Source: Candidatus Poribacteria bacterium (GTDB lineage Bacteria > Poribacteria > WGA-4E > WGA-3G). Taken from it: a stretch of 64,000 nt of DNA. Within the stretch, counting starts at the first letter, position 1. Each line of letters opens with the position of its first letter. This document shows, piece after piece, positions 1 through 64,000 of the stretch. The stretch lies in contig JAJECK010000016.1 in the NCBI GenBank assembly GCA_022822085.1, positions 5,786 through 69,785 on the forward strand, in the 5' to 3' direction. Below the pieces are notes generated by a model. The model did not search any database. It had not been told where the DNA came from and was given only the letters and a program-made list of their open reading frames with translations. Position numbers and translations under genes: made by a program.

Positions 1-691
1 GGACCATAAACTCTGTATTACCGATATCTAATGTGCCTGCGGGCAGATTGACATTTCCTAATTGTAATGCCCTATTAATTGCATCAATAGGAAGATTATA
101 GGCTTTCAACCGATCAGGATTTACTTCAATCCATATCTCACGCTCACGCAGCCCAGCAATTTGCACCGATGCGATATTCTTGATTTCTAATACCTCATCT
201 TTTAGATTCTCAGCAATTTCTCGCATCTGTGACTCTGTTATGCTACCACCGACGACAATTGTCAACATTGGGAAACCGGACGCGATATCCAATTCCAATA
301 CTTTGGGATCGTCTAATATTTCCTCTGGTAAATCATTCACCCCATCAACAGCAGTGCGTAGATTTTCCATCTCTTTGTCAAAATCGCGGTCACTCATTTC
401 GTCAAAATCAACCGTAATAATAGATCTACCTTCGGAAGATATTGATAGCATTAAATTGATTTTGTTGACGTTTTCTTCAATCGCATCTTCAATTGGAGCA
501 GATACCAGTTTTTCTACCTCCTCTGGAGACGCACCTGGATATAATGTAGTTACCGTTGCACTCTGTAATGCGATTTCTGGAGTAAGTTCTCTTGGCAGGG
601 TTATCCATGCATACAACCCAAAAATTATAATTATTATCATCAACATATTGGCAAAAACTGGGTTGTTCACAGCTATCTTTGGAATGGACAT
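1..691 (-). CDS. RND-family efflux transporter permease (AcrB/CzcA-like), N-terminal ~230 aa; gene continues past the window start
   Basis: Absent from the ORF track because it runs off the edge. My translation of the minus strand from ATG at 691..689 gives MSIPKIAVNNPVFANMLMIIIIIFGLYAWITLPRELTPEIALQSATVTTLYPGASPEEVEKLVSAPIEDAIEENVNKINLMLSISSEGRSIITVDFDE... This is TM1 followed by a periplasmic porter subdomain, typical of RND pumps. Track ORF 180..695(+) is its low-complexity antisense shadow. Confidence 0.8.
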   Translation of the reverse strand, partial: MSIPKIAVNNPVFANMLMIIIIIFGLYAWITLPRELTPEIALQSATVTTLYPGASPEEVEKLVSAPIEDAIEENVNKINLMLSISSEGRSIITVDFDEMSDRDFDKEMENLRTAVDGVNDLPEEILDDPKVLELDIASGFPMLTIVVGGSITESQMREIAENLKDEVLEIKNIASVQIAGLREREIWIEVNPDRLKAYNLPIDAINRALQLGNVNLPAGTLDIGNTEFMV

Positions 692-777
692 GTAGATTAT
701 CAATCTCCTTGACGTTATTAGGATTGAGGCATACAATCAGTGAAATGGGTGGATATATACTTATCCCCCATTTCTGT

Positions 778-891
778 TATAGTAAAAACCACAATTACCT
801 TTACATTGGCGAGGTTAGGAAACCTCGCCAGCACGAGTGTGTGGGGATTGTTGTTCATTGAAATGTGAACATATTTTTGGATTTTACTATA
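778..891. mobile_element. MITE-like structured intergenic repeat, copy 1 (short form, ~114 bp)
   Basis: The ends TATAGTAAAAACCACAATTA... and ...TATTTTTGGATTTTACTATA form an imperfect ~20-bp terminal inverted repeat (17/20 by my alignment). The core holds a perfect hairpin GGCGAGGTT-AGGA-AACCTCGCC. The same ends and right arm (GTGGGGATTGTTGTTCATTGAAATGTGAACATATTTT) recur at 43063..43213 and 45919..46112. Confidence 0.6.
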
Positions 892-906
892 ATTTATAAC
901 TAAATT

Positions 907-1686
907 TTATCTGTTTGATTTTAGGGCACCCCAAGTAACTGCTAATTTATCAGTTGCCTCAACGGCAGCAATTCCCTTGATTGTCTTCTCCAAACCGTGT
1001 TCTATAATAGTCTGCAAGTCATCTTCTGTTAGAACGGATTTAAAAATTGCCACTTCATCAATTATTCCTTGGAAAAATGAACCGTTGTTCCATCTTCCAA
1101 TAGTAACAGGATCATTATTACCTGCACCTTTTCCATGACGTGTACTTGATCCTTTACGTTCACCGTTGACATATACAACCAGTTGGTCGGCATTTGCATC
1201 GCTATCATAAGTAGCTGCAAAGTGAATCCATTTTTTTGTTTCTGGTACAACAGACGATGCTCTCGGTTCCCATCCACCAATATTGACAAAAGCAGACATT
1301 TTGTTACCTTCTGCAGCTCTATCAACACGTAATAAATATTCATTATTTTTTGCGATGAGTTGCCGGTGCTCGGCTATGTTTGTGACATATAACCACGCCA
1401 TCATTGTATGCTCATCACCAAGTTGTAGATCTGGGGTTGAGTCAATTGCTACGGACTGTCCGCCATTAAATTCAAGTCCATCACCGAATTTACCATCAAC
1501 CCGTTTTGCTCCGGTAATGGTACCTGTGTTTTCTTTTCCTGATAAATCTTCAACTTCATTTCCTCCACCTTCATCAAATAACCAAACGCCGACTGCCTTC
1601 TCAGGGTCAATTTCAGCTGATGTAATATGAGGGAACATATATCCGATCAAACAAGTAATTCCAATAAGCAAGACTATTTTTCGCAT
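907..1686 (-). CDS. Secreted LamG / concanavalin-A-like lectin-fold protein
   Basis: Signal peptide MRKIVLLIGITCLIGYMFPHITSA. The body follows the LamG pattern (DLSGKENTGTITGAKRVDGKFGDGLEFNGG..., ...GIIDEVAIFKSVLTEDDL). It ends in DKLAVTWGALKSNR, the C-terminal tail shared with three other secreted proteins in this window. Confidence 0.75.
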   Translation of the reverse strand: MRKIVLLIGITCLIGYMFPHITSAEIDPEKAVGVWLFDEGGGNEVEDLSGKENTGTITGAKRVDGKFGDGLEFNGGQSVAIDSTPDLQLGDEHTMMAWLYVTNIAEHRQLIAKNNEYLLRVDRAAEGNKMSAFVNIGGWEPRASSVVPETKKWIHFAATYDSDANADQLVVYVNGERKGSSTRHGKGAGNNDPVTIGRWNNGSFFQGIIDEVAIFKSVLTEDDLQTIIEHGLEKTIKGIAAVEATDKLAVTWGALKSNR

Positions 1687-1902
1687 GTTTACTCCTTCAT
1701 TAATTCAGTATTTTAATCTCCACAATGATGGGAATAAGTATAGAATATGATTAATTACAACTATGACCAATTCAACAACTCTTAAATTATACAATTTTAC
1801 GATGTGTAATGGCAATGATAAATCACGCAACCATCGTTTTAATCACAATTTAAGGTTGTTTTCCTTTCATATTCTCAAAATGTATGATAATATTAACATA
1901 TT

Positions 1903-3177
1903 ATGAGAATATATAGAGCAATTCTTATCGGTTGGGTAATTCTAATTTCAGGTTGTGGGCTCTTTTCCACGAAACAGGTTGAAACACATCCCCCGACTGT
2001 CCCTATCAATCCACTTGAACAATTACGTGCCGATGTCGATGTAGTATTACAGGATGTATTGTTTGATTCCGCAAGTATAGGTATAAAAGTCGTTGCAGTT
2101 GAAACAGGCGAGGTGATTTATGCCAAAAACGCACACAAATTGCACCATCCCGCTTCCACAACGAAACTTTTTACAGCTGCAACTGCATTAGCAAAACTGG
2201 GATCAAACTTTCGATTTGAGACGACATTTTATACAGCTGGTACAACAGATGCACATGTGACTGAAAACCTATACCTCAAAGGAAGCGGTGACCCTTTACT
2301 TGATTCTGCAGATATTGAAGCATTATGCAAGACTTTAGTTGAATCAGGCATAAAGTTAATTAAAGGAAATATTGTCGTTGATGAAACATATTTTGACACT
2401 GTCCGAGAAGGACCTGGTTGGATGTGGGATGACAGACCATTCCATGTGAGTGCGTTAAGTATTCGCGATATTGAACCTGATGTAATAACTGGTAGCAGAG
2501 CAATCGCATGTGGGAATCTGCTGAAAACAACTCTCGGACAAAATGGTGTGGATATATCTGGAGACGTGATTTCAGGGACAGTCCCATCGGATGCAAAGAT
2601 TATTGCAAATCATCTATCACCACCACTTTCTGACATTATCAAATTGATGAACAAACCGAGTGATAATTGGATTGCGGAGCTCTTGTTCAAAACTATCGGA
2701 GCAGAGGTTAAAGGTGAACCCGGAACGTGGCGGAAAGGGAGGGATGCTGTTACCGAATTTTTAGGGGAAATTATGAGTGAACCACCTGCACATCGTTTTG
2801 TAGACGGTTCTGGACTTTCTCGGTACAATCTGCTCAACGCTGAATTACTAACAAATTTGCTCGTCTATATGTCCCACAACTTTGAGTTGATACCAGAATT
2901 TACTGCATCATTGCCAATTGCGGGTGTTGATGGTACATTGAAAAATCGGATGCAAGCGATGTCCGCTGAAAAAACATTGCGCGCAAAAACGGGAACGTTA
3001 AGCGGTGTTTCGGCACTTGCGGGTTACACAAACACAGCAGACGGTGAAATGTTGGCTTTCGGTATCCTCATAAGTCATTATGTTGGATCGGCGGCAACGG
3101 CGCGTGGGATACAAGATAAGATTGGGAATTATTTGACTCAGTTTAGGCGGCATCTACAGGGAAACGCTAGAGATTAG
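1903..3177 (+). CDS. dacB: D-alanyl-D-alanine carboxypeptidase/endopeptidase, PBP4 family (peptidase S13)
   Basis: Ordered SxxK (ASTTKLF), SxN (KPSDNW) and KTG (AKTGTLSG) motifs. Lipoprotein-like signal (VILISGC). Size is 424 aa. Confidence 0.85.
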   Translation: MRIYRAILIGWVILISGCGLFSTKQVETHPPTVPINPLEQLRADVDVVLQDVLFDSASIGIKVVAVETGEVIYAKNAHKLHHPASTTKLFTAATALAKLGSNFRFETTFYTAGTTDAHVTENLYLKGSGDPLLDSADIEALCKTLVESGIKLIKGNIVVDETYFDTVREGPGWMWDDRPFHVSALSIRDIEPDVITGSRAIACGNLLKTTLGQNGVDISGDVISGTVPSDAKIIANHLSPPLSDIIKLMNKPSDNWIAELLFKTIGAEVKGEPGTWRKGRDAVTEFLGEIMSEPPAHRFVDGSGLSRYNLLNAELLTNLLVYMSHNFELIPEFTASLPIAGVDGTLKNRMQAMSAEKTLRAKTGTLSGVSALAGYTNTADGEMLAFGILISHYVGSAATARGIQDKIGNYLTQFRRHLQGNARD

Positions 3178-3232
3178 CTGCAATGAGACAAGTAGAAGTG
3201 TTTAAGTGCCCTATCTTATTGATATAAATTTC

Positions 3233-3261
3233 TTGCAAATTAAACTTTTGCATGTTATAAT
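3233..3261 (+). promoter_or_regulatory. Sigma70-type promoter with extended -10, upstream of the mazF-associated operon
   Basis: TTGCAA (3233-3238), a 17-nt spacer, then TGT-TATAAT (-10 at 3256-3261). It lies ~90-200 nt upstream of the candidate starts of ORF 3353/3455. Confidence 0.5.
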
Positions 3262-3352
3262 GATTCCAAAGGCAGATTAATTGTGAATCTCACAATTTTT
3301 ATGATTTTTTCCTGACAACGACATTTTTCCATGGTATACTGAGCCCTGATCC

Positions 3353-3913
3353 TTGTTATATTGCTCAAACAAACGAAATTTAAACGTTAATGAAACCCGT
3401 AGAACTAAAACACACGTTAAGAGAATAGGAACGGAGGGACAGTTCTTATCACCGTTGAAAGTGGAAGATTATCAGAAGCTTATATCGGCCCGGGATAAGT
3501 TAATCAATACCATTGGTACGGATGAAAATCATCCGTTAACTCCCTTGGCACACTTCATGGGGAACCTCATTGAGAAATACAAGGAGGACTCTAACGTGAA
3601 AACCAGAAATGAAACTTTAGACACAAACAAAAGTTTAGCAGATGCTGTTTTCAAACCGCATCGTCCTGAAAAAACAGGGCGTCCCGCCGATCTCCCGCGT
3701 TTGAAACTCGCGGACCTGTTAGCACAGGAACCCAACACAGATAGGTCCAGCAAGCCTGTTGAAACCCCTCCCAACCCGCATCGTCCTGAAAAAACAGGGC
3801 GTCCCGCCGATCTCCCGCGTTTGAAACTCGCGGACCTGTTAGCACAGGAACCCGAGCATGCAGCCTCATGTGAAACAGACACCGGACCAGCAGTAGGGCA
3901 TGAAGTGTGGTAG
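3353..3913 (+). CDS. MazF-associated antitoxin-like protein: HigA-N-terminus-like helical module plus a duplicated 40-aa C-terminal segment
   Basis: Sits directly upstream of mazF and overlaps it by 7 nt. The segment YQKLISARDKLINTIGTDENHPLTPLAHFMGNLIEKYKED aligns (17/40 identical) with the N-terminal module of ORF 7235. PHRPEKTGRPADLPRLKLADLLAQEP occurs twice. The start is uncertain; the TTG at 3455 (MKVEDYQ...) is plausible. Confidence 0.55.
   Translation: MLYCSNKRNLNVNETRRTKTHVKRIGTEGQFLSPLKVEDYQKLISARDKLINTIGTDENHPLTPLAHFMGNLIEKYKEDSNVKTRNETLDTNKSLADAVFKPHRPEKTGRPADLPRLKLADLLAQEPNTDRSSKPVETPPNPHRPEKTGRPADLPRLKLADLLAQEPEHAASCETDTGPAVGHEVW
3656..3853 (+). repeat. Perfect 78-bp direct repeat (3656-3733 and 3776-3853), period 120 bp, in frame inside the antitoxin-like gene
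   Basis: Direct comparison of lines 3661-3733 and 3781-3853 shows identical sequence: CCGCATCGTCCTGAAAAAACAGGGCGTCCCGCCGATCTCCCGCGTTTGAAACTCGCGGACCTGTTAGCACAGGAACCC. The 42-bp spacer is unique. Confidence 0.95.
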
Positions 3914-4278
3914 CAGCAGCTCATTACAATCCAAATTACATCCCAGTGCGAGGAGATGTAATAGGTATTGACTTCAGTCCGCAAGCAGGCAAAGAGATTT
4001 GGGATTGGCGACCGGCCCTTGTTCTCTCTTCTTGGGATTTTAACAGCACGAAAAATGCGGCGGTTATGTGCCCAATCACCAGTACAGGGAGAGGAGGGGC
4101 CTTTGAGGTTGAAATCCCGGAAGGTATAGACGTACAAGGTGTTATTCGGGCAGACCAGGTAAAGAGTCAAGATTGGCGGGAAAGAAGATCGGTGTTTTGG
4201 TGTGAGATGTCTGATGATACGGTAAATGCAGTTTCCCAGATAGTTGAAACAATTATATGGGGAGATCCGCAACCGTGA
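3907..4278 (+). CDS. mazF: Type II toxin, MazF/PemK family endoribonuclease
   Basis: IPVRGDVIGIDFSPQAGKEIWDWRPALVLS...AAVMCPITSTGRGGAFEVEIPEG..QGVIRADQVKSQDWRER matches the MazF/PemK pattern. GTG start overlaps the upstream ORF's stop. Confidence 0.85.
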   Translation: MVAAAHYNPNYIPVRGDVIGIDFSPQAGKEIWDWRPALVLSSWDFNSTKNAAVMCPITSTGRGGAFEVEIPEGIDVQGVIRADQVKSQDWRERRSVFWCEMSDDTVNAVSQIVETIIWGDPQP

Positions 4279-4481
4279 CAGGAAAAAGAGCAAGATGTAA
4301 GTGAGGGGTTGAGTTTAAGCGGCTAAAACAGAAATTAGACTAATTCTTTAAATGGCTGGGTAATCCGTGGAAATAGGACTGTTTCTGTAGGAACTATTCC
4401 ACTAATAATAAACTAATTTCAACCCACAAAATTATCTAACTTAAGTCACACCATCCTTAAGACACATTATCAGGAAAATCT

Positions 4482-5183
4482 GTGGACACAAAAACCCTAA
4501 TTGAACTCATAGAGAAGTTTGTGGATTCAGAGAAATCTGGAGAAGTTAAGGAAACTGTGCGGGAGGAACTACAGAATACCGAATTGTCTGTCATAGACAG
4601 AGCGATAATTAACGCTTACCTACTGCAACAAGATGGAAAAATAGAAGGTGCAATTGAAAAGTGGCATTCAATCGCAAATATAACAGAAGGAATAGAAAAC
4701 GAAATTGCCGCCTATGCCTGGTTTTCCATTGCATCCCTCCTTACACAAGACGATCAGAAAGAAGAGGCACTCTCCGCTTACGACAAATCACTCAATCTCA
4801 ATCCAAATTACGCTGTCACTTACAATGACCGAGGTGCTACGAAATCGCTGCTCGGACAGTTTGAGTCCGCAATTTCTGACTACGACGAAGCGATACGCCT
4901 AAAACCTGATTATGCGGATGCATATTACAACCGCGGAGGCGCGAAGAACGAACTAAAGCAATACGAACCCGCTATCGCTGATTATGATGAGGCGATACGC
5001 CTGGAACCAGACCACGCAGACGCATACTACAACCGCGGCATTGCAAAAGGTGAATTGAAGCAATATGAAGCTGCCATCGCTGACTATGACGAGGCGATAC
5101 GCCTAAAGCCTGATTATACAGATGCGTATTACAACCGAGGCACTGCAAAGAACGAAATTTACCACCATGAAGCCGCCCTATGA
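4482..5183 (+). CDS. TPR-repeat protein, N-terminal portion (probably the 5' part of one long TPR gene, 4482..6666)
   Basis: After a ~100-aa unique N-terminus, the 34-aa consensus AYYNRG.AK..L.QYE.AIADYDEAIRL.PDYA repeats. The ORF ends inside a repeat unit (..GTAKNEIYHHEAAL*), and the next ORF continues the same repeat in the +1 frame. Confidence 0.7.
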   Translation: MDTKTLIELIEKFVDSEKSGEVKETVREELQNTELSVIDRAIINAYLLQQDGKIEGAIEKWHSIANITEGIENEIAAYAWFSIASLLTQDDQKEEALSAYDKSLNLNPNYAVTYNDRGATKSLLGQFESAISDYDEAIRLKPDYADAYYNRGGAKNELKQYEPAIADYDEAIRLEPDHADAYYNRGIAKGELKQYEAAIADYDEAIRLKPDYTDAYYNRGTAKNEIYHHEAAL

Positions 5184-6666
5184 GGCTGCGATTGCCGACT
5201 TTGATGAAACAATTCGCCTTAAACCAGATGATGCTTCTGCCTATTCCAACCGAGGCTATGCAAAGAGCCAAATCAACCAACTTGAGGATGCAATTGCAGA
5301 CTGTAATGAGGCAGTCCGGTTAGATCCAACTTTGGCCGTAGCCTACAATAGGCGCGGGATTTTGAAGAGCGGGTTAGGACAGCACGAGCCTGCCATTGCT
5401 GACTATGATGAGACAATCCGATTGGATCCAGAGTATCACTTTGGCTATGCGAATCGGGGTCGTGAAAAAAACAAACTTGGGCAACATGAGTCTGCTATTT
5501 CTGATTTTGATGAAGCCATTAGGCTAAAACCGGATAACGCCAATGCTTATACCCACCGAGGTTTTGCAAAGGAAAAACTCGGACAACGGGAAGAGGCCGT
5601 AGCAGATTATGAAGAGGCGATTACTCGTTATGGTGAGTTAATTCGTATCAATCCAAATTCTGCCAATGCTTACCACTCGCGAGGATATGTAAAAGACGAC
5701 TTAGGACAATACGAGGCTGCGATTGCCGATTATGATGAGGCAATACGACTAAATCCAAATTACGTCACAGCATACGGCAATCGGGGATTTACGAAGAGAA
5801 AATTAGGTCAATATGAGGCTGCGATTGCTGACTATGATGAGGCAATACGACTAAATCCAAATCATGCTGTTGCCTACTACAATCGAGGTTTGGCGAAAAG
5901 ACAGTTAGGACAACATGAGGCTGCGATTGCTGATTATGATGAGGCAATACGACTAAATCCAGGCGATCCGGATCCGATAGATTACAACAGTCGAGGGTAT
6001 GCCAAAAGACTGTTGGGACAATATGAGGCTGCGATTACTGATTACGATGAGGCAATACGACTAAATCCAAATTATGCTCTTGCCTACAATAATCGTGGTT
6101 ACGTGAAGCAGTTGTTAGGACAATACGAGGCTGCTATCGCCGATTATGATGAGGTAATACGGTTAGATCCCAGTGCCGTACGATATAACAGCCGAGGTTA
6201 TATCAAAGAGAAACTTGGACAGCACGAAGACGCTCGTCCAGACTATGAACAGGCTGTCGATAACTATGATGAGCAGATTCGCCTTAAGCCAGATGATGAT
6301 GTCGCTTACCATGGCCGTGGACTTGCAAAGATACGGTTAGGCGAATTTGAGTCTGCGATTGCGGACTGTGATGAGGCAATACGTCTTGACCCAAGTACTT
6401 CAAGCACCTATAGCAATCGTGGCAGAGCAAAGAATGAATTAGAGCAATATGAGTCTTCCTTGATTGATTGTAATGAAGCGATCCGTCTCAAATCGGATAA
6501 TGCTTTTGCATACAAAAACCGAGGAATTGCATATACCGGATTAGGGCAGATTCAGGAAGCAAAATCGGATTATCAAACTGCGCTGAAGTTGTTAGAACAG
6601 GTCCGCAATGAAAGTCTCAAAGTCGAAATAGAGGAATTACTCCAAGAACTTGAGAACATCAAGTAG
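5167..6666 (+). CDS. TPR-repeat protein (continuation of 4482..5183 after a frame change; the ATG at 5167 is a possible independent start)
   Basis: About 14 highly regular TPR units (LGQYEAAIADYDEAIRLNPNYA.AY.NRG). The C-terminal tail ...LKLLEQVRNESLKVEIEELLQELENIK is paralogous to the end of ORF 7235..9112. Confidence 0.75.
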   Translation: MKPPYEAAIADFDETIRLKPDDASAYSNRGYAKSQINQLEDAIADCNEAVRLDPTLAVAYNRRGILKSGLGQHEPAIADYDETIRLDPEYHFGYANRGREKNKLGQHESAISDFDEAIRLKPDNANAYTHRGFAKEKLGQREEAVADYEEAITRYGELIRINPNSANAYHSRGYVKDDLGQYEAAIADYDEAIRLNPNYVTAYGNRGFTKRKLGQYEAAIADYDEAIRLNPNHAVAYYNRGLAKRQLGQHEAAIADYDEAIRLNPGDPDPIDYNSRGYAKRLLGQYEAAITDYDEAIRLNPNYALAYNNRGYVKQLLGQYEAAIADYDEVIRLDPSAVRYNSRGYIKEKLGQHEDARPDYEQAVDNYDEQIRLKPDDDVAYHGRGLAKIRLGEFESAIADCDEAIRLDPSTSSTYSNRGRAKNELEQYESSLIDCNEAIRLKSDNAFAYKNRGIAYTGLGQIQEAKSDYQTALKLLEQVRNESLKVEIEELLQELENIK

Positions 6667-6751
6667 AATCAATTAACTACGAAATTTAACGAACACCGAT
6701 ATGCGAAAACGGCATGATGTATACCCTTATCAAATTATCAAATCACTTTTC

Positions 6752-6780
6752 TTGCTACATAGGTCCTCGCGTGGTATAAT
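6752..6780 (+). promoter_or_regulatory. Sigma70-type promoter with extended -10, upstream of higB
   Basis: TTGCTA (6752-6757), a 17-nt spacer, then TGG-TATAAT (-10 at 6775-6780). It lies ~130 nt upstream of the higB ATG. Confidence 0.5.
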
Positions 6781-6910
6781 ATTAACGGTTTTGAGATGCG
6801 GATCTAATAAGATGGCGTAATTTTATCTTCACAGTGTCTACGGATCCTTTACTGGTATCCTAAGAATAGATGTAGACCTTAATATAACAAATACACTACA
6901 CGACTCTTTT

Positions 6911-7231
6911 ATGCAAATTGTTAGAGAAAATGAGTTGGCGAAATTTGCAGAGCAACATCCGAATACTCGCGCATCCCTCAACCATTGGGCGCAATTAATG
7001 AGAGAAGGAAGTTTCAAGTCAATTATTGACTTGCGAGAAACGTTCGGACGCGTTTCCCCGGTGAAGGTACGACCCAGAAGATTTAATCGTGATTCAATAA
7101 CATTAACAGTTTTCAACATTAGTGGCAACGATGCCCGTCTTATTGCAATTGTCCAATACTCGATGCAAACTGTGATTATTGATCAAGTGCTAACGCACAG
7201 CGAATACGATGCAGGAGATTGGAGAAAGTGA
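6911..7231 (+). CDS. higB: Type II toxin, HigB family (RelE-fold mRNA interferase, HigB_toxin type)
   Basis: 106 aa. ..LAKFAEQHPNTRASLNHWAQLMREGSFKSIIDLRETFG....TVFNISGNDARLIAIVQYSMQTVIIDQVLTHSEYDAGDW matches the remembered HigB pattern (...W....A.W.SP.D.K......S.....VFNI.GN.YRLI..I.Y....V.I..V.TH.EYD). Confidence 0.8.
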   Translation: MQIVRENELAKFAEQHPNTRASLNHWAQLMREGSFKSIIDLRETFGRVSPVKVRPRRFNRDSITLTVFNISGNDARLIAIVQYSMQTVIIDQVLTHSEYDAGDWRK

Positions 7232-7234
7232 CCT

Positions 7235-9112
7235 ATGTTAACTGAAAGACAACCTATACAGCATATATTGTCAAGGCCAATTTCCATGGAACTTAATGCC
7301 TTATTTGAGAAAACAAATATTAATGCGCTTCTCCAGGAACAAGCAATTGCTGAGTTCAGTTCCCAGCATCTACATACACTGATGTGGGAAATCGCACCTG
7401 AAGGGCCAAGTCCGCCTTCCAAACCTATGCAAACATCGGCACAGCAACAAGTTGAATCCGGTCCGTACCCAGAAAGCGACTACCAATGGCTTATAGAGGT
7501 GCTTGAAACATTAACCGATATAGTGGAGCGGAACGCAAACAACAACTTTGCTGCACTGCCCAAAGCCGACTATGAACAACTTGATGCAGTGTTAAAAGAG
7601 TTAATCTATACTGTTGGTGATAATGAAAAACATCCCTTGGCACCATTGATGGATTTCATCGGTGTCCTTATCTCACAGTATGAAGACGAACACTTTCCAA
7701 AATTGCCAGACCTATTCCCCGAACTAAAGGAAGGTGAAGAACCAAACGACACAAAAAATGAAAATCAACAAGATAACTCTACCAAGGAGTCGGAAAAACC
7801 TACAAAAGCACTTGTTGCGGAGGCTTTTTTTTCTATCGGTAACCTACTTTCGGATGGAGGTAAGACAGAAGAAGCGATCTCCGCTTATGATCAGGTGATA
7901 CAATTAAATCCTGAATATATAAATGCTTACTACAATCGTGGGAGAGCAAAAGGGATATTAGGTCAATATGAGGATGAGATCGCTGATCTTGATGAGGCAC
8001 TTCGACTCGAACCGAATTATGCAGAAATTTACCTCTTACGTGGCAGTGCCAATGTCGCACTGAATCATTATGAATCTGCAATTGCAGATATAGATAAAAG
8101 CATCCAATTAAATCTTGACAAGTCCATTGTTTATCTGGCAAGTTTCTTGCGTGGTTGTGCTAATGTTATGTTGACGCACCATAAATCTGCGATTGCCGAT
8201 TTTGATGAGACTCTCCGCCTCAAACCAGATCATGCTCAAGGGTACTTCAAGCGCGGGAGTGCAAGAATTGGATTAACACATTATAAAGCAGCAATTGCGG
8301 ATTTTGATAAAGGCCTCCAACTTGAACCAAATGACTCTGATGCCTATTTCCTAAGAGGCTATGCTAAACACAACATAGAACAAAACAAAGCTGCAATTGC
8401 AGATTTAGATGAAGCCCTCCGTCTCAACTCAAATTTTTTCGTAGCTCACTTTTTGAGAGGCACTATAAAATTTTTGCTTAATCAATATGAATCTGCGATT
8501 ATAGATTTAAACAACGGTATTCATCTCTATCCAGACTTTGCTGAAGCTTACGCGGTGAGGGGTTATGCAAAATATGTATTAAAACAATATGAAATGGCAA
8601 TCGCTGATTTTGACGAAACTATTAAGCTAAAACCAGACAATGCTGAAACTTACTCTTTGCGCGGCTATGTAAAATATAAACTGCACAAATATAATGCTGC
8701 GATCACTGATTTTGACGAAACTATTAAGCTAAAACCAGACAATGCTGAAGCTTATAACAATCGCGGACATCTGAAAAACAAAATTGGTCGATATGAATCC
8801 GCAATTACTGATTGCGATATATCACTTGAGATAGATCCAGATCACGCCTGGGCTTACACAAATCGTGGATATGCAAAAATTCAGTTAGGGCAGACTGAGT
8901 CTGCTTTGATAGACTGTGATAAGGCGATAAGTTTAGATCCGACTTTAGCTGAAGCCTACCATACCCGAGGTGAGGCGCAAATCCTCTTAGGCAAAACTCA
9001 GGAAGCAGAAACAGATTTCCAAAAAGCCTTAGAATTAGCAGAACAAGCAGAAAACCAAGAACTTATAGATGAAGTTAAACAATTACTCCAAGAACTTGAA
9101 AACACCGAGTAG
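7235..9112 (+). CDS. HigA-N-terminus-like module fused to a ~13-unit TPR array, in the antitoxin position downstream of higB
   Basis: The ATG is 3 nt after the higB stop. ADYEQLDAVLKELIYTVGDNEKHPLAPLMDFIGVLISQYEDEHFP resembles the helical segment that precedes the HTH in HigA-type antitoxins. No HTH follows. Instead there is an acidic linker and then TPR units (AYYNRGRAKGILGQYEDEIADLDEALRLEPNYAE...). Confidence 0.7.
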   Translation: MLTERQPIQHILSRPISMELNALFEKTNINALLQEQAIAEFSSQHLHTLMWEIAPEGPSPPSKPMQTSAQQQVESGPYPESDYQWLIEVLETLTDIVERNANNNFAALPKADYEQLDAVLKELIYTVGDNEKHPLAPLMDFIGVLISQYEDEHFPKLPDLFPELKEGEEPNDTKNENQQDNSTKESEKPTKALVAEAFFSIGNLLSDGGKTEEAISAYDQVIQLNPEYINAYYNRGRAKGILGQYEDEIADLDEALRLEPNYAEIYLLRGSANVALNHYESAIADIDKSIQLNLDKSIVYLASFLRGCANVMLTHHKSAIADFDETLRLKPDHAQGYFKRGSARIGLTHYKAAIADFDKGLQLEPNDSDAYFLRGYAKHNIEQNKAAIADLDEALRLNSNFFVAHFLRGTIKFLLNQYESAIIDLNNGIHLYPDFAEAYAVRGYAKYVLKQYEMAIADFDETIKLKPDNAETYSLRGYVKYKLHKYNAAITDFDETIKLKPDNAEAYNNRGHLKNKIGRYESAITDCDISLEIDPDHAWAYTNRGYAKIQLGQTESALIDCDKAISLDPTLAEAYHTRGEAQILLGKTQEAETDFQKALELAEQAENQELIDEVKQLLQELENTE

Positions 9113-9122
9113 AAGCGATTAA

Positions 9123-9893
9123 CTACGAAATCTCCGGTGGCGGTTCACCCACTGCAGACTCCCCGTCTCGCAACAACGGTTCTGCATTTCCCCACAATCG
9201 ACTCCCATCGTGTGACAGAAGTGGCTCTGCAGAATACTGTGCTAAATACGCTCTACGCATGGAATTTGTCGTATTTGTTCCGCTACTGTGGAAATTGACG
9301 CTTGTAAATGCAACGATACTCCCTGCAGGTACGATTGCTGCGACTCCCTTCTCCGGACCGAAATACCCCACCAGATCATTACTACCTTCCTCACGGATAT
9401 GTTTCACCCAAGAACGGATACCGATATGTGAATACGGCATGACATAGACAGTCCCATTCTCTTCAGACATATCATCAAGTGCACACCAACATGTCAAATA
9501 CGGTTTGTGATCAGGATAGCCGACGTAACCCGAATCCTGATGCCAACTGAATTTCATGCCAGCTTCTGCACCCTTGACAACATATTGCTCCCAAAATAGA
9601 TATGCATTGTTACCCAAGGTCGCGCGGCACACCTCTGCCATGAGTTCGCTGAACAGAAATTCGCGAAGTTTCGGTTGTTGCCTAAAGCAGTTCGAGACAA
9701 AGTAACGTTTATTACGATGATTAAGTCCCATCACATCCTTATTTTCGCGTTCCATCCGTTCATCCATTTGACTGATGAAATTTCCACATTCTCCGCGAAG
9801 CAATTCCAAAAGGTTTTCAGGAATCACACTTTCCAAAATGAAATATCCTTCCTCTTGGTACTGCTGTTTCTGTTCATCGGTAATGTTAATCAA
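9123..9893 (-). CDS. Phytanoyl-CoA dioxygenase (PhyH) family Fe(II)/2-oxoglutarate oxygenase
   Basis: ..EQKQQYQEEGYFILESVIP.., FSWHQDSGY, HSSGTNTTNSMRRAY. The track start at 9950 overlaps the upstream gene. A TTG at 9893, preceded by AGGAG 8 nt upstream, is the more likely start. Confidence 0.75.
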   Translation of the reverse strand: MINITDEQKQQYQEEGYFILESVIPENLLELLRGECGNFISQMDERMERENKDVMGLNHRNKRYFVSNCFRQQPKLREFLFSELMAEVCRATLGNNAYLFWEQYVVKGAEAGMKFSWHQDSGYVGYPDHKPYLTCWCALDDMSEENGTVYVMPYSHIGIRSWVKHIREEGSNDLVGYFGPEKGVAAIVPAGSIVAFTSVNFHSSGTNTTNSMRRAYLAQYSAEPLLSHDGSRLWGNAEPLLRDGESAVGEPPPEIS

Positions 9894-9904
9894 ATTGGGT
9901 TCTC

Positions 9905-11041
9905 CTATTCTATGTTTATTTTGCGTACAACCTGTCCGTTGCTTTCCCAATAGGTATGTTTACCCTTGATGTAGTCTGAATCTCCTGCAGGTTGGATATT
10001 CCCCTTCGTATCAATAGCACGCGAGACGATTGTATGTTCACCTTTTGAAGGGTTCTCCCAATTGAGATGCCAGATTTTCCAAGCGTATTCAGCATCTTCT
10101 TCAGGGTCTATCGTAGCGATTTGCCAAGGTCCACCATCAATACTAACTTCTACTCTATCAATGGGAGCACCCCATGCAGCACCGTAGATACGGTATTCAT
10201 CATTGTAGACCGTAACTTTTGCTGCTAACGATTTCAACTGGGTTCTGCCAACAGATGTTTCCATCCATACAGTTTCACCATCAGGTCGGGTTTCTTTACG
10301 CATGGTCACATAATCGCGTGCCATGAATCTACCCATAAACCGTGTGTTCCGCACTTCTATCCGTTTAAGCCATTTGACACATGCAATTCCATACCAACCA
10401 GGTGCGATCAGTCGAAGAGGGGCACCGTTGTCATGAGGTAATGAAACACCGTTCATTTCGTAACATAACAAATTCGTGTCTTCTAATGCGTCCTCTACAG
10501 ACATACTTCTGGCAAAGTTCTGCTGCATCGTAACTTTTCTCAAATTTTCTTTACCTGAATCATGCCCGAAAAATATCACTTCTATGCCATCCTCTTTTAT
10601 GCCTGCTTCTTTGAGGATAGGCGCGAGTGGTGTTCCACCCCATTTTGCAGTGCCAATAGCCCCTGTAAATGTCGGGAAACCGTGGTTACCAGAGCATTCC
10701 AATGTAAAGGTTACATCCTGCTTTGGTCTTGCTTTGATGTCATCAATTGTGAGCATCATCGGATTTTCAACTAACCCGCTAATTTCCAATTTCCAATTTT
10801 CAAGATCAACTGCCGGTTTCCCATAATGTGATACATTGAAGAATTGATCATTCGGTGTAATGAAAGAATCAAATTTATTCCAATCAAGCAAAACACGATT
10901 TGATGAAGAATTGGGTGGTTGGTCCAAAAAGGGAATTAGTTTTTCACCTTCAATTTTGGGAAATGCATGAATCGCCCATGGGCTGAGCATAAATGCAGTT
11001 AACGTTAAGCCACTGCTTCTTAAAAAATCTCTGCGCTCCAT
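9905..11041 (-). CDS. Tat-exported molybdopterin oxidoreductase of the sulfite oxidase family (SorA-like)
   Basis: Twin-arginine signal MERRDFLRSSGLTLTAFML. Mo-ligand context TLECSGNHG. The C-terminal dimerisation-domain pattern is present (...YRIYGAAWGAPIDRVEVSIDGGPWQ). Confidence 0.75.
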   Translation of the reverse strand: MERRDFLRSSGLTLTAFMLSPWAIHAFPKIEGEKLIPFLDQPPNSSSNRVLLDWNKFDSFITPNDQFFNVSHYGKPAVDLENWKLEISGLVENPMMLTIDDIKARPKQDVTFTLECSGNHGFPTFTGAIGTAKWGGTPLAPILKEAGIKEDGIEVIFFGHDSGKENLRKVTMQQNFARSMSVEDALEDTNLLCYEMNGVSLPHDNGAPLRLIAPGWYGIACVKWLKRIEVRNTRFMGRFMARDYVTMRKETRPDGETVWMETSVGRTQLKSLAAKVTVYNDEYRIYGAAWGAPIDRVEVSIDGGPWQIATIDPEEDAEYAWKIWHLNWENPSKGEHTIVSRAIDTKGNIQPAGDSDYIKGKHTYWESNGQVVRKINIE

Positions 11042-11051
11042 TGAAATACCT

Positions 11052-11789
11052 CTACGCTTTCATTGCTGTGGTGTAGTTAAGATTGACTTGTGTCCAATTA
11101 ACAACATTAGACCAGGCTTCGATATAATCTGCACGTCGGTTCTGGTATTTTAGATAGTATGCGTGTTCCCATACATCCAATCCGAGAATTGGTGTATGTC
11201 CTTGCATCAGCGGACTATCTTGGTTTTTAGTTGAATAGATTTGTAATTTCTTCTTCTCATCAACAACAAGCCATGCCCATCCCGAACCGAAACGCGTTTT
11301 TGCGGTGTCGGTAAACTTCTGAACTGCAGCATCAATTGAACCAAAGGTAGATTGTAAATCTTCAGCAACTTTACCTTTTAGTTGTCTACCATCAGGAATC
11401 ATTGTGCTCCAGAAAAGCGTGTGGTTGGCGTGTCCTCCACCACTGTTTATTACTGCTCGTCGAATTTTCCTCGGAACTTTATCAATGTTTCTAAGTAAAT
11501 CCTCAATAGATTGTTCAGCTAAGGTATGATCATCAGCAACGGCAGCATTTAATTTATTGACATAACCTTGATGGTGTTTCCCGTAATGGATTTCCATTGT
11601 CCGTTTGTCAATATGCGGTTCAAGTGCATCATATCCATAACGTAATTTCGGGATTTCATATCCGTGTTTCTCGGCACCCTGTTCATGGTGGTCTGCTAAA
11701 ACTTGTAACGGAACTTTAGCAACTAATATCCCAGTTAATAAAGTACTACCATTCGTCAAAAATTTTCTACGATTCACTTCTTTCCTCAC
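11052..11789 (-). CDS. sod: Fe/Mn superoxide dismutase with a Tat-type signal peptide
   Basis: NRRKFLTNGSTLL twin-arginine leader. HYGKHHQGYVNKLN and DVWEHAYYLKYQNRRADYIEAWSNVVNW signatures. Confidence 0.85.
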   Translation of the reverse strand: MRKEVNRRKFLTNGSTLLTGILVAKVPLQVLADHHEQGAEKHGYEIPKLRYGYDALEPHIDKRTMEIHYGKHHQGYVNKLNAAVADDHTLAEQSIEDLLRNIDKVPRKIRRAVINSGGGHANHTLFWSTMIPDGRQLKGKVAEDLQSTFGSIDAAVQKFTDTAKTRFGSGWAWLVVDEKKKLQIYSTKNQDSPLMQGHTPILGLDVWEHAYYLKYQNRRADYIEAWSNVVNWTQVNLNYTTAMKA

Positions 11790-12004
11790 AATTTAGATTT
11801 GATTATATGTTACCAGATTAAATTGTTTGTGTCAAGAATGTGAGTATGAATTTATGAATTTCCAAAGGTTTTCAATTGACAGATATATAGTGATTCATAT
11901 AGAATAGTTAAATCCAATAAATGTTGATTCAATCAGTGGTTATCATCAATATGAGAATATACACAGTGCTTAAAACAATGCGACAATAACAATTTAAAAT
12001 TCCT

Positions 12005-14338
12005 ATGATAAAAAGAACATTTTCATATTGGTTGTGGATACTATCTATCGGTGTTTTTTCACTGGTACTTGCCGCGGCACCTCTGTTTAATATCCTTGCT
12101 TTTGAGTTTTGTGCAGTAATCACACTATTCATCGCTTTCGCAGGTGCTCATGTTGCAATGACCGAATTACAAGTGATGAAACAGGATCCTGATAAACTTG
12201 CTGGAGCATCACACAATGTAATTCTGGGATGTTTTTACCGAGCACTTAAATCAAATGGTATATTACTATTAATTCCACTAATTATTATTCTGCTAAATTC
12301 CATACGCATTAAAAATTGTAATTTCTTAGAAGGATTTCTTTTTTACCTGATATTACCAACATTAAGTTGTTTTACAGTAACTGCTGCAGGCATATATTTT
12401 AATCTGTGGATACAAAGACGTTGGCTTGCTTATTTGGTATACCTGACTTTTCTAATTGTGTCGTGTGTTCCTACAATTACAAACCTTATCTTTCATCCGC
12501 CAGTATTTGCATTTCACCCAATTCTCGGTTATTTTCCGGGACCGATTTATGATTTCGTAATCTCAATCACACCTACACTACTTATTTCCCGGACAGAAAC
12601 TATATTATGGGGATTAGTCTTTATTACTATTTCAGCTTTTACATGTGAAGTAAATAGAACAACAGCACTGATTCCCAAATTGAGATGGCAGCACCTTATT
12701 AAGTTATCTTCACAATTCTCCATTCTACGTATCACTACCATATCTTTTATGGTAGTAGCAATAATAGGGATTGAACTCTATTCTGGAAAGTTAGGTATTC
12801 GTCCATCACGTAAAGACATCACACAAGCTTTAGGAGGTTATAGAGAAACTGAACACTTTGAAATATATTTTGCCAGAGAACTTGATAGTGAGATTGACTT
12901 ATTTGCAGACGATTGTGAATTTCGTTATGCTCAGTTATCAGAGTACTTACAGACAGAGAATTCTCGTAAGGTTCGTGCATATCTCTATGCTTCACCAACA
13001 CAGAAAAAGCGACTGATAGGTGCAGGTGATACTTTCGTTGAAGACCCATTTGGCTATGGATTTCATGTTCATTCTCTCAGTTTCCCACATCCAGTCCTAA
13101 AACATGAACTCGCGCATGTGTTGACAGCTGACTGGTCCCCATGGAAAGTTAGTTTAAATGTTGGAATGCATGAAGGCGTTGCCGTTGCTGCGGATTGGGA
13201 AGAAGATAAATTAACCGTCCACCAATGGGCAAAAGCGATGCAAGCATTAAATGTCGCGCCTCCCCTCTCAAGTGTAATGAGTCTCGGATTTTGGAAACAT
13301 GCTGGTTCACGCAGCTACCTAATGGCTGGTTCATTCGTCCGTTTTCTTATTGAAAAATACGGTATAGAAAAGTGTAAACAAGCTTTTCCAATAGGGAATT
13401 TGTCAAGAGTATATGAAAAGGATTTGAATGCATTGGAAAGAGAATGGCGATTGTACTTAGGAAATGAGGTCTCTTTGCATAAAGAAGAATTGGACTATGC
13501 AACACAGAGGCTTAAAAGAGGTGGTATCTTTGAACAGGTGTGCGCGCATGAAATGGCATCATTACGACAAGACGCTTGGAGGGCGTATTACCGACAAGAT
13601 TATTCAACCGCTGTTGAATCTTTCCAAAAAATGCTGTCCTTTGAACCTAAGAATACAAGAAACATACGCGGATTAATGTATAGCACCTACTACACAGGTA
13701 ATTTTCAATCTACAATTGCAATTGCAAAACGAATAATTTCAGATAAAAACACGCAATTTAGAGCAGAGGCAGCACAGGTACTTGGAGACATCTACTGGAT
13801 ACAAGGAAAGACTGAGGATGCTTTGACGACATATCAACAAGCATATAAACAAGTTGCACGCGAATCTATTGAACGAAAGTTAGTTAAACGTATTGCAGCA
13901 CTATCATTAAGTTTTTCTCCTGAATCCAGAAATCGGTTGAGAAGAGTACTTGTTCCTAATAGTAATCTTGGTCGCACCGCTAATGGAACTAAAATGGTAC
14001 TGCTATCACGTATTAATATAACTGAACCTAATATCTGGTTACCCTATTATTTGATAGGTGAATTACTTCATAAGGAAGAGGAATGGGAATTAAGCACACA
14101 ATATTTGCATCATGCCTTAGACTTAGGAAACGGTGTTGAAGAAATGCCTATGCCCCAAAATATTCGTATTGAATCATTACAGGTATTAGGGACGAATGCA
14201 TTTCGCAAGAAAGACTACGCAATAGCTGAGAGGATATATACTGAAATTGCTGCAAATAAGACACTCTCGTTGGGAGATGTGCATGAGGTGCAAGTGTGGG
14301 TAGAACGTTGTCGGTGGGCAGCAAAGAAAAAGCCTTAA
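12005..14338 (+). CDS. Polytopic membrane protein with an HExxH (peptidase_MA-like) domain and a TPR-like C-terminal domain
   Basis: About 8 hydrophobic segments in the first 260 aa. HPVLKHELAHVL...GMHEGVAVA resembles HExxH...EG metalloprotease-like modules. The C-terminal half has helical repeats of TPR character. Confidence 0.5.
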   Translation: MIKRTFSYWLWILSIGVFSLVLAAAPLFNILAFEFCAVITLFIAFAGAHVAMTELQVMKQDPDKLAGASHNVILGCFYRALKSNGILLLIPLIIILLNSIRIKNCNFLEGFLFYLILPTLSCFTVTAAGIYFNLWIQRRWLAYLVYLTFLIVSCVPTITNLIFHPPVFAFHPILGYFPGPIYDFVISITPTLLISRTETILWGLVFITISAFTCEVNRTTALIPKLRWQHLIKLSSQFSILRITTISFMVVAIIGIELYSGKLGIRPSRKDITQALGGYRETEHFEIYFARELDSEIDLFADDCEFRYAQLSEYLQTENSRKVRAYLYASPTQKKRLIGAGDTFVEDPFGYGFHVHSLSFPHPVLKHELAHVLTADWSPWKVSLNVGMHEGVAVAADWEEDKLTVHQWAKAMQALNVAPPLSSVMSLGFWKHAGSRSYLMAGSFVRFLIEKYGIEKCKQAFPIGNLSRVYEKDLNALEREWRLYLGNEVSLHKEELDYATQRLKRGGIFEQVCAHEMASLRQDAWRAYYRQDYSTAVESFQKMLSFEPKNTRNIRGLMYSTYYTGNFQSTIAIAKRIISDKNTQFRAEAAQVLGDIYWIQGKTEDALTTYQQAYKQVARESIERKLVKRIAALSLSFSPESRNRLRRVLVPNSNLGRTANGTKMVLLSRINITEPNIWLPYYLIGELLHKEEEWELSTQYLHHALDLGNGVEEMPMPQNIRIESLQVLGTNAFRKKDYAIAERIYTEIAANKTLSLGDVHEVQVWVERCRWAAKKKP

Positions 14339-14387
14339 TTGTTGTCATATATGTACCATTTTCTCTAAAATTAGATTTAAAGTCAAC

Positions 14388-14416
14388 TTGACCACAGCAC
14401 ATATTCATAATATAAT
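14388..14416 (+). promoter_or_regulatory. Sigma70-type promoter upstream of the kinase-nucleotidyltransferase gene
   Basis: TTGACC (14388-14393), a 17-nt spacer, then TATAAT (14411-14416). It lies 70 nt upstream of the ATG at 14487. Confidence 0.5.
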
Positions 14417-14486
14417 ATATGTATCAGATTTTAAGTTATCTATAATGGCAATTCCCTATCACTAACTACAATCAATAAGGATCGCA

Positions 14487-16406
14487 ATGAAGTTATTTGT
14501 TCCAGGACGTATATGTCTCTTCGGAGAACACAGCGATTGGGCTGGTGGACACCGGCGTACAAATGCTGAGCTTGAAAAAGGATATACCATCATAACAAGC
14601 ACCAATCAAGGTGTGTATGCCGAAGTACAACCACATCCAACAAGTCTTATTTTGAAAACCAGTCTAAGCGATGGGACACGTCACGGTCCTTTTACATTAC
14701 CGATGGAACCCGCTGCTTTACTTGAAGAAGCTGAAAAAGGCGGATTTTTCAGTTATGCAGCGGGTGTTGCCTATCAAATTCTCACAAATTATCGCGTCCA
14801 AGGGTTAGAAATAGATAACTATCTAACGGACTTACCTGTGAAAAAAGGGCTTTCTTCCAGTGCAGCAATCTGTGTATTAGTTGCCCGTGCATTCAATAGA
14901 ATATACGATTTAAAGATGACAACACGTGGGGAAATGGAATGTGCATATCAAGGAGAGATAAAAACACCTTCGCGTTGTGGTAGGATGGATCAAGGATGTG
15001 CATATCAACATCCTGTCCTAATGAGTTTTGATGGGGATAACATAGATGTTAAAGAATTTAGTGTCCCGTCAGATCTATACATGGTCATTGTTGACTTAGG
15101 AACAGGTAAAGATACACGTCTGATATTAAGTCAGTTAAATCACTGTTATCCATTTGCAGAAAACGATATGCAGAAAAATGTCCAACACTATCTCGGAAAT
15201 ATAAATAAAGATATAACACAATCTGCCTTACAGGCATTGAGACATGGGAATGCGGAGGCAATTGGCAAGTTAATGACGCGAGCACAGAATCAGTTTGATG
15301 AACACCTCATCCCTGCATGTCCAACACAATTGACGGCACCCGTGCTTCACAAGGTGTTAAACTATGAACCTATACAACCTTTTATCTGGGGAGGGAAGGG
15401 AGTCGGTTCTCAAGGTGATGGTTCTGCACAATTCATTGTGAAGGATGAGGAGAGTCAGCGAAAAGTAATTGAGATTATTGAACGAGATCTGCAGATGTCC
15501 TGCCTGAAACTTGTCATTGAATCAAGTAAACAGGTGCGTAAGGCAGTTATCCCCGCCGCTGGATTTGGCACTCGCCTTTTTCCAGCATCAAAAGCGATGA
15601 AAAAGGAACTCTTTCCGGTAATAGACCATACTGGTCGTGCAAAACCTGCGATCATGGCTATCGTTGAAGAAGCAGTCAACGCAGGTATTGAGGAAGTATG
15701 TCTGATTGTTCAAAGCAGAGATATTGATCTCTTTGAATCATTTTTCAAAACACCTCCTCGTATTGAACATTATAACAAACTTAGTAAAGAAAATAAGGCG
15801 TACTGTGATTACTTAATTGAATTAGGAAGTCGTATTTCTTTTGTCACGCAAGATGTTCAGGAAGGGTTTGGTCATGCAGTGTATTGTGCAAAAGATTGGG
15901 TCAACGGAGAACCGTTCCTATTGATGTTAGGGGATCATCTCTACGGTTCCGATGAAGCATTGTCTTGTGCGAAACAGGTCATAGATGCTTACGAGCGGGT
16001 AGGTCATAGTGTTGTAGGGTTAAAGGAGACCCCGATAGATGAACTGTCAAATTTTGGGTGTGTTACAGGTGTATGGGGAGAAGAAGCATCAACACTATCT
16101 GTAACTGAGTTTTATGAAAAACCAGATCCTGAATATGCAAGGGAACACTTACATGTAGATGGGATGGACGATGATAGTTTCCTCACAGTATTCGGAATTT
16201 ATGTGATTGAACCACAGATATTTGGGTTTTTAGAACAGAATATAGAGCATAACTTCCGTGAACGTGGAGAATTTCAACTCACATCATGTTTAGATGATTT
16301 GCGGAAGGCAGATGGTTTTTCTGGTTATGTCGTGAAGGGACGACGGTTTGACATCGGTATACCAGAGGAATATCGGCAAACGGTGATAGATTTTAGAAAT
16401 GCGTAG
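14487..16406 (+). CDS. Bifunctional sugar-1-kinase (GHMP, galactokinase-like) / sugar-1-phosphate nucleotidyltransferase (GalU-like)
   Basis: The N-terminus has PGRICLFGEHSDWAG (galactokinase signature-like) and the GHMP motif PVKKGLSSSAAICV. From ~aa 350, KAVIPAAGFGTRLFPASKAMKKELFPV is the UTP-glucose-1-P uridylyltransferase-type G-x-G-T-R-x-x-P-x-x-K motif. Confidence 0.7.
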   Translation: MKLFVPGRICLFGEHSDWAGGHRRTNAELEKGYTIITSTNQGVYAEVQPHPTSLILKTSLSDGTRHGPFTLPMEPAALLEEAEKGGFFSYAAGVAYQILTNYRVQGLEIDNYLTDLPVKKGLSSSAAICVLVARAFNRIYDLKMTTRGEMECAYQGEIKTPSRCGRMDQGCAYQHPVLMSFDGDNIDVKEFSVPSDLYMVIVDLGTGKDTRLILSQLNHCYPFAENDMQKNVQHYLGNINKDITQSALQALRHGNAEAIGKLMTRAQNQFDEHLIPACPTQLTAPVLHKVLNYEPIQPFIWGGKGVGSQGDGSAQFIVKDEESQRKVIEIIERDLQMSCLKLVIESSKQVRKAVIPAAGFGTRLFPASKAMKKELFPVIDHTGRAKPAIMAIVEEAVNAGIEEVCLIVQSRDIDLFESFFKTPPRIEHYNKLSKENKAYCDYLIELGSRISFVTQDVQEGFGHAVYCAKDWVNGEPFLLMLGDHLYGSDEALSCAKQVIDAYERVGHSVVGLKETPIDELSNFGCVTGVWGEEASTLSVTEFYEKPDPEYAREHLHVDGMDDDSFLTVFGIYVIEPQIFGFLEQNIEHNFRERGEFQLTSCLDDLRKADGFSGYVVKGRRFDIGIPEEYRQTVIDFRNA

Positions 16407-16423
16407 TCAAGCTTTACTATATC

Positions 16424-19400
16424 CTAAGTTTCAGAAACAGAGATGCGTTTCACAACTACAAGCGTCATATCATCATATTGTTCTGCCTCCTGAACAAATT
16501 CCTGCACATCATCAAAAATAGATTGTATCATTTCTTCAGCACCACTTTCTTCTGGTATATTTGCGATCAGATCATTTAATCGATCTGTTCCGTACATCTC
16601 TTGTTGTGAGTTGAGTGCTTCAATCAGACCATCTGAATGGAAGATTAAGAAATCACCCTCATTTAAGTCAAATGTAGCAGCTTCATATTCAACGTTTTTC
16701 CTACTACCCAGCGGAAGATCGCTTGTTTCGATTTCAAAGATTTGATCACCCCTTTTATGTATGGGGTAGGGTTGTCCACCGTTTGCATAATCAATGGTTT
16801 TCTCAGATTCATCGAGGACTGCTAAGTTGAGTGCGATAAAACTGGGTCCATACATCCGGGGAGACAAACCTGCATTCAGATCAGATAGAATGACATCTGC
16901 CTTGGATTTATAGCGAGCGACTTCATGTAACATGCCATTCGTCAACACAGCGTTCATCGCTCCGCGGATCCCTTTACCCGCAGCATCAGCAACCGCTACT
17001 GCAGTCTGTCCGTTTGCCACGGTTAGATAATCGAAAAAGTCTCCACCGACTTGTGTAGCAGGAATAGACCTACCAGCAATATCAAAATAATTTGTATGTG
17101 GTGCTTCAGTCGGTAAAAGTGCCATTTGTATGTTTTGTGCTTCATTCAACTCTGCCCGAATACGTTGAACTTCAGCTTCTTCTTTTTCTCGCATTTCAAG
17201 TCGTAGCTGTGCGGTATGTCTTCTATTCACAATCAATCTAAAGATCAAAGATCCGACAGCACCCACAAATATTAGTGTAGGTAAATAGTTACGCCACCGA
17301 CTCCATATCGGTTTATCTATAGTAAAATTAAGTGCCGCGGGTTGTCGTGTATAGGGCCATCCTTCACGAAATGCCGTTATCAAAAATGTATAATCCCCTG
17401 ATTTTAAACCTTCATAACGTATAGAAGGTAAACTACCAGGTACACCTTTTTGTGGGGCTTGATAGAATTTCTTTACACCATTACCTAAAGTTGATTTACT
17501 GGGCGTCTGTGCATCCGATGAAACGCGTGAATAACCAATGTCATCAATTCCAATTAATCTATAATGATATTCAAGGTCATCTCTGAGTGGATTTATACCT
17601 TGAAAATGGATAGTTATATCCTTAATGCGTGCTGGGAGTAGTTCTTCAATTTCAGTAATCATCTGATTGCTTGATTCTATGCTAAACGGTTCAGTGAACG
17701 ACTTTCCAGCGTCCACAGAGACGATACGACAAAACGGTAGTGCCCCAAGATTTGCCCGATACTGTGTGGCTCCGCCTTCAGTACCAAACCACAATTCCTG
17801 TTCGTTTGCTGCGTGGATACTTGATACATTATTGTGAATGAGACCGTCCTTGGTAGTAACTGACTGGAATGAGTTCCCATCATATCTGACTACGCCACCA
17901 CCCCATGTAGCAAACCATAAGTTACCCCAACGGTCTTCATAGACATCCCGTAAGTCATCAACAAGAAAACCATCGTCTGTAGTATAAGTAGTTACTTCCT
18001 GACCATTATATCGAATTGCCCCTTGTGACGTGGCTAACCAGAGATCACCATCTGTGGAGGTAATTGCCCCATTAACTTTCTCAATTGTTACAGAAACTGC
18101 ATTTTTTAATTCTGCTCCATGATATGTTTTGATACTATCATGAAAAACAAAAGTGTTCGCTTCAATTGTGTTCTGATCAGATGTAGCAGTTTGAACAGAC
18201 AATAGTGGTGCTCCACTCGCTGCTCCAGGAAGTTCTGTCAATGTATTTCGGACATCAGGATTCTGCCAATACATTAACTGACCGCTCACTGTGTTATAAA
18301 ACCATTGGACGACATTTCCATCAGCATCAACTATAACAGGAATTACGGATTGAAGTTGTAGTACTTCGGTATGTGTATATCCACCTACGTAATTTGCACC
18401 TATACTTATATTTGAAAATCGCTTGACATTCCCTTTATCATAGTAGCACCATAATCTATCTTTTTGGTCTGTGTGAAGGGCGGTTACTGCAGCAGATGGT
18501 GAGGGTAGAGTTTCTTCGGTATTAAATGAGATTCTACTGATTTTTCCGTCAGGTGAAAGACGGTGCAGTCCGTTACCTCTTGGAAGGAAAACCGATCCAC
18601 CTAATACAATCCAAGGGTTGTTTCCAGCTGTAACAATTGGTGCTGCATCATTGTAGATTGTCTCTCCTCCTGGACCAATATCTGCTTTTATAAAAAGTAA
18701 TAATTTTTCAAATTTCTCATCTTTATATCTGAAGATTCTGTATAAGGTCAACGGATCTTTGGATAGAATAGGTTTGTCGAGAAACCAGATATAACCATCC
18801 GCTTCAAAAATATGTGATATCTCTGTGCGTCTATTTTTATTAGGATTGTTATCAAGTTTTATCTCAATACTAAATGAATTGGTTCTATAAACAATGTCTG
18901 TTAGATTGTGTTGTTTGAGAATTTCCTCATTTTCGTCGTATTGTGCCACTCCTCCAGGAATACTAAACCACAAAGTTCCTGTGCTGTCTGATTCCATCAA
19001 TCTAACACTATTGCTGCCCAATAAAGTTCGGGTTGTATGATTTACGATGACAGGTTGTTGTTCATAGGATGTCACACCGTTATCATGACCAAACCAGATT
19101 TTGCCATCCAATGCTTCAAAAATAGTGAGAATGTTATCACTTCCAAGTCCTTGATCAACTCTGTATACCTTCGGTTGTAACTCCGTTGAATCTGTTTTAG
19201 ATTCCTCCAAATCAAAGATTGTGTTCTTTTGTTCTTCAAAATATTTGCTCTCGTAGACATAAGCACCCGTTTTAGTTGCAAACCAAAGTTTGTTCCATGC
19301 ATCTTCAATTTCAAACGCTCCCCGCAAGTTGACACTTTGATTTGAATTAGGATTTTCAGTGCTTAATCGTTGTATCGTCCTGCCGTCCCACCAACTCAAT

Positions 19401-20299
19401 TGTCTATTGTCACTAAACCATATTCTCCCATATACATCATTCTTTACTGATACATTCATTTTTCCACTGATGGTAGTTGTAAGAGCTGACGCGCTTGAAC
19501 TGTAAGTTTCCGTAGAGACACGTAAAATATCCACGAATTGATTCCCATCATAACTTAATAGAAGTGATTGCCCCCCAAACCAGAGAAGATCATCACGGTC
19601 TTGCATAATCACTTCCACCGTTCGATCTTTTGGAAGATTCGGTATATTTTCCACCCTTTCTAAGTTTCCTATCGGGCCCAAATTACCGGCATCCCGGAAT
19701 TTCATAATTAGTGCACCTTGTGCATCATGTCCACCTATCCAGAATGTCCCATCTTTACTATGAAAAATGATATTAATTATTGCAACGGAAGTCCCAACGA
19801 TGGGCTGTTGATAAGGTAGTGTGCTATTATCTATGACAGATGTTGAATAGCGTTTAATTAAATTATTACTACCAATCCAGATATTTCCCTCATTATCTAC
19901 TGCAAGACACGTCCCTTCGGTAACTTTTCTAAATGAAGTCCCATCATACCAACTAATAACGCCTTTACCTTCAGCGGGATGTTTACTCAGAAACCAAATA
20001 TGACCCCACTTATCTTCTACAATAGTCTTAGTTCTACCACGAAACTCCCCAGTGTTCCCAGCGTCATGTGTAAATGTGTTACCGTCATATTGACTTACAC
20101 CACCACGATCTGACCCGAACCAAAGCACACCACGGCTATCCTGAAAAATGATAGGTACTATTGGACCTACCAGTCCATCAGCCACAGTGTAACTTTTCAT
20201 CTGTTCAAATGCTGCGGTATATTCTGTGATACCGAAGCAGATACTCAATAATAGAATAAGTATAAATGTTAACAGTCGTTTCAAAATTAACCACCTCAA
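16424..20299 (-). CDS. Sensor protein: periplasmic two-component-regulator-propeller repeats, Y_Y_Y-like region, TM segment and a PP2C/SpoIIE-family phosphatase
   Basis: Signal/TM at the N-terminus. Repeated ..G.LWFGT..GG...YDG motifs. A TM segment (YLPTLIFVGAVGSLIFRLIV) is followed by a coiled region and a SpoIIE-type domain (GGDFFDY..., DAAGKGIRGA..., FHSDGLIEA). Confidence 0.75.
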   Translation of the reverse strand: MRWLILKRLLTFILILLLSICFGITEYTAAFEQMKSYTVADGLVGPIVPIIFQDSRGVLWFGSDRGGVSQYDGNTFTHDAGNTGEFRGRTKTIVEDKWGHIWFLSKHPAEGKGVISWYDGTSFRKVTEGTCLAVDNEGNIWIGSNNLIKRYSTSVIDNSTLPYQQPIVGTSVAIINIIFHSKDGTFWIGGHDAQGALIMKFRDAGNLGPIGNLERVENIPNLPKDRTVEVIMQDRDDLLWFGGQSLLLSYDGNQFVDILRVSTETYSSSASALTTTISGKMNVSVKNDVYGRIWFSDNRQLSWWDGRTIQRLSTENPNSNQSVNLRGAFEIEDAWNKLWFATKTGAYVYESKYFEEQKNTIFDLEESKTDSTELQPKVYRVDQGLGSDNILTIFEALDGKIWFGHDNGVTSYEQQPVIVNHTTRTLLGSNSVRLMESDSTGTLWFSIPGGVAQYDENEEILKQHNLTDIVYRTNSFSIEIKLDNNPNKNRRTEISHIFEADGYIWFLDKPILSKDPLTLYRIFRYKDEKFEKLLLFIKADIGPGGETIYNDAAPIVTAGNNPWIVLGGSVFLPRGNGLHRLSPDGKISRISFNTEETLPSPSAAVTALHTDQKDRLWCYYDKGNVKRFSNISIGANYVGGYTHTEVLQLQSVIPVIVDADGNVVQWFYNTVSGQLMYWQNPDVRNTLTELPGAASGAPLLSVQTATSDQNTIEANTFVFHDSIKTYHGAELKNAVSVTIEKVNGAITSTDGDLWLATSQGAIRYNGQEVTTYTTDDGFLVDDLRDVYEDRWGNLWFATWGGGVVRYDGNSFQSVTTKDGLIHNNVSSIHAANEQELWFGTEGGATQYRANLGALPFCRIVSVDAGKSFTEPFSIESSNQMITEIEELLPARIKDITIHFQGINPLRDDLEYHYRLIGIDDIGYSRVSSDAQTPSKSTLGNGVKKFYQAPQKGVPGSLPSIRYEGLKSGDYTFLITAFREGWPYTRQPAALNFTIDKPIWSRWRNYLPTLIFVGAVGSLIFRLIVNRRHTAQLRLEMREKEEAEVQRIRAELNEAQNIQMALLPTEAPHTNYFDIAGRSIPATQVGGDFFDYLTVANGQTAVAVADAAGKGIRGAMNAVLTNGMLHEVARYKSKADVILSDLNAGLSPRMYGPSFIALNLAVLDESEKTIDYANGGQPYPIHKRGDQIFEIETSDLPLGSRKNVEYEAATFDLNEGDFLIFHSDGLIEALNSQQEMYGTDRLNDLIANIPEESGAEEMIQSIFDDVQEFVQEAEQYDDMTLVVVKRISVSET

Positions 20300-20301
20300 G
20301 T

Positions 20302-21480
20302 TTATCGTGAGGAAAATTCTCTAATTCGCGAAATTGCCTCTTCAATCACTTTGTCAGGATAAGTCAATGAAATACGGAAATAGCCTTCACTCCATTGTCC
20401 GTAACCGAGCCCTGGTGTAACAACGACACCCGCATCTTCAAGTAGAGCAGTAGCAAAAGCACGACTTGATCCATCAAAACGTTCTGGCACGGGTGCCCAT
20501 ACATACATAGTTGCTTTCGGTTTTTCAATAGACCATCCACTCTGTTTTAGTGCATCAACCACCGTGTCTCTACGTTTTTGATATATGCTATTGAGTTTTG
20601 GTGTAACTTCGTCTGCAATTGAAAGTGCCTTCGCTCCTGAGTATTGTAATGCACGCAATGAACCGTTGTCAATATTGTCTTTTACCTTTTTCACAGATTC
20701 AACAGCAGTAGCATTACCGGCAACAAACCCCAATCGCCACCCTGTCATATTGAATGCTTTGCTTAAGGAGAAGAATTCAACTGCGACTTCATCCGCGCCC
20801 TTCACCTGAAGTATGCTTGGTGATTTATACCCATCATAAGTATTTTCACTATATGCGTTGTCATGTGCAATGAGTATGTTGTTCTGTCTGCCAAATTCAA
20901 TTGCGCGTTCAAAAAAGTCTAATTCAGCGACAGCCGTAGTAGGATTGTTTGGATAGTTTATCCAAAGGACTTTAGCAAGACGTTTCACTTCAACGGGAAT
21001 GGCATCAAAGTCAACATAGAAATCATTTTCTCTTAGAAGCGGTGCATAGTATGTAGTCGCACTCGCAAATACATGTCCAATGTTATATGTCGGATAACCA
21101 GGACTTGCAGCAATTCCTACATCACCAGGATTTAGTATGCCTAATGCCATTTTGACAATTGCATCTTTGCTACCGAGTGTCGTTACGATCTGATTCTCCT
21201 GTAAGGAAACACCGAAGCGATTTTGATAAAAATCACTCACTGCCTGCGGGAATTCGTCAACTGGATTGTCGCATCCGTAACGATGTCTATCAGGGTCTTC
21301 AGAGTTTTGGATTGTACTACATAATGTTTCCACTACCGGGTCGGGTGTAGGAAAATCAGGATCTCCGATGCCAAGACTTATGACATCAACTCCTCGTTCT
21401 TTGGCTGCCTCCATTTTTTGTCGTAAATCCACAAAAAGATAGGGTGGAAGTTTCTGTAACCGTTCTGCAATTGTAATCAA
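20302..21480 (-). CDS. dapL: Class I/II PLP aminotransferase, LL-diaminopimelate aminotransferase-like
   Basis: The N-terminus ..AERLQKLPPYLFVDLRQKMEAAKERGVDVISLGIGDPDFPTP is typical of proteins annotated LL-DAP aminotransferase. PLP-Lys context FSLSKAFNMTGWRLG. dapB lies in the same strand block. Specificity is not provable from sequence. Confidence 0.55.
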   Translation of the reverse strand: MITIAERLQKLPPYLFVDLRQKMEAAKERGVDVISLGIGDPDFPTPDPVVETLCSTIQNSEDPDRHRYGCDNPVDEFPQAVSDFYQNRFGVSLQENQIVTTLGSKDAIVKMALGILNPGDVGIAASPGYPTYNIGHVFASATTYYAPLLRENDFYVDFDAIPVEVKRLAKVLWINYPNNPTTAVAELDFFERAIEFGRQNNILIAHDNAYSENTYDGYKSPSILQVKGADEVAVEFFSLSKAFNMTGWRLGFVAGNATAVESVKKVKDNIDNGSLRALQYSGAKALSIADEVTPKLNSIYQKRRDTVVDALKQSGWSIEKPKATMYVWAPVPERFDGSSRAFATALLEDAGVVVTPGLGYGQWSEGYFRISLTYPDKVIEEAISRIREFSSR

Positions 21481-21498
21481 AGTAATGTCTTCTCCTTA

Positions 21499-22242
21499 TT
21501 ATTTAAGATGTAGGATAACTTGTTGTGTTTCATTGAGTTGGTTCATGACGTTGGGACTGAAATGCAAACCTTGTCCACCCCAATCGGGCATATAACCTAC
21601 GCTATAACAGTAGTAAAGTGTCCTGCGCGGTTTTCCAGATACATTAATGACGGAGCCGTGTGTAAGTGCTTCTGTAAATATTATTGCATCTCCTGCTTTA
21701 GCCGGAATAGGCATCAGCACAGGGTTTTCATCTGGATGACTTCCCCACGGTTTAGGAAAATTGCTCTTATGTGCACCAGGGATTACAGCGAAACAGCCAT
21801 CTTCTTCTTCACAATCCAACATAGGAAATACTGCCTTTGTTAGTGTAGAGACCATCTCACCATTTTTACAATGGTATTGACACTTTGGAATAATAGGTGT
21901 TCCATGCATGTGTAATCCAGTATAACCACCACCCCACCGATATATTGTATAGGTATGATTTAAACGATACGGACCACCGGTTACTCCCGCTACTACATCA
22001 AGCACTTCAGGAATATCAACGAGTGGATTAAAAGCACTATCTGCTTCCAATATATTTGATATGTAGAGTTCCTTCTCTGTTCGTTCTGTACCCAAACATA
22101 ACGGGTCAGGGTAATCACTTGGGTTCATGTTCTCATACTTATCAAGCACCGCGTTGCATGCCTTAATGACATCCTCCGAGACAACATTTTTCAAGACAAT
22201 GTACCCTTGTAAATCAAATAGATATTTTTGTTCACCTGTCAT
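21499..22242 (-). CDS. PhyH-family dioxygenase-like protein
   Basis: MTGEQKYLFDLQGYIVLKNVVSEDVI.. is a typical PhyH N-terminus, and the size is right. This is the second PhyH-like gene in the window. Confidence 0.55.
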   Translation of the reverse strand: MTGEQKYLFDLQGYIVLKNVVSEDVIKACNAVLDKYENMNPSDYPDPLCLGTERTEKELYISNILEADSAFNPLVDIPEVLDVVAGVTGGPYRLNHTYTIYRWGGGYTGLHMHGTPIIPKCQYHCKNGEMVSTLTKAVFPMLDCEEEDGCFAVIPGAHKSNFPKPWGSHPDENPVLMPIPAKAGDAIIFTEALTHGSVINVSGKPRRTLYYCYSVGYMPDWGGQGLHFSPNVMNQLNETQQVILHLK

Positions 22243-22254
22243 AATCCTATTTCC

Positions 22255-24342
22255 TTATTCGGCCTCAAGTATCTCATACTTGAGGATTGTTCCACCTTGT
22301 CCAGTAATTAATCCTGAGTTGGAACTGCTCATGTGTATAGCAGTGAGGTCTGTTCGTGTATGTGTTCGTTGGGGTCTCCAGTTTGTTCCTCCATCTGTTG
22401 TCCGTAGAACAAGTCCCTCTTTACCAACAATCCATCCTTCTTGTTTTGAAATAAAAAACACATCATAGAGAAAGTTCTGTGTGTTGCTTTCTTGTTTTAT
22501 CCAGCTATTTCCACTATCATCGGTATGAAATATCAAGCCATCCACGCCAACTACCCATCCGATTTTTGATGATACAAAATAGACAGCATTTAACCAGACA
22601 TTCTGAGTAACATTCATTTTCGTGAGTTGGCGTGTGAGTGTAGATAGTTGCCACTGTTTACCGCCATCATTCGTATATAAAAGTGTTCCAAATAATCCAA
22701 CTACCCACCCTTCAGTTTTAGACGTAAAGTGAATATCAAACAGGTTAAATGTAACACCACTTTTTTGTTGGGACCATGTTTTTCCGCCATTGGAAGTATG
22801 TACGATTTCACCCGCACTTCCAACACACCAACCTACATTTTCATCAACAAAGAACACGGCAAGTAGGTCTTGTTCTGTGTTAGAGGTTTGTCGTTGCCAG
22901 ACTACACCCCCATTTGTTGTATGTAAAATCACACCTGCTTCTGCAACTGCCCACCCTTTTTTCGGCGTTACAAAATGTGTTCCGCCAAAGCACTCGGTAG
23001 TTCTGCTATCTTGTGCTTTCCAATTAGAACCGTTATCATCTGTTTGTAAAATAGCACCGCGATCCCCAACGACATACCCTTTATTATTGGAAGTGATACA
23101 GATATCAAAAAGTAAGTGTGTTGGACTTGATTGCGCTTCCCATGTTATACCACCGTTACGTGTATGCAGTATCGTCCCGTTTTCTCCAACTGCCCAACCG
23201 AGTTTATTGGAAACAAAGTCAACACCTAATAAGAGTGCATCGGCACTGTTGTGAAAGCGTGGTCCACCTCGTTGGTGTTTCCATAAACTGCTACCATCTT
23301 TCTTCATATCTGATGCGATATGAAGAATTACACCCAAATCTCCCACAATCCACCCGTGCTGATTGTCTGCAAAGTCAACATCGTAGAGCGTGAATGTGTG
23401 TAATGGTTCATTTCCAAGATATTCGGGTTGTCCGTATTTTTCTGTGTGTCGCTCGTTAGTTCCTTCGGTGAGAAATCTCCAAGTTTGCCCTCCATCGCTG
23501 GTTACATATATACTCCGTCTATCTCCAACAACCCATCCATTCATCCTATCAACAAAATGTAGACTAAAGAGTGCGGGTTTAGTCTTGAATTGTTCTTGCC
23601 AGGTCTGTCCACCATCCTGAGTATGGTAGATATAACCTGAGTTGTTTGGGTTATTGGGTGTATTGTATGTGATGATCCAACCGTGCGTATTATCAATAAA
23701 TTGTATTCCTTTTATTGATTTCCTTTCAAAACGGTTACCAATGATTTCAAATGTTTTACCACCGTCTACAGATTTGAGTAGTGTTCCCCAATCACCAACG
23801 ATCCAGCAGTTTTCCTTCCCAATATAGAGACTGTGCAAATCGTACTGTGTCCCTGATTCGAGCCTTAGCCAAGTTTTCCCGCCATCGGTTGTCCGAATAA
23901 TAACACCACCTTCACCGACAGACCACCCTTCGCTACTATTGCGAAAATACACTTTACGTAGCGGATTGCCAAAAACTGTGCTATGTTGTCTGGACCAATT
24001 TTTCCCACCATCCTCAGTATGAAGAATGATACTCTCTGCACCATCCGTGTAGGATCGGTCGGATTCATTGACATTGTGATCTGATGCCAATCCGACTGAA
24101 TTACCTACTGCCCACCCATGTGTTTCAGAAATAAAATGGACATCATATAGTCGTGCACTCCAATCTCCTTCTAAAACTGTTTTCCATATACCTATAGAAT
24201 TTTTCGAAGTGTTGCTGCATCCGAGAACTGATATAATTACAACAAGATGTAACAGGAAGAGGCATATTAGTATTCCATTTGCGGACTTATTGCTTCTTTC
24301 CAAAAAGGACTTCGCTAACATCGTGTAATCCTCGCGGTGCAT
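22255..24342 (-). CDS. Lipoprotein with BNR/Asp-box (Ycf48/sortilin-like) double beta-propeller
   Basis: There are at least 12 copies of the S/T-x-D-G-G-x-T-W Asp-box (TEDGGKNW, TTDGGKTW, SVDGGKTF, TQDGGQTW, TSDGGQTW, TRNGGITW, TDDNGSNW, TTNGGVVW, TSNGGKTW, TNDGGKQW, TDDSGNSW, TTDGGTNW). The lipobox is ISVLGC. The start may be the internal Met at 24321. Confidence 0.75.
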   Translation of the reverse strand: MHREDYTMLAKSFLERSNKSANGILICLFLLHLVVIISVLGCSNTSKNSIGIWKTVLEGDWSARLYDVHFISETHGWAVGNSVGLASDHNVNESDRSYTDGAESIILHTEDGGKNWSRQHSTVFGNPLRKVYFRNSSEGWSVGEGGVIIRTTDGGKTWLRLESGTQYDLHSLYIGKENCWIVGDWGTLLKSVDGGKTFEIIGNRFERKSIKGIQFIDNTHGWIITYNTPNNPNNSGYIYHTQDGGQTWQEQFKTKPALFSLHFVDRMNGWVVGDRRSIYVTSDGGQTWRFLTEGTNERHTEKYGQPEYLGNEPLHTFTLYDVDFADNQHGWIVGDLGVILHIASDMKKDGSSLWKHQRGGPRFHNSADALLLGVDFVSNKLGWAVGENGTILHTRNGGITWEAQSSPTHLLFDICITSNNKGYVVGDRGAILQTDDNGSNWKAQDSRTTECFGGTHFVTPKKGWAVAEAGVILHTTNGGVVWQRQTSNTEQDLLAVFFVDENVGWCVGSAGEIVHTSNGGKTWSQQKSGVTFNLFDIHFTSKTEGWVVGLFGTLLYTNDGGKQWQLSTLTRQLTKMNVTQNVWLNAVYFVSSKIGWVVGVDGLIFHTDDSGNSWIKQESNTQNFLYDVFFISKQEGWIVGKEGLVLRTTDGGTNWRPQRTHTRTDLTAIHMSSSNSGLITGQGGTILKYEILEAE

Positions 24343-25096
24343 CTACTACCCATCTTGCGGCACGGATTGCCCCTTTTGCAAACGCCTCCGGACTGTGTGC
24401 GCGGTGTACTACACTCAGTGTTTCACCTTCTGTGGCAAACATAACAGTATGGTCACCTGCAATATCACCACCACGAATGGCGTGAATCCCAATCTGATGC
24501 TTTGGGCGCGGACCGATGATACCGTGTCGTCCGTAAACTCCCACTTCGTCCAGGTCACGTTCTACTGCTGAGGCAACAGTCTCCGCTAATCTCAGTGCTG
24601 TGCCACTCGGGGAATCCGCTTTATGATTGTGATGTGCTTCAATTACTTCAATATCGTAGTCGTCGCCAAGTGCCTTTGCAATTAGCTCCAGTGCCTGAAT
24701 CATGACGTTTACACCAAGACTCATATTCGGTGCCATGACACATTTTATCTTCGAGGCGAGTTGATGGACTTCTATTAACTCGTCTGCGTTGAATCCTGTT
24801 GTTGCCAGCACCATAGCTTTATCTGCATCTACAACTTGTTTGAGATGTTCCAACGATGCTTCAGGTGATGAAAATTCAATCGCAACATCTGCGTTTGCAA
24901 TCACATCATTGAGATCACCCGTAATTGCAATTCCGAGTTCTCCTATACCTGCTACGACACCAACATCAGTGCCAATTTCTGGATGTGTAGCAAATTCGGT
25001 TGCACCGACAATTTGCATATCATCTTGCTGTGTAACGCCTTGCGTTATGAGTCTTCCCATGCGCCCACATGCACCATTAACTACTACATGTATCAT
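24287..25096 (-). CDS. dapB: 4-hydroxy-tetrahydrodipicolinate reductase
   Basis: N-terminal Rossmann motif VVNGACGRMGR. The diagnostic motif EAHHNHKADSPSGTA is present. Size is 269 aa. Confidence 0.9.
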   Translation of the reverse strand: MIHVVVNGACGRMGRLITQGVTQQDDMQIVGATEFATHPEIGTDVGVVAGIGELGIAITGDLNDVIANADVAIEFSSPEASLEHLKQVVDADKAMVLATTGFNADELIEVHQLASKIKCVMAPNMSLGVNVMIQALELIAKALGDDYDIEVIEAHHNHKADSPSGTALRLAETVASAVERDLDEVGVYGRHGIIGPRPKHQIGIHAIRGGDIAGDHTVMFATEGETLSVVHRAHSPEAFAKGAIRAARWVVDAPRGLHDVSEVLFGKKQ

Positions 25097-25220
25097 GCTT
25101 ATTTCCTTTGGTCTTGGATTGATTTCACAATACTTTAGTATATCACATTAACAAAACAATTCGCATAAAAATATGCTATTGTATAAGAACTTCAAACGAT
25201 TATCCAGTTCCTGACTACAA

Positions 25221-26114
25221 TCAAGTTGAAAGGGATACTTGTTCTTTAGCATGATAGGAACTACGCACCAGAGGTCCTGATTCAACATGTCGAAAACCCA
25301 TTTCTAAACCTGCCTCTTTCAGTTCATCAAATTCTTCAGGGGTGTAGTATCGTTGTATAGGAAGGTGACGTGCGGAAGGAGAGAGATACTGTCCGATTGT
25401 CAGAATATCGCACCCAGTTTCGCTGATGTCTTGCATGGTTTCCAAAAGTTCAACCACTGTTTCCCCCAAACCTACCATAAGTCCTGATTTTGTCAGTATG
25501 TTAGGTTTCAGTTTCTTACCCATTTTAAGGAGTGTCAGTGTTTGTTGATAATTTGCGTAGGGACGGGCGCGTCGGTAGAGACGTTCCACTGTTTCTGTAT
25601 TGTGATTGAGCACCTCAGGTTCTGCCTTGACAATTACCTCAAGTGCCTGCCAATTCCCCTCTAAATCAGGAATAAGCACTTCAATGGTACAATTTGGTCG
25701 TTGTTGACGTGCCGCATAGATGCAGTCTGCAAAAATGGATGCACCACCATCTGGCAAGTCATCACGATTGACTGATGTAATGACTACATGATTTAACTTC
25801 AAGTGTGCAACCGCTTCGCCAAGTCGTCTCGGTTCATCAGAATCTACACTATCGGGATTTCCTTTTTTCACTGCACAGAACATACATCGACGTGTGCACA
25901 CATCGCCTAAAATCATAAATGTTGCAGTGCGACTGTTCCAGCATTCACCAATGTTTGGACAACGCGCCTCTTCACAGACAGTATGTAGTTGTAAATCTCG
26001 CATGAGTTTTTTTAACTCTGTGTAGTTATTACCACTGGGAATACGTGCCTTGATCCATGATGGGTGTCTGCGTTTAGAAGAATTTGAGGTTACAATTGTG
26101 AGGGGTTTCATCAT
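25221..26114 (-). CDS. lipA: Lipoyl synthase
   Basis: Cys clusters CEEARCPNIGECW and the radical-SAM motif CTRRCMFCAV. The track ORF extends to 26216 but would then read through the tRNA-Sec gene. The Met-Met at 26114/26111 is the likely start. Confidence 0.9.
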   Translation of the reverse strand: MMKPLTIVTSNSSKRRHPSWIKARIPSGNNYTELKKLMRDLQLHTVCEEARCPNIGECWNSRTATFMILGDVCTRRCMFCAVKKGNPDSVDSDEPRRLGEAVAHLKLNHVVITSVNRDDLPDGGASIFADCIYAARQQRPNCTIEVLIPDLEGNWQALEVIVKAEPEVLNHNTETVERLYRRARPYANYQQTLTLLKMGKKLKPNILTKSGLMVGLGETVVELLETMQDISETGCDILTIGQYLSPSARHLPIQRYYTPEEFDELKEAGLEMGFRHVESGPLVRSSYHAKEQVSLST

Positions 26115-26140
26115 TTTGGTTTCCAATCTCACTTGGAAAA

Positions 26141-26234
26141 TGGCGGGAGAGGGTGGGAATCGAACCCACCTATCCACTTGCATGGACAAGCCGGTTTTGA
26201 AGACCGGTAGAGCCACCAGACCCTATCCTCCCCC
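26141..26234 (-). tRNA. selC: tRNA-Sec (anticodon UCA), 94 nt, CCA encoded
   Basis: Folded by hand as GGGGGAGG-AT-AGGGTC-TGGT-GGCTCT-A-CCGGT-CTTCAAA-ACCGG-[21-nt variable arm CTTGTCCATGCAAGTGGATAG]-GTGGG-TTCGATT-CCCAC-CCTCTCCC-G-CCA. The 8-bp acceptor plus 5-bp T stem, 6-bp D stem with 4-nt loop, long variable arm and UCA anticodon are the bacterial tRNA-Sec hallmarks. It lies 35 nt downstream of selB. Confidence 0.9.
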
Positions 26235-26268
26235 ATAAGTTAGACAAAGAGAATTGCAGCCATAGATT

Positions 26269-28203
26269 TTATTTTTGTCTGGATGACAATCTGCGGACAT
26301 TTCCATCTCTGATGGTAACGTTTTGTGTGTCACAATACTCAAGAAAAGGCACTGCATATTTCCGAGATGTCTGAGCCAATTCCCGAAATTCTGCAACTGT
26401 AATTGTTTCATTGTTTTGTAGATAATTGGTTAATGACTCTTTCATGTCTTCATAGACTTTTTTGTGAATAAAATAGTTATCCGCTGCCTTGATAAACTGA
26501 CCCAGATTCAATAATGCATAAAACGTGGACTCAATCACTTGTGGTGTGTATTCTGACAGTAGCGTATTCAGTTCATTTAGACTGGGAGTGTTAATCCCAG
26601 CATTGAGAAATAAATCCTCTAACGTTTCTTTTGCAGTTGACTCTTCTTCAGAGAATTGTATTTCATGGGATGCTAATCGTAGGAGATTTCCATCCTTGAC
26701 TATCTGTTTTGTTTTTATGAGTTGGTCAGTCATTTTTTCAAAAGCCACCTCATCAAGTCCGAGTTCATGCCTTAATTGTGAGCTGTTTTGACCGGCGAGG
26801 AGCGGTTGTGATCCATGAAACTCTGATAACGCTGCTAACAATCTTTCTGTAACGTCTGTGGTGCGGGCAGCATCAGAAACAAGTGGCGTTCTGACAGATT
26901 TATCCCAACGAACAATTTTGCCTTCAGATTCCAAGGAGTTTAATATGTTCTTTACTTCAGATTGTGAATAAGGTAAATAGTAATATAGGAAGGATTCTTG
27001 GACGCATAGTGTCGGGCTGTTTTCCAATAATGCATTGACTACCTGCGTGTCATCAGCTTCTTCCCATTGTGCTAATGTGTTGATAGTTTCTTGAGTAAAC
27101 CGTTTGTGTTTGGGTGCAAATGGATTAATGACTTCTCCGCCTCCTACAGTATACTGTGCTGAAAAATCTCGTAGTATGATTCTATCTCCTCTGAAGGTCA
27201 AAATTGGCTGTTCTAAGCGAAGTTGGACTTGCACTTTATCGCCCGGGAGAATTGCTTCGTCAACCAACAGAATCAATCTACAAAAAATTTCACGTGTTCC
27301 AAGATATGCACGGAAACGCCCCCAATGTTCAAGCATCCTTGGAAATGAAGATAAAACTTGTAGCGAGATGTCAATATTGTCTGTAACATTTGAGAATTCT
27401 ATAGGACATAGAACATCGCCGCGTTGTATTTCCTGATCCGTTGTACCAGAAAGATTAAGTGCAGTTCTTTGTCCGGCATGTGCCACATTCGCGGGTTCGT
27501 TATGCACTTGTATCCCCCGAACACGGACAGTATCACCTTGTGGTAGAATTACCATCCGCTGATCTTTATTGACTGAACCACCAATAAGTGTTCCTGTAAC
27601 AACAACACCAAAACCTTCCACTTTAAATACACGATCAACATACAATCTCGGTATTCCATCATGGACTTGTGCTTCATTTGCAAGGTCTACCTGTTTGACA
27701 ATCGTCTGTTTTAAGGACTCAATTCCGTCCCCAGTGATGGAAGATACACTCACTGATGGGATACCTTCCAGTGAAGTGCCAACGAGCATCTCCTGTGTCA
27801 TTTCTGTTGCTTCTTCCAATTCATCAGGCGATGCCAAATCTGACTTTGTCATGACAAGAATGCCATTTGAGATGTTGAGCAGATCTAATATAGCTAAGTG
27901 TTCAAGTGTCTGTTCTTGTACGCCCTCTTTTGCATCAACGACAAAAAGGACAACATCCATCCCATAAGCACCCGACAACATATTACGAATAAATTTCTCA
28001 TGGCCAGGAACATCAACAATCCCCGCGCGTGAATTATCTGGTAAGTCAAAATATGCAAAACCTAACTCAATGGATAAACCGCGTTCTCGTTCCTCTTTAA
28101 GTCTGTCAGTTTGAATGCCTGTGAGAGCACCTACCAGAGCAGTTTTTCCATGGTCTACATGTCCTGCAGTGCCGATGATAAGATGTCGTCTGTCTTGCTG
28201 CAT
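26269..28203 (-). CDS. selB: Selenocysteine-specific translation elongation factor
   Basis: LIIGTAGHVDHGKTALVGALTGIQTDRLKEERERGLSIELGFAYF, DVPGHEKF, and a long winged-helix C-terminal extension. The likely start is the ATG at 28203, overlapping the lepB stop (TGATG). The track's longer start at 28284 overlaps lepB. Confidence 0.9.
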   Translation of the reverse strand: MQQDRRHLIIGTAGHVDHGKTALVGALTGIQTDRLKEERERGLSIELGFAYFDLPDNSRAGIVDVPGHEKFIRNMLSGAYGMDVVLFVVDAKEGVQEQTLEHLAILDLLNISNGILVMTKSDLASPDELEEATEMTQEMLVGTSLEGIPSVSVSSITGDGIESLKQTIVKQVDLANEAQVHDGIPRLYVDRVFKVEGFGVVVTGTLIGGSVNKDQRMVILPQGDTVRVRGIQVHNEPANVAHAGQRTALNLSGTTDQEIQRGDVLCPIEFSNVTDNIDISLQVLSSFPRMLEHWGRFRAYLGTREIFCRLILLVDEAILPGDKVQVQLRLEQPILTFRGDRIILRDFSAQYTVGGGEVINPFAPKHKRFTQETINTLAQWEEADDTQVVNALLENSPTLCVQESFLYYYLPYSQSEVKNILNSLESEGKIVRWDKSVRTPLVSDAARTTDVTERLLAALSEFHGSQPLLAGQNSSQLRHELGLDEVAFEKMTDQLIKTKQIVKDGNLLRLASHEIQFSEEESTAKETLEDLFLNAGINTPSLNELNTLLSEYTPQVIESTFYALLNLGQFIKAADNYFIHKKVYEDMKESLTNYLQNNETITVAEFRELAQTSRKYAVPFLEYCDTQNVTIRDGNVRRLSSRQK

Positions 28204-28982
28204 CAGTTGAGTCCATCTTCTGTGTGGATGAGTTTGCCTATACGGTTGAAGCGTATATTGCGGATCATCTTCCACACCTCCCATATTTTGGGTTTAGCTT
28301 GTCCAAATGACCAATATACCATGAACGCTTGCCCTTTGATACGATCAATGTGCACAGGTCCCCAAGTTCTGCTGTCACTGCTTTGATTTCGGTTATCTCC
28401 CATCGCAAAGACATGTTCTTCTGGTACAACAAACGGCTTGCCATCGGGAAATTGGCGTTTAAACTGATTCTCTGTCAAGGTATAATCCGCGTATAACTGA
28501 TTATCCCTCATATAGTCTTCCGTTTTACTAAACGGTGGGAAATCACCCCGTCTGCCATAATGACCACCTACGTACTTAGTATAACCACTATCGTTAACCT
28601 CTATACCGTTGACATAGAGTTTCCTGCCTTCCGTGTGAACAGTATCACCTTCTACTGCCACAATACGTTTGATGAAGTTGCGATCAGTTTCATGGGGAGG
28701 GATGAATACAAAAACGTCACCACGCGCAGGTTTATGAAACTCAAAGACTCTAATGTCCGTACCAGGAATCTTGAAACCGTAAATAAACTTGCAAACCAGA
28801 ATCCTATCTCCGATGAGCAGAGTATCCTCCATTGAACCTGATGGGATTTTAAATGCTTCGACAACAAAAGGTCGTATGAATCCAAAAACAAGTATGAGTG
28901 CAACTGCAATGACTTGGGTATATTCCCAGACGACCGTTTGGCGGAATTTCTGCCATTTTGTTAATTGAACATCAGTGGTCAT
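28203..28982 (-). CDS. lepB: Signal peptidase I
   Basis: One N-terminal TM segment. Catalytic-Ser box IPSGSMEDTL, the Lys box FIKRIVAVEGD, and GDNRNQSSDSR. Confidence 0.9.
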   Translation of the reverse strand: MTTDVQLTKWQKFRQTVVWEYTQVIAVALILVFGFIRPFVVEAFKIPSGSMEDTLLIGDRILVCKFIYGFKIPGTDIRVFEFHKPARGDVFVFIPPHETDRNFIKRIVAVEGDTVHTEGRKLYVNGIEVNDSGYTKYVGGHYGRRGDFPPFSKTEDYMRDNQLYADYTLTENQFKRQFPDGKPFVVPEEHVFAMGDNRNQSSDSRTWGPVHIDRIKGQAFMVYWSFGQAKPKIWEVWKMIRNIRFNRIGKLIHTEDGLN

Positions 28983-29073
28983 GTAGTTTGAAAACCGCTA
29001 TTATTAGACGGTAGTCCTTTCTTATTTTTAAAGTTATATTTTCAAATTCTTAACGGATACGTTTTCCTATACG

Positions 29074-29101
29074 ATTAGAACGAATATCATCATCATTGTC
29101 A
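29074..29101 (-). promoter_or_regulatory. Candidate sigma70-type promoter for lepB-selB (minus strand), inside the palindrome TTGTCAATTGACAA
   Basis: On the minus strand: TTGACA (29101-29096), a 16-nt spacer, then TCTAAT (29079-29074). It lies ~90 nt upstream of the lepB start. Confidence 0.35.
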
Positions 29102-29281
29102 ATTGACAAGTATATCATAAAACTGCGTTATAACAGTGTCCCTCAAGAATTACTTACCTTAGACAACCAAGAATCCAACTCCATTGTAGGGTATCGCTGA
29201 TAATTTGACACCTATGATGCGTTTACAAAACGACCTACCGCATGTAGTGGAATACAAAATTGAGACCTATAGAATCAAGAA

Positions 29282-30844
29282 TCAATCAAGACCTTTCAAT
29301 GCACTTATTATGCTGGAAGTAGCGACCCTTGAATACGCAGAATCCAGAGATTTCCATCCAATCGTTCCGTCTGTCTTAATGATATAGACAGAAGGTCGTG
29401 CAAGATTGGAATTATTTTGAGATACAACGTTGTAAGCTCCGATTGCATCTTTGCCGGTATCAGATAGCACAGTGAACGTGAGATTATTATCGTCGGTTGT
29501 CGATTTAGTGGCGGTGATGTTATCGACGCTGATAGCAATGAGCGATCCGCCTGCTGCTATAATATTATCATAGTTGTCTTGCAACTCTCCGAGTTGCGTT
29601 TGACACCACGGTCACCAGCCACCTCGGAAAAACACAATTACTATTTTACTGCTACCGATGCTGTCCGAAAGAGAGTGTGTGTTTCCATCACCATCTGGCA
29701 AAGAGAATGTAGGTGCTTTGACACCGATTCTTAAGCCTTCACCTGCTGCCAACGGTTCAGGTGCTGGTGCTGATTCGGTTGTGAAGGTGATACTCACATC
29801 GGTTTCGTTTCCAGTGCTGTCACGGACAGTACCCGATATTTGATATGTAGTACCGTGGTTGAGTTCTTGGCCAGCATTTGCTGTAAGGGTGATGGTATTC
29901 CCCGAAATCGTTGCTGTCCAACCAACATCTGATCCGTCTTTGTACAACTTCAGAACTCCACTGCTAATCGGTTCGCTGAAGGTAACCGTGATGCCATTTT
30001 CTGAAACTGTTTCCGGGTCAACGTCTTTAGCACCGTCAGCAGTACTACTGGTTGTGACATTAGGCGAGGTATTATCTTCTGCCATAACGTTATAGTTCAG
30101 TGTGTGGCTTCCGCTACCATTTGTCCACGAAATTGTCAGCGTAAGCGAACCGACAGGGAAAGGACCGCTTATAGTTCGTGAGTTACCAGAACCTGAGACT
30201 GTCCCAAAACTCACTGTTACGGTACCTGGGTCGTTATCAAATGTGATTGTGATACTATCGTTTTCCGATATGTCCCCACTTGCGGGTGACGCACTGACAA
30301 ATGCTGCATCAGGTATTTGGGGTACAACAGGGGGACTCTCAACGTTATAGTTCAGTGTATGGCTTCCGCTGCCATTTGGCCACGAAATTACCAAGGCAAG
30401 CGAACCAACAGAGAAAGGACCGCTTATAGTCCGTGAGTTACCAGAACCTGAGACTGTCCCAGAACTCACTGTTACGTCACCTGGGTCGTTGTCAAATGTG
30501 ATTGTGATACTATCGTTTTCCTTTATATTTCCGCTTGCGGGTGACGCACTGACAAATGCTGCGTCGGGTATTTGGGGTTCATCAGGGGGATCCTCTTCCA
30601 TCGTTTCAGGCTCATCAGAAGACTCCTCTTCTGAATCATCAGTTTCAGTAGAGGGGTCTTCCTTTGTACCATCGGTCTCAGTAGAGGGATCCTTCATCGT
30701 ACCTACTGATGTAACTGTGGAATCCTCTGGCGGAGTTTCATCGTCGGGCATCATAACAGGTTTCATCACCTGATTTTGCATTTCATCACATCCAGCAGCA
30801 AATATAATTAAGAATGTGATTGATATTATAGACAAAATTTTCAT
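29282..30844 (-). CDS. Lipoprotein selenoprotein: Ig-like repeats plus a C-terminal AhpC/TSA-redoxin (thioredoxin-fold) domain with a U-x-x-C active site; in-frame UGA at 29614..29612
   Basis: Track ORFs 29612..30892 and 29282..29584 share one frame (29614-29584=30) and are separated only by TGA. Read-through gives ..APTFSLPDGDGNTHSLSDSIGSSKIVIVFFRGGW-U-PWCQTQLGELQDNYDNIIAAGGSLIAISVD..LTFTVLSDTGKDAIGAYNV... The stop would otherwise cut the fold at its CxxC-type motif. A SECIS-like hairpin lies 14 nt downstream, and selB/selC are adjacent. The likely start is the Met at 30844 (MKILSIISITFLIIFAAGC lipobox). Confidence 0.8.
29581..29597 (-). promoter_or_regulatory. Candidate bacterial SECIS hairpin
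   Basis: Minus-strand RNA GCAACUC-GGA-GAGUUGC forms a perfect 7-bp stem. It starts 14 nt after the UGA, and its G-containing apical loop lies ~24 nt from the UGA. Confidence 0.6.
30086..30580 (-). repeat. Tandem 255-bp (85-aa) duplication inside the selenoprotein gene, encoding two Ig-like modules
   Basis: AACGTTATAGTTCAGTGT... starts at both 30086 and 30341. The protein copies are PQIPDAAFVSASPASG[ND]I[KS]ENDSITITFDNDPG.VTVS.GTVSGSGNSRTISGPF.VGSL.L.ISW.NGSGSHTLNYNV. Confidence 0.9.
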
Positions 30845-30872
30845 TACATATTCCCTATATATACGCTTTATT

Positions 30873-31576
30873 TTAGCGGATTTTTTTACCAATTCTATTA
30901 AAACGGATGTTTGTCACTAACTTCCAAACTTCCCATAACTTCATCGGTCGATTTGCAGTAGACCACAAGACCATGAATGCTTGTCCTTTGATATCGTCCA
31001 CCTCAACAGGTCCCCAAGTTCGACTATCACTACTCAGGTCTCGGTTATCTCCCATAGCGAATACCATTCCCTTTGGCACTATAAACGGCTTATCTTCAGG
31101 AAATTTATGTCTAAGAAGATATTCAGAACTACGAAAGGGTGGAAAATCCTGCCTATATTTATCGGTTGGTAGATGTTTTGTATAGTTTCCTTCCTCAACC
31201 TTGTCCCCATTTACATATAGATATTTACCCTTTGTATAGACTGTATCGCCTTCAACAGCAACAATCCGTTTGATAAAGTGAAGTTCTCTCTCATGCGGTG
31301 GGATAAAAACAAACACATCTCCACGAGCAGGTTTATGAAAATCGAAAACCTTTATATCAGTACCGGGGATTTTAAATCCATACATAAACTTACACACCAA
31401 AATCCGATCACCGATAAGGAGTGTATCTTCCATTGAACCTGATGGAATCAGATACGCATCAACAATAAATGGACGAAAAAACCCAAAAACGAATATTAGA
31501 ACGAAAACAATCCCTTAATCTGATGCAATTTTGTTAATATTGTTCTGGTTTGTTGTTGTATTTGATCGAATTTCAT
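30873..31576 (-). pseudogene. lepB: Second signal peptidase I copy, interrupted by a 1-nt frameshift near 31512-31515 (pseudogene or homopolymer sequencing error)
   Basis: Track ORF 30873..31433 starts at the Met inside the catalytic box. Upstream in the same frame I read GIVFVLIFVFGFFRPFIVDAYLIPSGSM, preceded by TAA. A different frame carries MKFDQIQQQTRTILTKLHQIKG from the ATG at 31576. Together these align with the lepB1 N-terminus (..VIAVALILVFGFIRPFVVEAFKIPSGSMEDTLLIGDRILVCKF). Confidence 0.7.
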
Positions 31577-31605
31577 AATGATACCAAAGGATGAGTAGAA
31601 TCCAC

Positions 31606-33228
31606 CTAAAATCTTTTAATTTCACCCCATAAGGTAGTAACTTTGTCTTGAGGTTTTATACTATATCTAATTTGTGAATTAGTTATTAATTTTGGATCTC
31701 CTATTGCTGGATGATCACACCAAGCTGTATCTAAACCACTATCAATAACAATTCTCAATACTTTCGCATCAAATGGTATAAAAAAACTGATTTTCTCATA
31801 ATTGTCTTTACCAGTTAACAGCTCAGATTTATACATATTTTCTCCATCAATTTCAAATGTAAATTTACAACTACCACCTACAAAGCAACTTTTATTCTGA
31901 TGTTTATCTATCTCAAAATCTCTATCATTAGTTATTCCAATATACCCTTCAAAAGCAATGTAGTTATTCCCTACTAAATTATATTTAAGAGATGAGACTT
32001 TGGGATGATCGGGTGGAGATAGTGAAATACCTCTTTCAAAAGTAGTATTTCTCATTACAATAGGATTCCCATTATTGGTTTTATTATCTGAAATAGCCTG
32101 CCATCCCCAACCATTTTTATATTCACCTGAAGAATTAAACGGTTTCAATCCATTTTCATCAGGTAAAGTCTTTTTACCTAAATTAATGTTAAGATATACA
32201 ACATTTTTTGAAGTGTCTTCTTTAATCGTTGTTGGTTCTAAATCTTCCTCAAGTCCCAAATCTTCATTTTTATTGCGGACAGAAGTTTGTTCATCAACAA
32301 CTTCCTCTTTAAATCTTGGGGGCATAGTAAAATCGTATCTATGGAAAGTAAAAGCACCTAAAGTATCCATAATCATAAAGGTTAGAAGGTTTTTTCCTAT
32401 GAGTTTACTTCTACTTATTCTCATATCTACATTAGTATTTTTGCCATCGATATATTGCCAACCTATTACCAATATATTACTGTCCATAACGACAATTTGG
32501 TATAGATCGTTTTGGCTCGTAATGTTAATTTTGATACTGATTATATTATCTTCTATTTCTTCAACATTAAATACTTGATTTACCTTCGGATGTTGCCATT
32601 TTATTATTCTGTCAGCATTAAAAAAATAGTGTTTATCTAACCATCTTGCTTCATACTCTAATAGTTCTTGACCTGATCCCATTATTGTATTCGTTGTTCC
32701 AGTATGATACAAACTAAATGTATGCCCTATTTCATGTGCAATTAAACTAACCATAGATGTATTTGCATTTTCCGCAACTATACACGAACCACCAAAATTA
32801 AAATTATATACAGGCCATCCAACACCCCATTGACAACATCCTTGATTCAAATTAATTGTGTCAATACCACCAATAATAAAAACATGTACATTCTTTTGAT
32901 CTTCAAATTTTTCTGGTATTTCTGTCTTTAAATTATCCCAAGTGTTAGATTGGTATATATGAGATGGACGGTTAGTATTAATTACATTTACTCTTATATT
33001 CCCGTTATGTTCTCTTTCAAATTTGAAAGTCTTATTTCCAAAACCGTTTCTAGACATTTCTTCCATATATAATTGCTGAACATCATTCATCCATCCTCTA
33101 ATTTTATTGAATGGGACATTCTGCACATTATTTGGCTTAACATAAATTGTTTTTACTAAATAATTGGCATTAGCAGATATTGATACTAATATTAAGAGTA
33201 TAGTTAAAAGTAACCTAAATTTTTTCAT
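31606..33228 (-). CDS. Secreted zinc metalloprotease-like protein (HExxH...H) with a C-terminal beta-sandwich (carbohydrate-binding-like) region
   Basis: Signal peptide MKKFRLLLTILLILVSISANA. HEIGHTFSLYH is metzincin-like spacing with Ser in place of Gly. The gene is visibly more AT-rich than its neighbours, and the protein is rich in N/I/K. It ends in DKVTTLWGEIKRF. Confidence 0.55.
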   Translation of the reverse strand: MKKFRLLLTILLILVSISANANYLVKTIYVKPNNVQNVPFNKIRGWMNDVQQLYMEEMSRNGFGNKTFKFEREHNGNIRVNVINTNRPSHIYQSNTWDNLKTEIPEKFEDQKNVHVFIIGGIDTINLNQGCCQWGVGWPVYNFNFGGSCIVAENANTSMVSLIAHEIGHTFSLYHTGTTNTIMGSGQELLEYEARWLDKHYFFNADRIIKWQHPKVNQVFNVEEIEDNIISIKINITSQNDLYQIVVMDSNILVIGWQYIDGKNTNVDMRISRSKLIGKNLLTFMIMDTLGAFTFHRYDFTMPPRFKEEVVDEQTSVRNKNEDLGLEEDLEPTTIKEDTSKNVVYLNINLGKKTLPDENGLKPFNSSGEYKNGWGWQAISDNKTNNGNPIVMRNTTFERGISLSPPDHPKVSSLKYNLVGNNYIAFEGYIGITNDRDFEIDKHQNKSCFVGGSCKFTFEIDGENMYKSELLTGKDNYEKISFFIPFDAKVLRIVIDSGLDTAWCDHPAIGDPKLITNSQIRYSIKPQDKVTTLWGEIKRF

Positions 33229-33317
33229 ATTTTCTATCTGAATTCTTTTTTCTAATATTCGATATCAACACATTTTTCATAATTCTAACGTGAATTTGAT
33301 AATTAAATGCAATATCC

Positions 33318-33406
33318 GTTGTAGGTCAGGTTTAGGCACGAAACCTAACTATATGCATTAGATTTTGGGCTGCATGTTGGAATTCGTGCCATACGCCAAC
33401 CTACAA
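33318..33406. repeat. Long imperfect inverted repeat containing the dispersed AGGCACGAAA / TTCGTGCC motif in both arms
   Basis: TTGTAGGT (33319-33326) pairs with ACCTACAA (33399-33406). GGCACGAA (33335-33342) pairs with TTCGTGCC (33383-33390). There is also a local hairpin AGGTTT-AGGCACG-AAACCT at 33328-33346. Confidence 0.6.
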
Positions 33407-33457
33407 TCTACTTTCTTTCGCTCATATCAAACTCAGGTTAATTCTATACTGGCTCAC

Positions 33458-34897
33458 CTATCTCCGTTTCAAATCTGCCCATCGGACCAATCGTTTTCCA
33501 TGATGGGATACAGATAGAGGGTCTTCTTTCTTCTGTTCCTGCTCATTTTGTTCCTGTTCAACTACCTCTTGTTCAACTTCTTCCTGCTCATCTACTTGGT
33601 CAGCTACATCACGTTTTCCCATGCCTTCAGCAGGACTATTTGGTTGCAATGTAAAATCACCAGCATCTGCATTCACAAACAGAGGGTCTTCATCTATGTT
33701 GTCCTTATAACTTAAAAATTTCTGTCTGCCATCAGGATCAATTCCCATAAGACCATTTTTAATATTGCATGAATGAATGGATACAGATCCCTGGGCAAAT
33801 ACTTCAGCGTATGTCCCATCAGAAGTATTATCCCACACGATTGAATTGGTCATGTTGAGATGACCTCGGTCAGCGACATAGATACCACCGCCCCTATTTC
33901 CTGCAGAGTTTTGTGTAATTGTACAATACTTGACATACGCATTGCCAAATCTTGTAAGATCCCATATACCTCCGCCATTCTCCAAAGCGGTATTGTTTGC
34001 AATCACACAATCCGTGGCATATAATGACGAAGTTGGACTACAGAATATACCACCACCATCTTCCGCTGTATTCTTATCTATAATTGAATTTTTAATCGTT
34101 ATTCTGGAATAGTCTTGACATATTAAACCACCGTCAGAGTTTTCAGTGATGTGACTATTTGTTATATCCGCTCCAGCAAAAGAAAGGAGACTTATACCTC
34201 GTCTACCGTTATTTGATACAGTACAATTAACTATATCTGCACTTTCAAGCACGCAGGAAATCCCATTACTTGTGTTGTCAGAAATTGCACAATTCTTTAT
34301 AGTCGGTCTTACCAAGGTTTCAACCATATTAACATTATCCTGAATAACGCCATCCCGTTTAAGGGTTAAAAGTACATCAATTCCTCCAATGAGTATACCT
34401 ACACCAATATTACTTGAGATTTTGGTATCTGTAATGTTTAGAGCGGAATTAAGACTATATATCCCAGATGTCAGATTATCTTTAACCACACAATTTTTAA
34501 TCGTAGGTGAAGCAGAAATAAGAGTAATTGCTCCACCAAATACATGCTTCCCATTTTTAACTGTGAATCCGTCTAATACCGATGCATCTGTTTCATCATT
34601 TTGGAAACTGAATCCTCTGGTTTCTGTCTTCTCCTCACAGTCGATTATCGTTGTCTCAGCACCATTCCGGGATTTAAGAATTATCTCTTTTCCCTTAAAA
34701 TCAAGGTTCACATTTCCTTCGCCTTTGTAAATTCCATCATCTACCAAAACTGTGTCACCATTTTGAGCGGTATCAATACCGGCTTGAATTGTCGGTTGAT
34801 CTGCAGGCACATTGATCGTAGCTGCAAAGGTAAGTGGACTTAATGTAGAAAAACATACAATAATGATTGAATAGATAAGCCTTCTAATTTGTTCCAT
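33458..34897 (-). CDS. Secreted right-handed parallel beta-helix repeat protein (paralogue 1)
   Basis: Signal peptide ...LSPLTFA. Repeated ..N..GGGI../..NT...GG.. beta-helix rungs. The N-terminal ~80 aa are nearly identical to the next gene. An acidic insertion (EQEEVEQEVVEQEQNEQEQKKE) precedes the tail GKRLVRWADLKRR. Confidence 0.7.
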   Translation of the reverse strand: MEQIRRLIYSIIIVCFSTLSPLTFAATINVPADQPTIQAGIDTAQNGDTVLVDDGIYKGEGNVNLDFKGKEIILKSRNGAETTIIDCEEKTETRGFSFQNDETDASVLDGFTVKNGKHVFGGAITLISASPTIKNCVVKDNLTSGIYSLNSALNITDTKISSNIGVGILIGGIDVLLTLKRDGVIQDNVNMVETLVRPTIKNCAISDNTSNGISCVLESADIVNCTVSNNGRRGISLLSFAGADITNSHITENSDGGLICQDYSRITIKNSIIDKNTAEDGGGIFCSPTSSLYATDCVIANNTALENGGGIWDLTRFGNAYVKYCTITQNSAGNRGGGIYVADRGHLNMTNSIVWDNTSDGTYAEVFAQGSVSIHSCNIKNGLMGIDPDGRQKFLSYKDNIDEDPLFVNADAGDFTLQPNSPAEGMGKRDVADQVDEQEEVEQEVVEQEQNEQEQKKEDPLSVSHHGKRLVRWADLKRR

Positions 34898-35043
34898 GAT
34901 TTTTCTCCTATGGATAAGTATATTCTACTGTTTTTATTATTAAAACTACAAAGTGGATTATGTCTAAACCCATAACTGAGTTCCATCATAAGATTTGTTG
35001 GGACAATACAGCTATTTATTCATTGAAAGTTCCAAATGTTATG

Positions 35044-36417
35044 TTATTTACGTTTTAAATCTGCCCACAAGACAATTCGTTTTCCAGGTTGTGATACAGC
35101 AAATGGACCAATCCGAGCAGTTTGTTCACGCGCACCCATTCCTTCGGCTGGACTATTTGGCTGAAGTGTAAAATCACCAGCGTCTGTATTAACAAACAGA
35201 GGGTCTTCATCAATGTTTTTCACATAGATAAACTTGTCCCCATCAGCAACCAGGCCAATCCCATCAAGCCCATCACCAATATCACATGATTTAATGACTA
35301 TACCCCTACCCAGAACGAAAACTTCTGCATGCGAAACATTTGATGAATTTCCCCAAACTATAGAATCGGTTAAGTTAAAGCGATTTCTGGGGATAATAGG
35401 ATCTCTGTGGGCAATAGCAGAAATCCCACCACCAAGAGTGCCAGCTGTGTTTTCCGTAATTGTACAACGCTTGATATTTACCGCTCCTAAGATCGCCTCA
35501 CACCGAATCCCTCCACCAGAGTATATTGCCCTATTTTGTGCAATTACACAGTCAGTAACCCAAATCTCTGAGTTATAATTACAGCGAATTCCGCCACCAT
35601 TTCTGGCTGTATTCCGTACAATGATCGAATTCTCAATTTTCAAAACAGTATCTTCCCAAGCTTCTAAGCCGCTACCAGCATTGTGTTCTATTCGACAATT
35701 GGTAATAGGTTTGTTTGTGCGGGCATAAGAGTAAAAAATACCGCGAGCACTGTTGTGAGAAACAACACACTTATCAATAATCGGATCTACATCGTGCATA
35801 CAGTAAACTCCATTCCCTGTATTCTCAGTAATCGTGCTATTTTTAAGTGTGGGTTGTGCTGGAGTTTCTTTCAAGACAACGCCTTTATGTTCGGTATTTC
35901 CCATAATGAAAATACCGCCACCAAAATTGCGTGTAATTGTGCAGTCTGTTATGATTAGATCGGAATTATGGCAAAAGATTCCACCACCACCGCCACCCAT
36001 AGATTGGTTACTGTCAATCGTACAGTTTTTAATTGTCGGTGAAGCATGCACAAGGTAGATTCCACCGCCAAATCTCTGGTTCCCATTTTTAATTGTAAAT
36101 CCATCTAACACCGATTCAACTGTTTCATCATTTTGAAAACTAAATCCTCTGGTTTCAAGTTTTTTCTCACAGTCAATAATCGTTGCCTGAGCACCATTGC
36201 GAGATTTAAGAGTTATTCGTTTTCCCTTAAAATCCAGATTCACATTTCCTTCGCCTTTGTAGATACCATCATCTACTAATACGGTGTCACTATTTTGAGC
36301 GGTGTCAATGCCAGCTTGAATTGTCGGTTGATCAGCAGGGACATTGATCGTTGCTGCAAAAGTAAGCGGACTGAAAAAGGAAACCAATACGATGCATAAT
36401 GTATTGATATACTTCAT
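35044..36417 (-). CDS. Secreted right-handed parallel beta-helix repeat protein (paralogue 2)
   Basis: MKYINTLCIVLVSFFSPLTFAATINVPADQPTIQAGIDTAQN... The start is taken at the Met at 36417, because the track start at 36525 overlaps lepA. PbH1-like rungs. It ends in GKRIVLWADLKRK. Confidence 0.7.
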   Translation of the reverse strand: MKYINTLCIVLVSFFSPLTFAATINVPADQPTIQAGIDTAQNSDTVLVDDGIYKGEGNVNLDFKGKRITLKSRNGAQATIIDCEKKLETRGFSFQNDETVESVLDGFTIKNGNQRFGGGIYLVHASPTIKNCTIDSNQSMGGGGGGIFCHNSDLIITDCTITRNFGGGIFIMGNTEHKGVVLKETPAQPTLKNSTITENTGNGVYCMHDVDPIIDKCVVSHNSARGIFYSYARTNKPITNCRIEHNAGSGLEAWEDTVLKIENSIIVRNTARNGGGIRCNYNSEIWVTDCVIAQNRAIYSGGGIRCEAILGAVNIKRCTITENTAGTLGGGISAIAHRDPIIPRNRFNLTDSIVWGNSSNVSHAEVFVLGRGIVIKSCDIGDGLDGIGLVADGDKFIYVKNIDEDPLFVNTDAGDFTLQPNSPAEGMGAREQTARIGPFAVSQPGKRIVLWADLKRK

Positions 36418-36466
36418 GATTGTCCTCCTATAAAATGGATTAGTCCTTATATCTGATATATGTATG

Positions 36467-38272
36467 TTACTCATCCGTTGCAAGCATTGCTGTGAATGCT
36501 TCTTGCGGTACATCAACATTCCCAATCTGTTTGAGACGCTTTTTACCTTCCTTCTGCCTTTCTAACAATTTCCGTTTTCTTGTAATATCACCACCGTAGC
36601 ATTTTGCAGTCACATTTTTTCGTAGGGGTCTGACCGACTCACGCGCAACAATCTTAGTCCCAATCGCAGCTTGAATTGGTATTTCAAACATCTGTCTGGG
36701 TATCAACTCTTTCAGTTTAGACACTAAACTTTTCCCACGGTCTTCAGCCATTTCGCGTGGCAGGATAGTTGATAGCGCGTCTACAGGTTTTCCCATCAAA
36801 AGCACATCTAACTTAACCAGTTTCTCTGGTCTATATTCCCCGATATCATATTCAAGTGAAGCATATCCGCGGGTGAGCGACTTTAATTTTGGGTAAAAAT
36901 CTACAAGCATCTCACTAAGCGGTAAATCATAAAGGAGTTGCACACGGCTAACATCTAATTGGTTCATCCGTTTATATACACCCCGTCGCTTCTGACAAAG
37001 TTCCATCGCATTTCCGATATATTCCCGCGGAACGATTATATCAATATTGACATACGGTTCTTCTATTCGTTCTATGTTTTGGACTTCAGGCAGATGTGCC
37101 GGATTGTCCACTAACACATCATCACCTGATTTGAGAAAAACCCGATACATCACACTGGGGGCAGTCCGAACAAGCGAGAGCTCAAATTCCCTTTCAAGAC
37201 GTTCATGGACAATTTCCATGTGTAGCAGCCCTAAGAAGCCGCATCGAAACCCGAACCCAAGGGCAACAGATGTCTCCGGTTCAAAAGTGAAAGAGGAATC
37301 ATTGAGACGTAGTTTTTCCAGTGCTTCCCTAAGTGCATGAAATTGGTTTGTATCCGCAGGATACAGACCACTAAATACAAGCGGCTTTATCTCTTGATAG
37401 CCTGGAAGTGGTGTGGACGTAGGATGCAGATGATGCGTAATCGTATCGCCAATTTTAGCATTGTTAATGTCGCGAATACCTGCAATTAGATATCCGACCG
37501 CACCTGTTTTGAGTTCCGTAGTGGGCTGCATCTGTGGCGTAAAAATACCGACTTCTTCAACTTCATAAGACCGTTTGGTCTGCATGAGTTGAATCTTATC
37601 ACCCGGGGCGATGCTACCGTCAAAAATACGAGTGTAAATAATCACACCACGATAATTATTGTAAATAGAATCAAGCACAAGTGCTTTTAAAGGGGCTGCA
37701 GAGTCGCCAGCAGGTGCGGGGATCCGTTGGACGATTGACTCTAAAATTGCTGGGATGCCCGTCCCTGCTTTCGCACTGACAAGAAGGGCATCCGCTGCAG
37801 GTAGACCTACCACCTCCTCTATCTGACGTTTGACTTCATCAGGTTGCGCAGCTGGCAGGTCAATTTTGTTAATTACAGGGATAATTTCCAGTTCATTTTC
37901 TATTGCAAGATAGGCGTTTGCCAAGGTTTGCGCTTCAACGCCTTGTGCTGCATCAACAATAAGGATAGCACCTTCACACGCCGCAAGACTTCGGGACACC
38001 TCATAAGTGAAATCTACATGTCCTGGTGTATCAATCAAATTGAGTTCATAGTCATTTTCATCCGCAGCACGATAATGGAGTTTGACCGCGGTAGCTTTTA
38101 TAGTGATACCGCGTTCCCGTTCCAAATCCATTAAATCCAGCACTTGTTCACGCATCTCCCTTTCAGCAAGCGTATTTGTCCGTTCTAAGAGGCGATCACT
38201 TAATGTGCTTTTGCCGTGGTCAATGTGTCCTAAAATACAGAAATTGCGAATATTATGAAGTGTAACTGACAT
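36467..38272 (-). CDS. lepA: Translation elongation factor 4
   Basis: [36 protein letters not shown], and a LepA-specific C-terminal domain. Size is 601 aa. Confidence 0.95.
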
Positions 38273-38378
38273 GATATAAATATTATACTACATTTCATGC
38301 AAATTTTCCATAAAAATGATAGTGCAAAATCGTTGCTAACAACATAGAGGCACGAAAATACGCACCTCTATCTGCATT

Positions 38379-38981
38379 CTACAACGCTTTTACCTTTATA
38401 TTGCGAAACCAAAGTTTTCCACCATGATCTTGAAGACCGATATGTCCTTTGCGTGGAAAATCTTTGAGAGCGATACCGAATTTGTTCCTACTACCATCAG
38501 GATTTTTATGAGGTGTGTCCCACTCATCTAAATCTGCCCGAACAATTTCTTCACCGTTCATCTCAACTACAACGAGACTTCCATCGCAAGTGATAATCAT
38601 CTCGTTCCATTCACCTGCAGGTTTGCAAACATTGCGTGTCGGTTCTAACGCATCATAGAGTGCACCACAACAGTGTTTCGTAGCGGGGTCTTTGCCGTGC
38701 GTGTCTAAAATCTGGATTTCAAGTCCTGTCTGCACGGGACGTTGTAAATCTTCCCAACGAATAAAGACACCGCTATTTACTTTCGGTTCACTCATATACT
38801 CTAACGACAAAACAAAGTTGTCAAATTGCTCTTCTGAATAGAGCATCTGACCACCTTTGACAGTGCAGAGAATAGCACCATCATCAACAACCCAACCTTC
38901 TTCTTTACCAGTAGCACCCCAACCGTTTAGTGTTTCACCATCAAAGAGGGATATCCAACCATTATTCTGTTCTGCTGCCAT
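38379..38981 (-). CDS. DUF1080 (3-keto-disaccharide hydrolase-like) domain protein
   Basis: GWISLFDGETLNGW near the N-terminus and ...HGGKLWFRNIKVKAL at the C-terminus are the typical DUF1080 boundaries. Confidence 0.7.
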   Translation of the reverse strand: MAAEQNNGWISLFDGETLNGWGATGKEEGWVVDDGAILCTVKGGQMLYSEEQFDNFVLSLEYMSEPKVNSGVFIRWEDLQRPVQTGLEIQILDTHGKDPATKHCCGALYDALEPTRNVCKPAGEWNEMIITCDGSLVVVEMNGEEIVRADLDEWDTPHKNPDGSRNKFGIALKDFPRKGHIGLQDHGGKLWFRNIKVKAL

Positions 38982-39014
38982 ATTTATATTTCCTTTCTCA
39001 AAGTGTAATACGAT

Positions 39015-40157
39015 CTAACGCAAACTTTCCAAAAAAAGCCTGCCTACATCAAGGTTATATTCAAAATCTGATGCCGACCAGGGACTATTATAACCAATAA
39101 TCGGCACATAACTTTCGTGACGCGAACCGTGTGAACGTACTGAAATCGATTCTGATGCCACTTCCAATTCACCAAAAACTGTGTCTTTGTCTGCCAAAAC
39201 AAAAACATCACCAATCCTGTTAGGATGAAGTTGAAATATACGCGCTGCGTCTTCAGCAGCATACACCTCCTCAATACCAGAAGTATCTAATAGAAACTGA
39301 ACAGCAGAATCTAAATCATCTCTGTTTTTAAGAAATATGTATGCTGCCCCACCTAAGTTGCCATGATGTGCAACATATCTATCCTTAATTATTGGAATTG
39401 AGTCTGCAAGTATTCCGTTTTCAGTTAGTATTCGTCCAGGATCAAGTGCAAACGATTTATCCAACATACCGTGATCTGCAGTAATATATATCTCGCGTTC
39501 TGGGTCATCATCAACTATCTCACCGATAATGCGATCAAGTTCAGCCATGTGTTTCTGTGACATCTCTGCTTCTGGGGCAAACTTGTGCTGCACCCAATCC
39601 GTTGTTGAGCAGTACACAAACTGTGGATCGTGTGTCCGTAAAGTCCAATGAACTGCTCGTAACAACCACCAGTTGATTTCAATAGAATAAATCGGTTCGG
39701 CAGGACCTATTTCATCAATATATTCAGATGGTGGTGCTTCAGCAGCAACAGCAATATCAGTGCCACCTTCTAACATCTTCAACAACTTCTGCTTTGTCAC
39801 GAACAACGCAGTTTTATCGGCAAATTTGGTTTTTTTTGAAATCTCAAATAGTGTTGGTGTCAATAAGAAACGGTTGTCCTCAATAAATTCACCTTTTCCT
39901 GTTTTTCTATCAACATAATAATTTGATGTAATACCGTGTTTCTTAGGAAATGTGCCAGTCGCAATACTCACATTATTGACATTTGTCACTGATGGAATAA
40001 CAGCATTTACGTCCTGATAAAATCCTTCATCAGCTAATTTTCTGATATTCGGGATGTCGCTTGCTGCCAAGTAATCATGACTGCCAGCATCAATACAGAG
40101 TATTAAAATTTTTCGTCTATTCACATTTCCATACGCTTTACCAATCCAAAATTGCAA
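39015..40157 (-). CDS. Alkaline-phosphatase-superfamily enzyme (nucleotide pyrophosphatase/phosphodiesterase or phosphonoacetate-hydrolase-like)
   Basis: Metal/nucleophile motifs: ILCIDAGSHDY, IPSVTNVNNVSIATG (Thr nucleophile context) and ITADHGM. Confidence 0.6.
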   Translation of the reverse strand: MQFWIGKAYGNVNRRKILILCIDAGSHDYLAASDIPNIRKLADEGFYQDVNAVIPSVTNVNNVSIATGTFPKKHGITSNYYVDRKTGKGEFIEDNRFLLTPTLFEISKKTKFADKTALFVTKQKLLKMLEGGTDIAVAAEAPPSEYIDEIGPAEPIYSIEINWWLLRAVHWTLRTHDPQFVYCSTTDWVQHKFAPEAEMSQKHMAELDRIIGEIVDDDPEREIYITADHGMLDKSFALDPGRILTENGILADSIPIIKDRYVAHHGNLGGAAYIFLKNRDDLDSAVQFLLDTSGIEEVYAAEDAARIFQLHPNRIGDVFVLADKDTVFGELEVASESISVRSHGSRHESYVPIIGYNSPWSASDFEYNLDVGRLFLESLR

Positions 40158-40470
40158 CGAAGATTATAGCATATATTAGTTTTTTCTACCATTTTTTTAA
40201 TCATAGATATGCATGGCCATTCTTAGGTGCATTTTCAGTAGCGATTGTTTGGTACAGAATCGTGGATTAATGAGTTAGATACAGCATAATTACGTTCGAA
40301 TTGATAGGGTTTTCCTTAACATTGGTACTTTTTTATTAGACTCATAATCCGCGCAATCTATGTAATTTTTGCTAATCCGCGATTCAGAAACAGAACCTAA
40401 TGCACAACGCTTGACATCTCCCACCAATTCATGATAACCTATACTGCAGAAACAAACAGCAGAGGAGAAC

Positions 40471-41577
40471 ATGCAAACAGACACCAAAATACTAACCGAA
40501 GAAGAAATCAGAAGGTTATTTAGAACGGATATTGGACATTTTGAAGATAAAAGTGCGAGATTACTTTTTAAACAGACAGAACACTTACGAGGTTTAGTGA
40601 TGTTCCTTGTAAGTAACATTGCAGAACATCTTGATTTCTCACAGGCAAAGGTAGAAAATCGGAGTTATATTGACAATTCATTACGAGATTTGATGTCGGA
40701 TATCGTGTTTTCTGTCCCGTTCCGAGACGACACTCAAACAGACGATCTGACAATCTACATCCTCATAGAACATCAGTCCACTGTAGATCGAATGATGGGT
40801 TTTCGGTTTCTCTCCTATATGTGTCAAATATGGAGAGATCAGTTACATGCGTTAGATAACGCGAAAGTGCCATTAAACCAGCAACGCTTGCGTCCGATAC
40901 TCCCGATTGTCTTTTATACTGGAGAAAGACCTTGGAAAATCCCGCTAACACTCAATGCAGTGATGGATCTACCTGAGATGATGACACCTTTCGTGCCAAC
41001 ATTTGAGACCCTCTTTTTCGGGGTCAAGGATACCGATATAGACGAGTTCGGACAACACAATCACCCTTTCGGATGGTTGATGGCGGTCACACAAAAGGCT
41101 GAATCGGATGATAAGTCGCTTGAGCAAACATTGGCAGAAGTTCTCAAAAGACTGGACACGTTATCACCCGAAGATGAAGCACTACACACTCACGCTATGG
41201 TCTATCTCTCTCATCTGATAATAGGTAAAAGACCAGATTCCGAGAATGACCATTTGATACAACTCATCATGACACATAATAAAGATACGGAGGTTGAAAG
41301 TATTATTATGACTGGTGCAGAAGCTCTTATACAACAAGGAAAGAAACAAGGTCTTGAACAAGGTCTTGAACAAGGTCTTGAACAAGGTAAAATAGACGAA
41401 AAACAGGCAGCCGTGCTTAGATTGATGCGGCTACGTTTTACGGAAGTTTCAGAAGCGGTTGTCAATGAGATAAATAGAATAGAAGACTTCTCGCTTCTTG
41501 ACACGCTTTTTGAAGAAGTTTTCAATGCTGAAACTATAGAGGACATTGTTCTGCCGAACAAAAATAACGGTGCATAA
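40471..41577 (+). CDS. Rpn-family recombination-promoting nuclease / putative transposase (PD-(D/E)XK, YhgA-like) with a DUF4351-like C-terminus
   Basis: ..LRDLMSDIVFSVPFRDD....TIYILIEHQSTVDRMMGFRFLSYMCQIWRD.. is the core of YhgA-like proteins. The C-terminal AAVLRLMRLRFTEVSEAVVNEINRIEDFSLLDTLFEE resembles DUF4351. A (QGLE)x3 insertion is encoded by a 12-bp tandem repeat at 41347-41388. Confidence 0.7.
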   Translation: MQTDTKILTEEEIRRLFRTDIGHFEDKSARLLFKQTEHLRGLVMFLVSNIAEHLDFSQAKVENRSYIDNSLRDLMSDIVFSVPFRDDTQTDDLTIYILIEHQSTVDRMMGFRFLSYMCQIWRDQLHALDNAKVPLNQQRLRPILPIVFYTGERPWKIPLTLNAVMDLPEMMTPFVPTFETLFFGVKDTDIDEFGQHNHPFGWLMAVTQKAESDDKSLEQTLAEVLKRLDTLSPEDEALHTHAMVYLSHLIIGKRPDSENDHLIQLIMTHNKDTEVESIIMTGAEALIQQGKKQGLEQGLEQGLEQGKIDEKQAAVLRLMRLRFTEVSEAVVNEINRIEDFSLLDTLFEEVFNAETIEDIVLPNKNNGA

Positions 41578-41943
41578 TAACATAAGTTCGTTTTCTGTTT
41601 TGCCTTCGCTTGTCTAAACTTATATCAACTCTAATTACATTTATCTCGTTCTTTCGTAGGTCCAAATCAAAGGTATCAATGTCTTTTGCAAAATAAGCCA
41701 AATCAACGCTAAATGTGCTCTTGGCATTGGCACCTCTGACATTATCTGCGTTATCCGCGTAAACCGCAATTCAGACAAGAAAAGACTGAAAACCAAATAA
41801 ATCTTGAAATCATATTGACTATTTTATACCATTTCTAATTGAAAATGTCGCTTTATTGTAGCACATTCTTCCAGATTGTGCCGTTCCACGCTTCATTTCT
41901 AAACAGCCGGTAATGAGAGAAAAACTAATAGAAATGGTATTAT

Positions 41944-43041
41944 CTACGGGCAAATCGCAACGCGAATGGTGTCCTGTCTAAACGCTGCCTCAAAGGCAGC
42001 ATTAATTTTTGATAACGGATATGTTTGACCGATCAATTCTGAAAACGGATACTTCATCCGATTGTTTTCAATAAAACTTAAAGCGGACTTCAACACATGT
42101 GGATGATAATTATGAACACCTTTGAGACTAATACATTTGGTTACCAATTGATGTAAATTCAGAGGCACACTGTCCAATGGATAAACATATCCGAGTGTCA
42201 CACACCTACCCCCTATCGTTAACCATCCACACAGATTAGGCAATGCGGACGGGGCACCACTGACTTCAACACCGAGGTCTACTCCATAACCATGCGTAGT
42301 TTCTTTCAAGATAGTCCCAATTTCCTCAGTAGATACTGTATCCGCATTAAAGGTATGTGTTGCTCCAAACTGTTTGGCAATCTGTAGACGTGATTCATTC
42401 TTGTCTACAATTGCGACTACTTTGTAACCTTCCTCTCGTAGAAAACATGCAGCATAGAGACCTAACATGCCTGCACCGTGGATAACTGCAGTTTCACCAG
42501 AACGAGTTCCTATTTGCTGTAGACCGTTTACCACTGTTGACAAAGCACAATTTATCGGGACTGCTTCTGCATCGTTTATTGAATCAGGAATATGATAAAT
42601 AGTTGTTCCTTTTCGTAGCTTAATGTGCGTTGCAAAACCACCTGTTAGAACATTCTCACCCACTCCCTGAGCATGTCCATATTTGAACATTGTTTGGCAT
42701 TTCTGAGGAAGGTTTTTGTTTTCACAGTAATGGCATCCACCACATGAAGTCGTCAAACTCCAGGCAATTCTGTCTCCAATCCCCAGTGGTTTTCCATCTA
42801 CAGAACAGATATCTGTCCGATCCGCCACAGTCCCAATGACTTCATGTCCAAGCACACACGGCACTTCAGCACCACGTCTTCCAGATACAGTATGAAGATC
42901 AGAACCGCAGATTGTCGCTAATGACACTTTTACCAATACCGTGTTTGCAGTATTCGTTATCGGCACTTCGCATAGCTCAAAAGGCATACCAACACCTTTA
43001 AATAGTGCAACTTGGGCAACGCCATCACTGTTTTCTGACAT
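41944..43041 (-). CDS. Zinc-dependent medium-chain dehydrogenase/reductase (alcohol dehydrogenase family)
   Basis: CGSDLHTVSGRR, GHEVIGTV, the structural-zinc Cys cluster CGGCHYCENKNLPQKC, and GAGMLGL Rossmann motif. The start is taken at the Met at 43041, because the longer track ORF runs into the MITE-like repeat. Confidence 0.75.
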   Translation of the reverse strand: MSENSDGVAQVALFKGVGMPFELCEVPITNTANTVLVKVSLATICGSDLHTVSGRRGAEVPCVLGHEVIGTVADRTDICSVDGKPLGIGDRIAWSLTTSCGGCHYCENKNLPQKCQTMFKYGHAQGVGENVLTGGFATHIKLRKGTTIYHIPDSINDAEAVPINCALSTVVNGLQQIGTRSGETAVIHGAGMLGLYAACFLREEGYKVVAIVDKNESRLQIAKQFGATHTFNADTVSTEEIGTILKETTHGYGVDLGVEVSGAPSALPNLCGWLTIGGRCVTLGYVYPLDSVPLNLHQLVTKCISLKGVHNYHPHVLKSALSFIENNRMKYPFSELIGQTYPLSKINAAFEAAFRQDTIRVAICP

Positions 43042-43062
43042 AAACTCACTCACATAAATTAA

Positions 43063-43213
43063 TATAGTAAAAACCACAATTACCTGGACATTGGCGAGGT
43101 TAGGAAGAAATCAACGGGACCAATGCCATTTAGGCATTCCCCGCCTCGCCAGCGCGAGTATGTGGGGATTGTTGTTCATTGAAATGTGAACATATTTTCG
43201 GATTGGACTATAA
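43063..43213. mobile_element. MITE-like structured intergenic repeat, copy 2 (~151 bp form)
   Basis: It has the same termini as copy 1. The central hairpin loop is expanded by an insert carrying a sub-hairpin AATGCC-ATTTA-GGCATT. Confidence 0.6.
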
Positions 43214-43244
43214 TGTAATATCTAAAGATTATGCAACATTTTTC

Positions 43245-43273
43245 TTGCCACGTCAAGTGTTATTTCGTATAAT
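43245..43273 (+). promoter_or_regulatory. Sigma70-type promoter upstream of argB
   Basis: TTGCCA (43245-43250), a 17-nt spacer, then TATAAT (43268-43273). It lies 38 nt upstream of the argB ATG. Confidence 0.5.
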
Positions 43274-43310
43274 AATTTCAAGAAATACCACCGAAAGGAT
43301 TCACAGAAAT

Positions 43311-44189
43311 ATGAGCAAAACTGCTGACGTTCTTATTGAAGCATTACCGTATATCCGCCGGTTTCACAATAGACGAATTGTAATAAAATATGGTGGTGCT
43401 GCGATGGAAGAGGACGCTCTTATACATTCAGTGATGGAAGACATCGTCCTGATGAAATATGTAGGGATGCGTCCTATTGTTGTTCATGGCGGTGGGCCGA
43501 AAATCAATACATGGATGGATAAAGCGGGAAAAGAAACAGAATTTGTTAAAGGTTTACGCGTTACCGATGCCGAAACCGTTGAAATTGCAGAGATGGTGCT
43601 CGCGGGTTCAATTAACAAAGGTATCGTAGCAAAAATCAATCAACACGGTGGACAGGCGATAGGTATTTGTGGAAAAGATGCCAATATGATTGTGGCAGAG
43701 AAACATACGCCTACTTTCATAGATGACGATGGAAAGGAAACTGAAGTAGACATCGGTTTTGTCGGTAGTGTCATTGGTGTCAATACGCAACCAATTATTA
43801 CACTTGATGAGGCAGGATATATTCCAGTTATTGCCCCAAATGGGACAGGTGTTGACGGACAAACCTATAATATCAATGCGGACACAATGGCAGGAGAAAT
43901 CGCCTCCGCACTTCAAGCCGAAAAACTTATCCTTTTGACAGATACAATCGGCATCTGTCAAAATGTTGAAGACATCACTACACTCATATCAACAATTCAA
44001 ATGCGAGAAATAGAAACGTACATAAACGACGGTATCATTACGGGTGGTATGCTTCCAAAAATAGAAGCATGTGAGAGAGCACTCCTCGGTGGTGTAGCAA
44101 AAACACATATTATAGATGGCAGAATCCCGCATTCGCTCCTACTTGAGGTACTTACCGAAGGTGGTATCGGCACTGAAATTATCAGATAA
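43311..44189 (+). CDS. argB: Acetylglutamate kinase
   Basis: MSKTADVLIEALPYIRRFHNRRIVIKYGGAAM...VVHGGGPKI...KGLRVTD...INADT.AGEIA... Start taken at the Met at 43311. Confidence 0.9.
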   Translation: MSKTADVLIEALPYIRRFHNRRIVIKYGGAAMEEDALIHSVMEDIVLMKYVGMRPIVVHGGGPKINTWMDKAGKETEFVKGLRVTDAETVEIAEMVLAGSINKGIVAKINQHGGQAIGICGKDANMIVAEKHTPTFIDDDGKETEVDIGFVGSVIGVNTQPIITLDEAGYIPVIAPNGTGVDGQTYNINADTMAGEIASALQAEKLILLTDTIGICQNVEDITTLISTIQMREIETYINDGIITGGMLPKIEACERALLGGVAKTHIIDGRIPHSLLLEVLTEGGIGTEIIR

Positions 44190-44192
44190 TGG

Positions 44193-45374
44193 ATGGGTAT
44201 ATCTATGAACAAAAGAAAGAAAATCGCAGCAATACTCACGACCTATTTCCCTAACTCCCATGCAGACGTGATAGCTACAAAATACATGAAGGGTTATCCG
44301 ACAGATGGTGGACATATATCTCCGCGTGTAGATTTAGTATCCATTTATCTGGATCAAATTGATTCGCGCGACATCGGTGTTGATTTAGCAGAAGAACATA
44401 ATGTGCCGATCTATTCAAGCATTCGACGAGCATTGACACTCGGTGAAAGTGAACTTGCTGTTGACGGTGTGCTACTTATCGGTGAACACGGAGACTATCC
44501 GCATAACGAATTTGAACAACACATGTATCCACGAAGATATATGTTTGAACAGATATGCGGTGTATTTGCATCAAGTGGTCGGTCTGTTCCTGTCTTTTGT
44601 GATAAACATCTATCATACAATTGGAATGACGCAGAATGGATGTCCGCACGCGCAAATGAACTAAAGGTTCCTTTCATGGCGGGTTCATCGCTACCTACAT
44701 GTTGGCGGCAACCTTTTTTGGAACACCCACTTGACACAACTTTAGATTCTGCTATCGCTATAGGTTATGGCGGTGTGGAGTCCTACGGTTTCCATGCACT
44801 GGAGACATTGCAGTGTATGATTGAACGTCGTGAAGGTGGTGAATCTGGTGTAGTATCTGTTCAATGTTTTGAAGGAAAGGATGTGTGGAGAGCAGCAGAA
44901 TCTGGTCAATGGTCGCTTGATTTGGCTGAAGCTGCTTGCGCGCAAATAAAAAACAGACCAGACACATCAATCATTGAAGGATGTTCAAATCCTATAATAT
45001 TCCTAATAGAACATCGTGATGGATTTCGGTCTGCAGTGTTAATGCTGAACGGATACGTAACAGATTTTGCCTATGCCGCACGACAAGGCGATGAGATTCT
45101 TGCTACAGAATTTTACCTACAGAACGGCACACCTTATGCACATTTTAGTTATCTAAGTCTAAATATAGAAGAAATGTTCGTAACAGGAATACCGCAATAC
45201 CCAGTAGAACGCACATTACTAACAACGGGAATCCTTGATGCCATCATGCATTCACGGGTAGAAGGCTATAGAAAACTTGAAACACCACATTTGGCAGAAC
45301 TATCATATCAATCCTATCAAAACAAACTAATCCGTCCAACTGCCCCACGTCCAGAAGGGGCAACTTTAGAATAA
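44193..45374 (+). CDS. Conserved hypothetical protein (function not recognisable)
   Basis: A long ORF with ordinary composition, tightly following argB. I could not identify any diagnostic motif. Confidence 0.4.
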   Translation: MGISMNKRKKIAAILTTYFPNSHADVIATKYMKGYPTDGGHISPRVDLVSIYLDQIDSRDIGVDLAEEHNVPIYSSIRRALTLGESELAVDGVLLIGEHGDYPHNEFEQHMYPRRYMFEQICGVFASSGRSVPVFCDKHLSYNWNDAEWMSARANELKVPFMAGSSLPTCWRQPFLEHPLDTTLDSAIAIGYGGVESYGFHALETLQCMIERREGGESGVVSVQCFEGKDVWRAAESGQWSLDLAEAACAQIKNRPDTSIIEGCSNPIIFLIEHRDGFRSAVLMLNGYVTDFAYAARQGDEILATEFYLQNGTPYAHFSYLSLNIEEMFVTGIPQYPVERTLLTTGILDAIMHSRVEGYRKLETPHLAELSYQSYQNKLIRPTAPRPEGATLE

Positions 45375-45400
45375 TTACCTCACGGACGCAAGGAGTATTA

Positions 45401-45790
45401 ATGAACCCACATATTACTATTGTTACACTGGGTGTAGAAGACTTACAAAGAGCCATCAACTTTTACCAAAAAGGGTTAGGGTTTCCAAGAATAGATAACT
45501 CCGATAATATCGCATTTTTTCAACTGGAAGGGATAATGCTTGGACTTTATCCGAGAGACAAACTGGCTGAAGATATTACGATCTCTGATGACGGATCAGG
45601 ATTTCAAGGCTTTACACTTGCACACAACGTAGGTTCTCCAGAAGAAGTAGACAAAACCTTAGCAGAAGCGGTAGAGGCAGGTGCAGAACTTGTCAAACCT
45701 GGACAGAAGGTCTTTTGGGGTGGTTATTCCGGCTATTTCAAAGACCCTGATGGCTTTTATTGGGAAGTCGCACATAACCCGTTCTGGTAA
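45401..45790 (+). CDS. VOC-family (glyoxalase/bleomycin-resistance fold) protein
   Basis: ITIVTLGVEDLQRAINFYQKGLGF...FKDPDGFYWEVAHNP. Size is 129 aa. Confidence 0.75.
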   Translation: MNPHITIVTLGVEDLQRAINFYQKGLGFPRIDNSDNIAFFQLEGIMLGLYPRDKLAEDITISDDGSGFQGFTLAHNVGSPEEVDKTLAEAVEAGAELVKPGQKVFWGGYSGYFKDPDGFYWEVAHNPFW

Positions 45791-45918
45791 TGTTTAATAT
45801 GTGCCATCTCAATTTTATTAGGACTTACGCATTTCTCTTGATAAGTGAGAGAGAGTTAAAATCCATGAAAAATCCGCAAAATCTACACATAAGAACCCGA
45901 ATCTGCATCCGTCTTGTT

Positions 45919-46112
45919 TATAGTAAAAACCACAATTACCTGGACATTTGGCGAGGTTAGGAAGAAATCAAGAAATCAAGAAATCAACGGTATGAATGAC
46001 ATTTAGGCATTCCCCGGGTATGAATGCCATTTAGGCATTCCCCGCCTCGCCAGCGCGAGTGTGTGGGGTTGTTGTACATTGAAATGTGAACATATTTTTG
46101 GATTTTACTATA
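45919..46112. mobile_element. MITE-like structured intergenic repeat, copy 3 (~194 bp form)
   Basis: It has the same termini. Compared with copy 2, the insert carries GAAATCAA x3 and a duplicated GGTATGAATG[A/C]CATTTAGGCATTCCCC unit. Confidence 0.6.
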
Positions 46113-46200
46113 ATCTAAATTGCCACCTTTCTAAAATCTTGTCCGTAGCAACTTGAGTTATAGAAAGAACAAGACTTTAAAATCACCAGGAGAAAGACAG

Positions 46201-46827
46201 ATGGCATTTACAGATTTCACATCCATTGCACAGGTACAGGAAACCTTCGACATCAAATATATTGAAGAAGACTACATCCGATATGATGTTGATATTGAAC
46301 CTTCCTCAGCGTTTTTGGAAGAGTTTACGTTTAGCCAGCAATACATTGACGTGTTTGCCTCAGAAACGTCCCGTTGTGAGAATGTTATCTATCCGATTCT
46401 CAGGGATGTTTACAAAAAATATGCTGACCGTTTTTCATTGTGGAGCCGTAAATCTATTACTTACGACGCACAACTCAGCGGTACCCCAGACTACCTCATT
46501 TCAACAAAATCAACGTTGGGAAAAACGGTACTTGGAACCCCTATCATCGTTGTTGTTGAGGCGAAACGAAACGACTTCATAGAAGGTTGGGGCCAGTGTT
46601 TAGCGGAAATGGTCGCGGTTCAGCGGATCAACGATGACGCTTCGAAACCTGTTTCTGGTATTGTAACAGATGGCGAGATGTGGCAATTCGGTAAGTTATC
46701 TGAGGATGTATTTACACGAAACAAGTCTCCAATCGCAATCAGTGAATTGCAGAAGGTATTTAGGGCGATTGGGCATTTAATGCAAGCCAATTTACCCGAA
46801 ACTGAAAAGCCAAATACCCAAGTCTAA
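46201..46827 (+). CDS. PD-(D/E)XK-nuclease-like hypothetical protein, immediately upstream of the Type III mod gene
   Basis: ..SGTPDYLIS..(24 aa)..IIVVVEAKRNDF.. fits a D...(D/E)xK nuclease core. AGGAGA lies 8 nt before the ATG at 46201. Confidence 0.45.
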   Translation: MAFTDFTSIAQVQETFDIKYIEEDYIRYDVDIEPSSAFLEEFTFSQQYIDVFASETSRCENVIYPILRDVYKKYADRFSLWSRKSITYDAQLSGTPDYLISTKSTLGKTVLGTPIIVVVEAKRNDFIEGWGQCLAEMVAVQRINDDASKPVSGIVTDGEMWQFGKLSEDVFTRNKSPIAISELQKVFRAIGHLMQANLPETEKPNTQV

Positions 46828-46864
46828 ACCCTCTCTCATATTGCTACAGAAAGGACATGCCCCA

Positions 46865-48809
46865 ATGTCAAAAGAAAAATTTGACAAAAAACTGATTGAC
46901 CTACTCGAATCCAACCCCGACTTTGTTGATGAAGCTGGAGAACTCCACCGTGCAAACGTCAGAGACCGTGCATGGAAACTGGACCACGACCTTATCAAAT
47001 TGCTGCTCACTGACAAAGAAATTGAAGCAAAATTCTTTAAAGAAATTGCAGGACGTTGGATTTTTGATAACAATACCTTCGTTGACTATATCACCGACAA
47101 AACCTTCTTTGCCGACTCCTATACCCAATTTCGTAACAAAATCGGTTTAAACATTGATGGAAAATATCTACGTGAACGAGGCGAGGTGGCACTTGTTTGG
47201 CCATACAAGGATTGTGTCTTAGAGGGTGGGCAAACGCGTGAAGAAGAAAAACGCAAAGAGATTTTCTTCAATGAAATCCTTGCACAAGACGAAATCAATC
47301 GGATGTTTGATCCGAAGGTGCTGACCAACTGGAAACGTCACACCGCTGCAGGTGAACAAGAGGTAACAGAAATTGAACGCGATGAGAACGGGACAATTCG
47401 CGAAAACCTCATCATCAAAGGCAACAACCTTATTGCACTCCATACCCTCAAAGAACAATTCCGCGGAAAGGTTAAACTGATTTACATTGACCCGCCGTAT
47501 AATACGGGTGGCGATCAAGAAACTTTTACCTACAACAATAATTTCAATCACTCAACTTGGTTAACTTTCATGAAAACCCGGCTAGAGGTATCAAGAAATC
47601 TACTGACAGATGATGGTTTCATAGCAGTTACTATTGATCATCACGAATTATTTTATTTGGGAACTTTGGCAGATGAGATATTTGGACGGGAAAACCGCAT
47701 AGGAATAGTGACCATCTACATCAATCCAAAAGGTAGGAATCTCGCTAAATTTTTTCTCTCCTGTGACCGAACACATGTTAGTATATACGAAGAATATATC
47801 TAAAGCAGAATTAAACAAGATAGCCTTAGACAAAGACAAAATAGAAAGTTTTGACAAACGCGACGAGGCAGGAAATTATCGCTTAGAACCATTCATGAGG
47901 GTAAGATCAAATACTTCACGAACTAATAAACCTAAATTTTGGTATCCTATTTACGTCAGTAAAGATTTGAAAGACATTACACTGACAAAAAAGAATAATT
48001 ACCATAAAGTTTTCCCCATTGATAACGATCGTGAATTTACATGGAAAACCAAGCCAGAGACATTTGAAAAACGAAATGTCGGTGACTACTTTGTTGCAGT
48101 TGAGCAGCAGGGGCAGATAATAATCTTGCACAAATACCGTGAGCAACAAGTGATAAAAAATTTGTGGATGGATAAGAAATATTTTCCTGAATTTCAAGGG
48201 ACAAACCTCCTAAAAAATTTATTAGGGAAAAATTTATTTAGCTATCCCAAGTCGCTGTATGCCGTGTTAGATACTTTGAAAATAATGACCAGTAATAACG
48301 ATATAATATTAGACTTCTTTGCTGGTTCGGGAACAACTGGGCATGCCGTATTAGAAATGAACAAACAGGATGGCGGTAAACGTCAGTTTATCCTCGTAGA
48401 GCAATTAGACGAACATATATCAGTTTGCAAAGAACGCCTTAAGAAAGTAACCGCACAAGAAGGTCTTCTGAGCGGAAATTTTGTCTCATGTGAACTCATG
48501 TCTTACAACGAAGTTTTTATGGAACGAATCCAATCCGCAGAATCAAGTGAAGAACTTTTAGATATCTGGCGCGATATGTCAAAAGATTCCGTACTGAATT
48601 GGTATGTTAAACCTCACAAACCGATGGAAGCAGAAGAACATTTTATCACTATCAATGACGTTGAGAAACAGAAGCAACTGTTAGCGGCGCTGCTGGATAA
48701 GAACCAATTGTATGTTCACCTCTCTGAAATAGAAGACGAAACGTTTAAGGTTAGTGAAGCAGATAAACTACTAAACAAAAATTTTTATAAAGGAGGCGAT
48801 GATGTCTGA
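46865..48809 (+). pseudogene. mod: Type III restriction-modification methyltransferase (Mod), split by a frameshift at a T6 tract (47750-47755)
   Basis: The first frame carries the catalytic motif LIYIDPPYNTGG and stops at 47803. The +1 frame continues ..FSPVTEHMLVYTKN... and carries the AdoMet motif ILDFFAGSGTTGHA. Deleting one T of the T6 tract gives NPKGRNLAKFFSPVTEHMLVYTKN in one continuous frame. Confidence 0.8.
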
Positions 48810-51408
48810 ACAATTTCTATATGAACAACTGGATACACTGTCCCAGTTTGGCGTTTTAGATAAGGAAATGCCAGATAGCATTACGCAAAATTTGAAACCT
48901 ACATACCAACTTCGTCCCTATCAAGTGGAGGCGTTTGCAAGGTTTATTCACTACTTAAACACAGATTTTCCCGGCAAAAGAAATCCCTTACATCTACTGT
49001 TTAATATGGCGACAGGCAGCGGTAAGACGCTTATTATGGCAGGATTGATACTCTATCTCTACGAACACGGATACCGTAACTTCCTCTTTTTCGTCAATGC
49101 AGACAATATCATTGAGAAAACAAAAGACAATTTCCTCAACCCAGGATCCTCAAAATACCTTTTCAATAGTCCTATCTATTTTAAAAATGACCAGGTTAAG
49201 GTGGCGGAAGTGGAAAATTTTGAAGGTGTCAACGAGAACAATATCAATATCCGATTCACTACAATTCAGAAGTTACACAGTGATTTGACGACAGAAAAAG
49301 AGAACGCCTTAACTTTTGACGATTTTAAGAAAAAGAAAATTGTTCTCTTGTCTGATGAAGCACACCACATGAACGTCTCTACGAGGGCACAGTTGCAATT
49401 GGAGTTAATGGGAGAAAATTCGGCTCAAAACGAAAAACCGACATGGGAAAACACTGTTGAAAACATATTTAACGCAAACAGCGATAATCTGTTGCTGGAA
49501 TTTACCGCAACTTTTGATGATAAAACGCCTGCAATCGTGGATAAGTATAGGAATAAGATCATCTACCGTTATGATTTAGTCCAATTTCGGAACGACAAAT
49601 ATTCAAAAGACATAGAGATAGTGAGGTCCAGTTTCAGTCTGGAAGATCGCATGTTGCAGGCAGTCATTCTCCATTATTACAAGCAATCTGTCGCAGCAGA
49701 GTACAAGATCCAACTGAAACCCGTAATTCTGTTTAAGGGAAAAACAATCCCGGATTCCGAGCAGAACAAAGCAGACTTTCATAAACTTATTGATAGTCTC
49801 ACTGGAAACGATATTGACAAGATTCGAAGGTCTGAAGTTCCGATTATTAAGAAAGCGTTCCACTTTTTTGACAATCATAAAAAAATCAGTTCCGAACAGT
49901 TGGCACACGAGCTAAAAACGGTATTTGAGGAGAAATACTGTCTTGCTGTTAACTCTAAAGTCGAAAGAGAAAAGTATCAAGTAGAGGTAAATAGACTTGA
50001 AGAAAAAGAAAATCCTATCCGTGCTATTTTCGCTGTGCAAATGCTCAGTGAGGGATGGGATGTGTTAAACCTGTTTGATATTGTGCGTTGTTACGATACC
50101 GGCAGTACGGGGCATAACAAAATTGGAAAAACCACAATCGCTGAAGCACAACTGATTGGACGCGGAGCCCGTTATTATCCTTTTAGTCTGCCACCGGAAC
50201 ATGAAGATAAGTATACGCGCAAATTTGATGAAGACATGGAACATGAACTTCGCGTACTGGAAGAATTTCATTATCACAGCATTAACGATCTGCCCTACAT
50301 CTCTGAGATCAAAAAAGCACTGATTCAGGAAGGTCTAATAGACGAACAGGTTGTGACTCGCAAATTGAAGTTAAAAAAAGAATTCAAGGAAACCGATTTA
50401 TACAAATACGGTGTTATATGGGTAAATAAACAGACACCAAGAGACTATCAACACGTTAAATCTTTTGCAGACTTGGCGGATCTAAGCGTCAAAAAGAAAT
50501 CGCATGAGCATATTATCTATGAAGGGACTGGAGGCGTAACGGGCATGACAGAGAGTGACCAAACCTATACCACACGAAACAAAAACGGCAAGGACATACC
50601 GATAACAGATATTGAGCAGAATATTCTCCAAACCGCTATCGCACGTAATCCGTTTTTCAAGTTTGCATCACTCAAACAGTATTTTCCGCATTTAAAATCT
50701 ATGGAGGAATTTAGGATTTCAGAAAACTTTTTGGGTGGCTTGTCAATCAGATTTAAGGGGGATCGTTCTCAATTAGAGGACAATCCTGCCGAAAAACTAA
50801 GGGCATGTTGTGATCTATTAGAAAAAATTAAAGCTGAACTTCGAGAAAAAATTACCGAACAGGAAGGCACAAAACACTTTTTCAAGGAACAAATCCGAGA
50901 TGTTTTCAAGAACAAAATCCTGAAATTCAATGCTAAAAGCACTCGTGCGGATGAAAATCACAACGCAGAACGTATAGCGAAAGCTGAGAAATGGTATGCT
51001 TTTAACGGTCTTTATGGCACCAGTGAAGAAAAAGCATTCGTGGACTTTCTACAATCACACCTTGAGCAACTGCAGAAAAACTATGATGACGTTTATCTCA
51101 TCCGAAACGAGAGACATTTTTACATCTATAACTTTTTTGATGGGCGAGCTTTCCAACCCGACTTTGTTCTCATTTTGGGTAAAGAAAACGGTGAAACACT
51201 GAGTTACCAACTTTTTATTGAACCTAAAGGTGAACATATCGAAGATTTTGACAGTTGGAAAAATGATTTTCTGAAAGAGATTGATACCGAACGTAAAGGT
51301 GAACTTATAATAGAGGATAAGAACTACCGAATTATCGGATTACCGTTTTATCAGGAGAAAAAGCAAAATGAATTTCGTGATTCTCTTGATGCAATACTAC
51401 AATTATGA
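48799..51408 (+). CDS. res: Type III restriction enzyme, Res subunit (SF2 helicase-nuclease)
   Basis: Walker A MATGSGKT and DEAH box LLSDEAHHM. Helicase motif VI-like QLIGRGAR. The C-terminal region carries a putative nuclease core (FQPDFVLIL...IEPKG). The start overlaps the mod stop. Confidence 0.85.
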   Translation: MMSEQFLYEQLDTLSQFGVLDKEMPDSITQNLKPTYQLRPYQVEAFARFIHYLNTDFPGKRNPLHLLFNMATGSGKTLIMAGLILYLYEHGYRNFLFFVNADNIIEKTKDNFLNPGSSKYLFNSPIYFKNDQVKVAEVENFEGVNENNINIRFTTIQKLHSDLTTEKENALTFDDFKKKKIVLLSDEAHHMNVSTRAQLQLELMGENSAQNEKPTWENTVENIFNANSDNLLLEFTATFDDKTPAIVDKYRNKIIYRYDLVQFRNDKYSKDIEIVRSSFSLEDRMLQAVILHYYKQSVAAEYKIQLKPVILFKGKTIPDSEQNKADFHKLIDSLTGNDIDKIRRSEVPIIKKAFHFFDNHKKISSEQLAHELKTVFEEKYCLAVNSKVEREKYQVEVNRLEEKENPIRAIFAVQMLSEGWDVLNLFDIVRCYDTGSTGHNKIGKTTIAEAQLIGRGARYYPFSLPPEHEDKYTRKFDEDMEHELRVLEEFHYHSINDLPYISEIKKALIQEGLIDEQVVTRKLKLKKEFKETDLYKYGVIWVNKQTPRDYQHVKSFADLADLSVKKKSHEHIIYEGTGGVTGMTESDQTYTTRNKNGKDIPITDIEQNILQTAIARNPFFKFASLKQYFPHLKSMEEFRISENFLGGLSIRFKGDRSQLEDNPAEKLRACCDLLEKIKAELREKITEQEGTKHFFKEQIRDVFKNKILKFNAKSTRADENHNAERIAKAEKWYAFNGLYGTSEEKAFVDFLQSHLEQLQKNYDDVYLIRNERHFYIYNFFDGRAFQPDFVLILGKENGETLSYQLFIEPKGEHIEDFDSWKNDFLKEIDTERKGELIIEDKNYRIIGLPFYQEKKQNEFRDSLDAILQL

Positions 51409-51476
51409 AAATACCCAAGTACTTTGGACTTACTTTAAACAAATGAATTTACTGATAGATTAACGGAGAATAAATT

Positions 51477-52496
51477 GTGGATAAAATTAGAATTGCTTTT
51501 ATTGGTTGTGGTGGGATGTCATCTATTTTACAACAGTGCATCCCGATGGTCCCTGAGTTTGAATTTGTTGCTACATGTGACCTTGTAGAGGAGAAAGCAA
51601 AATCAAACGCACGAAGATTCGGTGCACTACGTCACTATACTGATTACAATGAAATGTTCAAGAATGAAGACCTATATGCTGTTGCGGTAGTCGGTAGACC
51701 AGAGGATAAACTCCATCGTGACATCGGTATAGAATGTATGAAAAACGGTTATCATATCTATACCGAGAAGCCACCTGCTACCACCGCCGCTGGTGCAAAG
51801 ATGTTAGTTGATACGTCCAAAGAGACTGGTAAAACAGGCATGGTAGGCACAATGTGGCGGCATGCACCTGCACATCAGATCGCAAAACGCCTGATTGACG
51901 AAGACGATTTCGGCACGGCTTGTCAATATCATACGCGCTATCTCGCCCCAGGTCCACGAGTTAGTGAATCTGGTTCCCCTTTTGCATGGCACTTCATGCT
52001 CGATCAAGTCATCCATCCAACCGATTGCATGCGATTCTTTATGGGGCAAGTCAGCGAAGTGTACGCCGTTGCCACAATAGATGCACCATCCGGTAATGTG
52101 TCAATATCTGTTAACCTACGATATGAAAACGGTGGAATTGGTACAATGACACTCGGCACCGGTCCCGTCTTGGAAGCAATGGTATTCATCAAAGGAACTA
52201 ACAATCAGGCGATTCAAGTTTTTGAAACGCGAAAGTTGCGTCGGTACCGCATTCCAACATGGCTCGGGCACGGTGGTGGTTATGCTGATACACCAACAGA
52301 AGAGTGGAATCTAAACACTGCATATCACGGTATTAGTAGACCCGGTTATCTGGAAGAGATACGGCATTGGGCACAATCCTTGAAAGCAGGCACCCAACCC
52401 CACTCAAGTCTTGAAGATGCTTATCAGAACATGCGCGTATTGGAAGCGATTAGTAAAAGCGTTGAAACGGGAGAGAAAGTACAAATCATAAACTAA
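51477..52496 (+). CDS. Gfo/Idh/MocA-family oxidoreductase
   Basis: The N-terminal Rossmann motif IRIAFIGCGGMSS and EKPPA motif (IYTEKPPATT) are typical of the family. GTG start with a GGAGAA RBS. Confidence 0.75.
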   Translation: MDKIRIAFIGCGGMSSILQQCIPMVPEFEFVATCDLVEEKAKSNARRFGALRHYTDYNEMFKNEDLYAVAVVGRPEDKLHRDIGIECMKNGYHIYTEKPPATTAAGAKMLVDTSKETGKTGMVGTMWRHAPAHQIAKRLIDEDDFGTACQYHTRYLAPGPRVSESGSPFAWHFMLDQVIHPTDCMRFFMGQVSEVYAVATIDAPSGNVSISVNLRYENGGIGTMTLGTGPVLEAMVFIKGTNNQAIQVFETRKLRRYRIPTWLGHGGGYADTPTEEWNLNTAYHGISRPGYLEEIRHWAQSLKAGTQPHSSLEDAYQNMRVLEAISKSVETGEKVQIIN

Positions 52497-52508
52497 AGGA
52501 GATAGAAT

Positions 52509-52715
52509 ATGAGACAAGTAGTCATTTACCCTGGTGAAGATGGTTATTGGATAGCAGAATGTCCAAGCCTGCCAGGATGTATTTCTCAAGCAGTCACAAA
52601 ACAACAACTCATAATCAATATAAAAGAAGCAATTGATGGTTACATTCTTGCATTGGAAGAAGACGGATTGCCAATTCCTGAAGAACACTTTGAAGCGTTG
52701 TTATTAGCAGTATGA
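52509..52715 (+). CDS. hicB: Type II antitoxin, HicB family
   Basis: MRQVVIYPGEDGYWIAECPSLPGCISQAVTKQQLIINIKEAIDGYILALEEDGLPIPEE is the canonical HicB N-terminal (UPF0150) fold pattern. Confidence 0.8.
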   Translation: MRQVVIYPGEDGYWIAECPSLPGCISQAVTKQQLIINIKEAIDGYILALEEDGLPIPEEHFEALLLAV

Positions 52716-52939
52716 GTAAGTCACCTCGAATCTCAGGACGCTAATGTGTCAAAACGCTTGCAAAAATCGGATTTTATATAAGGCGGCAGCAAGGTAGTCA
52801 TATCATATTACGGCGTGATAATCCATTTGCTCAAGTTGTTGTTCCTAACCACAAAGAATTGGATAAAGGCACTTTACGCAGCATTATCAGACAAGCTGAA
52901 ATAGATGTCAATGAATTTATTAGGTTACGAAGGGAATAA
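52712..52939 (+). pseudogene. hicA: hicA toxin gene with an in-frame TAA at codon 11 (52742-52744)
   Basis: The ATG overlaps the hicB stop (ATGA). My translation is MSKSPRISGR*CVKTLAKIGFYIRRQQGSHIILRRDNPFAQVVVPNHKELDKGTLRSIIRQAEIDVNEFIRLRRE*. Apart from the stop, this is a full-length HicA (..SG.E..K.L...GF...RQ.GSH..L.....). Confidence 0.8.
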
Positions 52940-52957
52940 CAGTTATGTATTCAGATT

Positions 52958-53884
52958 ATGGATGCGCGGCAAGTATTCTACATCATTATGTACTGGGTAA
53001 AACGTGTAAAACCAATCAAAATCCTTCGTTTATACCGATATGCGCGGCTCGGTATCTATGATGATATGTTGTTACACGATGTAGGTTGGCAACTTTATGC
53101 GCGTTGTAGTGATATAGTTAAGGTTAACAATGTATACCGTGAAGGGTTGGTCCCTTGTCCACAATGTAATACTAAAATTGCAAGAAAGATTGATCCACTA
53201 TTTAGTCAAGGTGAAGGGGGAACACGAGAAAACTGGTTTCACTGTGTTCACTGTAGTAAAAGGTTACTTTGGCGTGATTGTCGTCAAGCTTTAAGAAACA
53301 CACCGAGGTGTTTTACCTGTTTTTCTATACTCAATATATCAGAGGATTTAGCATGCGGCTGCGGCAAAACGTGGACACAAAAGTCCTACAATCAATCTGT
53401 AAGAACTCGCGTCCGATTACCATGTCCACACTGTCTGCACCTTGTCCGCAGACCAGAACCCTTACCAGTAACAAAATCAGTTCAACGCCGACAATCTAAA
53501 TCCGATTTACAGTGTCCCAAGTGTAAAGAAACAGCGGAGCATATCTCCGGAAAAATACAATGCACAGTCTGTGGTTACCAACGTAGATGGCGAGATTACC
53601 GGAAAAGTCTTAAAAAGAAGGATGAAAAGCTTACTTGCACAGACTGCGGCTATTCGTTCAAGTGGCAAGCATGGCGGAAAAGCACTCGGACATTAAGAAC
53701 AGGAAATCCAAAACCCGCGCGTGAATTTGTAGAACAGTGGACCAGATGCTATACACCACAACAACGCATGATACAAATTGATTCACTGCTTCAAACATTA
53801 CACGGTAGAGGTCCTTTAGCTCCTCTATTTATAGATAGCGGGGAGGATTGTATACGTAGGATGCTTGATGACTTGGCTAAATAG
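52958..53884 (+). CDS. Cysteine-rich protein with at least 6 CxxC...CxxC zinc-ribbon-like units; function unknown
   Basis: The units are CPQCNTKI...HCVHCSKRL, CFTCFS..CGCGKTW, CPHCLHLV, CPKCKET...CTVCGYQ and CTDCGYSF. Linkers are basic. The exact start is uncertain. Confidence 0.5.
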   Translation: MDARQVFYIIMYWVKRVKPIKILRLYRYARLGIYDDMLLHDVGWQLYARCSDIVKVNNVYREGLVPCPQCNTKIARKIDPLFSQGEGGTRENWFHCVHCSKRLLWRDCRQALRNTPRCFTCFSILNISEDLACGCGKTWTQKSYNQSVRTRVRLPCPHCLHLVRRPEPLPVTKSVQRRQSKSDLQCPKCKETAEHISGKIQCTVCGYQRRWRDYRKSLKKKDEKLTCTDCGYSFKWQAWRKSTRTLRTGNPKPAREFVEQWTRCYTPQQRMIQIDSLLQTLHGRGPLAPLFIDSGEDCIRRMLDDLAK

Positions 53885-54092
53885 ATTTGTCTATTTTGAG
53901 TATTTGTAACGTTTTTCTATAAACATTGCGTCCCTACGGGACTGAAGAACTGGACTAAAAATCAAAATCCTTAAGTTGACACCCGCTGAATGCCAAAAAG
54001 GCATTCATAGCGTTGATTTATGGGTTTCGTGCCTCTACCCGACCCACAATATTAGAATGGACTATCCACTACTCGTCAAGGGAGTGTATAAT

Positions 54093-56042
54093 ATGATAAA
54101 ACTACATCAATACATAATAACCGTATTCTTGCTTTGTGCGTTGTTTCTGTTGAACACCTCTGCCCAAGATGTTAAAGATGTTACTCCGGTCGGTTTGCCA
54201 GAAGGTGCAATCGGAAGACTTGGAAAAGGTTCAATTCAGGATATCGCGATTTCTCCAAATGGTAAACAGTTAGCGGTTGCAAGTATGATCGGGATTTGGC
54301 TCTATGATACGCACACTGGTAATGAAATTGCGCTTTTAACTGGACATAGAACTGCCGTACATTCTGTTGCATACTCACCAGATGGGAGAACAATTGCAAG
54401 TGGTGGAGGATTAGGAGATGACAAATCAATACGACTTTGGGATACACTGACTGGTGAACACACAGTCCTTTCAGGAAATAGTGGTGATGTTCGGACATTA
54501 GCGTTTTCTCCAGACGGCAACACACTCGTTAGTGGAGATGACGACGGTAATGTTAAACTGTGGGATGTAAGCACGGGTGAATCCATACAAATACTATCAG
54601 GATTTGGAGAACAAGTTCTATCAGTTGTGTTTTCTCCAGATGGAAACACTGTGGCGAGTGCTGCGTTAGACAGTACAATCCTGTCATGGAATGTTGAAGA
54701 TGGACAAATTAAGCATAAATATTTCGGTCATACCGATTGGGTGCGTATTCTTGCGTTTTCGCCTGATGGAACTACACTCGCAAGTGGAAGTCGTGACGGC
54801 ACTATTCGCTTGTGGGATACTGCGACTGGTCAACAGAAAAGGATTCTTACTGACAAAGAAAATAGATATGATTCTATCGCGTTTAGTCCTGATGGGAACA
54901 CCCTCGCATTCAGTGTCTACCGTAAAAGCAAGATCGAGTTCTTGAATGTATCTACAGGAAAAATTGAGCAAACAATTCACATTCCTGATGGTGGAGTTTC
55001 TAAAATCCTGTATTCTCCAGATAAGAAAACGCTTGTGGGTATGGACTGGGGTGGAAAAATATATTTTTGGAACCTTGAAAACGGTGAAAACATTTTGACC
55101 ATAAATGGTCATACACGAAATGTCCGCGCACTCGCGTACTCTATAGATGGAAAAACATTAGCAAGTACATCTGGATTAGGAATTGCTTTGTGGGATGTGG
55201 AAGCGAGACAACTTACTCAGACTCTTCATGGACATCAACAAAGTGGAATAGCATCTATAGCTTCTTTAGCATTTTCTCCTGATAATCGCACAGTCGCCGG
55301 TGCTGATTGGAATGGTAACATTTATTTATGGGATTATACTACTCCTATACATATAAAAACTCTGCAGGGACATACAGAGGGAATCCGTTCAATAACGTTC
55401 TCCTCAGACGGTAGTAAGTTAGCGAGTACGGGAAATGACCACACAATTCGTATTTGGAATGCTGAAAACGGTGAAGAAATGCATAAAATGATTGAAGACA
55501 AGGGACGGGCATTTTCAGTTGCCTTTTCTCCTGATAATCTGACGTTAGCAAGTGGTGGATTTAACGGAATGATACGTTTCTGGAATGTTGAAACAGGAGA
55601 GCAGAAATTGACACTTCCAAATACCGGAAATGGATGGTCTATTGCCTACTCACCAAATGGGGTCCTACTTGCAACTTCGGGAATGCAAATTAAGTTGTGG
55701 CATACAACCAGCGGAGAATGTATCCAAACACTTGATCTACCTATCAATATGGATGATATGGCAAATTTAGATAGGCGGCAGAGATTCCATCTTGATATGA
55801 TGGGTAGTATGGTAGAGAGCCTGGCGTATTCATCGGATGGAAAGACCATCGCTGGCGTAGGGAGAAACGGTATGATCCATTTGTGGAATATAGAGACTGG
55901 GAAGAAACAGCATACCTTTTCAGGACATAAGTGGACTGTCAATACATTAGCGTTCAGTCCTGATGGTAAAACGCTTGCAAGTGGAAGTAGTGACGGGACA
56001 ATTCTTTTGTGGGATGTACAAAATTCTGAAACGGGGAATTAG
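54093..56042 (+). CDS. Secreted WD40-repeat protein, ~14 blades (array member 1, subtype A)
   Basis: Signal peptide MIKLHQYIITVFLLCALFLLNTSAQ. The conserved post-signal module is GLPEGAIGRLGKGSI.DIAISPNGKQLA. Repeating ..FSPDG.TLASGS.D.TI.LWD..TG units follow. Start taken at the Met at 54093, preceded by AGGGAG. Confidence 0.85.
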   Translation: MIKLHQYIITVFLLCALFLLNTSAQDVKDVTPVGLPEGAIGRLGKGSIQDIAISPNGKQLAVASMIGIWLYDTHTGNEIALLTGHRTAVHSVAYSPDGRTIASGGGLGDDKSIRLWDTLTGEHTVLSGNSGDVRTLAFSPDGNTLVSGDDDGNVKLWDVSTGESIQILSGFGEQVLSVVFSPDGNTVASAALDSTILSWNVEDGQIKHKYFGHTDWVRILAFSPDGTTLASGSRDGTIRLWDTATGQQKRILTDKENRYDSIAFSPDGNTLAFSVYRKSKIEFLNVSTGKIEQTIHIPDGGVSKILYSPDKKTLVGMDWGGKIYFWNLENGENILTINGHTRNVRALAYSIDGKTLASTSGLGIALWDVEARQLTQTLHGHQQSGIASIASLAFSPDNRTVAGADWNGNIYLWDYTTPIHIKTLQGHTEGIRSITFSSDGSKLASTGNDHTIRIWNAENGEEMHKMIEDKGRAFSVAFSPDNLTLASGGFNGMIRFWNVETGEQKLTLPNTGNGWSIAYSPNGVLLATSGMQIKLWHTTSGECIQTLDLPINMDDMANLDRRQRFHLDMMGSMVESLAYSSDGKTIAGVGRNGMIHLWNIETGKKQHTFSGHKWTVNTLAFSPDGKTLASGSSDGTILLWDVQNSETGN

Positions 56043-56099
56043 GTCAAATCATCTGATTTTCTCCAGATTTGAGAACTATAATAGAAGGAGATGAACATC

Positions 56100-58166
56100 A
56101 TGAAATCCTGCCATCAATTCATCCTCACACTGTTTTTTCTTTTTGTATTTGTCGCACTTAATGTCCCCGCACAAGAAGCCACAAAGACGAATTTACCAGA
56201 AGGCGCCAAACTCCGAATTGGTAAAGGCACACTGGGTGAAATCGCCTACTTTCCTGATGGCACTCGGTTTGCAGTGGCAACTTCAATAGGAACTTGGGTC
56301 TACGACTCAATTATAGGTGAAAAGTTATACCAACTCTATGATCCTAAAAGCCGAGTAAATGGAATAAAGAACGTATCTATTTCACCAAATGGTGAAACAA
56401 TCGTGACTAAAACTTCAGAGGAAAATGTGTTGTTATGGAATGCTAACACTGGAGAACTCTTGAGACAACTTGTAAGCGATGAAAAAGAACACTATTACGC
56501 GTTGTTTTCACCAGATGGGGAAATAGTTGCAACATCAAGTGGAACACCATCTGAAAGATCGAACAAGACAATAAATTTGTGGGATGTCAGGACAGGTAAA
56601 CTCTTAAATACACTTGCAGAACCTAATAGTGCCTTCTATAACAAATGTTTTTCACCAAATGGAAAGAGTATAGCTACATGGAATTTAGGTTCAATTTACG
56701 TGAGTCTTTGGGATGTCGTTACAGGACAACTCCTAAAATCCTTCACCGCACATGACGGTAATGTTAACACCGTACAATTTTCACCAGATAGTCAGACCAT
56801 CGCTACAGGTGGACAGGACTATACGGTACGTCTATGGAATGCTAACACAGGACAACTCCTAAATACTCTCGATCATCGGGATATCACTTCATTAACAAGT
56901 GTTCTATTTTCACCAGATGGAAAAATAATTGCTACAGGAGGCATATCAAGTGGAACGGTACACCTATGGGAAGTGACAACTGGAAATAGACTTTTTCGTC
57001 TTATTGGACATACGGATAACAGTGTGTATAGCATCTGCTTTTCACCAAATGGGAGAATAATTGCTACTGGTGGTGACGAAGGGACGATACGTCTATGGTC
57101 TACTAACACAGGATTAGAACTTATGAAACTCTCTGGACATAAGGGGATGATTGACACCGTTCTCTTTTCACCGGACGGATTAACTCTCCTGAGTAAAAGT
57201 TCAGACAGGACAGTCCGCCTATGGGATACACTTTTAGGACAAAGCCTCAAAACGCTTGATGGATATACTGAGAGCGTGACCTCAGTATCCTTTTCACCAG
57301 ATGGGAATACAATGGCAAGTGGAAGTTCGGACAAAAAAGTCCGTTTGTGGAATGCAAGGACAGGCAAACTTGTGAATACTCTTACTGGACACACCGATGA
57401 AATCTTTAGTGTCCGTTTCTCACCTGATGGAAAAACAATGGCAAGCGGGAGTAGGGACAATACTATACGTTTATGGGATGCTATTACAGGAGAACACATT
57501 AGAACTATTGAAGGACATGAAAGGTCTGTCAAAAGTATCCTATTTACGACAGATGGACAAACAGTTATTAGTCATGGTTGGAATGAAGTACATCAATGGG
57601 ATGCTAATACTGGTAGTCACTTGAAAACACTCAATGGACACATGATTTCTCCTGATGAAGATCTTATAATTGATGTGTATAATGAAGAAGTTGATGATCC
57701 CGGTGGGAGGGGCGAATATATCTTGTCCCTATCTGATGTTGACTCTGGGCAACTACGGTGGGAGATAACTGGTTGGGGTAGTGTATTATCAATTGAATGT
57801 TTTTCCCCAGATGGTAACATGTTCGTTACATCTGATGCTCATAACTCAACTTTAGAATTATGGGATGTTGACACCGGACGAATTATAAATACCTATTCTG
57901 GTCATTTGAATTTTCAACATTGTGGTGGAGGCTTAATTCAAGCAGTCCGCTTTTCAAATGATGGAAAGACTATCGCCTCTGGAAGTGATGACAAAACTGT
58001 TCGCCTCTGGTCAACCGAAGAAGGCAAGCACATCAAAACACTCTCAGGACATGCTGCGGGAGTTAATTCAGTCGCATTCAGTCCTGATAGTAAAACGCTT
58101 GCAAGTGGAAGTAGTGATGGCACAATACTATTATGGGATACCACAAATTCTGAAATAGGTGATTAG
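56100..58166 (+). CDS. Secreted WD40-repeat protein, ~14 blades (array member 2, subtype B)
   Basis: Signal peptide MKSCHQFILTLFFLFVFVALNVPAQ, then NLPEGAKLRIGKGTLGEIAYFPDGTRFA. WD40 units are of the form FSP[DN]G..IATG..D.T[IV]RLW[DN].TG. AGGAG lies 10 nt upstream. Confidence 0.85.
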   Translation: MKSCHQFILTLFFLFVFVALNVPAQEATKTNLPEGAKLRIGKGTLGEIAYFPDGTRFAVATSIGTWVYDSIIGEKLYQLYDPKSRVNGIKNVSISPNGETIVTKTSEENVLLWNANTGELLRQLVSDEKEHYYALFSPDGEIVATSSGTPSERSNKTINLWDVRTGKLLNTLAEPNSAFYNKCFSPNGKSIATWNLGSIYVSLWDVVTGQLLKSFTAHDGNVNTVQFSPDSQTIATGGQDYTVRLWNANTGQLLNTLDHRDITSLTSVLFSPDGKIIATGGISSGTVHLWEVTTGNRLFRLIGHTDNSVYSICFSPNGRIIATGGDEGTIRLWSTNTGLELMKLSGHKGMIDTVLFSPDGLTLLSKSSDRTVRLWDTLLGQSLKTLDGYTESVTSVSFSPDGNTMASGSSDKKVRLWNARTGKLVNTLTGHTDEIFSVRFSPDGKTMASGSRDNTIRLWDAITGEHIRTIEGHERSVKSILFTTDGQTVISHGWNEVHQWDANTGSHLKTLNGHMISPDEDLIIDVYNEEVDDPGGRGEYILSLSDVDSGQLRWEITGWGSVLSIECFSPDGNMFVTSDAHNSTLELWDVDTGRIINTYSGHLNFQHCGGGLIQAVRFSNDGKTIASGSDDKTVRLWSTEEGKHIKTLSGHAAGVNSVAFSPDSKTLASGSSDGTILLWDTTNSEIGD

Positions 58167-58221
58167 GTCAAATCATCTGATTTTTTCAGATTTGAGAACT
58201 ATAATAGAAGGAGATGGACAA

Positions 58222-60333
58222 ATGAAAACAAGACAACTGTTCATTCTTACCATATTCTATCTTTTTGTATTTGTCGCACTTAATGTCTCCGCACAAGAAG
58301 CCACAAAGACAAATTTACCAGAAGGTGCGAAACTCCGAATTGGTAAAGGCACATTAGGGGAAATCGCCTACTTTCCTGATGGCACTCGGTTTGCAGTGGC
58401 AACTTCAATAGGAATTTGGGTGTACGATTCAATCACAGGTAAAGAGCTCTACCAACTGAGCGACCATACAAATGGAGTAGACATAATCCGATTCTCTTCT
58501 GACGGTAATACCATTGCTACTGAGAGTCCAGATGGAAGTCTATATTTGTGGAATACGAATACGGGTAGCCACATACGGACGCTCTCTGATGTCGATTTTG
58601 GTCTTTATGATCCAGTCTTCTCCCCTAATGGAAAGATTATCGCGGTACAATACGCAGAAAAATTTACATATTTTCAAAAAACCCTTAGATTATATGATGT
58701 AAAAACAGGAAAACACATAAACACAAGATCCAAACCAATCAACCGTTTCTATAACGTCCGCTTTTCACCTGATAGCAAGAAACTTGCTACATGGGGTTAT
58801 AATAGACAAATCAAGTTATGGGATACATCAACAGGACAGCTTCTTAAAACGATTATCGATCCTGGCGATATTTTTCAGGATAATAGAATCATTGATTTCC
58901 AATTTTCACCGGATGGTAATACGATTGTTGTCTTAAGTAGAGTTAGATACAGTAGGTCTTTGAAGGGAAGTAGTTGGGTCGGGAATGTTGGAATTGTATA
59001 CTTTAGAGATGTTGACATAGAGGAATGGAAACAACTTGAAAAAACCAGATATTCATTAGATGATGAAGGTTTTTCCAGTATATCCTTTTCACACGATGGG
59101 GCAATTCTTGTGACCATACATAAATCGGATGGTAATGTAGACCTATGGGATGCTAACACAGGTGATTACGTAAACAGTCTTATTGGAAATGACATTAGTA
59201 AAATAAGTACCGTAAGTTTTTCTGATAATGGCAGAATTATCGCTACCGGAGGACAGGATGGAACGATACATCTATGGGCAGCTAAACAAGGGATGCATCT
59301 GATACCGCTTTCTGGACATAAAAGTCAAATAAACAACATTATTATCTCTCCAGATGGAATGACTATACTCAGTAAAAGCACTGATAACACAGTTCATCTA
59401 TGGAATGCTATTACAGGACAACTCCTAAACACACTTGATGGATTTACGGAAGATGTTGCAACCGTTTCATTTTCACCAGATGGGAATACAATTGCAAGTG
59501 GAAGTTCGGACAAAAAAGTCCGTTTGTGGAATGTAGCTACGGGGCAACTTCTCAATACGCTAACAGGTCACACTTCTTATATCCACAGTGTCTGCTATTC
59601 GGCAGATGGAAAAACAATTGCCAGCGGAGGGGCAGACACAACAGTACGTTTATGGGATGCTATTACAGGCGAACACATTAGAACTCTTACAGGACATAAA
59701 AGGTCGGTCAAAAGTGTTTTCTTTACCGCAGACGGACAGATAGTTGGTAGTTCAGATTCGGACAGTATTTTGCGTCTATGGGATGCTAAAACCGGAGATC
59801 ACTTGAAAACACTCAATGGAGAAATGATTTCTCCTGATGGAAAACTGATTATACAAATTGAACATGGACAGGTTGAAGGGGACGATAGCTTCTTATACCT
59901 ATCTGATGTTGATACAGGAAAACTAAGGAAACAAGTAACATATTCAGGTAGTTTCGGATTTGAGTGTTTTTCACCCGATGGAAAGTTGTTCGTTATGACT
60001 GATTCAAACAATTCTATCATAGAATTATGGGATGCCGGAACTGTACAAATTGTAAAGACCTATTCTGGACATGTGAGTCTGCCATTCGGTGGAGGCGGTA
60101 CGATTACAACAGTACGCTTTTCAAAAGATGTGAGTACTATTGCATCCGGAAGTCTTGACAAAACAGTGAGACTTTGGTCAATCAATAAGGGAGAACCCCT
60201 GAAGACACTTTCTGGACATACCGATGGAATTAGTTCTCTTGCGTTCAGTCCTGATGGCACAACGCTCGCAAGTGGAAGTAGTGATGGAACTATTCTACTA
60301 TGGGATACCACAAATTTTGAAACGGGTAATTAG
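58222..60333 (+). CDS. Secreted WD40-repeat protein (array member 3, subtype B)
   Basis: MKTRQLFILTIFYLFVFVALNVSAQEATKTNLPEGAKLRIGKGTLGEIAYFPDGTRFAVATSIG... The N-terminus is nearly identical to member 2. An internal block is nearly identical to member 4. Confidence 0.85.
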   Translation: MKTRQLFILTIFYLFVFVALNVSAQEATKTNLPEGAKLRIGKGTLGEIAYFPDGTRFAVATSIGIWVYDSITGKELYQLSDHTNGVDIIRFSSDGNTIATESPDGSLYLWNTNTGSHIRTLSDVDFGLYDPVFSPNGKIIAVQYAEKFTYFQKTLRLYDVKTGKHINTRSKPINRFYNVRFSPDSKKLATWGYNRQIKLWDTSTGQLLKTIIDPGDIFQDNRIIDFQFSPDGNTIVVLSRVRYSRSLKGSSWVGNVGIVYFRDVDIEEWKQLEKTRYSLDDEGFSSISFSHDGAILVTIHKSDGNVDLWDANTGDYVNSLIGNDISKISTVSFSDNGRIIATGGQDGTIHLWAAKQGMHLIPLSGHKSQINNIIISPDGMTILSKSTDNTVHLWNAITGQLLNTLDGFTEDVATVSFSPDGNTIASGSSDKKVRLWNVATGQLLNTLTGHTSYIHSVCYSADGKTIASGGADTTVRLWDAITGEHIRTLTGHKRSVKSVFFTADGQIVGSSDSDSILRLWDAKTGDHLKTLNGEMISPDGKLIIQIEHGQVEGDDSFLYLSDVDTGKLRKQVTYSGSFGFECFSPDGKLFVMTDSNNSIIELWDAGTVQIVKTYSGHVSLPFGGGGTITTVRFSKDVSTIASGSLDKTVRLWSINKGEPLKTLSGHTDGISSLAFSPDGTTLASGSSDGTILLWDTTNFETGN

Positions 60334-60390
60334 GTCAAGATCATCTGATATTTTCCAGATTTGAAACAATAATAAAAGGAGATGGACAAA

Positions 60391-62604
60391 ATGAAAACAA
60401 GACAACTGTTCATTCTTACCATAATCTGTCTTTTTGTATTTGTCGCACTTAATGTCCCCGCACAAGAAGCCACAAAGACGAATTTATCTGAAGGTGCAAA
60501 ACTCCGAATTGGTAAAGGCGTACTGGGTGAAATCGCCTACTTTCCTGATAGCACGCGGTTTGCTGTCGCAACTTCAATCGGAACTTGGGTGTACGATTCA
60601 ATCACAGGTAAAGAACTATACCAACTCACCGACCATACAAATGGGGTAGACATAATCCGATTCTCTCCTGACGGAAATATAATAGCAACTGAGAGTCCAG
60701 ATAAAGGTATACACATGTGGAATACGAATACTCGTAATCACATACGGACACTATCTGATAATAAATTGAGACTCTATGATCCAGTCTTTTCACCAAATGG
60801 AAAGATTATTACGGTAAAATATGTAGAGAACTTTACAAATTTTCGGTTTTATGATGTAAAAACAGGAAAACACATAAATACAATATCCCAACCTGCCATC
60901 CATTTCTATAAACGACGTTTTTCACCAGATAGCAAAACACTTGCAACGTGGCAATATAATCATATAAAGTTGTGGGATGTTACAACAGCTAAGCAACTTA
61001 AAACCATCAACAACCCAGCCGAATCTCAACATGATGGTAAAATAGAAGATGTTCAATTTTCTCCAAACGGTAGAACCCTTTCTGTCTTATGTAGTAGGTA
61101 TCCAAGTGTTGGAACTGTGTATTTTAGGAATATCAACTCTGAAGAATGGAATCAACTAAAAAGGTCCAGACAAAATACAAATGATAAGGGTTATTCCAGT
61201 ATGTTCTTTTCACCTGATGGGAATACTCTCGCAACTATACATAAATCTGATATTAGGGTTGATTTATGGGATGCAAACACGGGAAAATACATCAGTAGAC
61301 TTTTCGGAATTCACAGTAGTAAGATATCTACATTATGTTTTTCTGATAATGGCAGAATTATCGCTACAGGTGGACAGGATGGAACGATACATCTATGGGC
61401 AGCTAAACAAGGGATGCATCTGATACCGCTTTCTGGACATAAAAGTCAAATAAACAATATCGTTATTTCTCCAGATGGAATGACCATACTCAGTAAAAGC
61501 ACGGACAACACAGTCCATCTATGGAATGCGATTACAGGACAACTCCTAAATACTCTTGATGGATATATCGATAGCATATATGATCTTACCATTACCCCAG
61601 AGGGAGATACAATATTAAGTTGGAGTTCTGACGAAACATTACGTTTGTATGATACCAATACTGGAAAGTTACATAAACAACATAAACTCAATGAACACCA
61701 TAAACTCAATGGAATTGAAGGAGACGTTCGCACCCTTTACTTTTCTCCTAACGGTAATACTTTCATAACCCAAAGCACGCAGATGAATGTGTATTTATGG
61801 GATATTGATACAGGAGAACTCATCAATAGATTGTTAGAACGTAGAAATTATATTAAGCAAGTACACATTTCACCTAATGGAAAAACAATTGCTGGTAGAG
61901 GTAATGATGGGACTATCTTGATATGGGATGCTAACACTGGTCAACTTCTCAATACTATTACTGATATCAAAGGTGAACTCTTTCAAGTTAACTATTCCAC
62001 TGATGGTTCAATTATAGTAAGTAGCAGCTCGGAAAATACTACGCAACTATGGAATCCGAACACGGGTCAACTTATTAGAACAATCACTGGAATTAAGGGT
62101 ACCATTGTTGGAGCATATTTTTCAAAGAATGCAAATACAATTGTCACAAGAATATATGAGGAAAGTGATTACGATGGGGCATTTATGTGGGATGGATTCA
62201 CTGGACAACATATAAGAGATCTAAGTTACTCAGGTGCTATAAGCCTTGTTAACTCTTCACCCGATGGAAAGATTGTGACAATTGCGGATGGACACAGTAG
62301 TGATGTTATTCTATTTGATATTTTCAATAGACAGCAATTAAAGACTTTTGCTGGACATGTAGGTCTTGAATCATGTGGCGGTGGGGCTATTAGTGATGTG
62401 CGTTTTTCCCATAATAGAACGAAAATGGCTACTGCCAGTAGCATAGATGCCACAACTATAATATGGAATCCAAAAACAGGTGAACGTCTCAAAACACTCA
62501 CTGGACATACCAATGTGATAAATTCAATTGCATTCACTCCTGATGGTAAAACACTTGCAACTGGCAGTAGTGATGGAACTATTTTGTTATGGGAAGTTCC
62601 ATAA
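60391..62604 (+). CDS. Secreted WD40-repeat protein (array member 4, subtype B)
   Basis: MKTRQLFILTIICLFVFVALNVPAQEATKTNLSEGAKLRIGKGVLGEIAYFPDSTRFA..., followed by WD40 units throughout. Confidence 0.85.
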   Translation: MKTRQLFILTIICLFVFVALNVPAQEATKTNLSEGAKLRIGKGVLGEIAYFPDSTRFAVATSIGTWVYDSITGKELYQLTDHTNGVDIIRFSPDGNIIATESPDKGIHMWNTNTRNHIRTLSDNKLRLYDPVFSPNGKIITVKYVENFTNFRFYDVKTGKHINTISQPAIHFYKRRFSPDSKTLATWQYNHIKLWDVTTAKQLKTINNPAESQHDGKIEDVQFSPNGRTLSVLCSRYPSVGTVYFRNINSEEWNQLKRSRQNTNDKGYSSMFFSPDGNTLATIHKSDIRVDLWDANTGKYISRLFGIHSSKISTLCFSDNGRIIATGGQDGTIHLWAAKQGMHLIPLSGHKSQINNIVISPDGMTILSKSTDNTVHLWNAITGQLLNTLDGYIDSIYDLTITPEGDTILSWSSDETLRLYDTNTGKLHKQHKLNEHHKLNGIEGDVRTLYFSPNGNTFITQSTQMNVYLWDIDTGELINRLLERRNYIKQVHISPNGKTIAGRGNDGTILIWDANTGQLLNTITDIKGELFQVNYSTDGSIIVSSSSENTTQLWNPNTGQLIRTITGIKGTIVGAYFSKNANTIVTRIYEESDYDGAFMWDGFTGQHIRDLSYSGAISLVNSSPDGKIVTIADGHSSDVILFDIFNRQQLKTFAGHVGLESCGGGAISDVRFSHNRTKMATASSIDATTIIWNPKTGERLKTLTGHTNVINSIAFTPDGKTLATGSSDGTILLWEVP

Positions 62605-62755
62605 TGGAGGGTTGAATTTACTGATGGCACATCTTGAAGAATCACAAGTGCGTGTTGAGAAGGCATTGGATGCAAGTTTCCAAGTTAAGAAACGTTAGAT
62701 ATAACTACGGATCGGAATAGTAAAACCTAATTATATACCCAAAAGGAGCACCGTC

Positions 62756-64000
62756 ATGATAAAATCACATTTATACCAACAGCTGAACTTATTAGTTATC
62801 ATTTCAATGTTGTTATGTGTTCACGGAGCATTCTGTGTGTACGGAGATCCACCAAACATTACCCAGTTAGGTCTACCAGAAGGGGCAATTGCACGACTCG
62901 GTATAGGTGGGATTGAAAATATAGCAATTTCTCCGAATGGTAAACACTTAGCAATGGCAAGCCAAATCGGGGTTTGGTTGTATGATGCACAAACGGGTGA
63001 TCCAATTTCACTCTATACTGAACATGAAACTTCCGTCCGTTCAGTTGCATTCTCCCCGGATGGGTTCACTCTCGCAAGTGGTGGTGGATTAGGGGAAGAC
63101 AGATCAATACGACTTTGGGATATAAGGACTGGTGAGCACAGTGTGCTTTCTTCAAGTGACTACAATGATGTAGGGGCATTGTCGTTTTCGTCAGATGGAA
63201 ATTTACTTGTAAGTGGACATCATAGTGGAAATGTTATCTTGTGGGATGTAACCACTGCTAAACTCAAGCATAAACTTTTAGGAAATAATAATCAAGTTTT
63301 GGAAGTAGTGTTTTCACCTGATGGCAAAACTGTCGCGATAGGCAGTTTAGATGCTACGCTTCGACTCTGGGATGTAGAAACGGGACAACTTAAACACGCC
63401 TGTCCTGGTCATACTGATTGGGTTAGGACAGTTACGTTCTCACCTGATAGTTCCGTCATTGCAAGTGGAGGTGGCGATGGCACTATTCGGTTGTGGGATG
63501 TTGACACCGGACAACACAAAAACACATTTAAAGGACAATCAAAATTGGTTAGCACTGTGAAGTTTAGTCATGATGGTAACTATCTTGCGTGTGGCTATGG
63601 CTATCATAAAGATTTACAGTTCTGGAATGTAACAACAGGAAAGGTTGATCAAGTAATTCGCGTTCCTGATGATGGAATTACAGAAGTCTTGTATTCCCCA
63701 GATAAGAAAACGCTTATTGGTATGCATTGGGATGGCAACATTCATTTTTGGGACCTTGATACAGGTACAATTAAATTTAGCATCAAAAATTATACACGTA
63801 ATGCGTATGCGCTTGCATACACTACAGATGGTAAAACATTAGCAAGCACTGCTGGTAATGGGATTGCGTTGTGGGATATAGAAACCAGAACGCAAAAGTT
63901 GACGCTTATGAAACAGCAAGAAGGGGCAACATCTATAGCTGCATTAGCATTTTCACCTGATAATCGCACAATCGCAAGTGCGGATTGGAACGGAATCGTC
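62756..64000 (+). CDS. Secreted WD40-repeat protein (array member 5, subtype A), 5' 415 codons; continues past the window end
   Basis: Absent from the track because no stop falls in the window. AGGAG lies 7 nt before the ATG at 62756. My translation is MIKSHLYQQLNLLVIISMLLCVHGAFCVYGDPPNITQLGLPEGAIARLGIGGIENIAISPNGKHLAMASQIGVWLYDAQTG...SIRLWDIRTGEH... It is collinear with member 1. Confidence 0.85.
   Translation, partial: MIKSHLYQQLNLLVIISMLLCVHGAFCVYGDPPNITQLGLPEGAIARLGIGGIENIAISPNGKHLAMASQIGVWLYDAQTGDPISLYTEHETSVRSVAFSPDGFTLASGGGLGEDRSIRLWDIRTGEHSVLSSSDYNDVGALSFSSDGNLLVSGHHSGNVILWDVTTAKLKHKLLGNNNQVLEVVFSPDGKTVAIGSLDATLRLWDVETGQLKHACPGHTDWVRTVTFSPDSSVIASGGGDGTIRLWDVDTGQHKNTFKGQSKLVSTVKFSHDGNYLACGYGYHKDLQFWNVTTGKVDQVIRVPDDGITEVLYSPDKKTLIGMHWDGNIHFWDLDTGTIKFSIKNYTRNAYALAYTTDGKTLASTAGNGIALWDIETRTQKLTLMKQQEGATSIAALAFSPDNRTIASADWNGIV

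Follow-up and report, generated by a model that had tools for sequence, protein, structure and literature searches.

A HigB toxin gene of Poribacteria paired with a putative HigA-type antitoxin that carries a TPR array in place of the DNA-binding domain

Background

Type II antitoxins normally consist of a toxin-binding element and a DNA-binding domain. In HigA of the E. coli K-12 HigB-HigA pair (YgjN-YgjM; PDB 5IFG, 5YCL, 6KML), two helices wrap HigB and the HTH is C-terminal (PMC7984235). Antitoxin-associated elements can also serve to detect phage proteins, as in CapRel (PMC9712102) and the TAC systems (bioRxiv 10.1101/2024.02.24.581848). HigBAC (E. coli NT1F31, PD-lambda-2 type) senses lambda gpV by protein interaction on a C-terminal extension of HigA, the disordered and aggregation-prone chaperone-addiction segment (ChAD), and has a SecB-like chaperone as its third gene (bioRxiv 10.1101/2024.02.24.581848). 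CapRel(SJ46), a single chain that combines toxin and antitoxin, lacks repeats, and its toxin has another fold (PMC9712102). Stand-alone, HTH-less mini-HigA proteins of about 60–80 aa, auto-annotated as “antitoxin HigA” in JGI/IMG, are environmentally widespread, and TPR repeats also occur in the STAND/Avs immunity proteins, where they accompany an NTPase (NACHT/NB-ARC).

The gene pair analyzed here has the toxin family (PF09907) and the toxin-first order of the E. coli K-12 system, and its antitoxin candidate carries a module homologous, as judged from profile comparisons, to the N-terminal HigB-wrapping domain of that HigA. Where E. coli HigA has its C-terminal HTH, however, the partner has a disordered linker followed by 12 TPR units with a capping helix at the end, so neither HigA-type operator binding nor HTH-mediated dimerization would be expected, and the toxin differs from E. 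coli HigB by an insertion and by an Asp at the position of R83. The likeness to HigBAC lies in the toxin, which matches the PADLOC models PD-Lambda-2_A (E 1.9e−15), and possibly in a C-terminal antitoxin extension that couples toxin control to protein-protein interaction; in contrast to HigBAC, there is no third gene on the same strand, and the extension is a folded TPR solenoid (pLDDT 90–98) within the same chain. Mini-HigA loci have the same module and the same upstream HigB family, in many cases with the same 3-nt junction and otherwise with a 4-nt or overlapping one, but the partner described here additionally has a 75-aa leader, the linker and the TPR array. With CapRel, from which it differs in having separate toxin and antitoxin genes, it may share only the concept that an antitoxin element also senses proteins directly. 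Unlike in STAND/Avs proteins, only TPR families were found after the module, and the PADLOC hits of the partner were generic TPR. The toxin family itself is known; what sets this pair apart is a HigB partner that keeps the toxin-binding part of HigA, has lost the HTH and is fused to a long TPR array. The earlier note on this DNA, made from the letters alone, had known of no such architecture, and our literature search likewise found no description of a HigA-TPR or antitoxin-TPR fusion.

The higB gene and its promoter

The locus lies on the chromosome of a member of the Poribacteria, a sponge symbiont, within the window (the whole stretch of 64,000 nucleotides that was analyzed). Both genes have the coordinates that were first read for them, with the partner immediately downstream of the toxin gene on the same strand. 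The features of the upstream part are:

6752..6780, plus strand: sigma-70-type promoter, TTGCTA, 17-nt spacer and TG-extended TATAAT, best site in the region
6801..6813, plus strand: GATCTAA..AGAT element in the 5′ leader, conserved columns in an 8-species alignment
6911..7231, plus strand: higB, 106 aa, RelE-fold HigB toxin, PF09907
7061–7099, plus strand: 11-aa HigB insertion within a 13-aa segment (aa 51–63), from residue comparison
7181–7183, plus strand: HigB Asp91 at a family-invariant Arg position, from residue comparison
7221..7225, plus strand: GGAGA Shine-Dalgarno-like motif, read from the sequence

The promoter that the earlier note had assigned to higB held up as the top promoter-like site between 6500 and 9400, with 10 of 12 consensus matches; its −35 TTG, its −10 TATAAT and the adjacent upstream TG were invariant across 8 Poribacteria species/loci, with divergent sequence in the surrounding spacer. 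No operator-like inverted repeat of ≥ 8 nt was found around it (6660–6915). At the junction, the higB stop TGA (7229–7231) is followed by CCT and by the ATG of the partner at 7235, in an unchanged frame, and the GGAGA motif, located inside the 3′ end of higB, precedes this ATG by 9 nt. Both genes would be transcribed from the conserved promoter, and they are probably translationally coupled.

The higB product belongs to PF09907 (HigB_toxin; E 2.2e−19, 69.9 bits against the Pfam cut-off of 27) and matches the E. coli/Shigella HigB structures 5IFG_A and 5YCL_B (E about 1e−6). The family assignment of the earlier note therefore stands; its description of a standard toxin does not, given the 11-aa insertion and Asp91. 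The latter stands where E. coli HigB has R83 and where Arg is present in each of the 39 HigBs with stand-alone partners that were compared; Asp is found there in the window HigB and in 83% of the TPR-linked HigBs of Poribacteria. In addition, Ser49 replaces an invariant Asp. The residues N69, G72, R76, T95, H96, E98, Y99, and D100 are retained, and the E. coli HigB motifs FN.GGN..R and TH.EYD are intact. Residue-level data on the catalytic residues of PF09907 HigB were not found in the literature; because of Asp91, Ser49 and the insertion, the activity of this HigB may be altered or weak.

Architecture of the partner protein

The second gene was divided as follows:

7235..9112, plus strand: partner gene, ORF of 625 aa, HigA-N module and TPR array, putative antitoxin
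7235..7459, plus strand: leader, aa 1–75, predicted disordered (pLDDT < 50), weakly constrained
7460..7732, plus strand: HigA N-terminal-domain-like module, aa 76–166, with helices at 80–99, 110–127, and 136–153
7733..7801, plus strand: acidic/polar linker, aa 167–189, of which aa 167–186 are modelled as disordered (pLDDT < 50)
7802..9046, plus strand: 12 TPR units, 24 helices, aa 190–604 (Pfam TPR_1, AF2)
9047..9109, plus strand: C-terminal capping helix (…LAEQAENQELIDEVKQLLQELENTE), AF2 helix 608–623

Pfam and AF2 agreed that an acidic linker and a TPR solenoid follow where an HTH would be expected, as had been proposed from the letters: no HTH family was detected in the 625-aa partner or in 143 relatives, and TPR families span about aa 195–605 (TPR_1, E 2.5e−67), with AF2 pLDDT values of about 90–98 for the helices of aa 190–604. 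The proposed count of 13 repeats had to be corrected to 12 units plus one capping helix (24 + 1 helices); the coding part of the array has a tandem periodicity of 102 nt. The capping tail is common to the upstream TPR ORF (4482..6666) and to fusion relatives, and TPR genes with an identical tail are also present in two further loci (L021, L111). The linker measures 29–30 aa in all orthologs, with an identity of just 51%. Residues 1–202 had no Pfam or NCBIfam match, and the module within them was modelled with a pLDDT of 87.4.

The reading frame of the leader is open in 10 orthologs. The rates of differences at the three codon positions were 0.21/0.20/0.275 for aa 1–40, 0.22/0.17/0.32 for aa 41–75, and 0.15/0.076/0.23 for the module. 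An origin of the leader as a remnant of a duplicated higB 5′ end was considered and not adopted, the similarity being weak (pairwise E 0.013, 17 aa). The next ORF after the partner (9123..9950, minus strand) is PhyH-like and orthologous to the PhyH gene of another locus (L001).

Homology of the module to HigA

A resemblance to the helical segment that precedes the HTH of HigA had been noted for aa 110–155 of the partner. The resemblance was borne out by hhalign, in which 65 modules were compared with 13 full-length HigA homologs of the protein P0161 (PF01381 HTH annotated in six of them), with a probability of 99.5% and an E-value of 7.6e−23; the extent had been set too narrowly, as the similarity covers a three-helix unit of about aa 80–160. 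An exhaustive profile search with the module retrieved 520 relatives at E ≤ 1e−3 and reached P0161 (E 7e−10), a bridge protein which itself matches the solved HigA 5IFG_B along its full length (E 1e−9). Direct BLASTP of the module against P0175 gave 45% identity over 56 aa, and stand-alone modules of 66–69 aa carry the JGI label “antitoxin HigA”. On these sequence comparisons, the partner has, over about aa 80–160, homology to the N-terminal domain with which E. coli K-12-type HigA wraps HigB.

The Foldseek comparison that had been suggested as a check did not return HigA: the AF2 model of the module had no significant match in the PDB (best E 3.7), and HigA was equally absent from the PDB searches with phmmer (aa 1–202) and with the profiles A2 and A4. 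Designed Kelch-like repeat proteins that appeared as PDB matches of the module were set aside as uninformative chance hits. We did not count the Foldseek result as a refutation, because the module is a short three-helix unit and because the HigA chains in the PDB contain the HTH and were solved wrapped around HigB. The module is also present in a MazF-linked antitoxin within the window; the HigA-N module has been reused in MazF-linked antitoxins, and a role other than HigB binding is therefore possible.

Distribution and conservation of the gene pair

The survey of HigB neighbors for TPR fusions, another of the suggested checks, revealed a conserved pair. Among the fetched Poribacteria genome loci, at least 11 have a module-TPR fusion right after an intact HigB, and four more pairs of divergent subfamilies were found in metagenomes (L104 with two tandem pairs, L108, L109). 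At the species level, at least 11 Poribacteria genomes have the fusion, as do several subfamilies in which module identity to the window is as low as 40–55%, each with its own HigB; those from named genomes are all from Poribacteria, and the others come from metagenome assemblies. In L002, L003, L005–L009, L013, and L014, partner orthologs of 440–739 aa directly follow an intact HigB, with the same junction of stop, 3 nt and ATG, and L015 and L016 have a similar junction with a 6-nt gap. Some pairs are tandem paralogs, and in some variants a nuclease-like or DUF2281-like end has been added. The locus has a chromosomal, syntenic setting and lies in no obvious defence island.

The metagenome scan for module loci, for which the tighter alignment A6 was used, showed the gene right after HigB to encode the module alone (about 75 aa) in 48 of the 67 assessable loci. 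Within Poribacteria, such a module-only partner accompanies a HigB with the Arg kept (L022). No HigA-type HTH ORF was found in the flanks of the fetched loci, except at the canonical HigA locus L023. As module-only partners are this frequent and have no HigA-type HTH ORF nearby, the module alone is likely sufficient as an antitoxin.

Wherever HigB is intact in Poribacteria (12 loci), the module is intact as well, and in L001, L004, L010, L012, L017, P0010, and P0016 HigB is truncated, broken or absent and the module persists. The opposite loss (module gone, intact HigB kept) was never seen among the Poribacteria loci. Decay that begins with HigB is the pattern expected from a toxin and its antitoxin. 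P0010 and P0016 were rejected as natural complete HigB-HigA fusions; they are deletion derivatives with only the first ~20 residues of HigB. Among 10 orthologs, the mean identity was 87% for HigB, 78% for the module and 59% for the TPR part, in which the number of units varies between about 7 and about 15.5. L001 and L011 have a broken or truncated TPR part.

Discussion

The results support the view that the partner carries a HigA-type module but no DNA-binding domain, and that a TPR solenoid follows a disordered linker. We consider that the locus is probably a HigBA-family type II toxin-antitoxin operon with a rebuilt antitoxin, the module neutralizing HigB and the TPR array providing a platform for protein binding, either as a sensor of a trigger or as a stabilizer; neutralization by the module is what we infer, indirectly, from the module-only partners of HigB and from the asymmetric decay of the pair. 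The module would bind HigB 1:1 and hold it off the ribosome. Since it has no DNA-binding domain, the partner should be unable to exert the autoregulation of the operon that is typical of canonical HigA. Another protein would bind to the TPR array, candidates being host factors and foreign proteins such as those of phages, and this binding would determine how available or how stable the antitoxin is. Once the bound protein is lost, captured or displaced, HigB would be free to cleave translated mRNA and arrest growth. The architecture suggests that a protein bound to the array may govern the release of the toxin.

A more specific version, to which we give only tentative credence, is that the solenoid is a built-in trigger sensor and the partner a single-chain “antitoxin-receptor”. 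In this version, the array, which evolves fast and varies in length, would be bound by a protein of a phage, of the sponge host or of another foreign source, and the binding would pull the module off HigB or destabilize it, so that the RNase is released and the infection is aborted or growth arrested. The HigB/HigA-N-TPR pairs of Poribacteria would then be a family of programmable sensors that arose by repeated diversification.

It is also conceivable, if rather doubtful, that the pair is an ordinary toxin-antitoxin system in which the module neutralizes HigB as a stand-alone mini-HigA would, and the TPR part is a lineage-specific passenger accretion that has no part in toxin control and whose effect is at most to enlarge, stabilize or dimerize the antitoxin. 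Given the great wealth of TPR proteins in Poribacteria and a similar TPR gene just upstream, the fusion could be an incidental domain accretion. The module alone is the usual partner in this HigB branch, the capping tail recurs in TPR genes next door and in the two loci named above, and the wide drift in unit number, together with the low identity, is what would be expected under relaxed constraint, to which the two broken or truncated arrays can be added. The fusion has nevertheless been kept across the species-level genomes and subfamilies described above, each time with its own HigB, the linker length and the C-terminal cap are conserved, and TPR ORFs that stay open over 260–550 aa argue for selection on the array.

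Less credible is a domesticated, non-toxic pair, in which the RNase activity of HigB was lost or changed and the module recruits HigB into a TPR-organized complex with another function. Such a change would fit the substitutions at positions 91 and 49, the lineage-specific insertion, the position of HigB as the most conserved part of the pair and the stable chromosomal synteny. Against it stand the intact motifs in common with E. coli HigB, the Arg and the module-only partner at L022, and the repeated deletion or truncation of HigB with survival of the module and never the reverse, which is the prediction of toxicity.

Finally, we regard it as very improbable that the gene model is wrong, with the first 65–75 codons untranslated and a start near Met65 (7427), or with a small antitoxin overlooked: the leader is predicted to be disordered, codon-position bias is nearly absent in aa 1–40 and P0008, P0009, and P0014 were called from a later Met or without most of the leader, but the frame is open from the ATG 3 nt past the higB stop in the 10 orthologs, with indels in frame, the GGAGA motif lies 9 nt before 7235, no other plausible small ORF (a possibility raised by the earlier note) was found between 6667 and 7460, where the single one listed is antisense inside higB, and a later start would leave the module-TPR fusion unaffected.

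Conclusions

Under the favored reading of a HigBA-family operon with a rebuilt antitoxin, a well-studied toxin family has as its conserved partner, in several lineages that have diverged from one another, an antitoxin in which a protein-recognition scaffold has taken the place of the DNA-binding domain, and the repeat number of this scaffold differs between species. In the environmental metagenomes that were scanned, HigB is commonly accompanied by an HTH-less HigA of about 75 aa, and one may ask by what means operons of this kind are regulated. If the TPR array controls the release of HigB, the pair would offer a simple and dissectable case of ligand-gated toxin activation and, if true, this would explain what some of the many “eukaryote-like” TPR proteins in sponge symbionts do.

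Organization of the higB locus

The toxin gene and its partner are arranged as follows (partner segments from the AF2 model):

6911..7231, + strand: higB, 106 aa (PF09907 HigB_toxin in Pfam, E 2.2e-19)
7235..9112, + strand: partner ORF, putative antitoxin, 625 aa
Partner aa 1-75: leader, predicted disordered
Partner aa 80-99, 110-127, 136-153: helices of the HigA-N-like module
Partner aa 167-186: acidic/polar linker, predicted disordered
Partner aa 190 to 604: TPR array, 24 helices forming 12 units
Partner aa 608-623: capping helix

The earlier note described a module-TPR partner 3 nt downstream of the higB stop, which was confirmed by the coordinates and by the junction, where the TGA stop, CCT and the partner ATG at 7235 lie in the same frame, with a GGAGA motif 9 nt upstream of this ATG. 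The promoter placed at 6752-6780 also held, no other site in the region matching the consensus as well, with a -35 TTG and a -10 TATAAT (TG just upstream) that are invariant in eight species, the rest of the spacer being divergent. A GATCTAA..AGAT element (6801..6813), located just 3' of the -10 box and likewise kept in eight species, might act as the operator of an unlinked regulator or as part of the 5' UTR.

HigB aligned end-to-end with the HigB structures from E. coli and Shigella (5IFG_A and 5YCL_B, E about 1e-6) and has the FN.GGN..R and TH.EYD motifs in common with E. coli HigB. Its description as a standard 106-aa toxin stands for family and length, but not for residues: Asp91 (7181..7183) replaces the Arg that E. 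coli HigB (R83) shares with 39/39 compared HigBs with stand-alone partners, Ser49 occupies the position of an invariant Asp, and a basic insertion adds 11 aa (13-aa segment VKVRPRRFNRDSI, aa 51-63, 7061..7099). Judging from these alignments, the protein is not fully canonical and the Arg-to-Asp change is lineage-specific. Most TPR-linked Poribacteria HigBs also have Asp91 (glutamate in loci L015 and L016) and an insertion at the same place. A literature search for the catalytic residues of the PF09907 HigB family located none.

In the full-length partner model (mean pLDDT 82.7), the 24 helices and the cap give 12 TPR units, one fewer than the 13 counted previously. TPR families cover aa ~195-605 (TPR_1, E 2.5e-67), while aa 1-202 had no match among Pfam or NCBIfam models. 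The possibility that the first ~100 codons are non-coding and that a separate small antitoxin gene was overlooked is made unlikely by a leader frame open in 10/10 orthologs and by an ORF listing with no alternative antitoxin ORF near higB. The leader appears only weakly constrained, with codon-position difference rates of 0.21/0.20/0.275 for aa 1-40 vs. 0.15/0.076/0.23 for the module. One leader segment, LLQEQAIAEFSSQHLHT (aa 32-48, 7328..7378), weakly resembles HigB aa 3-19 (6/17 identical, pairwise E 0.013), which may reflect an old duplication of the higB 5' end or chance.

Homology of the module to HigA

A homology search with partner aa 1-176 retrieved 20 close relatives, some module-only and some with short TPR arrays, whose conserved core corresponds to aa about 80-165. 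When this core was used for an exhaustive profile search, 520 proteins were obtained at E ≤ 1e-3, among them the 132-aa P0161 (E 7e-10). P0161 can be aligned from end to end with the HigA structure 5IFG_B (E 1e-9), and its homologs contain the PF01381 HTH and bear the name 'HTH-type transcriptional regulator/antitoxin HigA'. When 65 modules were compared with 13 of these canonical HigAs using hhalign, the probability was 99.5% (E 7.6e-23, 64 columns), with module positions 20-83 matching HigA positions 17-80; the window module is also 45% identical to the protein P0175 over 56 residues. In E. coli HigA, two helices wrap HigB and the HTH is C-terminal (PMC7984235). The HigA region homologous to the module is thus the toxin-binding end.

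The module alone was modeled by AF2 as a confident three-helix fold (pLDDT 87.4). The fold comparison with HigA structures envisaged in the earlier note gave no support, as Foldseek of this model against the PDB found no significant match, and searching PDB sequences directly with the module did not retrieve HigA. The homology claim therefore rests on sequence profiles, which strongly support the reading of the partner as a HigA-N-like module joined to a TPR array.

Comparison with known systems

The locus has the toxin family, the gene order and the toxin-binding antitoxin domain of HigBA, but not the HTH DNA-binding domain, whose place after the module is taken by TPRs, as had been proposed. 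In PADLOC, HigB has a match to the PD-Lambda-2_A model (E 1.9e-15); PD-λ-2 (Vassallo et al. 2022) is reportedly a HigBAC toxin-antitoxin-chaperone defence system. The HigA of HigBAC has a C-terminal extension to which the chaperone binds, and phage lambda gpV competes for the chaperone, triggering the toxin (bioRxiv 10.1101/2024.02.24.581848). By analogy, the locus would work most like a HigBA pair with an antitoxin tied to protein-protein interaction; however, it has neither a chaperone gene nor a disordered chaperone-addiction extension (ChAD) and is thus not a HigBAC member. That the TPR array is a sensor controlling HigB is an attractive, though rather unlikely, reading. No description of a HigA-TPR or antitoxin-TPR fusion was found in the literature search, in line with the initial impression of an undescribed architecture.

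Distribution and decay of the pairs

Scanning a single genome for each species gave 22 loci (the best 96% identical), of which all except two are labelled Candidatus/uncultured Poribacteria, a group of sponge symbionts. An intact 106-aa HigB and, after an identical junction (stop, 3 nt, ATG), a 440-739-aa module-TPR protein occur in L002, L003, L005-L009, L013 and L014; in L015 and L016 the HigB is more divergent and the fusion has 284 aa, and L022 has a HigB with a 106-aa module-only protein. The locus is syntenic, with a peptidase S13 gene upstream and PhyH, molybdopterin oxidoreductase and SOD downstream. Other fusion subfamilies, with modules 40-55% identical to that of the window, also lie directly 3' of a HigB_toxin gene (L104, L108, L109). 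Two paralogous pairs stand in tandem on one contig in L104 (1528-5311; P0034, P0036).

The second L104 fusion ends in a KKPRRGxQWKGKVKIAEDFDELPESF tail weakly like DUF2281, an antitoxin-type motif (E 0.017 to DUF2281 for P0034, whose tail is near-identical); this hints at scaffolds with more than one toxin-binding element. Another variant (L108 3001-4092, P0026, a 54-member cluster; L017 66-1244), also directly 3' of a HigB_toxin gene, has one or two TPR units after the module and ends in a restriction-endonuclease-like domain resembling HSDR_N_2 (E 0.0012).

Wherever a Poribacteria locus has an intact HigB, its module is intact too, and the module is kept where HigB is truncated, frameshifted, fused or deleted (L001, L004, L010, L012, L017, P0010, P0016), a one-sided loss that addiction to an antitoxin predicts. 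Identity among 10 orthologs is 87% for HigB, 78% for the module, 59% for the leader, 51% for the linker and 59% for the TPR array. The array has between about 7 and about 15.5 units; the linker stays at 29-30 aa, and the C-terminal cap is conserved.

Module reuse with a second toxin

Three further features lie upstream of higB:

3353..3913, + strand: module-plus-repeats protein, 186 aa (HigA-N-like module, hhalign probability 98.1%, E 6.8e-14)
3907..4278, + strand: MazF/PemK toxin gene (PF02452, E 1.4e-17)
4482..5183 and 5122..6666, + strand: TPR ORFs, overlapping in different frames

The first two overlap by 7 nt and constitute a predicted second toxin-antitoxin pair. Two ~28-aa repeats (KPHRPEKTGRPADLPRLKLADLLAQEP) stand at the C terminus of the 186-aa protein, and a module-plus-repeats protein again precedes PemK genes in L110; in these MazF-linked proteins the module has a degenerate YEDEH.P end, with tandem repeats added at the C terminus. 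The module thus seems to be reused in MazF-linked antitoxins and, by its sequence matches, is not exclusive to HigB. The TPR ORFs appear to be one large gene (4482..6666) split by a frameshift near 5165-5180 and end in the ELLQELEN cap also seen in the HigB partner. Neither the MazF pair nor this gene occurs at the syntenic loci L001 and L010, which makes them look inserted between higB and the peptidase S13 gene.

Module-only partners

Orphan module-only genes without HigB were seen in L018-L021 (about 3845-4333 in each), adjoining, by ORF translations alone, a DNA methyltransferase-like ORF (L019) or type I restriction-modification-like genes (L020); the one in L021 adjoins a membrane-anchored TPR protein.

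A metagenome scan with the module-only type yielded at least 426 loci. Eighty were fetched (L024-L103), 67 of them with enough upstream sequence, and in 48 of these 67 a HigB-like ORF lies directly 5' of the ~75-aa module protein, with no HigA-type HTH ORF nearby. Two module-only proteins of 66-69 aa were already labelled HigA by JGI. In the metagenomes scanned, HigB with an HTH-less mini-HigA is very common. This HigB branch usually has only the module as its partner, a conserved gene pairing which suggests that the module is probably sufficient as an antitoxin.

Follow-up and report, generated by a model that had tools for sequence, protein, structure and literature searches.

On the minus strand of a contig from the sponge symbiont Candidatus Poribacteria bacterium (64,000 nucleotides of JAJECK010000016.1, hereafter the window), a predicted selenoprotein gene is followed by lepB, selB and the gene for tRNA-Sec (Table 1). 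Its reading frame runs from the ATG at 30844..30842 to a terminal GAT TGA, with the true stop at 29284..29282, and across its 521 codons there is a single internal stop, the TGA at 29614..29612. Around this codon, number 411, the minus strand reads GGC TGG TGA CCG TGG TGT CAA ACG CAA CTC GGA GAG TTG CAA. The original prediction had joined ORFs 29612..30892 and 29282..29584 into one frame split by the TGA, and both ORFs are present as described, the downstream one listed as 100 aa with a TTG start.

The same prediction had located selB and a tRNA-Sec 1–3 kb downstream on the same strand, where TIGR00475, ARAGORN and Rfam agree in finding them. The selB product scores 354.7 bits against NCBIfam TIGR00475 (cut-off 242), and the tRNA scores 78.1 bits against RF01852 (gathering score 47). 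Although the longest selB ORF reaches 28284, the start is probably the ATG at 28203..28201, which gives a protein of 644 aa; the selB equivalent in the orthologous loci L022 and L023 is also 644 aa long. The TGA stop of lepB overlaps the selB start codon (TGATG). This order, selenoprotein–lepB–selB–tRNA(Sec), recurs in 6 of 15 orthologous loci (the window, L002, L004, L007, L022 and L023), and in two orthologous loci Rieske and cytochrome b genes precede the selenoprotein gene. A promoter and terminator scan of 26000..31700 gave counts no better than those of shuffles.

Table 1. Features of the predicted selenoprotein gene and its neighbours (window coordinates).
Feature	Position	Strand	Basis or detail
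Complete predicted selenoprotein gene	29282..30844	(-)	520 codons + stop, Sec at codon 411
Lipoprotein signal peptide, lipobox A-A-G-C	30788..30844	(-)	Pattern match; ...IIFAAG-C19-DEMQ
Acidic D/E/T/P-rich disordered linker, ~residues 20-92	30569..30787	(-)	pLDDT < 50 at residues 15-85
Two tandem 85-aa (255-nt) Ig-like/CopC-like beta-sandwich modules	30086..30590	(-)	TRF, Pfam CopC (weak), AlphaFold, Foldseek
Big_5 bacterial Ig-like domain, residues 257-356	29777..30076	(-)	Pfam PF13205, E 2.8e-13, positions 1-105 of 105
AhpC/TSA-fold redox domain, W-U-P-W-C, residues 373-497	29354..29728	(-)	Pfam PF00578
In-frame UGA, predicted selenocysteine codon (residue 411)	29612..29614	(-)	Same codon in 21 loci; Cys in Cys-type homologues
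Partner Cys of U-x-x-C, residue 414	29603..29605	(-)	Invariant in all homologues; HMMER alignments to 2cx3 and 3c71
Predicted tryptic peptide spanning the Sec codon			GGW-U-PWCQTQLGELQDNYDNIIAAGGSLIAISVDNITATK
Predicted SECIS hairpin GCAACUC-GGA-GAGUUGC	29581..29597	(-)	7 bp, 3-nt loop, starts 14 nt past UGA
lepB, signal peptidase I	28203..28982	(-)	Pfam Peptidase_S26, TIGR02227
selB, selenocysteine-specific elongation factor	26269..28203	(-)	TIGR00475 equivalog, SelB winged-helix + beta-barrel domains
tRNA-Sec (selC), anticodon UCA	26141..26234	(-)	ARAGORN; Rfam RF01852

Conservation of the in-frame TGA

We found TGA at the same codon in 20 other loci, comprising 14 orthologues, of which seven come from MAGs with Candidatus Poribacteria in the title, and six distant relatives that form four clusters at 31–49% identity (L029 and L030 share one protein). 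The frame stays open past the TGA to a normal stop, over roughly 108 conserved codons, in 18 of these 20 loci; the remaining two end early, L019 by running off its contig and L021 by breaking at a contig end. Each orthologue examined has retained the TGA, and with it an open and conserved frame. Downstream of the TGA, neither a stop nor a frameshift occurs; dS averages 0.64 and dN/dS has a median of 0.43, a value somewhat relaxed for a catalytic domain.

In 15 aligned Cys-type proteins, which carry FYRGGW-C-PYC, the Cys opposite the UGA is invariant (15 of 15), an alignment that the original prediction had named as support for recoding. A scan of JGI metagenomes with the domain alignment returned relatives at 30–39% identity, with WCP[YF]C at the place of the UGA in six translated loci and other motifs in the three most distant loci, and yielded no further orthologues usable for covariation. 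The Pfam AhpC-TSA profile aligns over positions 1–123 of 124 with residues 373–497, and the domain therefore spans the TGA; with the match covering both sides, the UGA falls inside the thioredoxin-fold site W-U-P-W-C, as had been proposed.

All public gene calls seen for this gene family split it, into N-terminal products (about 25) that end in ...FFRGxW and orphan C-terminal fragments of 99–108 aa, 22 of which are on record, and an exhaustive search added numerous pieces of similar size (about 100 aa) from other lineages that resemble such C-terminal parts. Since every call divides the locus in this way, and TGA is otherwise a normal stop in the window, the codon might be a genuine stop in a split or decaying gene, leaving a lipoprotein of Ig repeats that lacks a catalytic site, and a 100-aa remnant that is untranslated or separately translated. 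Such a stop, however, would have recurred at the exact codon of the catalytic Cys in 21 loci from several lineages, 19 of which (window counted) continue for those ~108 codons free of stops and frameshifts. The downstream piece, moreover, has no domain of its own and only the TTG to start from, and a constrained hairpin lies at SECIS distance from the TGA, with selB and tRNA-Sec adjacent. We regard a genuine stop as extremely improbable; on comparative sequence grounds, the two adjacent reading frames are almost certainly one gene, with an internal UGA that encodes selenocysteine in a U-x-x-C site. An error of sequencing or assembly, with TGA standing for TGC or TGT, has nothing in its favour except that the codons differ by one base, and is refuted by the comparative data, as the TGA is found in 21 assemblies made independently in different projects and with different sequencing technologies.

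Near-cognate decoding of UGA occurs in bacteria, and the codon could be read through as Cys or Trp instead of Sec, in this way or under a reassigned code. In line with this, neither selA nor selD was found among the 38 ORFs of the 64-kb window that were scanned with Pfam. The locus has a dedicated and intact selB and tRNA-Sec, though, and a hairpin that fits the SelB-dependent consensus, and it is hard to see why 21 diverged loci should all have kept TGA, and not TGC or TGT, other than through selection for Sec. Elsewhere in the window TGA is an ordinary stop, ending the gene of a HigB toxin (Pfam profile complete), lepB and the selenoprotein gene itself, which means that the code is standard. 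Insertion of Cys or Trp is accordingly very improbable, and Sec remains our reading of codon 411. We also searched the window for further genes with an in-frame TGA; the only substantial candidate, at 6821..9112, was rejected as the HigB toxin gene with its genuine TGA stop, followed by a TPR protein.

A putative SECIS hairpin downstream of the UGA

The perfect 7-bp hairpin that the original prediction had described 14 nt downstream of the UGA is found exactly there, at 29597..29581. The window holds no second copy of it, and 100 shuffles produced no match, even when one mismatch was tolerated. The published consensus for bacterial SECIS elements (bSECIS) demands a loop of 3–9 nt, a stem of 4–16 bp, a G in the first two loop positions, a distance of 16–37 nt from UGA to loop and a minimum free energy at or below -7.5 kcal/mol (PMC13188914). 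Applied by hand, all of these rules are satisfied, with 21 nt between UGA and loop and -7.7 kcal/mol for the hairpin alone (-17.0 kcal/mol for a 60-nt fold). The 3-nt loop is the minimum of the consensus, and -7.7 kcal/mol lies barely under the -7.5 threshold.

Across the 15 orthologues the stem is identical, whereas the loop varies among GGA, GGU, AGU, GUC and GUU, always with a G within the first two positions, then G or U. Codon choice is frozen in four of the four stem codons, compared to 3 of 22 comparable codons elsewhere (Fisher p = 0.0023), and directly before the stem, 15 of 15 orthologues have a G at the wobble position though the amino acid varies. Over the whole alignment, 98.6% of cells preserve stem pairing, compared to at most 49% in slid controls. 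The peptide encoded by the stem, Q-L-x-E-L-Q, is itself conserved, even in the Cys homologue P0100, so that part of the conservation of the stem nucleotides is at the protein level. Judged from this suppression of synonymous change, the hairpin is under constraint at the nucleotide level.

Covariation, which the original prediction had named as a check, points the same way but is weak by itself: in L026 and L027, 2 of 20 distinct sequences, a G-C pair replaces an A-U pair of the stem through a double change, giving one compensatory pair in two sequences. The change is synonymous on both sides (CAA to CAG and TTG to CTG) and could also stem from codon usage that favours G/C endings in these organisms. 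With RNAalifold, the sole common structure in the 72 nt around the UGA is the 7-bp hairpin. A longer lower stem, which reaches -17 kcal/mol in the window sequence alone, is absent from this consensus and was dropped; as it is not conserved, we do not claim it as part of the element.

The redox domain and its putatively lipid-anchored stalk

The redox domain matches Pfam PF00578 (AhpC-TSA) with an E value of 1.6e-29 and 102.8 bits, against a gathering score of 26. No NCBIfam model reaches its cut-off on it, among those for ResA, BCP, PrxQ, SelL-related proteins and PrxU, and the domain is therefore not filed under any of these. In the PDB, the best sequence match is the BCP protein of Aeropyrum pernix (2cx3, E 6.5e-17), and ResA (3c71) follows at E 1.9e-9. 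In the alignment to 2cx3, U is opposite the Ser of S-P-V-C and the partner Cys opposite the peroxidatic Cys; WCPHC of ResA lies residue for residue on WUPWC, with the partner Cys as the second Cys of CPHC.

From PF00578 and the published description of its motif, the domain can be placed in the described ‘Prx-like’ class of UxxC selenoproteins, in which a thioredoxin-like UXXC replaces TXXU (PMC1088965) and which is listed under PF00578 as thiol:disulfide oxidoreductase (PMC13188914). The earlier label, ‘AhpC/TSA-redoxin and TlpA-like’, was thus right about the fold, but the known Prx-like UxxC type describes the domain more precisely. The family goes by Prx-like, Prx-like thiol:disulfide oxidoreductase or Prx-like 1 in the Sargasso Sea (PMC1088965) and GOS (PMC2398784) surveys and in a 2026 review (PMC13188914). 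Besides PF00578 and UxxC, it has in common with our protein a marine origin, a SECIS in the coding region just past the UGA and abundant Cys homologues; a lipoprotein form or a fusion to Big_5 or CopC-like Ig domains is not given in the published lists, in which the reported fusions are to other domains.

A protein of this kind might instead be a true envelope peroxidase that acts on H2O2 or organic peroxides through a selenenic acid, and not an oxidoreductase of protein disulfides. Sec reacts readily with peroxides, AhpC-TSA is the top-scoring Pfam family, the closest relative of solved structure is a thiol peroxidase (BCP) with its peroxidatic Cys at the place of the UxxC Cys, and an Arg near the catalytic-Arg position of peroxiredoxins is found in most members of the Sec clade. 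This Arg, however, which is expected before the beta-strand xFxID, lies one residue off the BCP position and is not conserved (Gln in L022 and L023, Lys in L027, absent from Cys homologues), and the signature P-x-x-x-T/S-x-x-C is lost, with F-F-R-G-G-W-U-P-W-C having Arg for Pro and Sec for Thr/Ser. As CPHC of ResA aligns exactly with UPWC and the literature files the type as thiol:disulfide oxidoreductase, we consider a peroxidase a possible but unlikely alternative to the oxidoreductase reading.

Comparison with the better known relatives delimits the protein further. The Cys-type ‘peroxiredoxin-like family protein’ (~216 aa, W-C-P-Y-C; for example P0065 and P0086, from Rubricoccus marinus and Polaribacter) is 30–40% identical over the redox domain and has FYRGGW-C-P-x-C and LTFTVLSD in common with the Sec form, but differs in having Cys for Sec, an N-terminal helical extension in place of the signal peptide and stalk, and an insertion of ~23 residues after the central strand. 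With ResA, TlpA and StoA it shares a thioredoxin-like fold, the aligned W-C-P-x-C and a membrane-tethered, outward-facing placement (here suggested by the lipoprotein signal). It departs from them in its predicted lipid anchor, which takes the place of a transmembrane helix, in its long Ig stalk and in having Sec for Cys, and no cytochrome-maturation genes adjoin the gene in the window; a score of 51.8 bits on the ResA model NF002854, whose cut-off is 170, means that it is not a ResA orthologue. BCP/PrxQ, represented by 2cx3, has the same fold and is the nearest solved sequence relative, but neither its signature nor its catalytic Arg is kept here.

N-terminal to the redox domain, the lipobox AAGC, acidic linker, two tandem 85-aa Ig-like modules and further Ig-like domain of the original prediction were all recovered. 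The lipobox precedes Cys19, and [AV][AVT]GC followed by DEM (NEM in one) matches the N-terminal part of 25 of 25 orthologues. In an AlphaFold model, which covers only the part of the protein upstream of the UGA, residues 4–17 form a helix and the linker is disordered; the latter contains an imperfect 33-nt repeat (TRF period 33 at 30637..30703). For the tandem modules, TRF gives a period of 255 with 2.0 copies and 90% matches, and the model shows all-beta secondary structure at pLDDT > 90. Big_5 is also modelled at pLDDT > 90, bringing the confident beta-sandwiches to three, and Foldseek matches the model to tandem Ig and cadherin arrays. The tandem modules number 1–6 among orthologues, and the Ig-like modules ahead of the Sec domain 2–8 in total, compared to three here.

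A lipid anchor, an acidic linker and a variable Ig-like stalk before a Sec domain is a new architecture. The original prediction had not recognized the layout, but a stalked and exported form is not unique to this organism, as the distant Sec relatives are exported too. These relatives (L025–L030 and the fragments P0091, P0093, P0106, P0108 and P0110) have TGA at the same codon and the same hairpin at a 14-nt spacing, with a stem of 6–7 bp, and mostly carry lipobox-like or ordinary signal peptides, the lipobox-like kind prevailing. They differ in having other stalk domains or a short Pro/Glu linker, and DUF362 downstream; the L029/L030 cluster has two CarboxypepD_reg beta-sandwich domains before the redox domain, and the N-terminal region of L025, which is partial, is rich in beta structure.

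Proposed function and meaning

From these sequence comparisons, the locus appears to encode a real, unannotated selenoprotein whose redox type is already known and whose architecture is new. The explanation that best accounts for the observations jointly is an exported 520-residue lipoprotein in which UGA 411 is recoded to Sec, of the Prx-like UxxC class and likely an oxidoreductase; we assign this explanation as a whole a probability of somewhat below 90%.

Following established bacterial Sec decoding, a complex of SelB, GTP and Sec-tRNA(Sec) would bind the hairpin 14 nt past the UGA and deliver Sec once the UGA enters the ribosomal A site. The lipobox suggests that the exported protein is lipid-modified at Cys19, and the sequence and structure model would then have it extend outward from this anchor through the disordered acidic linker of ~70 residues and three Ig-like modules to the C-terminal AhpC/TSA-fold domain. 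By homology, Sec would take the exposed N-terminal nucleophile position of a CxxC of the thioredoxin/ResA type, and the domain would most likely be an extracytoplasmic selenol/thiol:disulfide oxidoreductase. Sec may attack a substrate disulfide, possibly also a peroxide or sulfenic acid, and the partner Cys, three positions further along, would then convert the intermediate to a selenylsulfide that an envelope reductant might recycle.

More speculatively, the enzyme could sit at the cell surface and not in the periplasm, held out on an Ig-like stalk of 2 to 8 modules depending on the Poribacteria lineage, and neutralize host oxidants or reduce disulfides of host matrix or receptors. We think this improbable; if true, it would be a first case of a selenoprotein with a direct role at a host–symbiont interface and could help to explain the over-representation of Sec machinery in sponge symbionts. 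SelA and SelB have been noted to co-occur in most sponge-symbiont bins (PMC5649159), in a passage that names no client protein for them, and Sec-containing hydrogenases have been reported in Poribacteria (PMC13582414). Because of its tight linkage to lepB, selB and tRNA(Sec), the gene described here is a candidate client of this machinery.

The finding leaves the knowledge of Sec decoding itself unchanged. Its very simple hairpin, with 7 bp, a 3-nt loop and a 14-nt spacer at a fixed position, could nevertheless be of use as a small SECIS model, or as a pattern for searches. With the annotation corrected, Candidatus Poribacteria gains a concrete selenoprotein, and the variable length of its lipid-anchored Ig stalk poses the question of where in the envelope, and on which substrate, a selenol-based oxidoreductase would act.

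One reading frame across an in-frame UGA

Read on the minus strand from its ATG (30844..30842), the gene runs ...ATA GTA ATT GTG TTT TTC CGA GGT GGC TGG TGA CCG TGG TGT CAA ACG CAA CTC GGA GAG TTG CAA...CTT GAT TGA, a translation of 521 codons (30844..29282) whose single internal stop is the TGA at 29614..29612 and whose terminal TGA lies at 29284..29282. With the UGA translated as Cys, the Pfam AhpC-TSA profile matches residues 373–497 almost completely (profile positions 1–123 of 124, E value 1.6e-29), so that one domain crosses the TGA without a break; the Redoxin profile likewise matches this product. The two pieces of a mechanical ORF list are one gene with an in-frame UGA, as the original prediction had it.

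Features of the selenoprotein gene, its product and the Sec machinery
Feature	Position	Strand	Evidence
Upstream piece	29612..30892	-	Mechanical ORF list
Downstream piece (TTG start, 100 aa)	29282..29584	-	Mechanical ORF list
Hairpin GCAACUC-GGA-GAGUUGC	29597..29581	-	Single occurrence in the window
tRNA-Sec	26141..26234	-	ARAGORN; Rfam 78.1 bits versus 47
selB ORF	26269..28284	-	TIGR00475 equivalog, 354.7 bits versus cut-off 242; SelB winged-helix and beta-barrel domains
Signal peptide with lipobox AAG-C	residues 1–19		Sequence pattern
Acidic segment, predicted disordered	residues 20 to ~92		pLDDT <50
Two 85-aa modules	after acidic segment		255-nt tandem repeat, 90% identical; weak CopC matches
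Big_5 domain	residues 257–356		Pfam
Short Pro-rich linker	between Big_5 and redox domain

Roughly 25 orthologues of the read-through product came up in a protein search, and nearly all of them terminate at the same residue (...FFRGNW, FYRGWW, FFRGNF, FFRGKF, FYRYRH), the exception, P0013, ending in an unrelated out-of-frame tail. Searching with the redox domain only gave 22 orphan fragments of 99–108 aa, each starting just past the active site. As these truncated N-terminal products and orphan C-terminal fragments indicate, every public gene call divides the gene in two.

At the DNA level, we considered 14 orthologous loci, 7 from records titled 'MAG: Candidatus Poribacteria bacterium' and 7 from other assemblies. 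All 14 have TGA at the same codon, followed by P-x-C and conserved in-frame sequence, which in 12 stays open for about 108 codons until a normal stop; of the remaining two, L019 leaves its contig and L021 breaks near a contig end. Over the 107 codons past the TGA, the median pairwise dN/dS is 0.43 and the highest value 0.73 (91 pairs, mean dS 0.64), which shows that this stretch is translated and that purifying selection acts on it. When the part after the UGA served as query in an exhaustive HMMER search, 320 relatives emerged, many of the top matches being fragments of ~100 aa that start directly after the motif. For five distant fragments (31–49% identity; six loci, L025–L030), the DNA again carries TGA at the same codon, and the upstream frame encodes ...FYRGxW or a variant.

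In their source records, the closest full-length homologues (30–40% identity) are called 'peroxiredoxin-like family protein' or 'AhpC/TSA family protein'. These Cys homologues carry FYRGGW-C-P-Y-C, and in the alignment both the Cys opposite the UGA, which had been proposed as a check on the call, and the second Cys are invariant. Among translated metagenome loci, six have the same kind of motif and three more distant ones have other motifs. One homologous protein, P0096 (223 aa, 39% identical, with a signal-anchor-like N-terminus), has both redox residues replaced (...VFDHSGES-P-F-S...) and appears from its sequence to be a redox-dead relative.

A reassigned code is excluded because, in the rest of the window, TGA serves as a normal stop: it terminates 6 of 36 long frames, lepB and the selenoprotein gene itself, as well as a HigB toxin gene whose Pfam profile is complete (73 of 74 positions). 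Sequencing error is excluded by the presence of the TGA in 21 independent assemblies. A 625-aa TPR protein (7235..9112, +) comes next, in frame, after the HigB-like toxin ORF (6821..7231, +); this pair was rejected as a read-through candidate, the HigB profile being complete at the TGA stop.

A predicted SECIS hairpin and the Sec machinery

The predicted 7-bp hairpin just past the UGA is present, and a search of 100 shuffles with one mismatch permitted gave zero matches. Its stem is identical in 15 of 15 orthologues, with GGA, GGU, AGU, GUC or GUU as the loop. The bacterial SECIS consensus comprises a 3–9 nt loop on a 4–16 bp stem, a G as loop nucleotide 1 or 2, mostly with G or U after it, 16–37 nt from UGA to loop and a minimum free energy at or below -7.5 kcal/mol (PMC13188914). 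The element, a 7-bp stem closed by a 3-nt loop that contains G[G/U], has a UGA–loop distance of 21 nt and -7.7 kcal/mol for the hairpin alone; it agrees with all four consensus rules, with two of them only just.

The stem is read as xxG-CAA-CUC-nnn-GAG-UUG-Cxx. Considering columns with an invariant, degenerate amino acid in 14 sequences, all four in-stem columns (Gln, Leu, Glu, Leu) use one codon throughout, compared with only 3 of the 22 such columns in the rest of the downstream stretch (Fisher p = 0.0023); the two Leu columns are six-fold degenerate and drawn from different codon families. The wobble base that forms the first stem pair is invariably G (15 of 15 sequences) despite amino-acid variation at that site (T, S, E, G, K, A). 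Ser in the loop is encoded by AGU in every case and by UCN in none, so that the loop retains a G.

Distant relatives have the hairpin in the same register, as GCAGCUC-GGN-GAGCUGC in L026 and L027 (an A-U to G-C double change) and as a 6-bp version in L025, L029 and L030. Across the 21-sequence alignment, 98.6% of cells are paired, compared to 16–49% with the partner strand slid, and one stem pair has changed on both sides. Covariation, which had been suggested as a check, is represented by one compensatory change, but both of its substitutions are synonymous and lead to G/C-ending codons, an outcome that codon bias could also yield. Judging from protein P0100, the QLxELQ peptide is partly conserved for protein reasons. 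The frozen codon choice is the stronger argument.

Both selB and tRNA-Sec lie near the gene, as anticipated; selB probably starts with the ATG 28203..28201, in a TGATG overlap with the TGA that ends the signal peptidase gene upstream of it. There is one reading frame; its UGA is conserved and stands opposite a Cys, the SECIS position holds a constrained hairpin, and selB and tRNA-Sec are present. We hold with high confidence that the call of an unannotated selenoprotein is right. Following established bacterial Sec decoding, SelB would bind the hairpin and insert Sec at the UGA.

A predicted lipid-anchored stalk and its redox domain

The lipobox, acidic linker, tandem 85-aa Ig-like modules and further Ig-like domain of the original prediction were all recovered. 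A comparable lipobox occurs in 25 of 25 orthologue N-termini, with C-D-E-M following in all but one, and from this motif the product would be exported and lipidated at Cys19. In enterobacteria, Asp at +2 holds lipoproteins in the inner membrane, a rule that may or may not extend to Poribacteria. The two CopC-like modules and Big_5 are modelled as beta-sandwiches (pLDDT >90) whose PDB counterparts are tandem Ig and cadherin arrays. Since the CopC-like count ranges from 1 to 6 across orthologues and two genomes repeat the whole [CopC-like + Big_5] unit three or four times, the stalk comprises 2 to 8 modules. The distant Sec-type relatives have N-terminal signal peptides, mostly lipobox-like, and in two of their loci two CarboxypepD_reg beta-sandwich domains precede the redox domain.

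The redox domain had been likened to AhpC/TSA-redoxin and TlpA-like proteins. In the HMMER alignment to B. subtilis ResA (3c71, E value 1.9e-9), U-P-W-C falls exactly on C-P-H-C. The main functional rival is that the domain is a peroxidase. In the HMMER alignment to the A. pernix BCP protein (2cx3, E value 6.5e-17), U falls on the Ser of S-P-V-C and the Cys of UxxC on the peroxidatic Cys. The Prx signature P-x-x-x-T/S-x-x-C is absent from the sequence here, R-G-G-W-U-P-W-C. Close to where Prx has its catalytic Arg, the domain has an Arg that is one residue out of register; some Sec-clade members have Gln or Lys instead, and the Cys homologues lack it. We consider a peroxidase rather unlikely.

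An NCBIfam scan gave zero models at cut-off for the redox domain. The GOS selenoproteome lists 'Prx-like 1, pfam00578, UxxC' with 225 Sec sequences (PMC2398784), and a 2026 review lists 'Prx-like thiol:disulfide oxidoreductase, PF00578, UxxC' (PMC13188914). Given these listings, the UxxC motif and the missing Prx signature, we file the domain, by motif and Pfam family, under the known Prx-like UxxC kind, a more precise assignment than the original one. By homology, Sec411 of such an oxidoreductase would be the attacking nucleophile and Cys414 the resolving residue, forming a selenylsulfide outside the cytoplasm.

Gene neighbourhood and significance

The gene order lepA, beta-helix proteins, lepB-like, this gene, lepB, selB, tRNA-Sec and lipA recurs in six loci, the window being one of them. 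In L020 (4144..7353) and L021 (1102..4451), the selenoprotein gene instead directly follows Rieske and cytochrome b genes, with no lepB/selB flanks. ResA and TlpA have roles in respiratory-complex maturation; the adjacency may hint at such a role or be coincidence, and proves nothing. Overall, gene context gives weak hints at function.

In the signal-peptidase-I-like ORF upstream of the gene (30873..31517, -), no ATG, GTG or TTG start precedes the catalytic SGSM motif. After an in-frame TAA (31517..31515) the sequence continues with GGG ATT GTT..., encoding a TM-like stretch and then PSGSMEDTL. The ORF either uses a rare ATT start or is an N-terminally decayed lepB duplicate; the equivalent copy measures 228 aa in L022 and is a fragment of 90 aa in L023. 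Between lepA and this lepB-like gene lie two paralogous right-handed beta-helix (NosD/Pel9A-like) proteins (33458..36525, -), of which L022 and L023 carry two to three copies. Among the distant loci, a DUF362 gene follows the Sec-type gene in L028, L029 (1140..4053) and L030, a neighbourhood unlike the Poribacteria one. A second AhpC/TSA-thioredoxin-like gene precedes the Sec-type gene in L029, and a 184-aa gene in that place in L030, with no Pfam record, may match it.

Elsewhere, the window encodes TPR proteins (5122..9112) and four consecutive WD40 beta-propeller genes of ~700 aa each (53976..62604, +); eukaryote-like repeat proteins are among the features described for Poribacteria. It also carries a YhgA-like (Transposase_31) gene with a DUF4351 tail (40471..41577, +) and a Type III restriction-modification locus (46841..51408, +), whose methylase appears split into overlapping ORFs (46841..47803 and 47763..48809) ahead of the Res subunit (48799..51408).

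Selenoproteins of this kind have been described before and are common in marine metagenomes; the result is a solid correction of the annotation, to which the architecture adds a modest point of interest, and would be of little surprise to a specialist. New are the assignment of a selenoprotein to Candidatus Poribacteria, its lipoprotein and Ig-stalk architecture with a variable repeat number, a very simple SECIS at a fixed position that is common to distant exported relatives too, and the recurrent linkage with selB and tRNA-Sec.

Follow-up and report, generated by a model that had tools for sequence, protein, structure and literature searches.

A new C-terminal tag on Sec-exported proteins of Candidatus Poribacteria

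Four exported proteins encoded in a 64-kb stretch of Candidatus Poribacteria DNA (the window) end in the same short tail, which is a new, undescribed C-terminal tag. We favour the reading, at a probability of roughly one half, that it is a modular, phylum-specific tag of Sec-exported Poribacteria proteins, read by a shared component of the envelope. The first-pass annotation had spoken of a sorting or anchoring tag; the status as a tag is supported, while the function is deduced from anatomy and analogy.

The tail in the 64-kb window

The open reading frames (ORFs), coordinates and sequences of the four tails reported earlier were all confirmed (Table 1), and all four ORFs lie on the minus strand. 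When the window was divided, in all six frames, into segments running from stop to stop and at least 60 aa long, 4 of 258 segments matched, the same four, in agreement with the earlier observation that the tail is absent from the other proteins; the loose pattern W[GAS].[LIVMF][KR].{0,6}$ likewise matched just these four of the 258. The chance expectation was 0.0011 tails per window (analytical) against four observed, and 2000 residue shuffles gave a mean of 0.0015 tails with a maximum of 1.

Table 1. Features of the window discussed in the text.
Feature	Coordinates	Strand	Description
LamG protein	907..1686	-	259 aa; Sec signal peptide, Laminin_G_3 domain, then helix, linker and tail
LamG tail module	910..969	-	AAVEATDKLAVTWGALKSNR; residues 240-259
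Distal lepB (signal peptidase I paralogue)	28203..28982	-	context
Proximal lepB (signal peptidase I paralogue)	30873..31576	-	Peptidase_S26; context, candidate to test
Exported metzincin-like zinc protease	31606..33228	-	540 aa; HEIGHTFSLYH, C-terminal NPCBM carbohydrate-binding module, tail
Protease tail module	31609..31659	-	IKPQDKVTTLWGEIKRF
Beta-helix protein 1	33458..34897	-	479 aa; exported, Pel9A/NosD-like right-handed beta-helix
Beta-helix 1 tail module	33461..33511	-	VSHHGKRLVRWADLKRR
Acidic low-complexity insertion, beta-helix 1 linker	33542..33610	-	23 aa, DVADQVDEQEEVEQEVVEQEQNE; from the alignment with beta-helix 2
Beta-helix protein 2	35044..36417	-	457 aa from the ATG at 36417; exported
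Beta-helix 2 tail module	35047..35097	-	VSQPGKRIVLWADLKRK
lepA (EF4)	36467..38272	-	immediately upstream of the beta-helix pair; context, outside the tag

The LamG domain was recognized by Pfam at residues 74-224 (PF13385, 2.4e-25). In the AF2 model of this protein (pLDDT 85, core above 90), residues 240-248 fall below a pLDDT of 50, and residues 244-257 are drawn as a helix of low confidence, unpacked against the domain; its Poribacteria orthologues have all retained the tail. The protease revealed an NPCBM module at residues 371-514 (PF08305, 4.3e-15) and weak metallopeptidase matches around its HExxH motif. The synteny of its gene is variable, the gene being absent in L142 and represented in L144 by an NPCBM remnant only, and the orthologue fragment P0146 keeps the tail as IRPQDKVATLWGEIKRF.

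Beta-helix 2 resembles a polysaccharide lyase or epimerase, its closest PDB folds being Pel9A (1ru4), PL6 chondroitinase B (7o78) and AlgE4; its AF2 model has a pLDDT of 87, falling to 33-40 over residues 432-457. The linker and tail are thus modelled with a pLDDT below 50 on two folds, LamG and beta-helix. The four carriers had been described as having unrelated folds, and this is true for LamG, protease and beta-helix, but the two beta-helix proteins are encoded by tandem paralogues with 58% identity, so that the window holds three independent carriers, not four. Among the matches listed, 113 of 120 members of the beta-helix family show the tail pattern, with tails of the subfamily terminating in K-R-[RK], and the seven negatives all finish in a close variant of it (W-V, or an extended end). 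The insertion noticed in beta-helix 1 ahead of an intact tail is indeed present relative to beta-helix 2, and a similar acidic insertion recurs in the orthologues P0314, P0328, P0346 and P0356, each with an intact tail downstream.

The carrier trio had also been placed between lepB genes on both sides; in fact lepA lies upstream and the two lepB paralogues lie downstream only. The order lepA, beta-helix, beta-helix, lepB, lepB, selB is kept in two other Poribacteria contigs, and the proximal and distal lepB form two orthologous groups, with 62-72% identity between and 72-89% within them. In the window, the proximal copy is frameshifted near 31512-31520, its N-terminus lying in another reading frame; its orthologues in L142 and L144 are intact.

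Motif anatomy, distribution and carriers

The tails follow the consensus [LT]-[AP]-V-[ED]-P-x-[GD]-K-L-[ATS]-T-T-W-[GA]-x-[LI]-K, then about 1-6 mostly basic or polar residues. At 17-20 aa, preceded by a flexible linker of varying length, the conserved module is longer than the roughly 13 aa first assigned to it and begins further upstream, with V at -10, [ED] at -9 and P/A at -8 relative to W; at -10, each of the four window tails carries V or I. The invariant core consists of V(-10), K(-5), W(0), a small residue at +1, an aliphatic one at +3 and K(+4), with a conservation of 95% or more at each of V-10, K-5, W0 and K+4 among the matches listed. The motif lies 0-9 residues from the stop. No membrane-spanning stretch, lipobox or folded domain is found in the tail, and no hydrophobic segment follows it, as had been noted before: only L-A-T-T-W-G-x-L, eight residues and the longest uncharged run, stands between the two conserved lysines, and the mean hydrophobicity of the tail is negative. 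K+4 and the residues after it, usually including only one further basic residue, sum to a net charge of about +1.7. The tail ends most often in R (48 of 150), and F, Y or W comes last in 20 of 150. Treated as a helix, the consensus has a hydrophobic moment of 0.10, and the window tails span 0.05-0.56. All synonymous codons are used, with a third-position identity of 0.29, and this randomization points to constraint at the protein level.

Two independent scans extended the search, the first with the DNA pattern K-L-x-T-T-W-[GA]-x-[LIMF]-K in GTDB genomes, the second with V-[DE]-P-x2-K-x4-W-[GA]-x-[LIMF]-K in metagenomes. Among the matches listed, 130 of 137 in the first scan have an in-frame stop 1-8 codons later and 121 of 130 in the second lie near a stop; together, 251 of the 267 listed abut a stop codon, and at least about 250 tails were found. 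At positions outside the respective pattern, the matches listed showed V-10 in 95% and P/A-8 in 91% (first scan), and L-4 in 76% and T-1 in 60% (second scan), the latter being unbiased values at positions which the first pattern had fixed. Of the genome loci among the matches listed, 105 of 118 are labelled Poribacteria, and high-GC metagenome carriers also resolve to proteins of Poribacteria MAGs. Nearly all carriers with a name come from Candidatus Poribacteria, sponge-associated as well as free-living, with a GC content of 0.35-0.67. The few matches in other taxa do not display the other features and look like chance. Tandem arrays of tail genes are common; besides the four tails of the window, up to six were counted in one 8-kb block (L051).

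Enrichment on exported proteins, proposed earlier as a check, was strong: a signal-peptide-like N-terminus was called in 145 of 150 tail ORFs against 233 of 608 non-tail ORFs (Fisher p = 3e-44), with a crude predictor that over-calls, 38% of these background ORFs being positive. The signal peptides of the carriers are of the classical Sec AxA type, lipoboxes are rare, and one carrier family has a possible Tat-type signal peptide. BLAST sorted the passengers left after removal of signal peptide and tail into 36 clusters, and at least 12 Pfam families are represented among the sampled carriers, including LamG (half of the sampled carriers), CBM9, CBM4/9, DUF1080, PA14, discoidin, PD40 and Kelch propellers, LTD, metzincin with NPCBM, and lyase-like beta-helix. 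The cargo consists mainly of small glycan-binding modules plus some polysaccharide- and protein-degrading enzymes, and one and the same domain family can occur with the tail or lack it.

Two metagenomic proteins, L150 and L218, are composite: after the motif, at a distance of 4-18 residues, comes a T9SS type A sorting domain (TIGR04183; 24.9 and 32.4 bits against a cutoff of 23). The TIGR04183 domain also occurs without the tail in loci labelled Poribacteria (L028, L056, L067), with genuine examples from other parts of the phylum reaching 24.9-40.1 bits. Kamke et al. (2014; PMC3909097) reported T9SS-type sorting domains in Poribacteria but no T9SS genes in single-cell genomes; in the 64-kb window, none of the T9SS machinery (PorV, PorU, SprA and others) is encoded.

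Possible function and rival explanations

From its anatomy and by analogy, the tail most likely serves after export as a docking or anchoring label; that it is the outer-membrane translocation signal itself is less likely. Following Sec export and removal of the signal peptide, the tail would hang free from the folded passenger, and a common component of the envelope, which could be a receptor or a processing enzyme, would read it as a short linear motif and hold or deliver the cargo at the cell envelope or surface. Two observations weigh against this reading: no partner gene emerged from the neighbourhoods of the 118 loci listed, and the transmembrane segment by which every known sortase-type signal is defined is missing. 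In the two composite proteins, loss of the T9SS domain would make the motif C-terminal again, which means that the tail most likely acts on the mature C-terminus. More tentatively, it might be the address label of an undescribed, Poribacteria-specific pathway of surface display or sorting, a soluble peptide for a candidate envelope receptor or transpeptidase, combinable with a T9SS-type domain that delivers it to the surface. If this were true, it would represent a new class of bacterial C-terminal sorting signal with no membrane segment, lipid or folded domain, and would bear on how uncultured sponge symbionts deploy their large repertoire of exported glycan-binding proteins.

One variant of the main explanation names the class of receptor: the tail would plug non-covalently into exported repeat proteins (WD40, Kelch, TPR) in the manner of cohesin and dockerin, which would assemble arrays of lectins and enzymes. 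We consider it unlikely, even though a linker-tethered short linear motif that is unstructured in AF2, and cargo of mostly small, single-domain glycan binders reminiscent of cellulosome components, would suit it. Exported repeat proteins are abundant in Poribacteria, the window encodes four tandem WD40 proteins with signal peptides and several TPR proteins, and TPR and WD40 proteins rank among the most frequent neighbours of tail genes. However, this link is weak, since no gene recurrently adjoins the tail genes (the best case, 9 of the 118 loci listed, concerns TPR or oxidoreductase families of a generic kind) and such repeat families are common throughout the phylum; moreover, Kelch and PD40 propellers carry the tail themselves, which makes them cargo. 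Direct physical anchoring, in which a cationic Trp peptide would bind anionic LPS or the membrane interface with no receptor, much as the short C-terminal anchors of PBP5 or MinD do, is improbable. The net charge of the last residues, the invariant W and the short AF2 helix over W-[GA]-x-L-K speak for it, but the very low hydrophobic moment of the consensus and the negative mean hydrophobicity do not, and the sequence-specific conservation of V-E-P, K-L, T-T and W-G exceeds any physicochemical need. Slightly less credible still is a stability or maturation signal, that is, a degron or a propeptide for a periplasmic protease such as a tail-specific protease or the second LepB. RP4 TraF is reportedly a LepB homologue that trims the C-terminus of a pilin, Poribacteria conserve two groups of LepB orthologues, the proximal lepB lies directly downstream of tail genes in a conserved arrangement, and V-E-P looks like the signature or cleavage motifs known from other sorting signals. 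Against this, adjacency of lepA and lepB is an ordinary housekeeping arrangement, most tail genes among the 118 loci listed are far from lepB, and the tails close with variable, polar or basic residues, which sets them apart from ligands of PDZ-type tail-specific proteases.

Two further explanations place the signal outside the mature protein or deny it altogether. A SecM/VemP-like pausing motif of the nascent chain would act inside the ribosome at the end of the ORF, keeping the final strands of fast-folding, beta-rich passengers within the exit tunnel until Sec and the signal peptide have engaged. Such a motif would account for the strict pairing with Sec signal peptides, the strict C-terminal position, the independence of passenger fold, the lack of a partner gene nearby and a conserved stretch of about 17-20 aa in which W, G, P and K/R abound. 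Tail genes are also poor in TGA stops, but this bias may come from setting real genes against spurious ORFs. We consider the idea very improbable on other counts: an arrest peptide on hundreds of functional cargo proteins has no known precedent, the distance from motif to stop varies (0-9 residues), one carrier family possibly uses a Tat-type signal peptide, and in the composite proteins about 95-110 further residues follow the motif, which is therefore not at the end of translation. That there is no protein tag at all, the tails being due to chance, to paralogy of a shared C-terminal domain or to a DNA or RNA element overlapping the gene ends, has a negligible probability. Although the beta-helix genes are paralogues and half of the sampled carriers are LamG proteins, the expectation of 0.001 tails per window against four observed rules out chance, the 36 unrelated passenger clusters rule out the larger shared domain that had been named in advance as a refuting explanation, and the randomized synonymous sites rule out a nucleic acid element; the position of the 251 of 267 listed matches against a stop codon also argues for a tag.

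Comparison with known systems

A match to a described sorting-signal model, which would likewise have spoken against novelty, was not obtained with NCBIfam 20.0 or Pfam: the four window proteins gave no sorting-signal match in NCBIfam 20.0 at E <= 1, five isolated tails gave no match of any kind there at E <= 10, and no Pfam model covers the tail. Nor were the tail strings found in the literature searched. An amphipathic in-plane anchor of the PBP5/MinD type, which calls for a terminal helix with a distinct hydrophobic face, disagrees with the hydrophobic moment of 0.10 (consensus).

The beta-signal read by BamA resembles the tail in being short, C-terminal and borne by exported proteins of diderms, and it is known to have a species-specific flavour (PMC1634882). 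It has a terminal aromatic residue and belongs to beta-barrel proteins, whereas most tails have R, K, Q or N as their last residue, with F, Y or W in 20 of 150, and sit on soluble passenger folds; the tail was therefore rejected as a beta-signal. Cargo-loading peptides of encapsulins and encapsulation peptides of microcompartments share with it a terminal position, a length of 10-20 aa, a flexible linker and unrelated cargo, and they dock into a shared protein partner with no membrane segment. These peptides, however, are cytoplasmic and belong to proteins with no signal peptide, whereas tail carriers are exported.

PEP-CTERM/exosortase, LPXTG, GlyGly-CTERM, MYXO-CTERM and PGF-CTERM signals resemble the tail in occupying the extreme C-terminus in many copies per genome, on signal-peptide proteins with unrelated passengers, in being restricted to lineages, in their largely surface- or glycan-related cargo and, in part, in having basic residues at the end. 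PEP-CTERM is additionally similar in opening with a short signature with Glu-Pro (P-E-P, compared with V-E-P in the tail). The difference from LPXTG, PEP-CTERM, GlyGly-CTERM and MYXO-CTERM pointed out in the first-pass annotation holds, in that the tail has no hydrophobic transmembrane helix but eight uncharged residues bracketed by lysines. The tail also has no usual Arg cluster and no NCBIfam match. Signals of this class co-occur with a cognate sorting enzyme (sortase, exosortase, rhombosortase or myxosortase), whereas no membrane protease recurred in the neighbourhoods of the 118 loci listed. Among the seven attributes of small C-terminal sorting signals given by Haft (bioRxiv 10.1101/2023.06.07.544157), the tail shares five, namely terminal position, multiple copies, a conserved motif, a signal peptide and non-homologous carriers; the terminal basic cluster is present in part only, and a strongly hydrophobic segment long enough to span a membrane is lacking.

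The T9SS type A domain shares the phylum with the tail and is likewise C-terminal on Sec-exported LamG, CBM, propeller, protease and beta-helix cargo. It is a folded beta-sandwich of 70-100 aa, for which the tail, with 17-20 aa, is too short, as had been argued; the tail is also unstructured in AF2 and gives no match to TIGR04183, so that its identity with this domain was rejected. Both occur in one polypeptide in two proteins, and T9SS domain and tail are separate, combinable modules.

The C-terminal tail and the proteins that carry it

Four proteins encoded on the minus strand of the window, namely a LamG protein, a metzincin/NPCBM protease and two beta-helix proteins, end in a tail with the core K-x4-W-[GA]-x-[LI]-K, and their reading frames and C-termini were exactly as quoted in the first-pass annotation, which had proposed a sorting or anchoring tag. 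Among 258 stop-to-stop segments of the window (at least 60 aa, six frames), only these four displayed the ending K-x4-W-[GA]-x-[LIV]-K-x(0-4), and a far looser pattern yielded no additional matches in the same segments, in line with the statement that no other protein of the window has the tail. The chance expectation was 0.0011 matches, and 2000 shuffles gave a mean of 0.0015 and a maximum of 1. The four carriers had been described as having unrelated folds; since beta-helix 1 and 2 are tandem paralogues sharing 58% identity, the window in fact holds three independent carriers. The acidic insertion described ahead of the tail of beta-helix 1 is present and comprises 23 aa. An exact-sequence look-up of the window LamG protein revealed a single 2.8-kb contig as its sole match.

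Alignment of 150 tails, anchored on the tryptophan as position 0, showed that the conserved module begins further upstream than the motif originally described. Its upstream half reads [LTF](-12) [AP](-11) V(-10, 95%) [ED](-9) P/A(-8, 91%) x [GDN](-6), its downstream half K(-5) L(-4) [ATS](-3) T(-2) T(-1) W(0) [GA](+1) x [LI](+3) K(+4), and 0-8 further residues follow (mode 3), which are rich in Arg and carry a net charge of roughly +1.7. The beta-helix family displays the variant V-[ST]-x-x-G-K-[RQK]-L-[VI]-x-W-[AG]-[DE]-L-K-R-[RK]; 113 of its best 120 members have the tail pattern and the remaining seven end in a near-variant. V-10, K-5, W0, a small residue at +1, an aliphatic one at +3 and K+4 are common to all variants. 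The conserved positions use every synonymous codon, with a third-position identity of 0.29 at identical four-fold codons; because synonymous codons are randomised in this way, it is the peptide that is under selection, rather than a DNA or RNA element, and a DNA-level element was ruled out.

The carriers were defined as the 150 tail-bearing ORFs called in the genome loci and the window. According to a home-made predictor, which is crude and permissive, 145 of them have a signal-peptide-like N-terminus versus 233 of 608 other ORFs (Fisher p = 3e-44), bearing out the view that the tail belongs to exported proteins. The N-termini are classical Sec signal peptides with AxA sites, and essentially no convincing lipoboxes were found among them. 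DUF1080-like tail proteins of one cluster, from loci L095 and L138, start with MNRRNLFIAICG…, which could be a twin-arginine/Tat-type signal, in which case at least one carrier family would be exported folded.

Once signal peptide and tail were removed, the carriers fell into 36 BLAST clusters, so the tail is not the end of one larger paralogous domain. Laminin_G_3 makes up half of all carriers; the other passengers include PD40 and Kelch propellers, CBM9, CBM_4_9, 3-keto-disaccharide hydrolase (DUF1080), PA14, F5/8 type C, lamin-tail and DUF3108-like domains, NPCBM joined to a metzincin-like protease, and right-handed beta-helices, the model of which resembles pectate lyase Pel9A, PL6 chondroitinase B and alginate epimerases. 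Many cluster representatives gave no Pfam family match. Small glycan-binding proteins with one domain predominate among the carriers (median length 266 aa), and a single domain family can have members with the tail and members without it. Locus L063 and the related L102 encode large lamin-tail-domain proteins of 968 aa and more than 1378 aa, in which a domain of about 90 aa (…VELSHFRPT…VVITWSTQSELNNAGFFIKRS…YYYQIEDVSLDG…), matched by no NCBIfam model, lies near the end and is followed by the tail.

AlphaFold2 models built with family alignments were confident to the end of the domain for the LamG protein (pLDDT 85) and beta-helix 2 (pLDDT 87). In the former, the linker had a pLDDT below 50 and the tail formed a low-confidence helix; in the latter, residues 432-457 reached a pLDDT of 33-40, and in both models the tail is unpacked against its passenger. 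A simple amphipathic membrane anchor was considered and is disfavoured, because the consensus tail has a helical hydrophobic moment of only 0.10 and a negative mean hydrophobicity.

Distribution in genomes and metagenomes

Every named homologue of the LamG carrier comes from Candidatus Poribacteria, and down to 52% identity the homologues end in V-[SE]-P-x-x-K-L-[AT]-T-T-W-[GA]-x-L-K-x-x-R. A DNA pattern for K-L-x-T-T-W-[GA]-x-[LIMF]-K was searched in one genome per species (scan 1; 185,579 species) and returned at least 118 stretches. Among the matches listed, 105 of 118 stretches are labelled Poribacteria, seven are unlabelled ‘uncultured bacterium’ MAGs and one is a sponge ‘Pseudomonadota’ bin, all eight of the latter having genuine tails except L084, which looks like a chance match; five isolated matches in other taxa have none of the other features. 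Also among the matches listed, 130 of 137 have an in-frame stop 1-8 codons past the final K. In viral contigs, the same pattern gave 22 matches with four near a stop, the proportion predicted by chance.

A second pattern, V-[DE]-P-x2-K-x4-W-[GA]-x-[LIMF]-K, constrains different residues, does not include the stop, and was searched in metagenomes (scan 2), yielding at least 130 matches; 121 of the 130 listed adjoin a stop. At positions that scan 1 had fixed, these listed matches give an unbiased composition of L-4 in 76%, T-2 in 51%, T-1 in 60%, and G+1 and A+1 in 76% and 24%, respectively. The GC content of the contigs among the matches listed ranges from 0.35 to 0.67, and by exact-sequence look-up four high-GC carriers correspond to NCBI proteins named Candidatus Poribacteria bacterium. 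Given the labels in scan 1, this GC range and these names, the tag is phylum-wide, occurring in both sponge-associated and free-living lineages, and among the matches listed in the two scans it is specific to Poribacteria. The best 120 homologues of the beta-helix proteins all look poribacterial, every named one being so, and all carry the tail or its near-variant; they are therefore uninformative about tag swapping, for which homologues in other phyla with known tags at this position were sought.

With 43-aa tail segments as query, an index of 5.8 billion proteins returned 27 fragments, all short since the word index favours short proteins, and every named one is from Poribacteria. A profile search of 1.84 billion representatives gave 2863 matches at E <= 1e-3, a contaminated set that is not usable as a count of tails; about half of the top matches are giant multi-LamG proteins without a tail, because the profile retained columns of the LamG end.

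The unlabelled MAG contig L051 (CAYYPK010000004.1, GC 0.64) has six tail-bearing genes in 8 kb, with passengers merely 28-32% identical to their labelled Poribacteria counterparts, and probably represents a divergent, free-living Poribacteria lineage. The IMG/VR contig L011 (IMGVR_UViG_3300032360_000003, GC 0.34) encodes a 312-aa signal-peptide protein with the C-terminus LKIEPKNKLVTTWGEMKKWK and is phage-like by PHROGs, with a T4-type DNA polymerase, a UvsX recombinase and a DnaB helicase; the protein may be a phage product using the tail pathway of the host. Another IMG/VR contig, L023, has a gene for a 370-aa protein with the C-terminus NVGARGKLPTTWGEMKRQ.

Genomic context and T9SS-type sorting domains

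The protease and beta-helix genes are contiguous, as the first-pass annotation stated; they are not flanked by lepB paralogues on both sides, for lepA lies upstream of them and both lepB copies lie downstream. Two other Poribacteria contigs (L142 and L144), with beta-helix orthologues that are 61-76% identical, keep the arrangement lepA, beta-helix, beta-helix, lepB, lepB, selB, lipA, dapB, BNR protein, in which the protease/NPCBM gene is a variable insert. Each LepB copy belongs to an orthologous group of its own (identities of 62-72% between and 72-89% within the two groups), so the duplication is old and both copies have been retained. In the window, the N-terminus of the proximal copy, MKFDQIQQQTRTILTKLHQIKG, lies in a different frame from the remainder, IVFVLIFVFGFFRPFIVDAYLIPSGSMEDTLL..., and its orthologues in L142 and L144 are intact, so that the window copy is a pseudogene or else results from an error in the assembly.

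Coordinates of features in the window and in fetched loci
Feature	Locus	Positions	Strand	Remark
Conserved lepA-to-selB stretch	window	28203-38272		
Conserved lepA-to-selB stretch	L142	8144-16608		
Conserved lepA-to-selB stretch	L144	8147-21401		
Proximal lepB paralogue	window	30873-31576	-	frameshift near 31512-31520
Big_5/CopC ORF	window	29612-30892	-	
YhgA-like transposase	window	40471-41577	+	
Four tandem WD40 proteins	window	53976-62604	+	
DDE transposase	L144	13215-15039		
Lamin-tail-domain protein	L063	4278-7185		
Signal-peptide protein	L011	8614-9552		

Adjacency of lepA and lepB is common in bacteria, so the proximity of lepB to tail genes is a weak lead. Clustering of 568 non-tail ORFs from 118 loci revealed no partner gene recurring beside tail genes; the families that do recur (TPR, oxidoreductase, PhyH, WD40 and PQQ-propeller) are all generic, and several recurrences are one orthologous locus seen repeatedly. 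The tail genes of the 118 genome loci and the window end in TAA (81), TAG (47) and TGA (22), the other ORFs in 250, 179 and 179, respectively; the rarity of TGA in tail genes (p = 7e-4) may reflect nothing more than real genes set against spurious ORFs.

Near the tail-gene cluster of the window lies a YhgA-like transposase, and in L144 the beta-helix pair is separated from an NPCBM remnant by an inserted DDE transposase, which marks this part of the locus as a rearrangement hotspot. The Big_5/CopC ORF of the window has positions 1-35 of an AhpC/TSA domain at its end, and in the equivalent region of L144 a Big_5 protein of 732 aa and an AhpC of 100 aa are encoded by separate genes; the window copy looks truncated or fused.

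Two non-terminal matches of scan 2, in the metagenome contigs L150 (SDBU01061888.1; a protein of more than 777 aa with NHL repeats) and L218 (SDBT01004693.1; more than 1014 aa), lie 4 and 18 residues before a domain starting QNYPNPFNP[ED]TW[IM]PY, which NCBIfam identifies as the T9SS type A sorting domain TIGR04183 (24.9 and 32.4 bits, cut-off 23). In T9SS organisms, this domain is removed after transport across the outer membrane. If it were likewise removed here, both proteins would end a few residues past W-G-x-L-K, just where tail-only proteins end, which suggests, from these two proteins, that the tail acts on the mature C-terminus after export; a role as the signal for translocation across the outer membrane is less likely.

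A local HMM based on seven of these domains detected 17 proteins with a sorting domain in the fetched loci and none in the window. Four of the 17 are in labelled Poribacteria loci (two in L028, one each in L056 and L067) and are without the tail, which agrees with Kamke et al. 2014 (PMC3909097), who described TIGR04183-like domains in poribacterial single-cell genomes and found no T9SS genes. No such domain was found in the WD40, BNR or TPR proteins of the window or in the penultimate domain of the 968-aa protein of L063; the four tandem WD40 proteins, all of them about 700 aa long and signal-peptide-like at the N-terminus, are also without the tail.

Interpretation and comparison with known signals

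The tail is a modular, protein-level and phylum-wide C-terminal tag, carried by exported proteins only, unpacked against its passenger and without a transmembrane segment. Our preferred reading, to which we give a probability of about 0.5, is that a shared envelope component recognises it as a short linear motif and would dock, anchor or deliver the cargo, probably at the cell surface. A specific version of this, docking onto exported repeat-protein scaffolds, seems unlikely as it stands. Direct binding to LPS or the membrane appears improbable, the low hydrophobic moment and negative mean hydrophobicity opposing a simple amphipathic anchor. We give still less credence to a role as degron or propeptide, in which the second LepB might take part, and very little to a nascent-chain pausing motif. 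Chance, paralogy and a DNA element are refuted, by the four tails seen in the window against a near-zero expectation, by the number of unrelated carrier clusters, and by the free use of synonymous codons, respectively.

Poribacteria are dominant uncultured symbionts of marine sponges, also occur free-living, and have genomes noted for glycan degradation and many exported ‘eukaryote-like’ proteins. A tag shared by much of the exported proteome offers a way to study how these proteins are deployed: its cargo can be catalogued from sequence alone, and it predicts a common receptor or processing enzyme. The tail also yields diagnostic tryptic peptides, L[AT]TTWGxLK, which would tell kept from cleaved tails in sponge metaproteomes, and a tail profile would give a consistent label to many proteins now called ‘LamG domain-containing’ or ‘hypothetical’.

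No Pfam or NCBIfam model covers the tail, and five isolated tails had no NCBIfam match even at E <= 10, as expected from the initial description of a tail unlike existing sorting signals. Among the papers of the literature library searched, none contained the tail strings or a description of such a tag in Poribacteria, and none linked Poribacteria in a relevant manner with LamG, exosortase, T9SS or T2SS; judged by these papers, the tag has not been described previously. Of the seven attributes of small C-terminal sorting domains set out by Haft (bioRxiv 10.1101/2023.06.07.544157), the tail shares the C-terminal position, the multiple copies, the invariant signature, the signal peptides and the unrelated passengers of its carriers, and in part the terminal basic cluster, but it has no hydrophobic transmembrane segment. 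At 17-20 aa it is, as had been argued, far too short for a T9SS sorting domain, and it ends differently from the outer-membrane beta-signal. A C-terminal signal without a transmembrane segment, able to precede a T9SS sorting domain, would widen the catalogue of sorting architectures.
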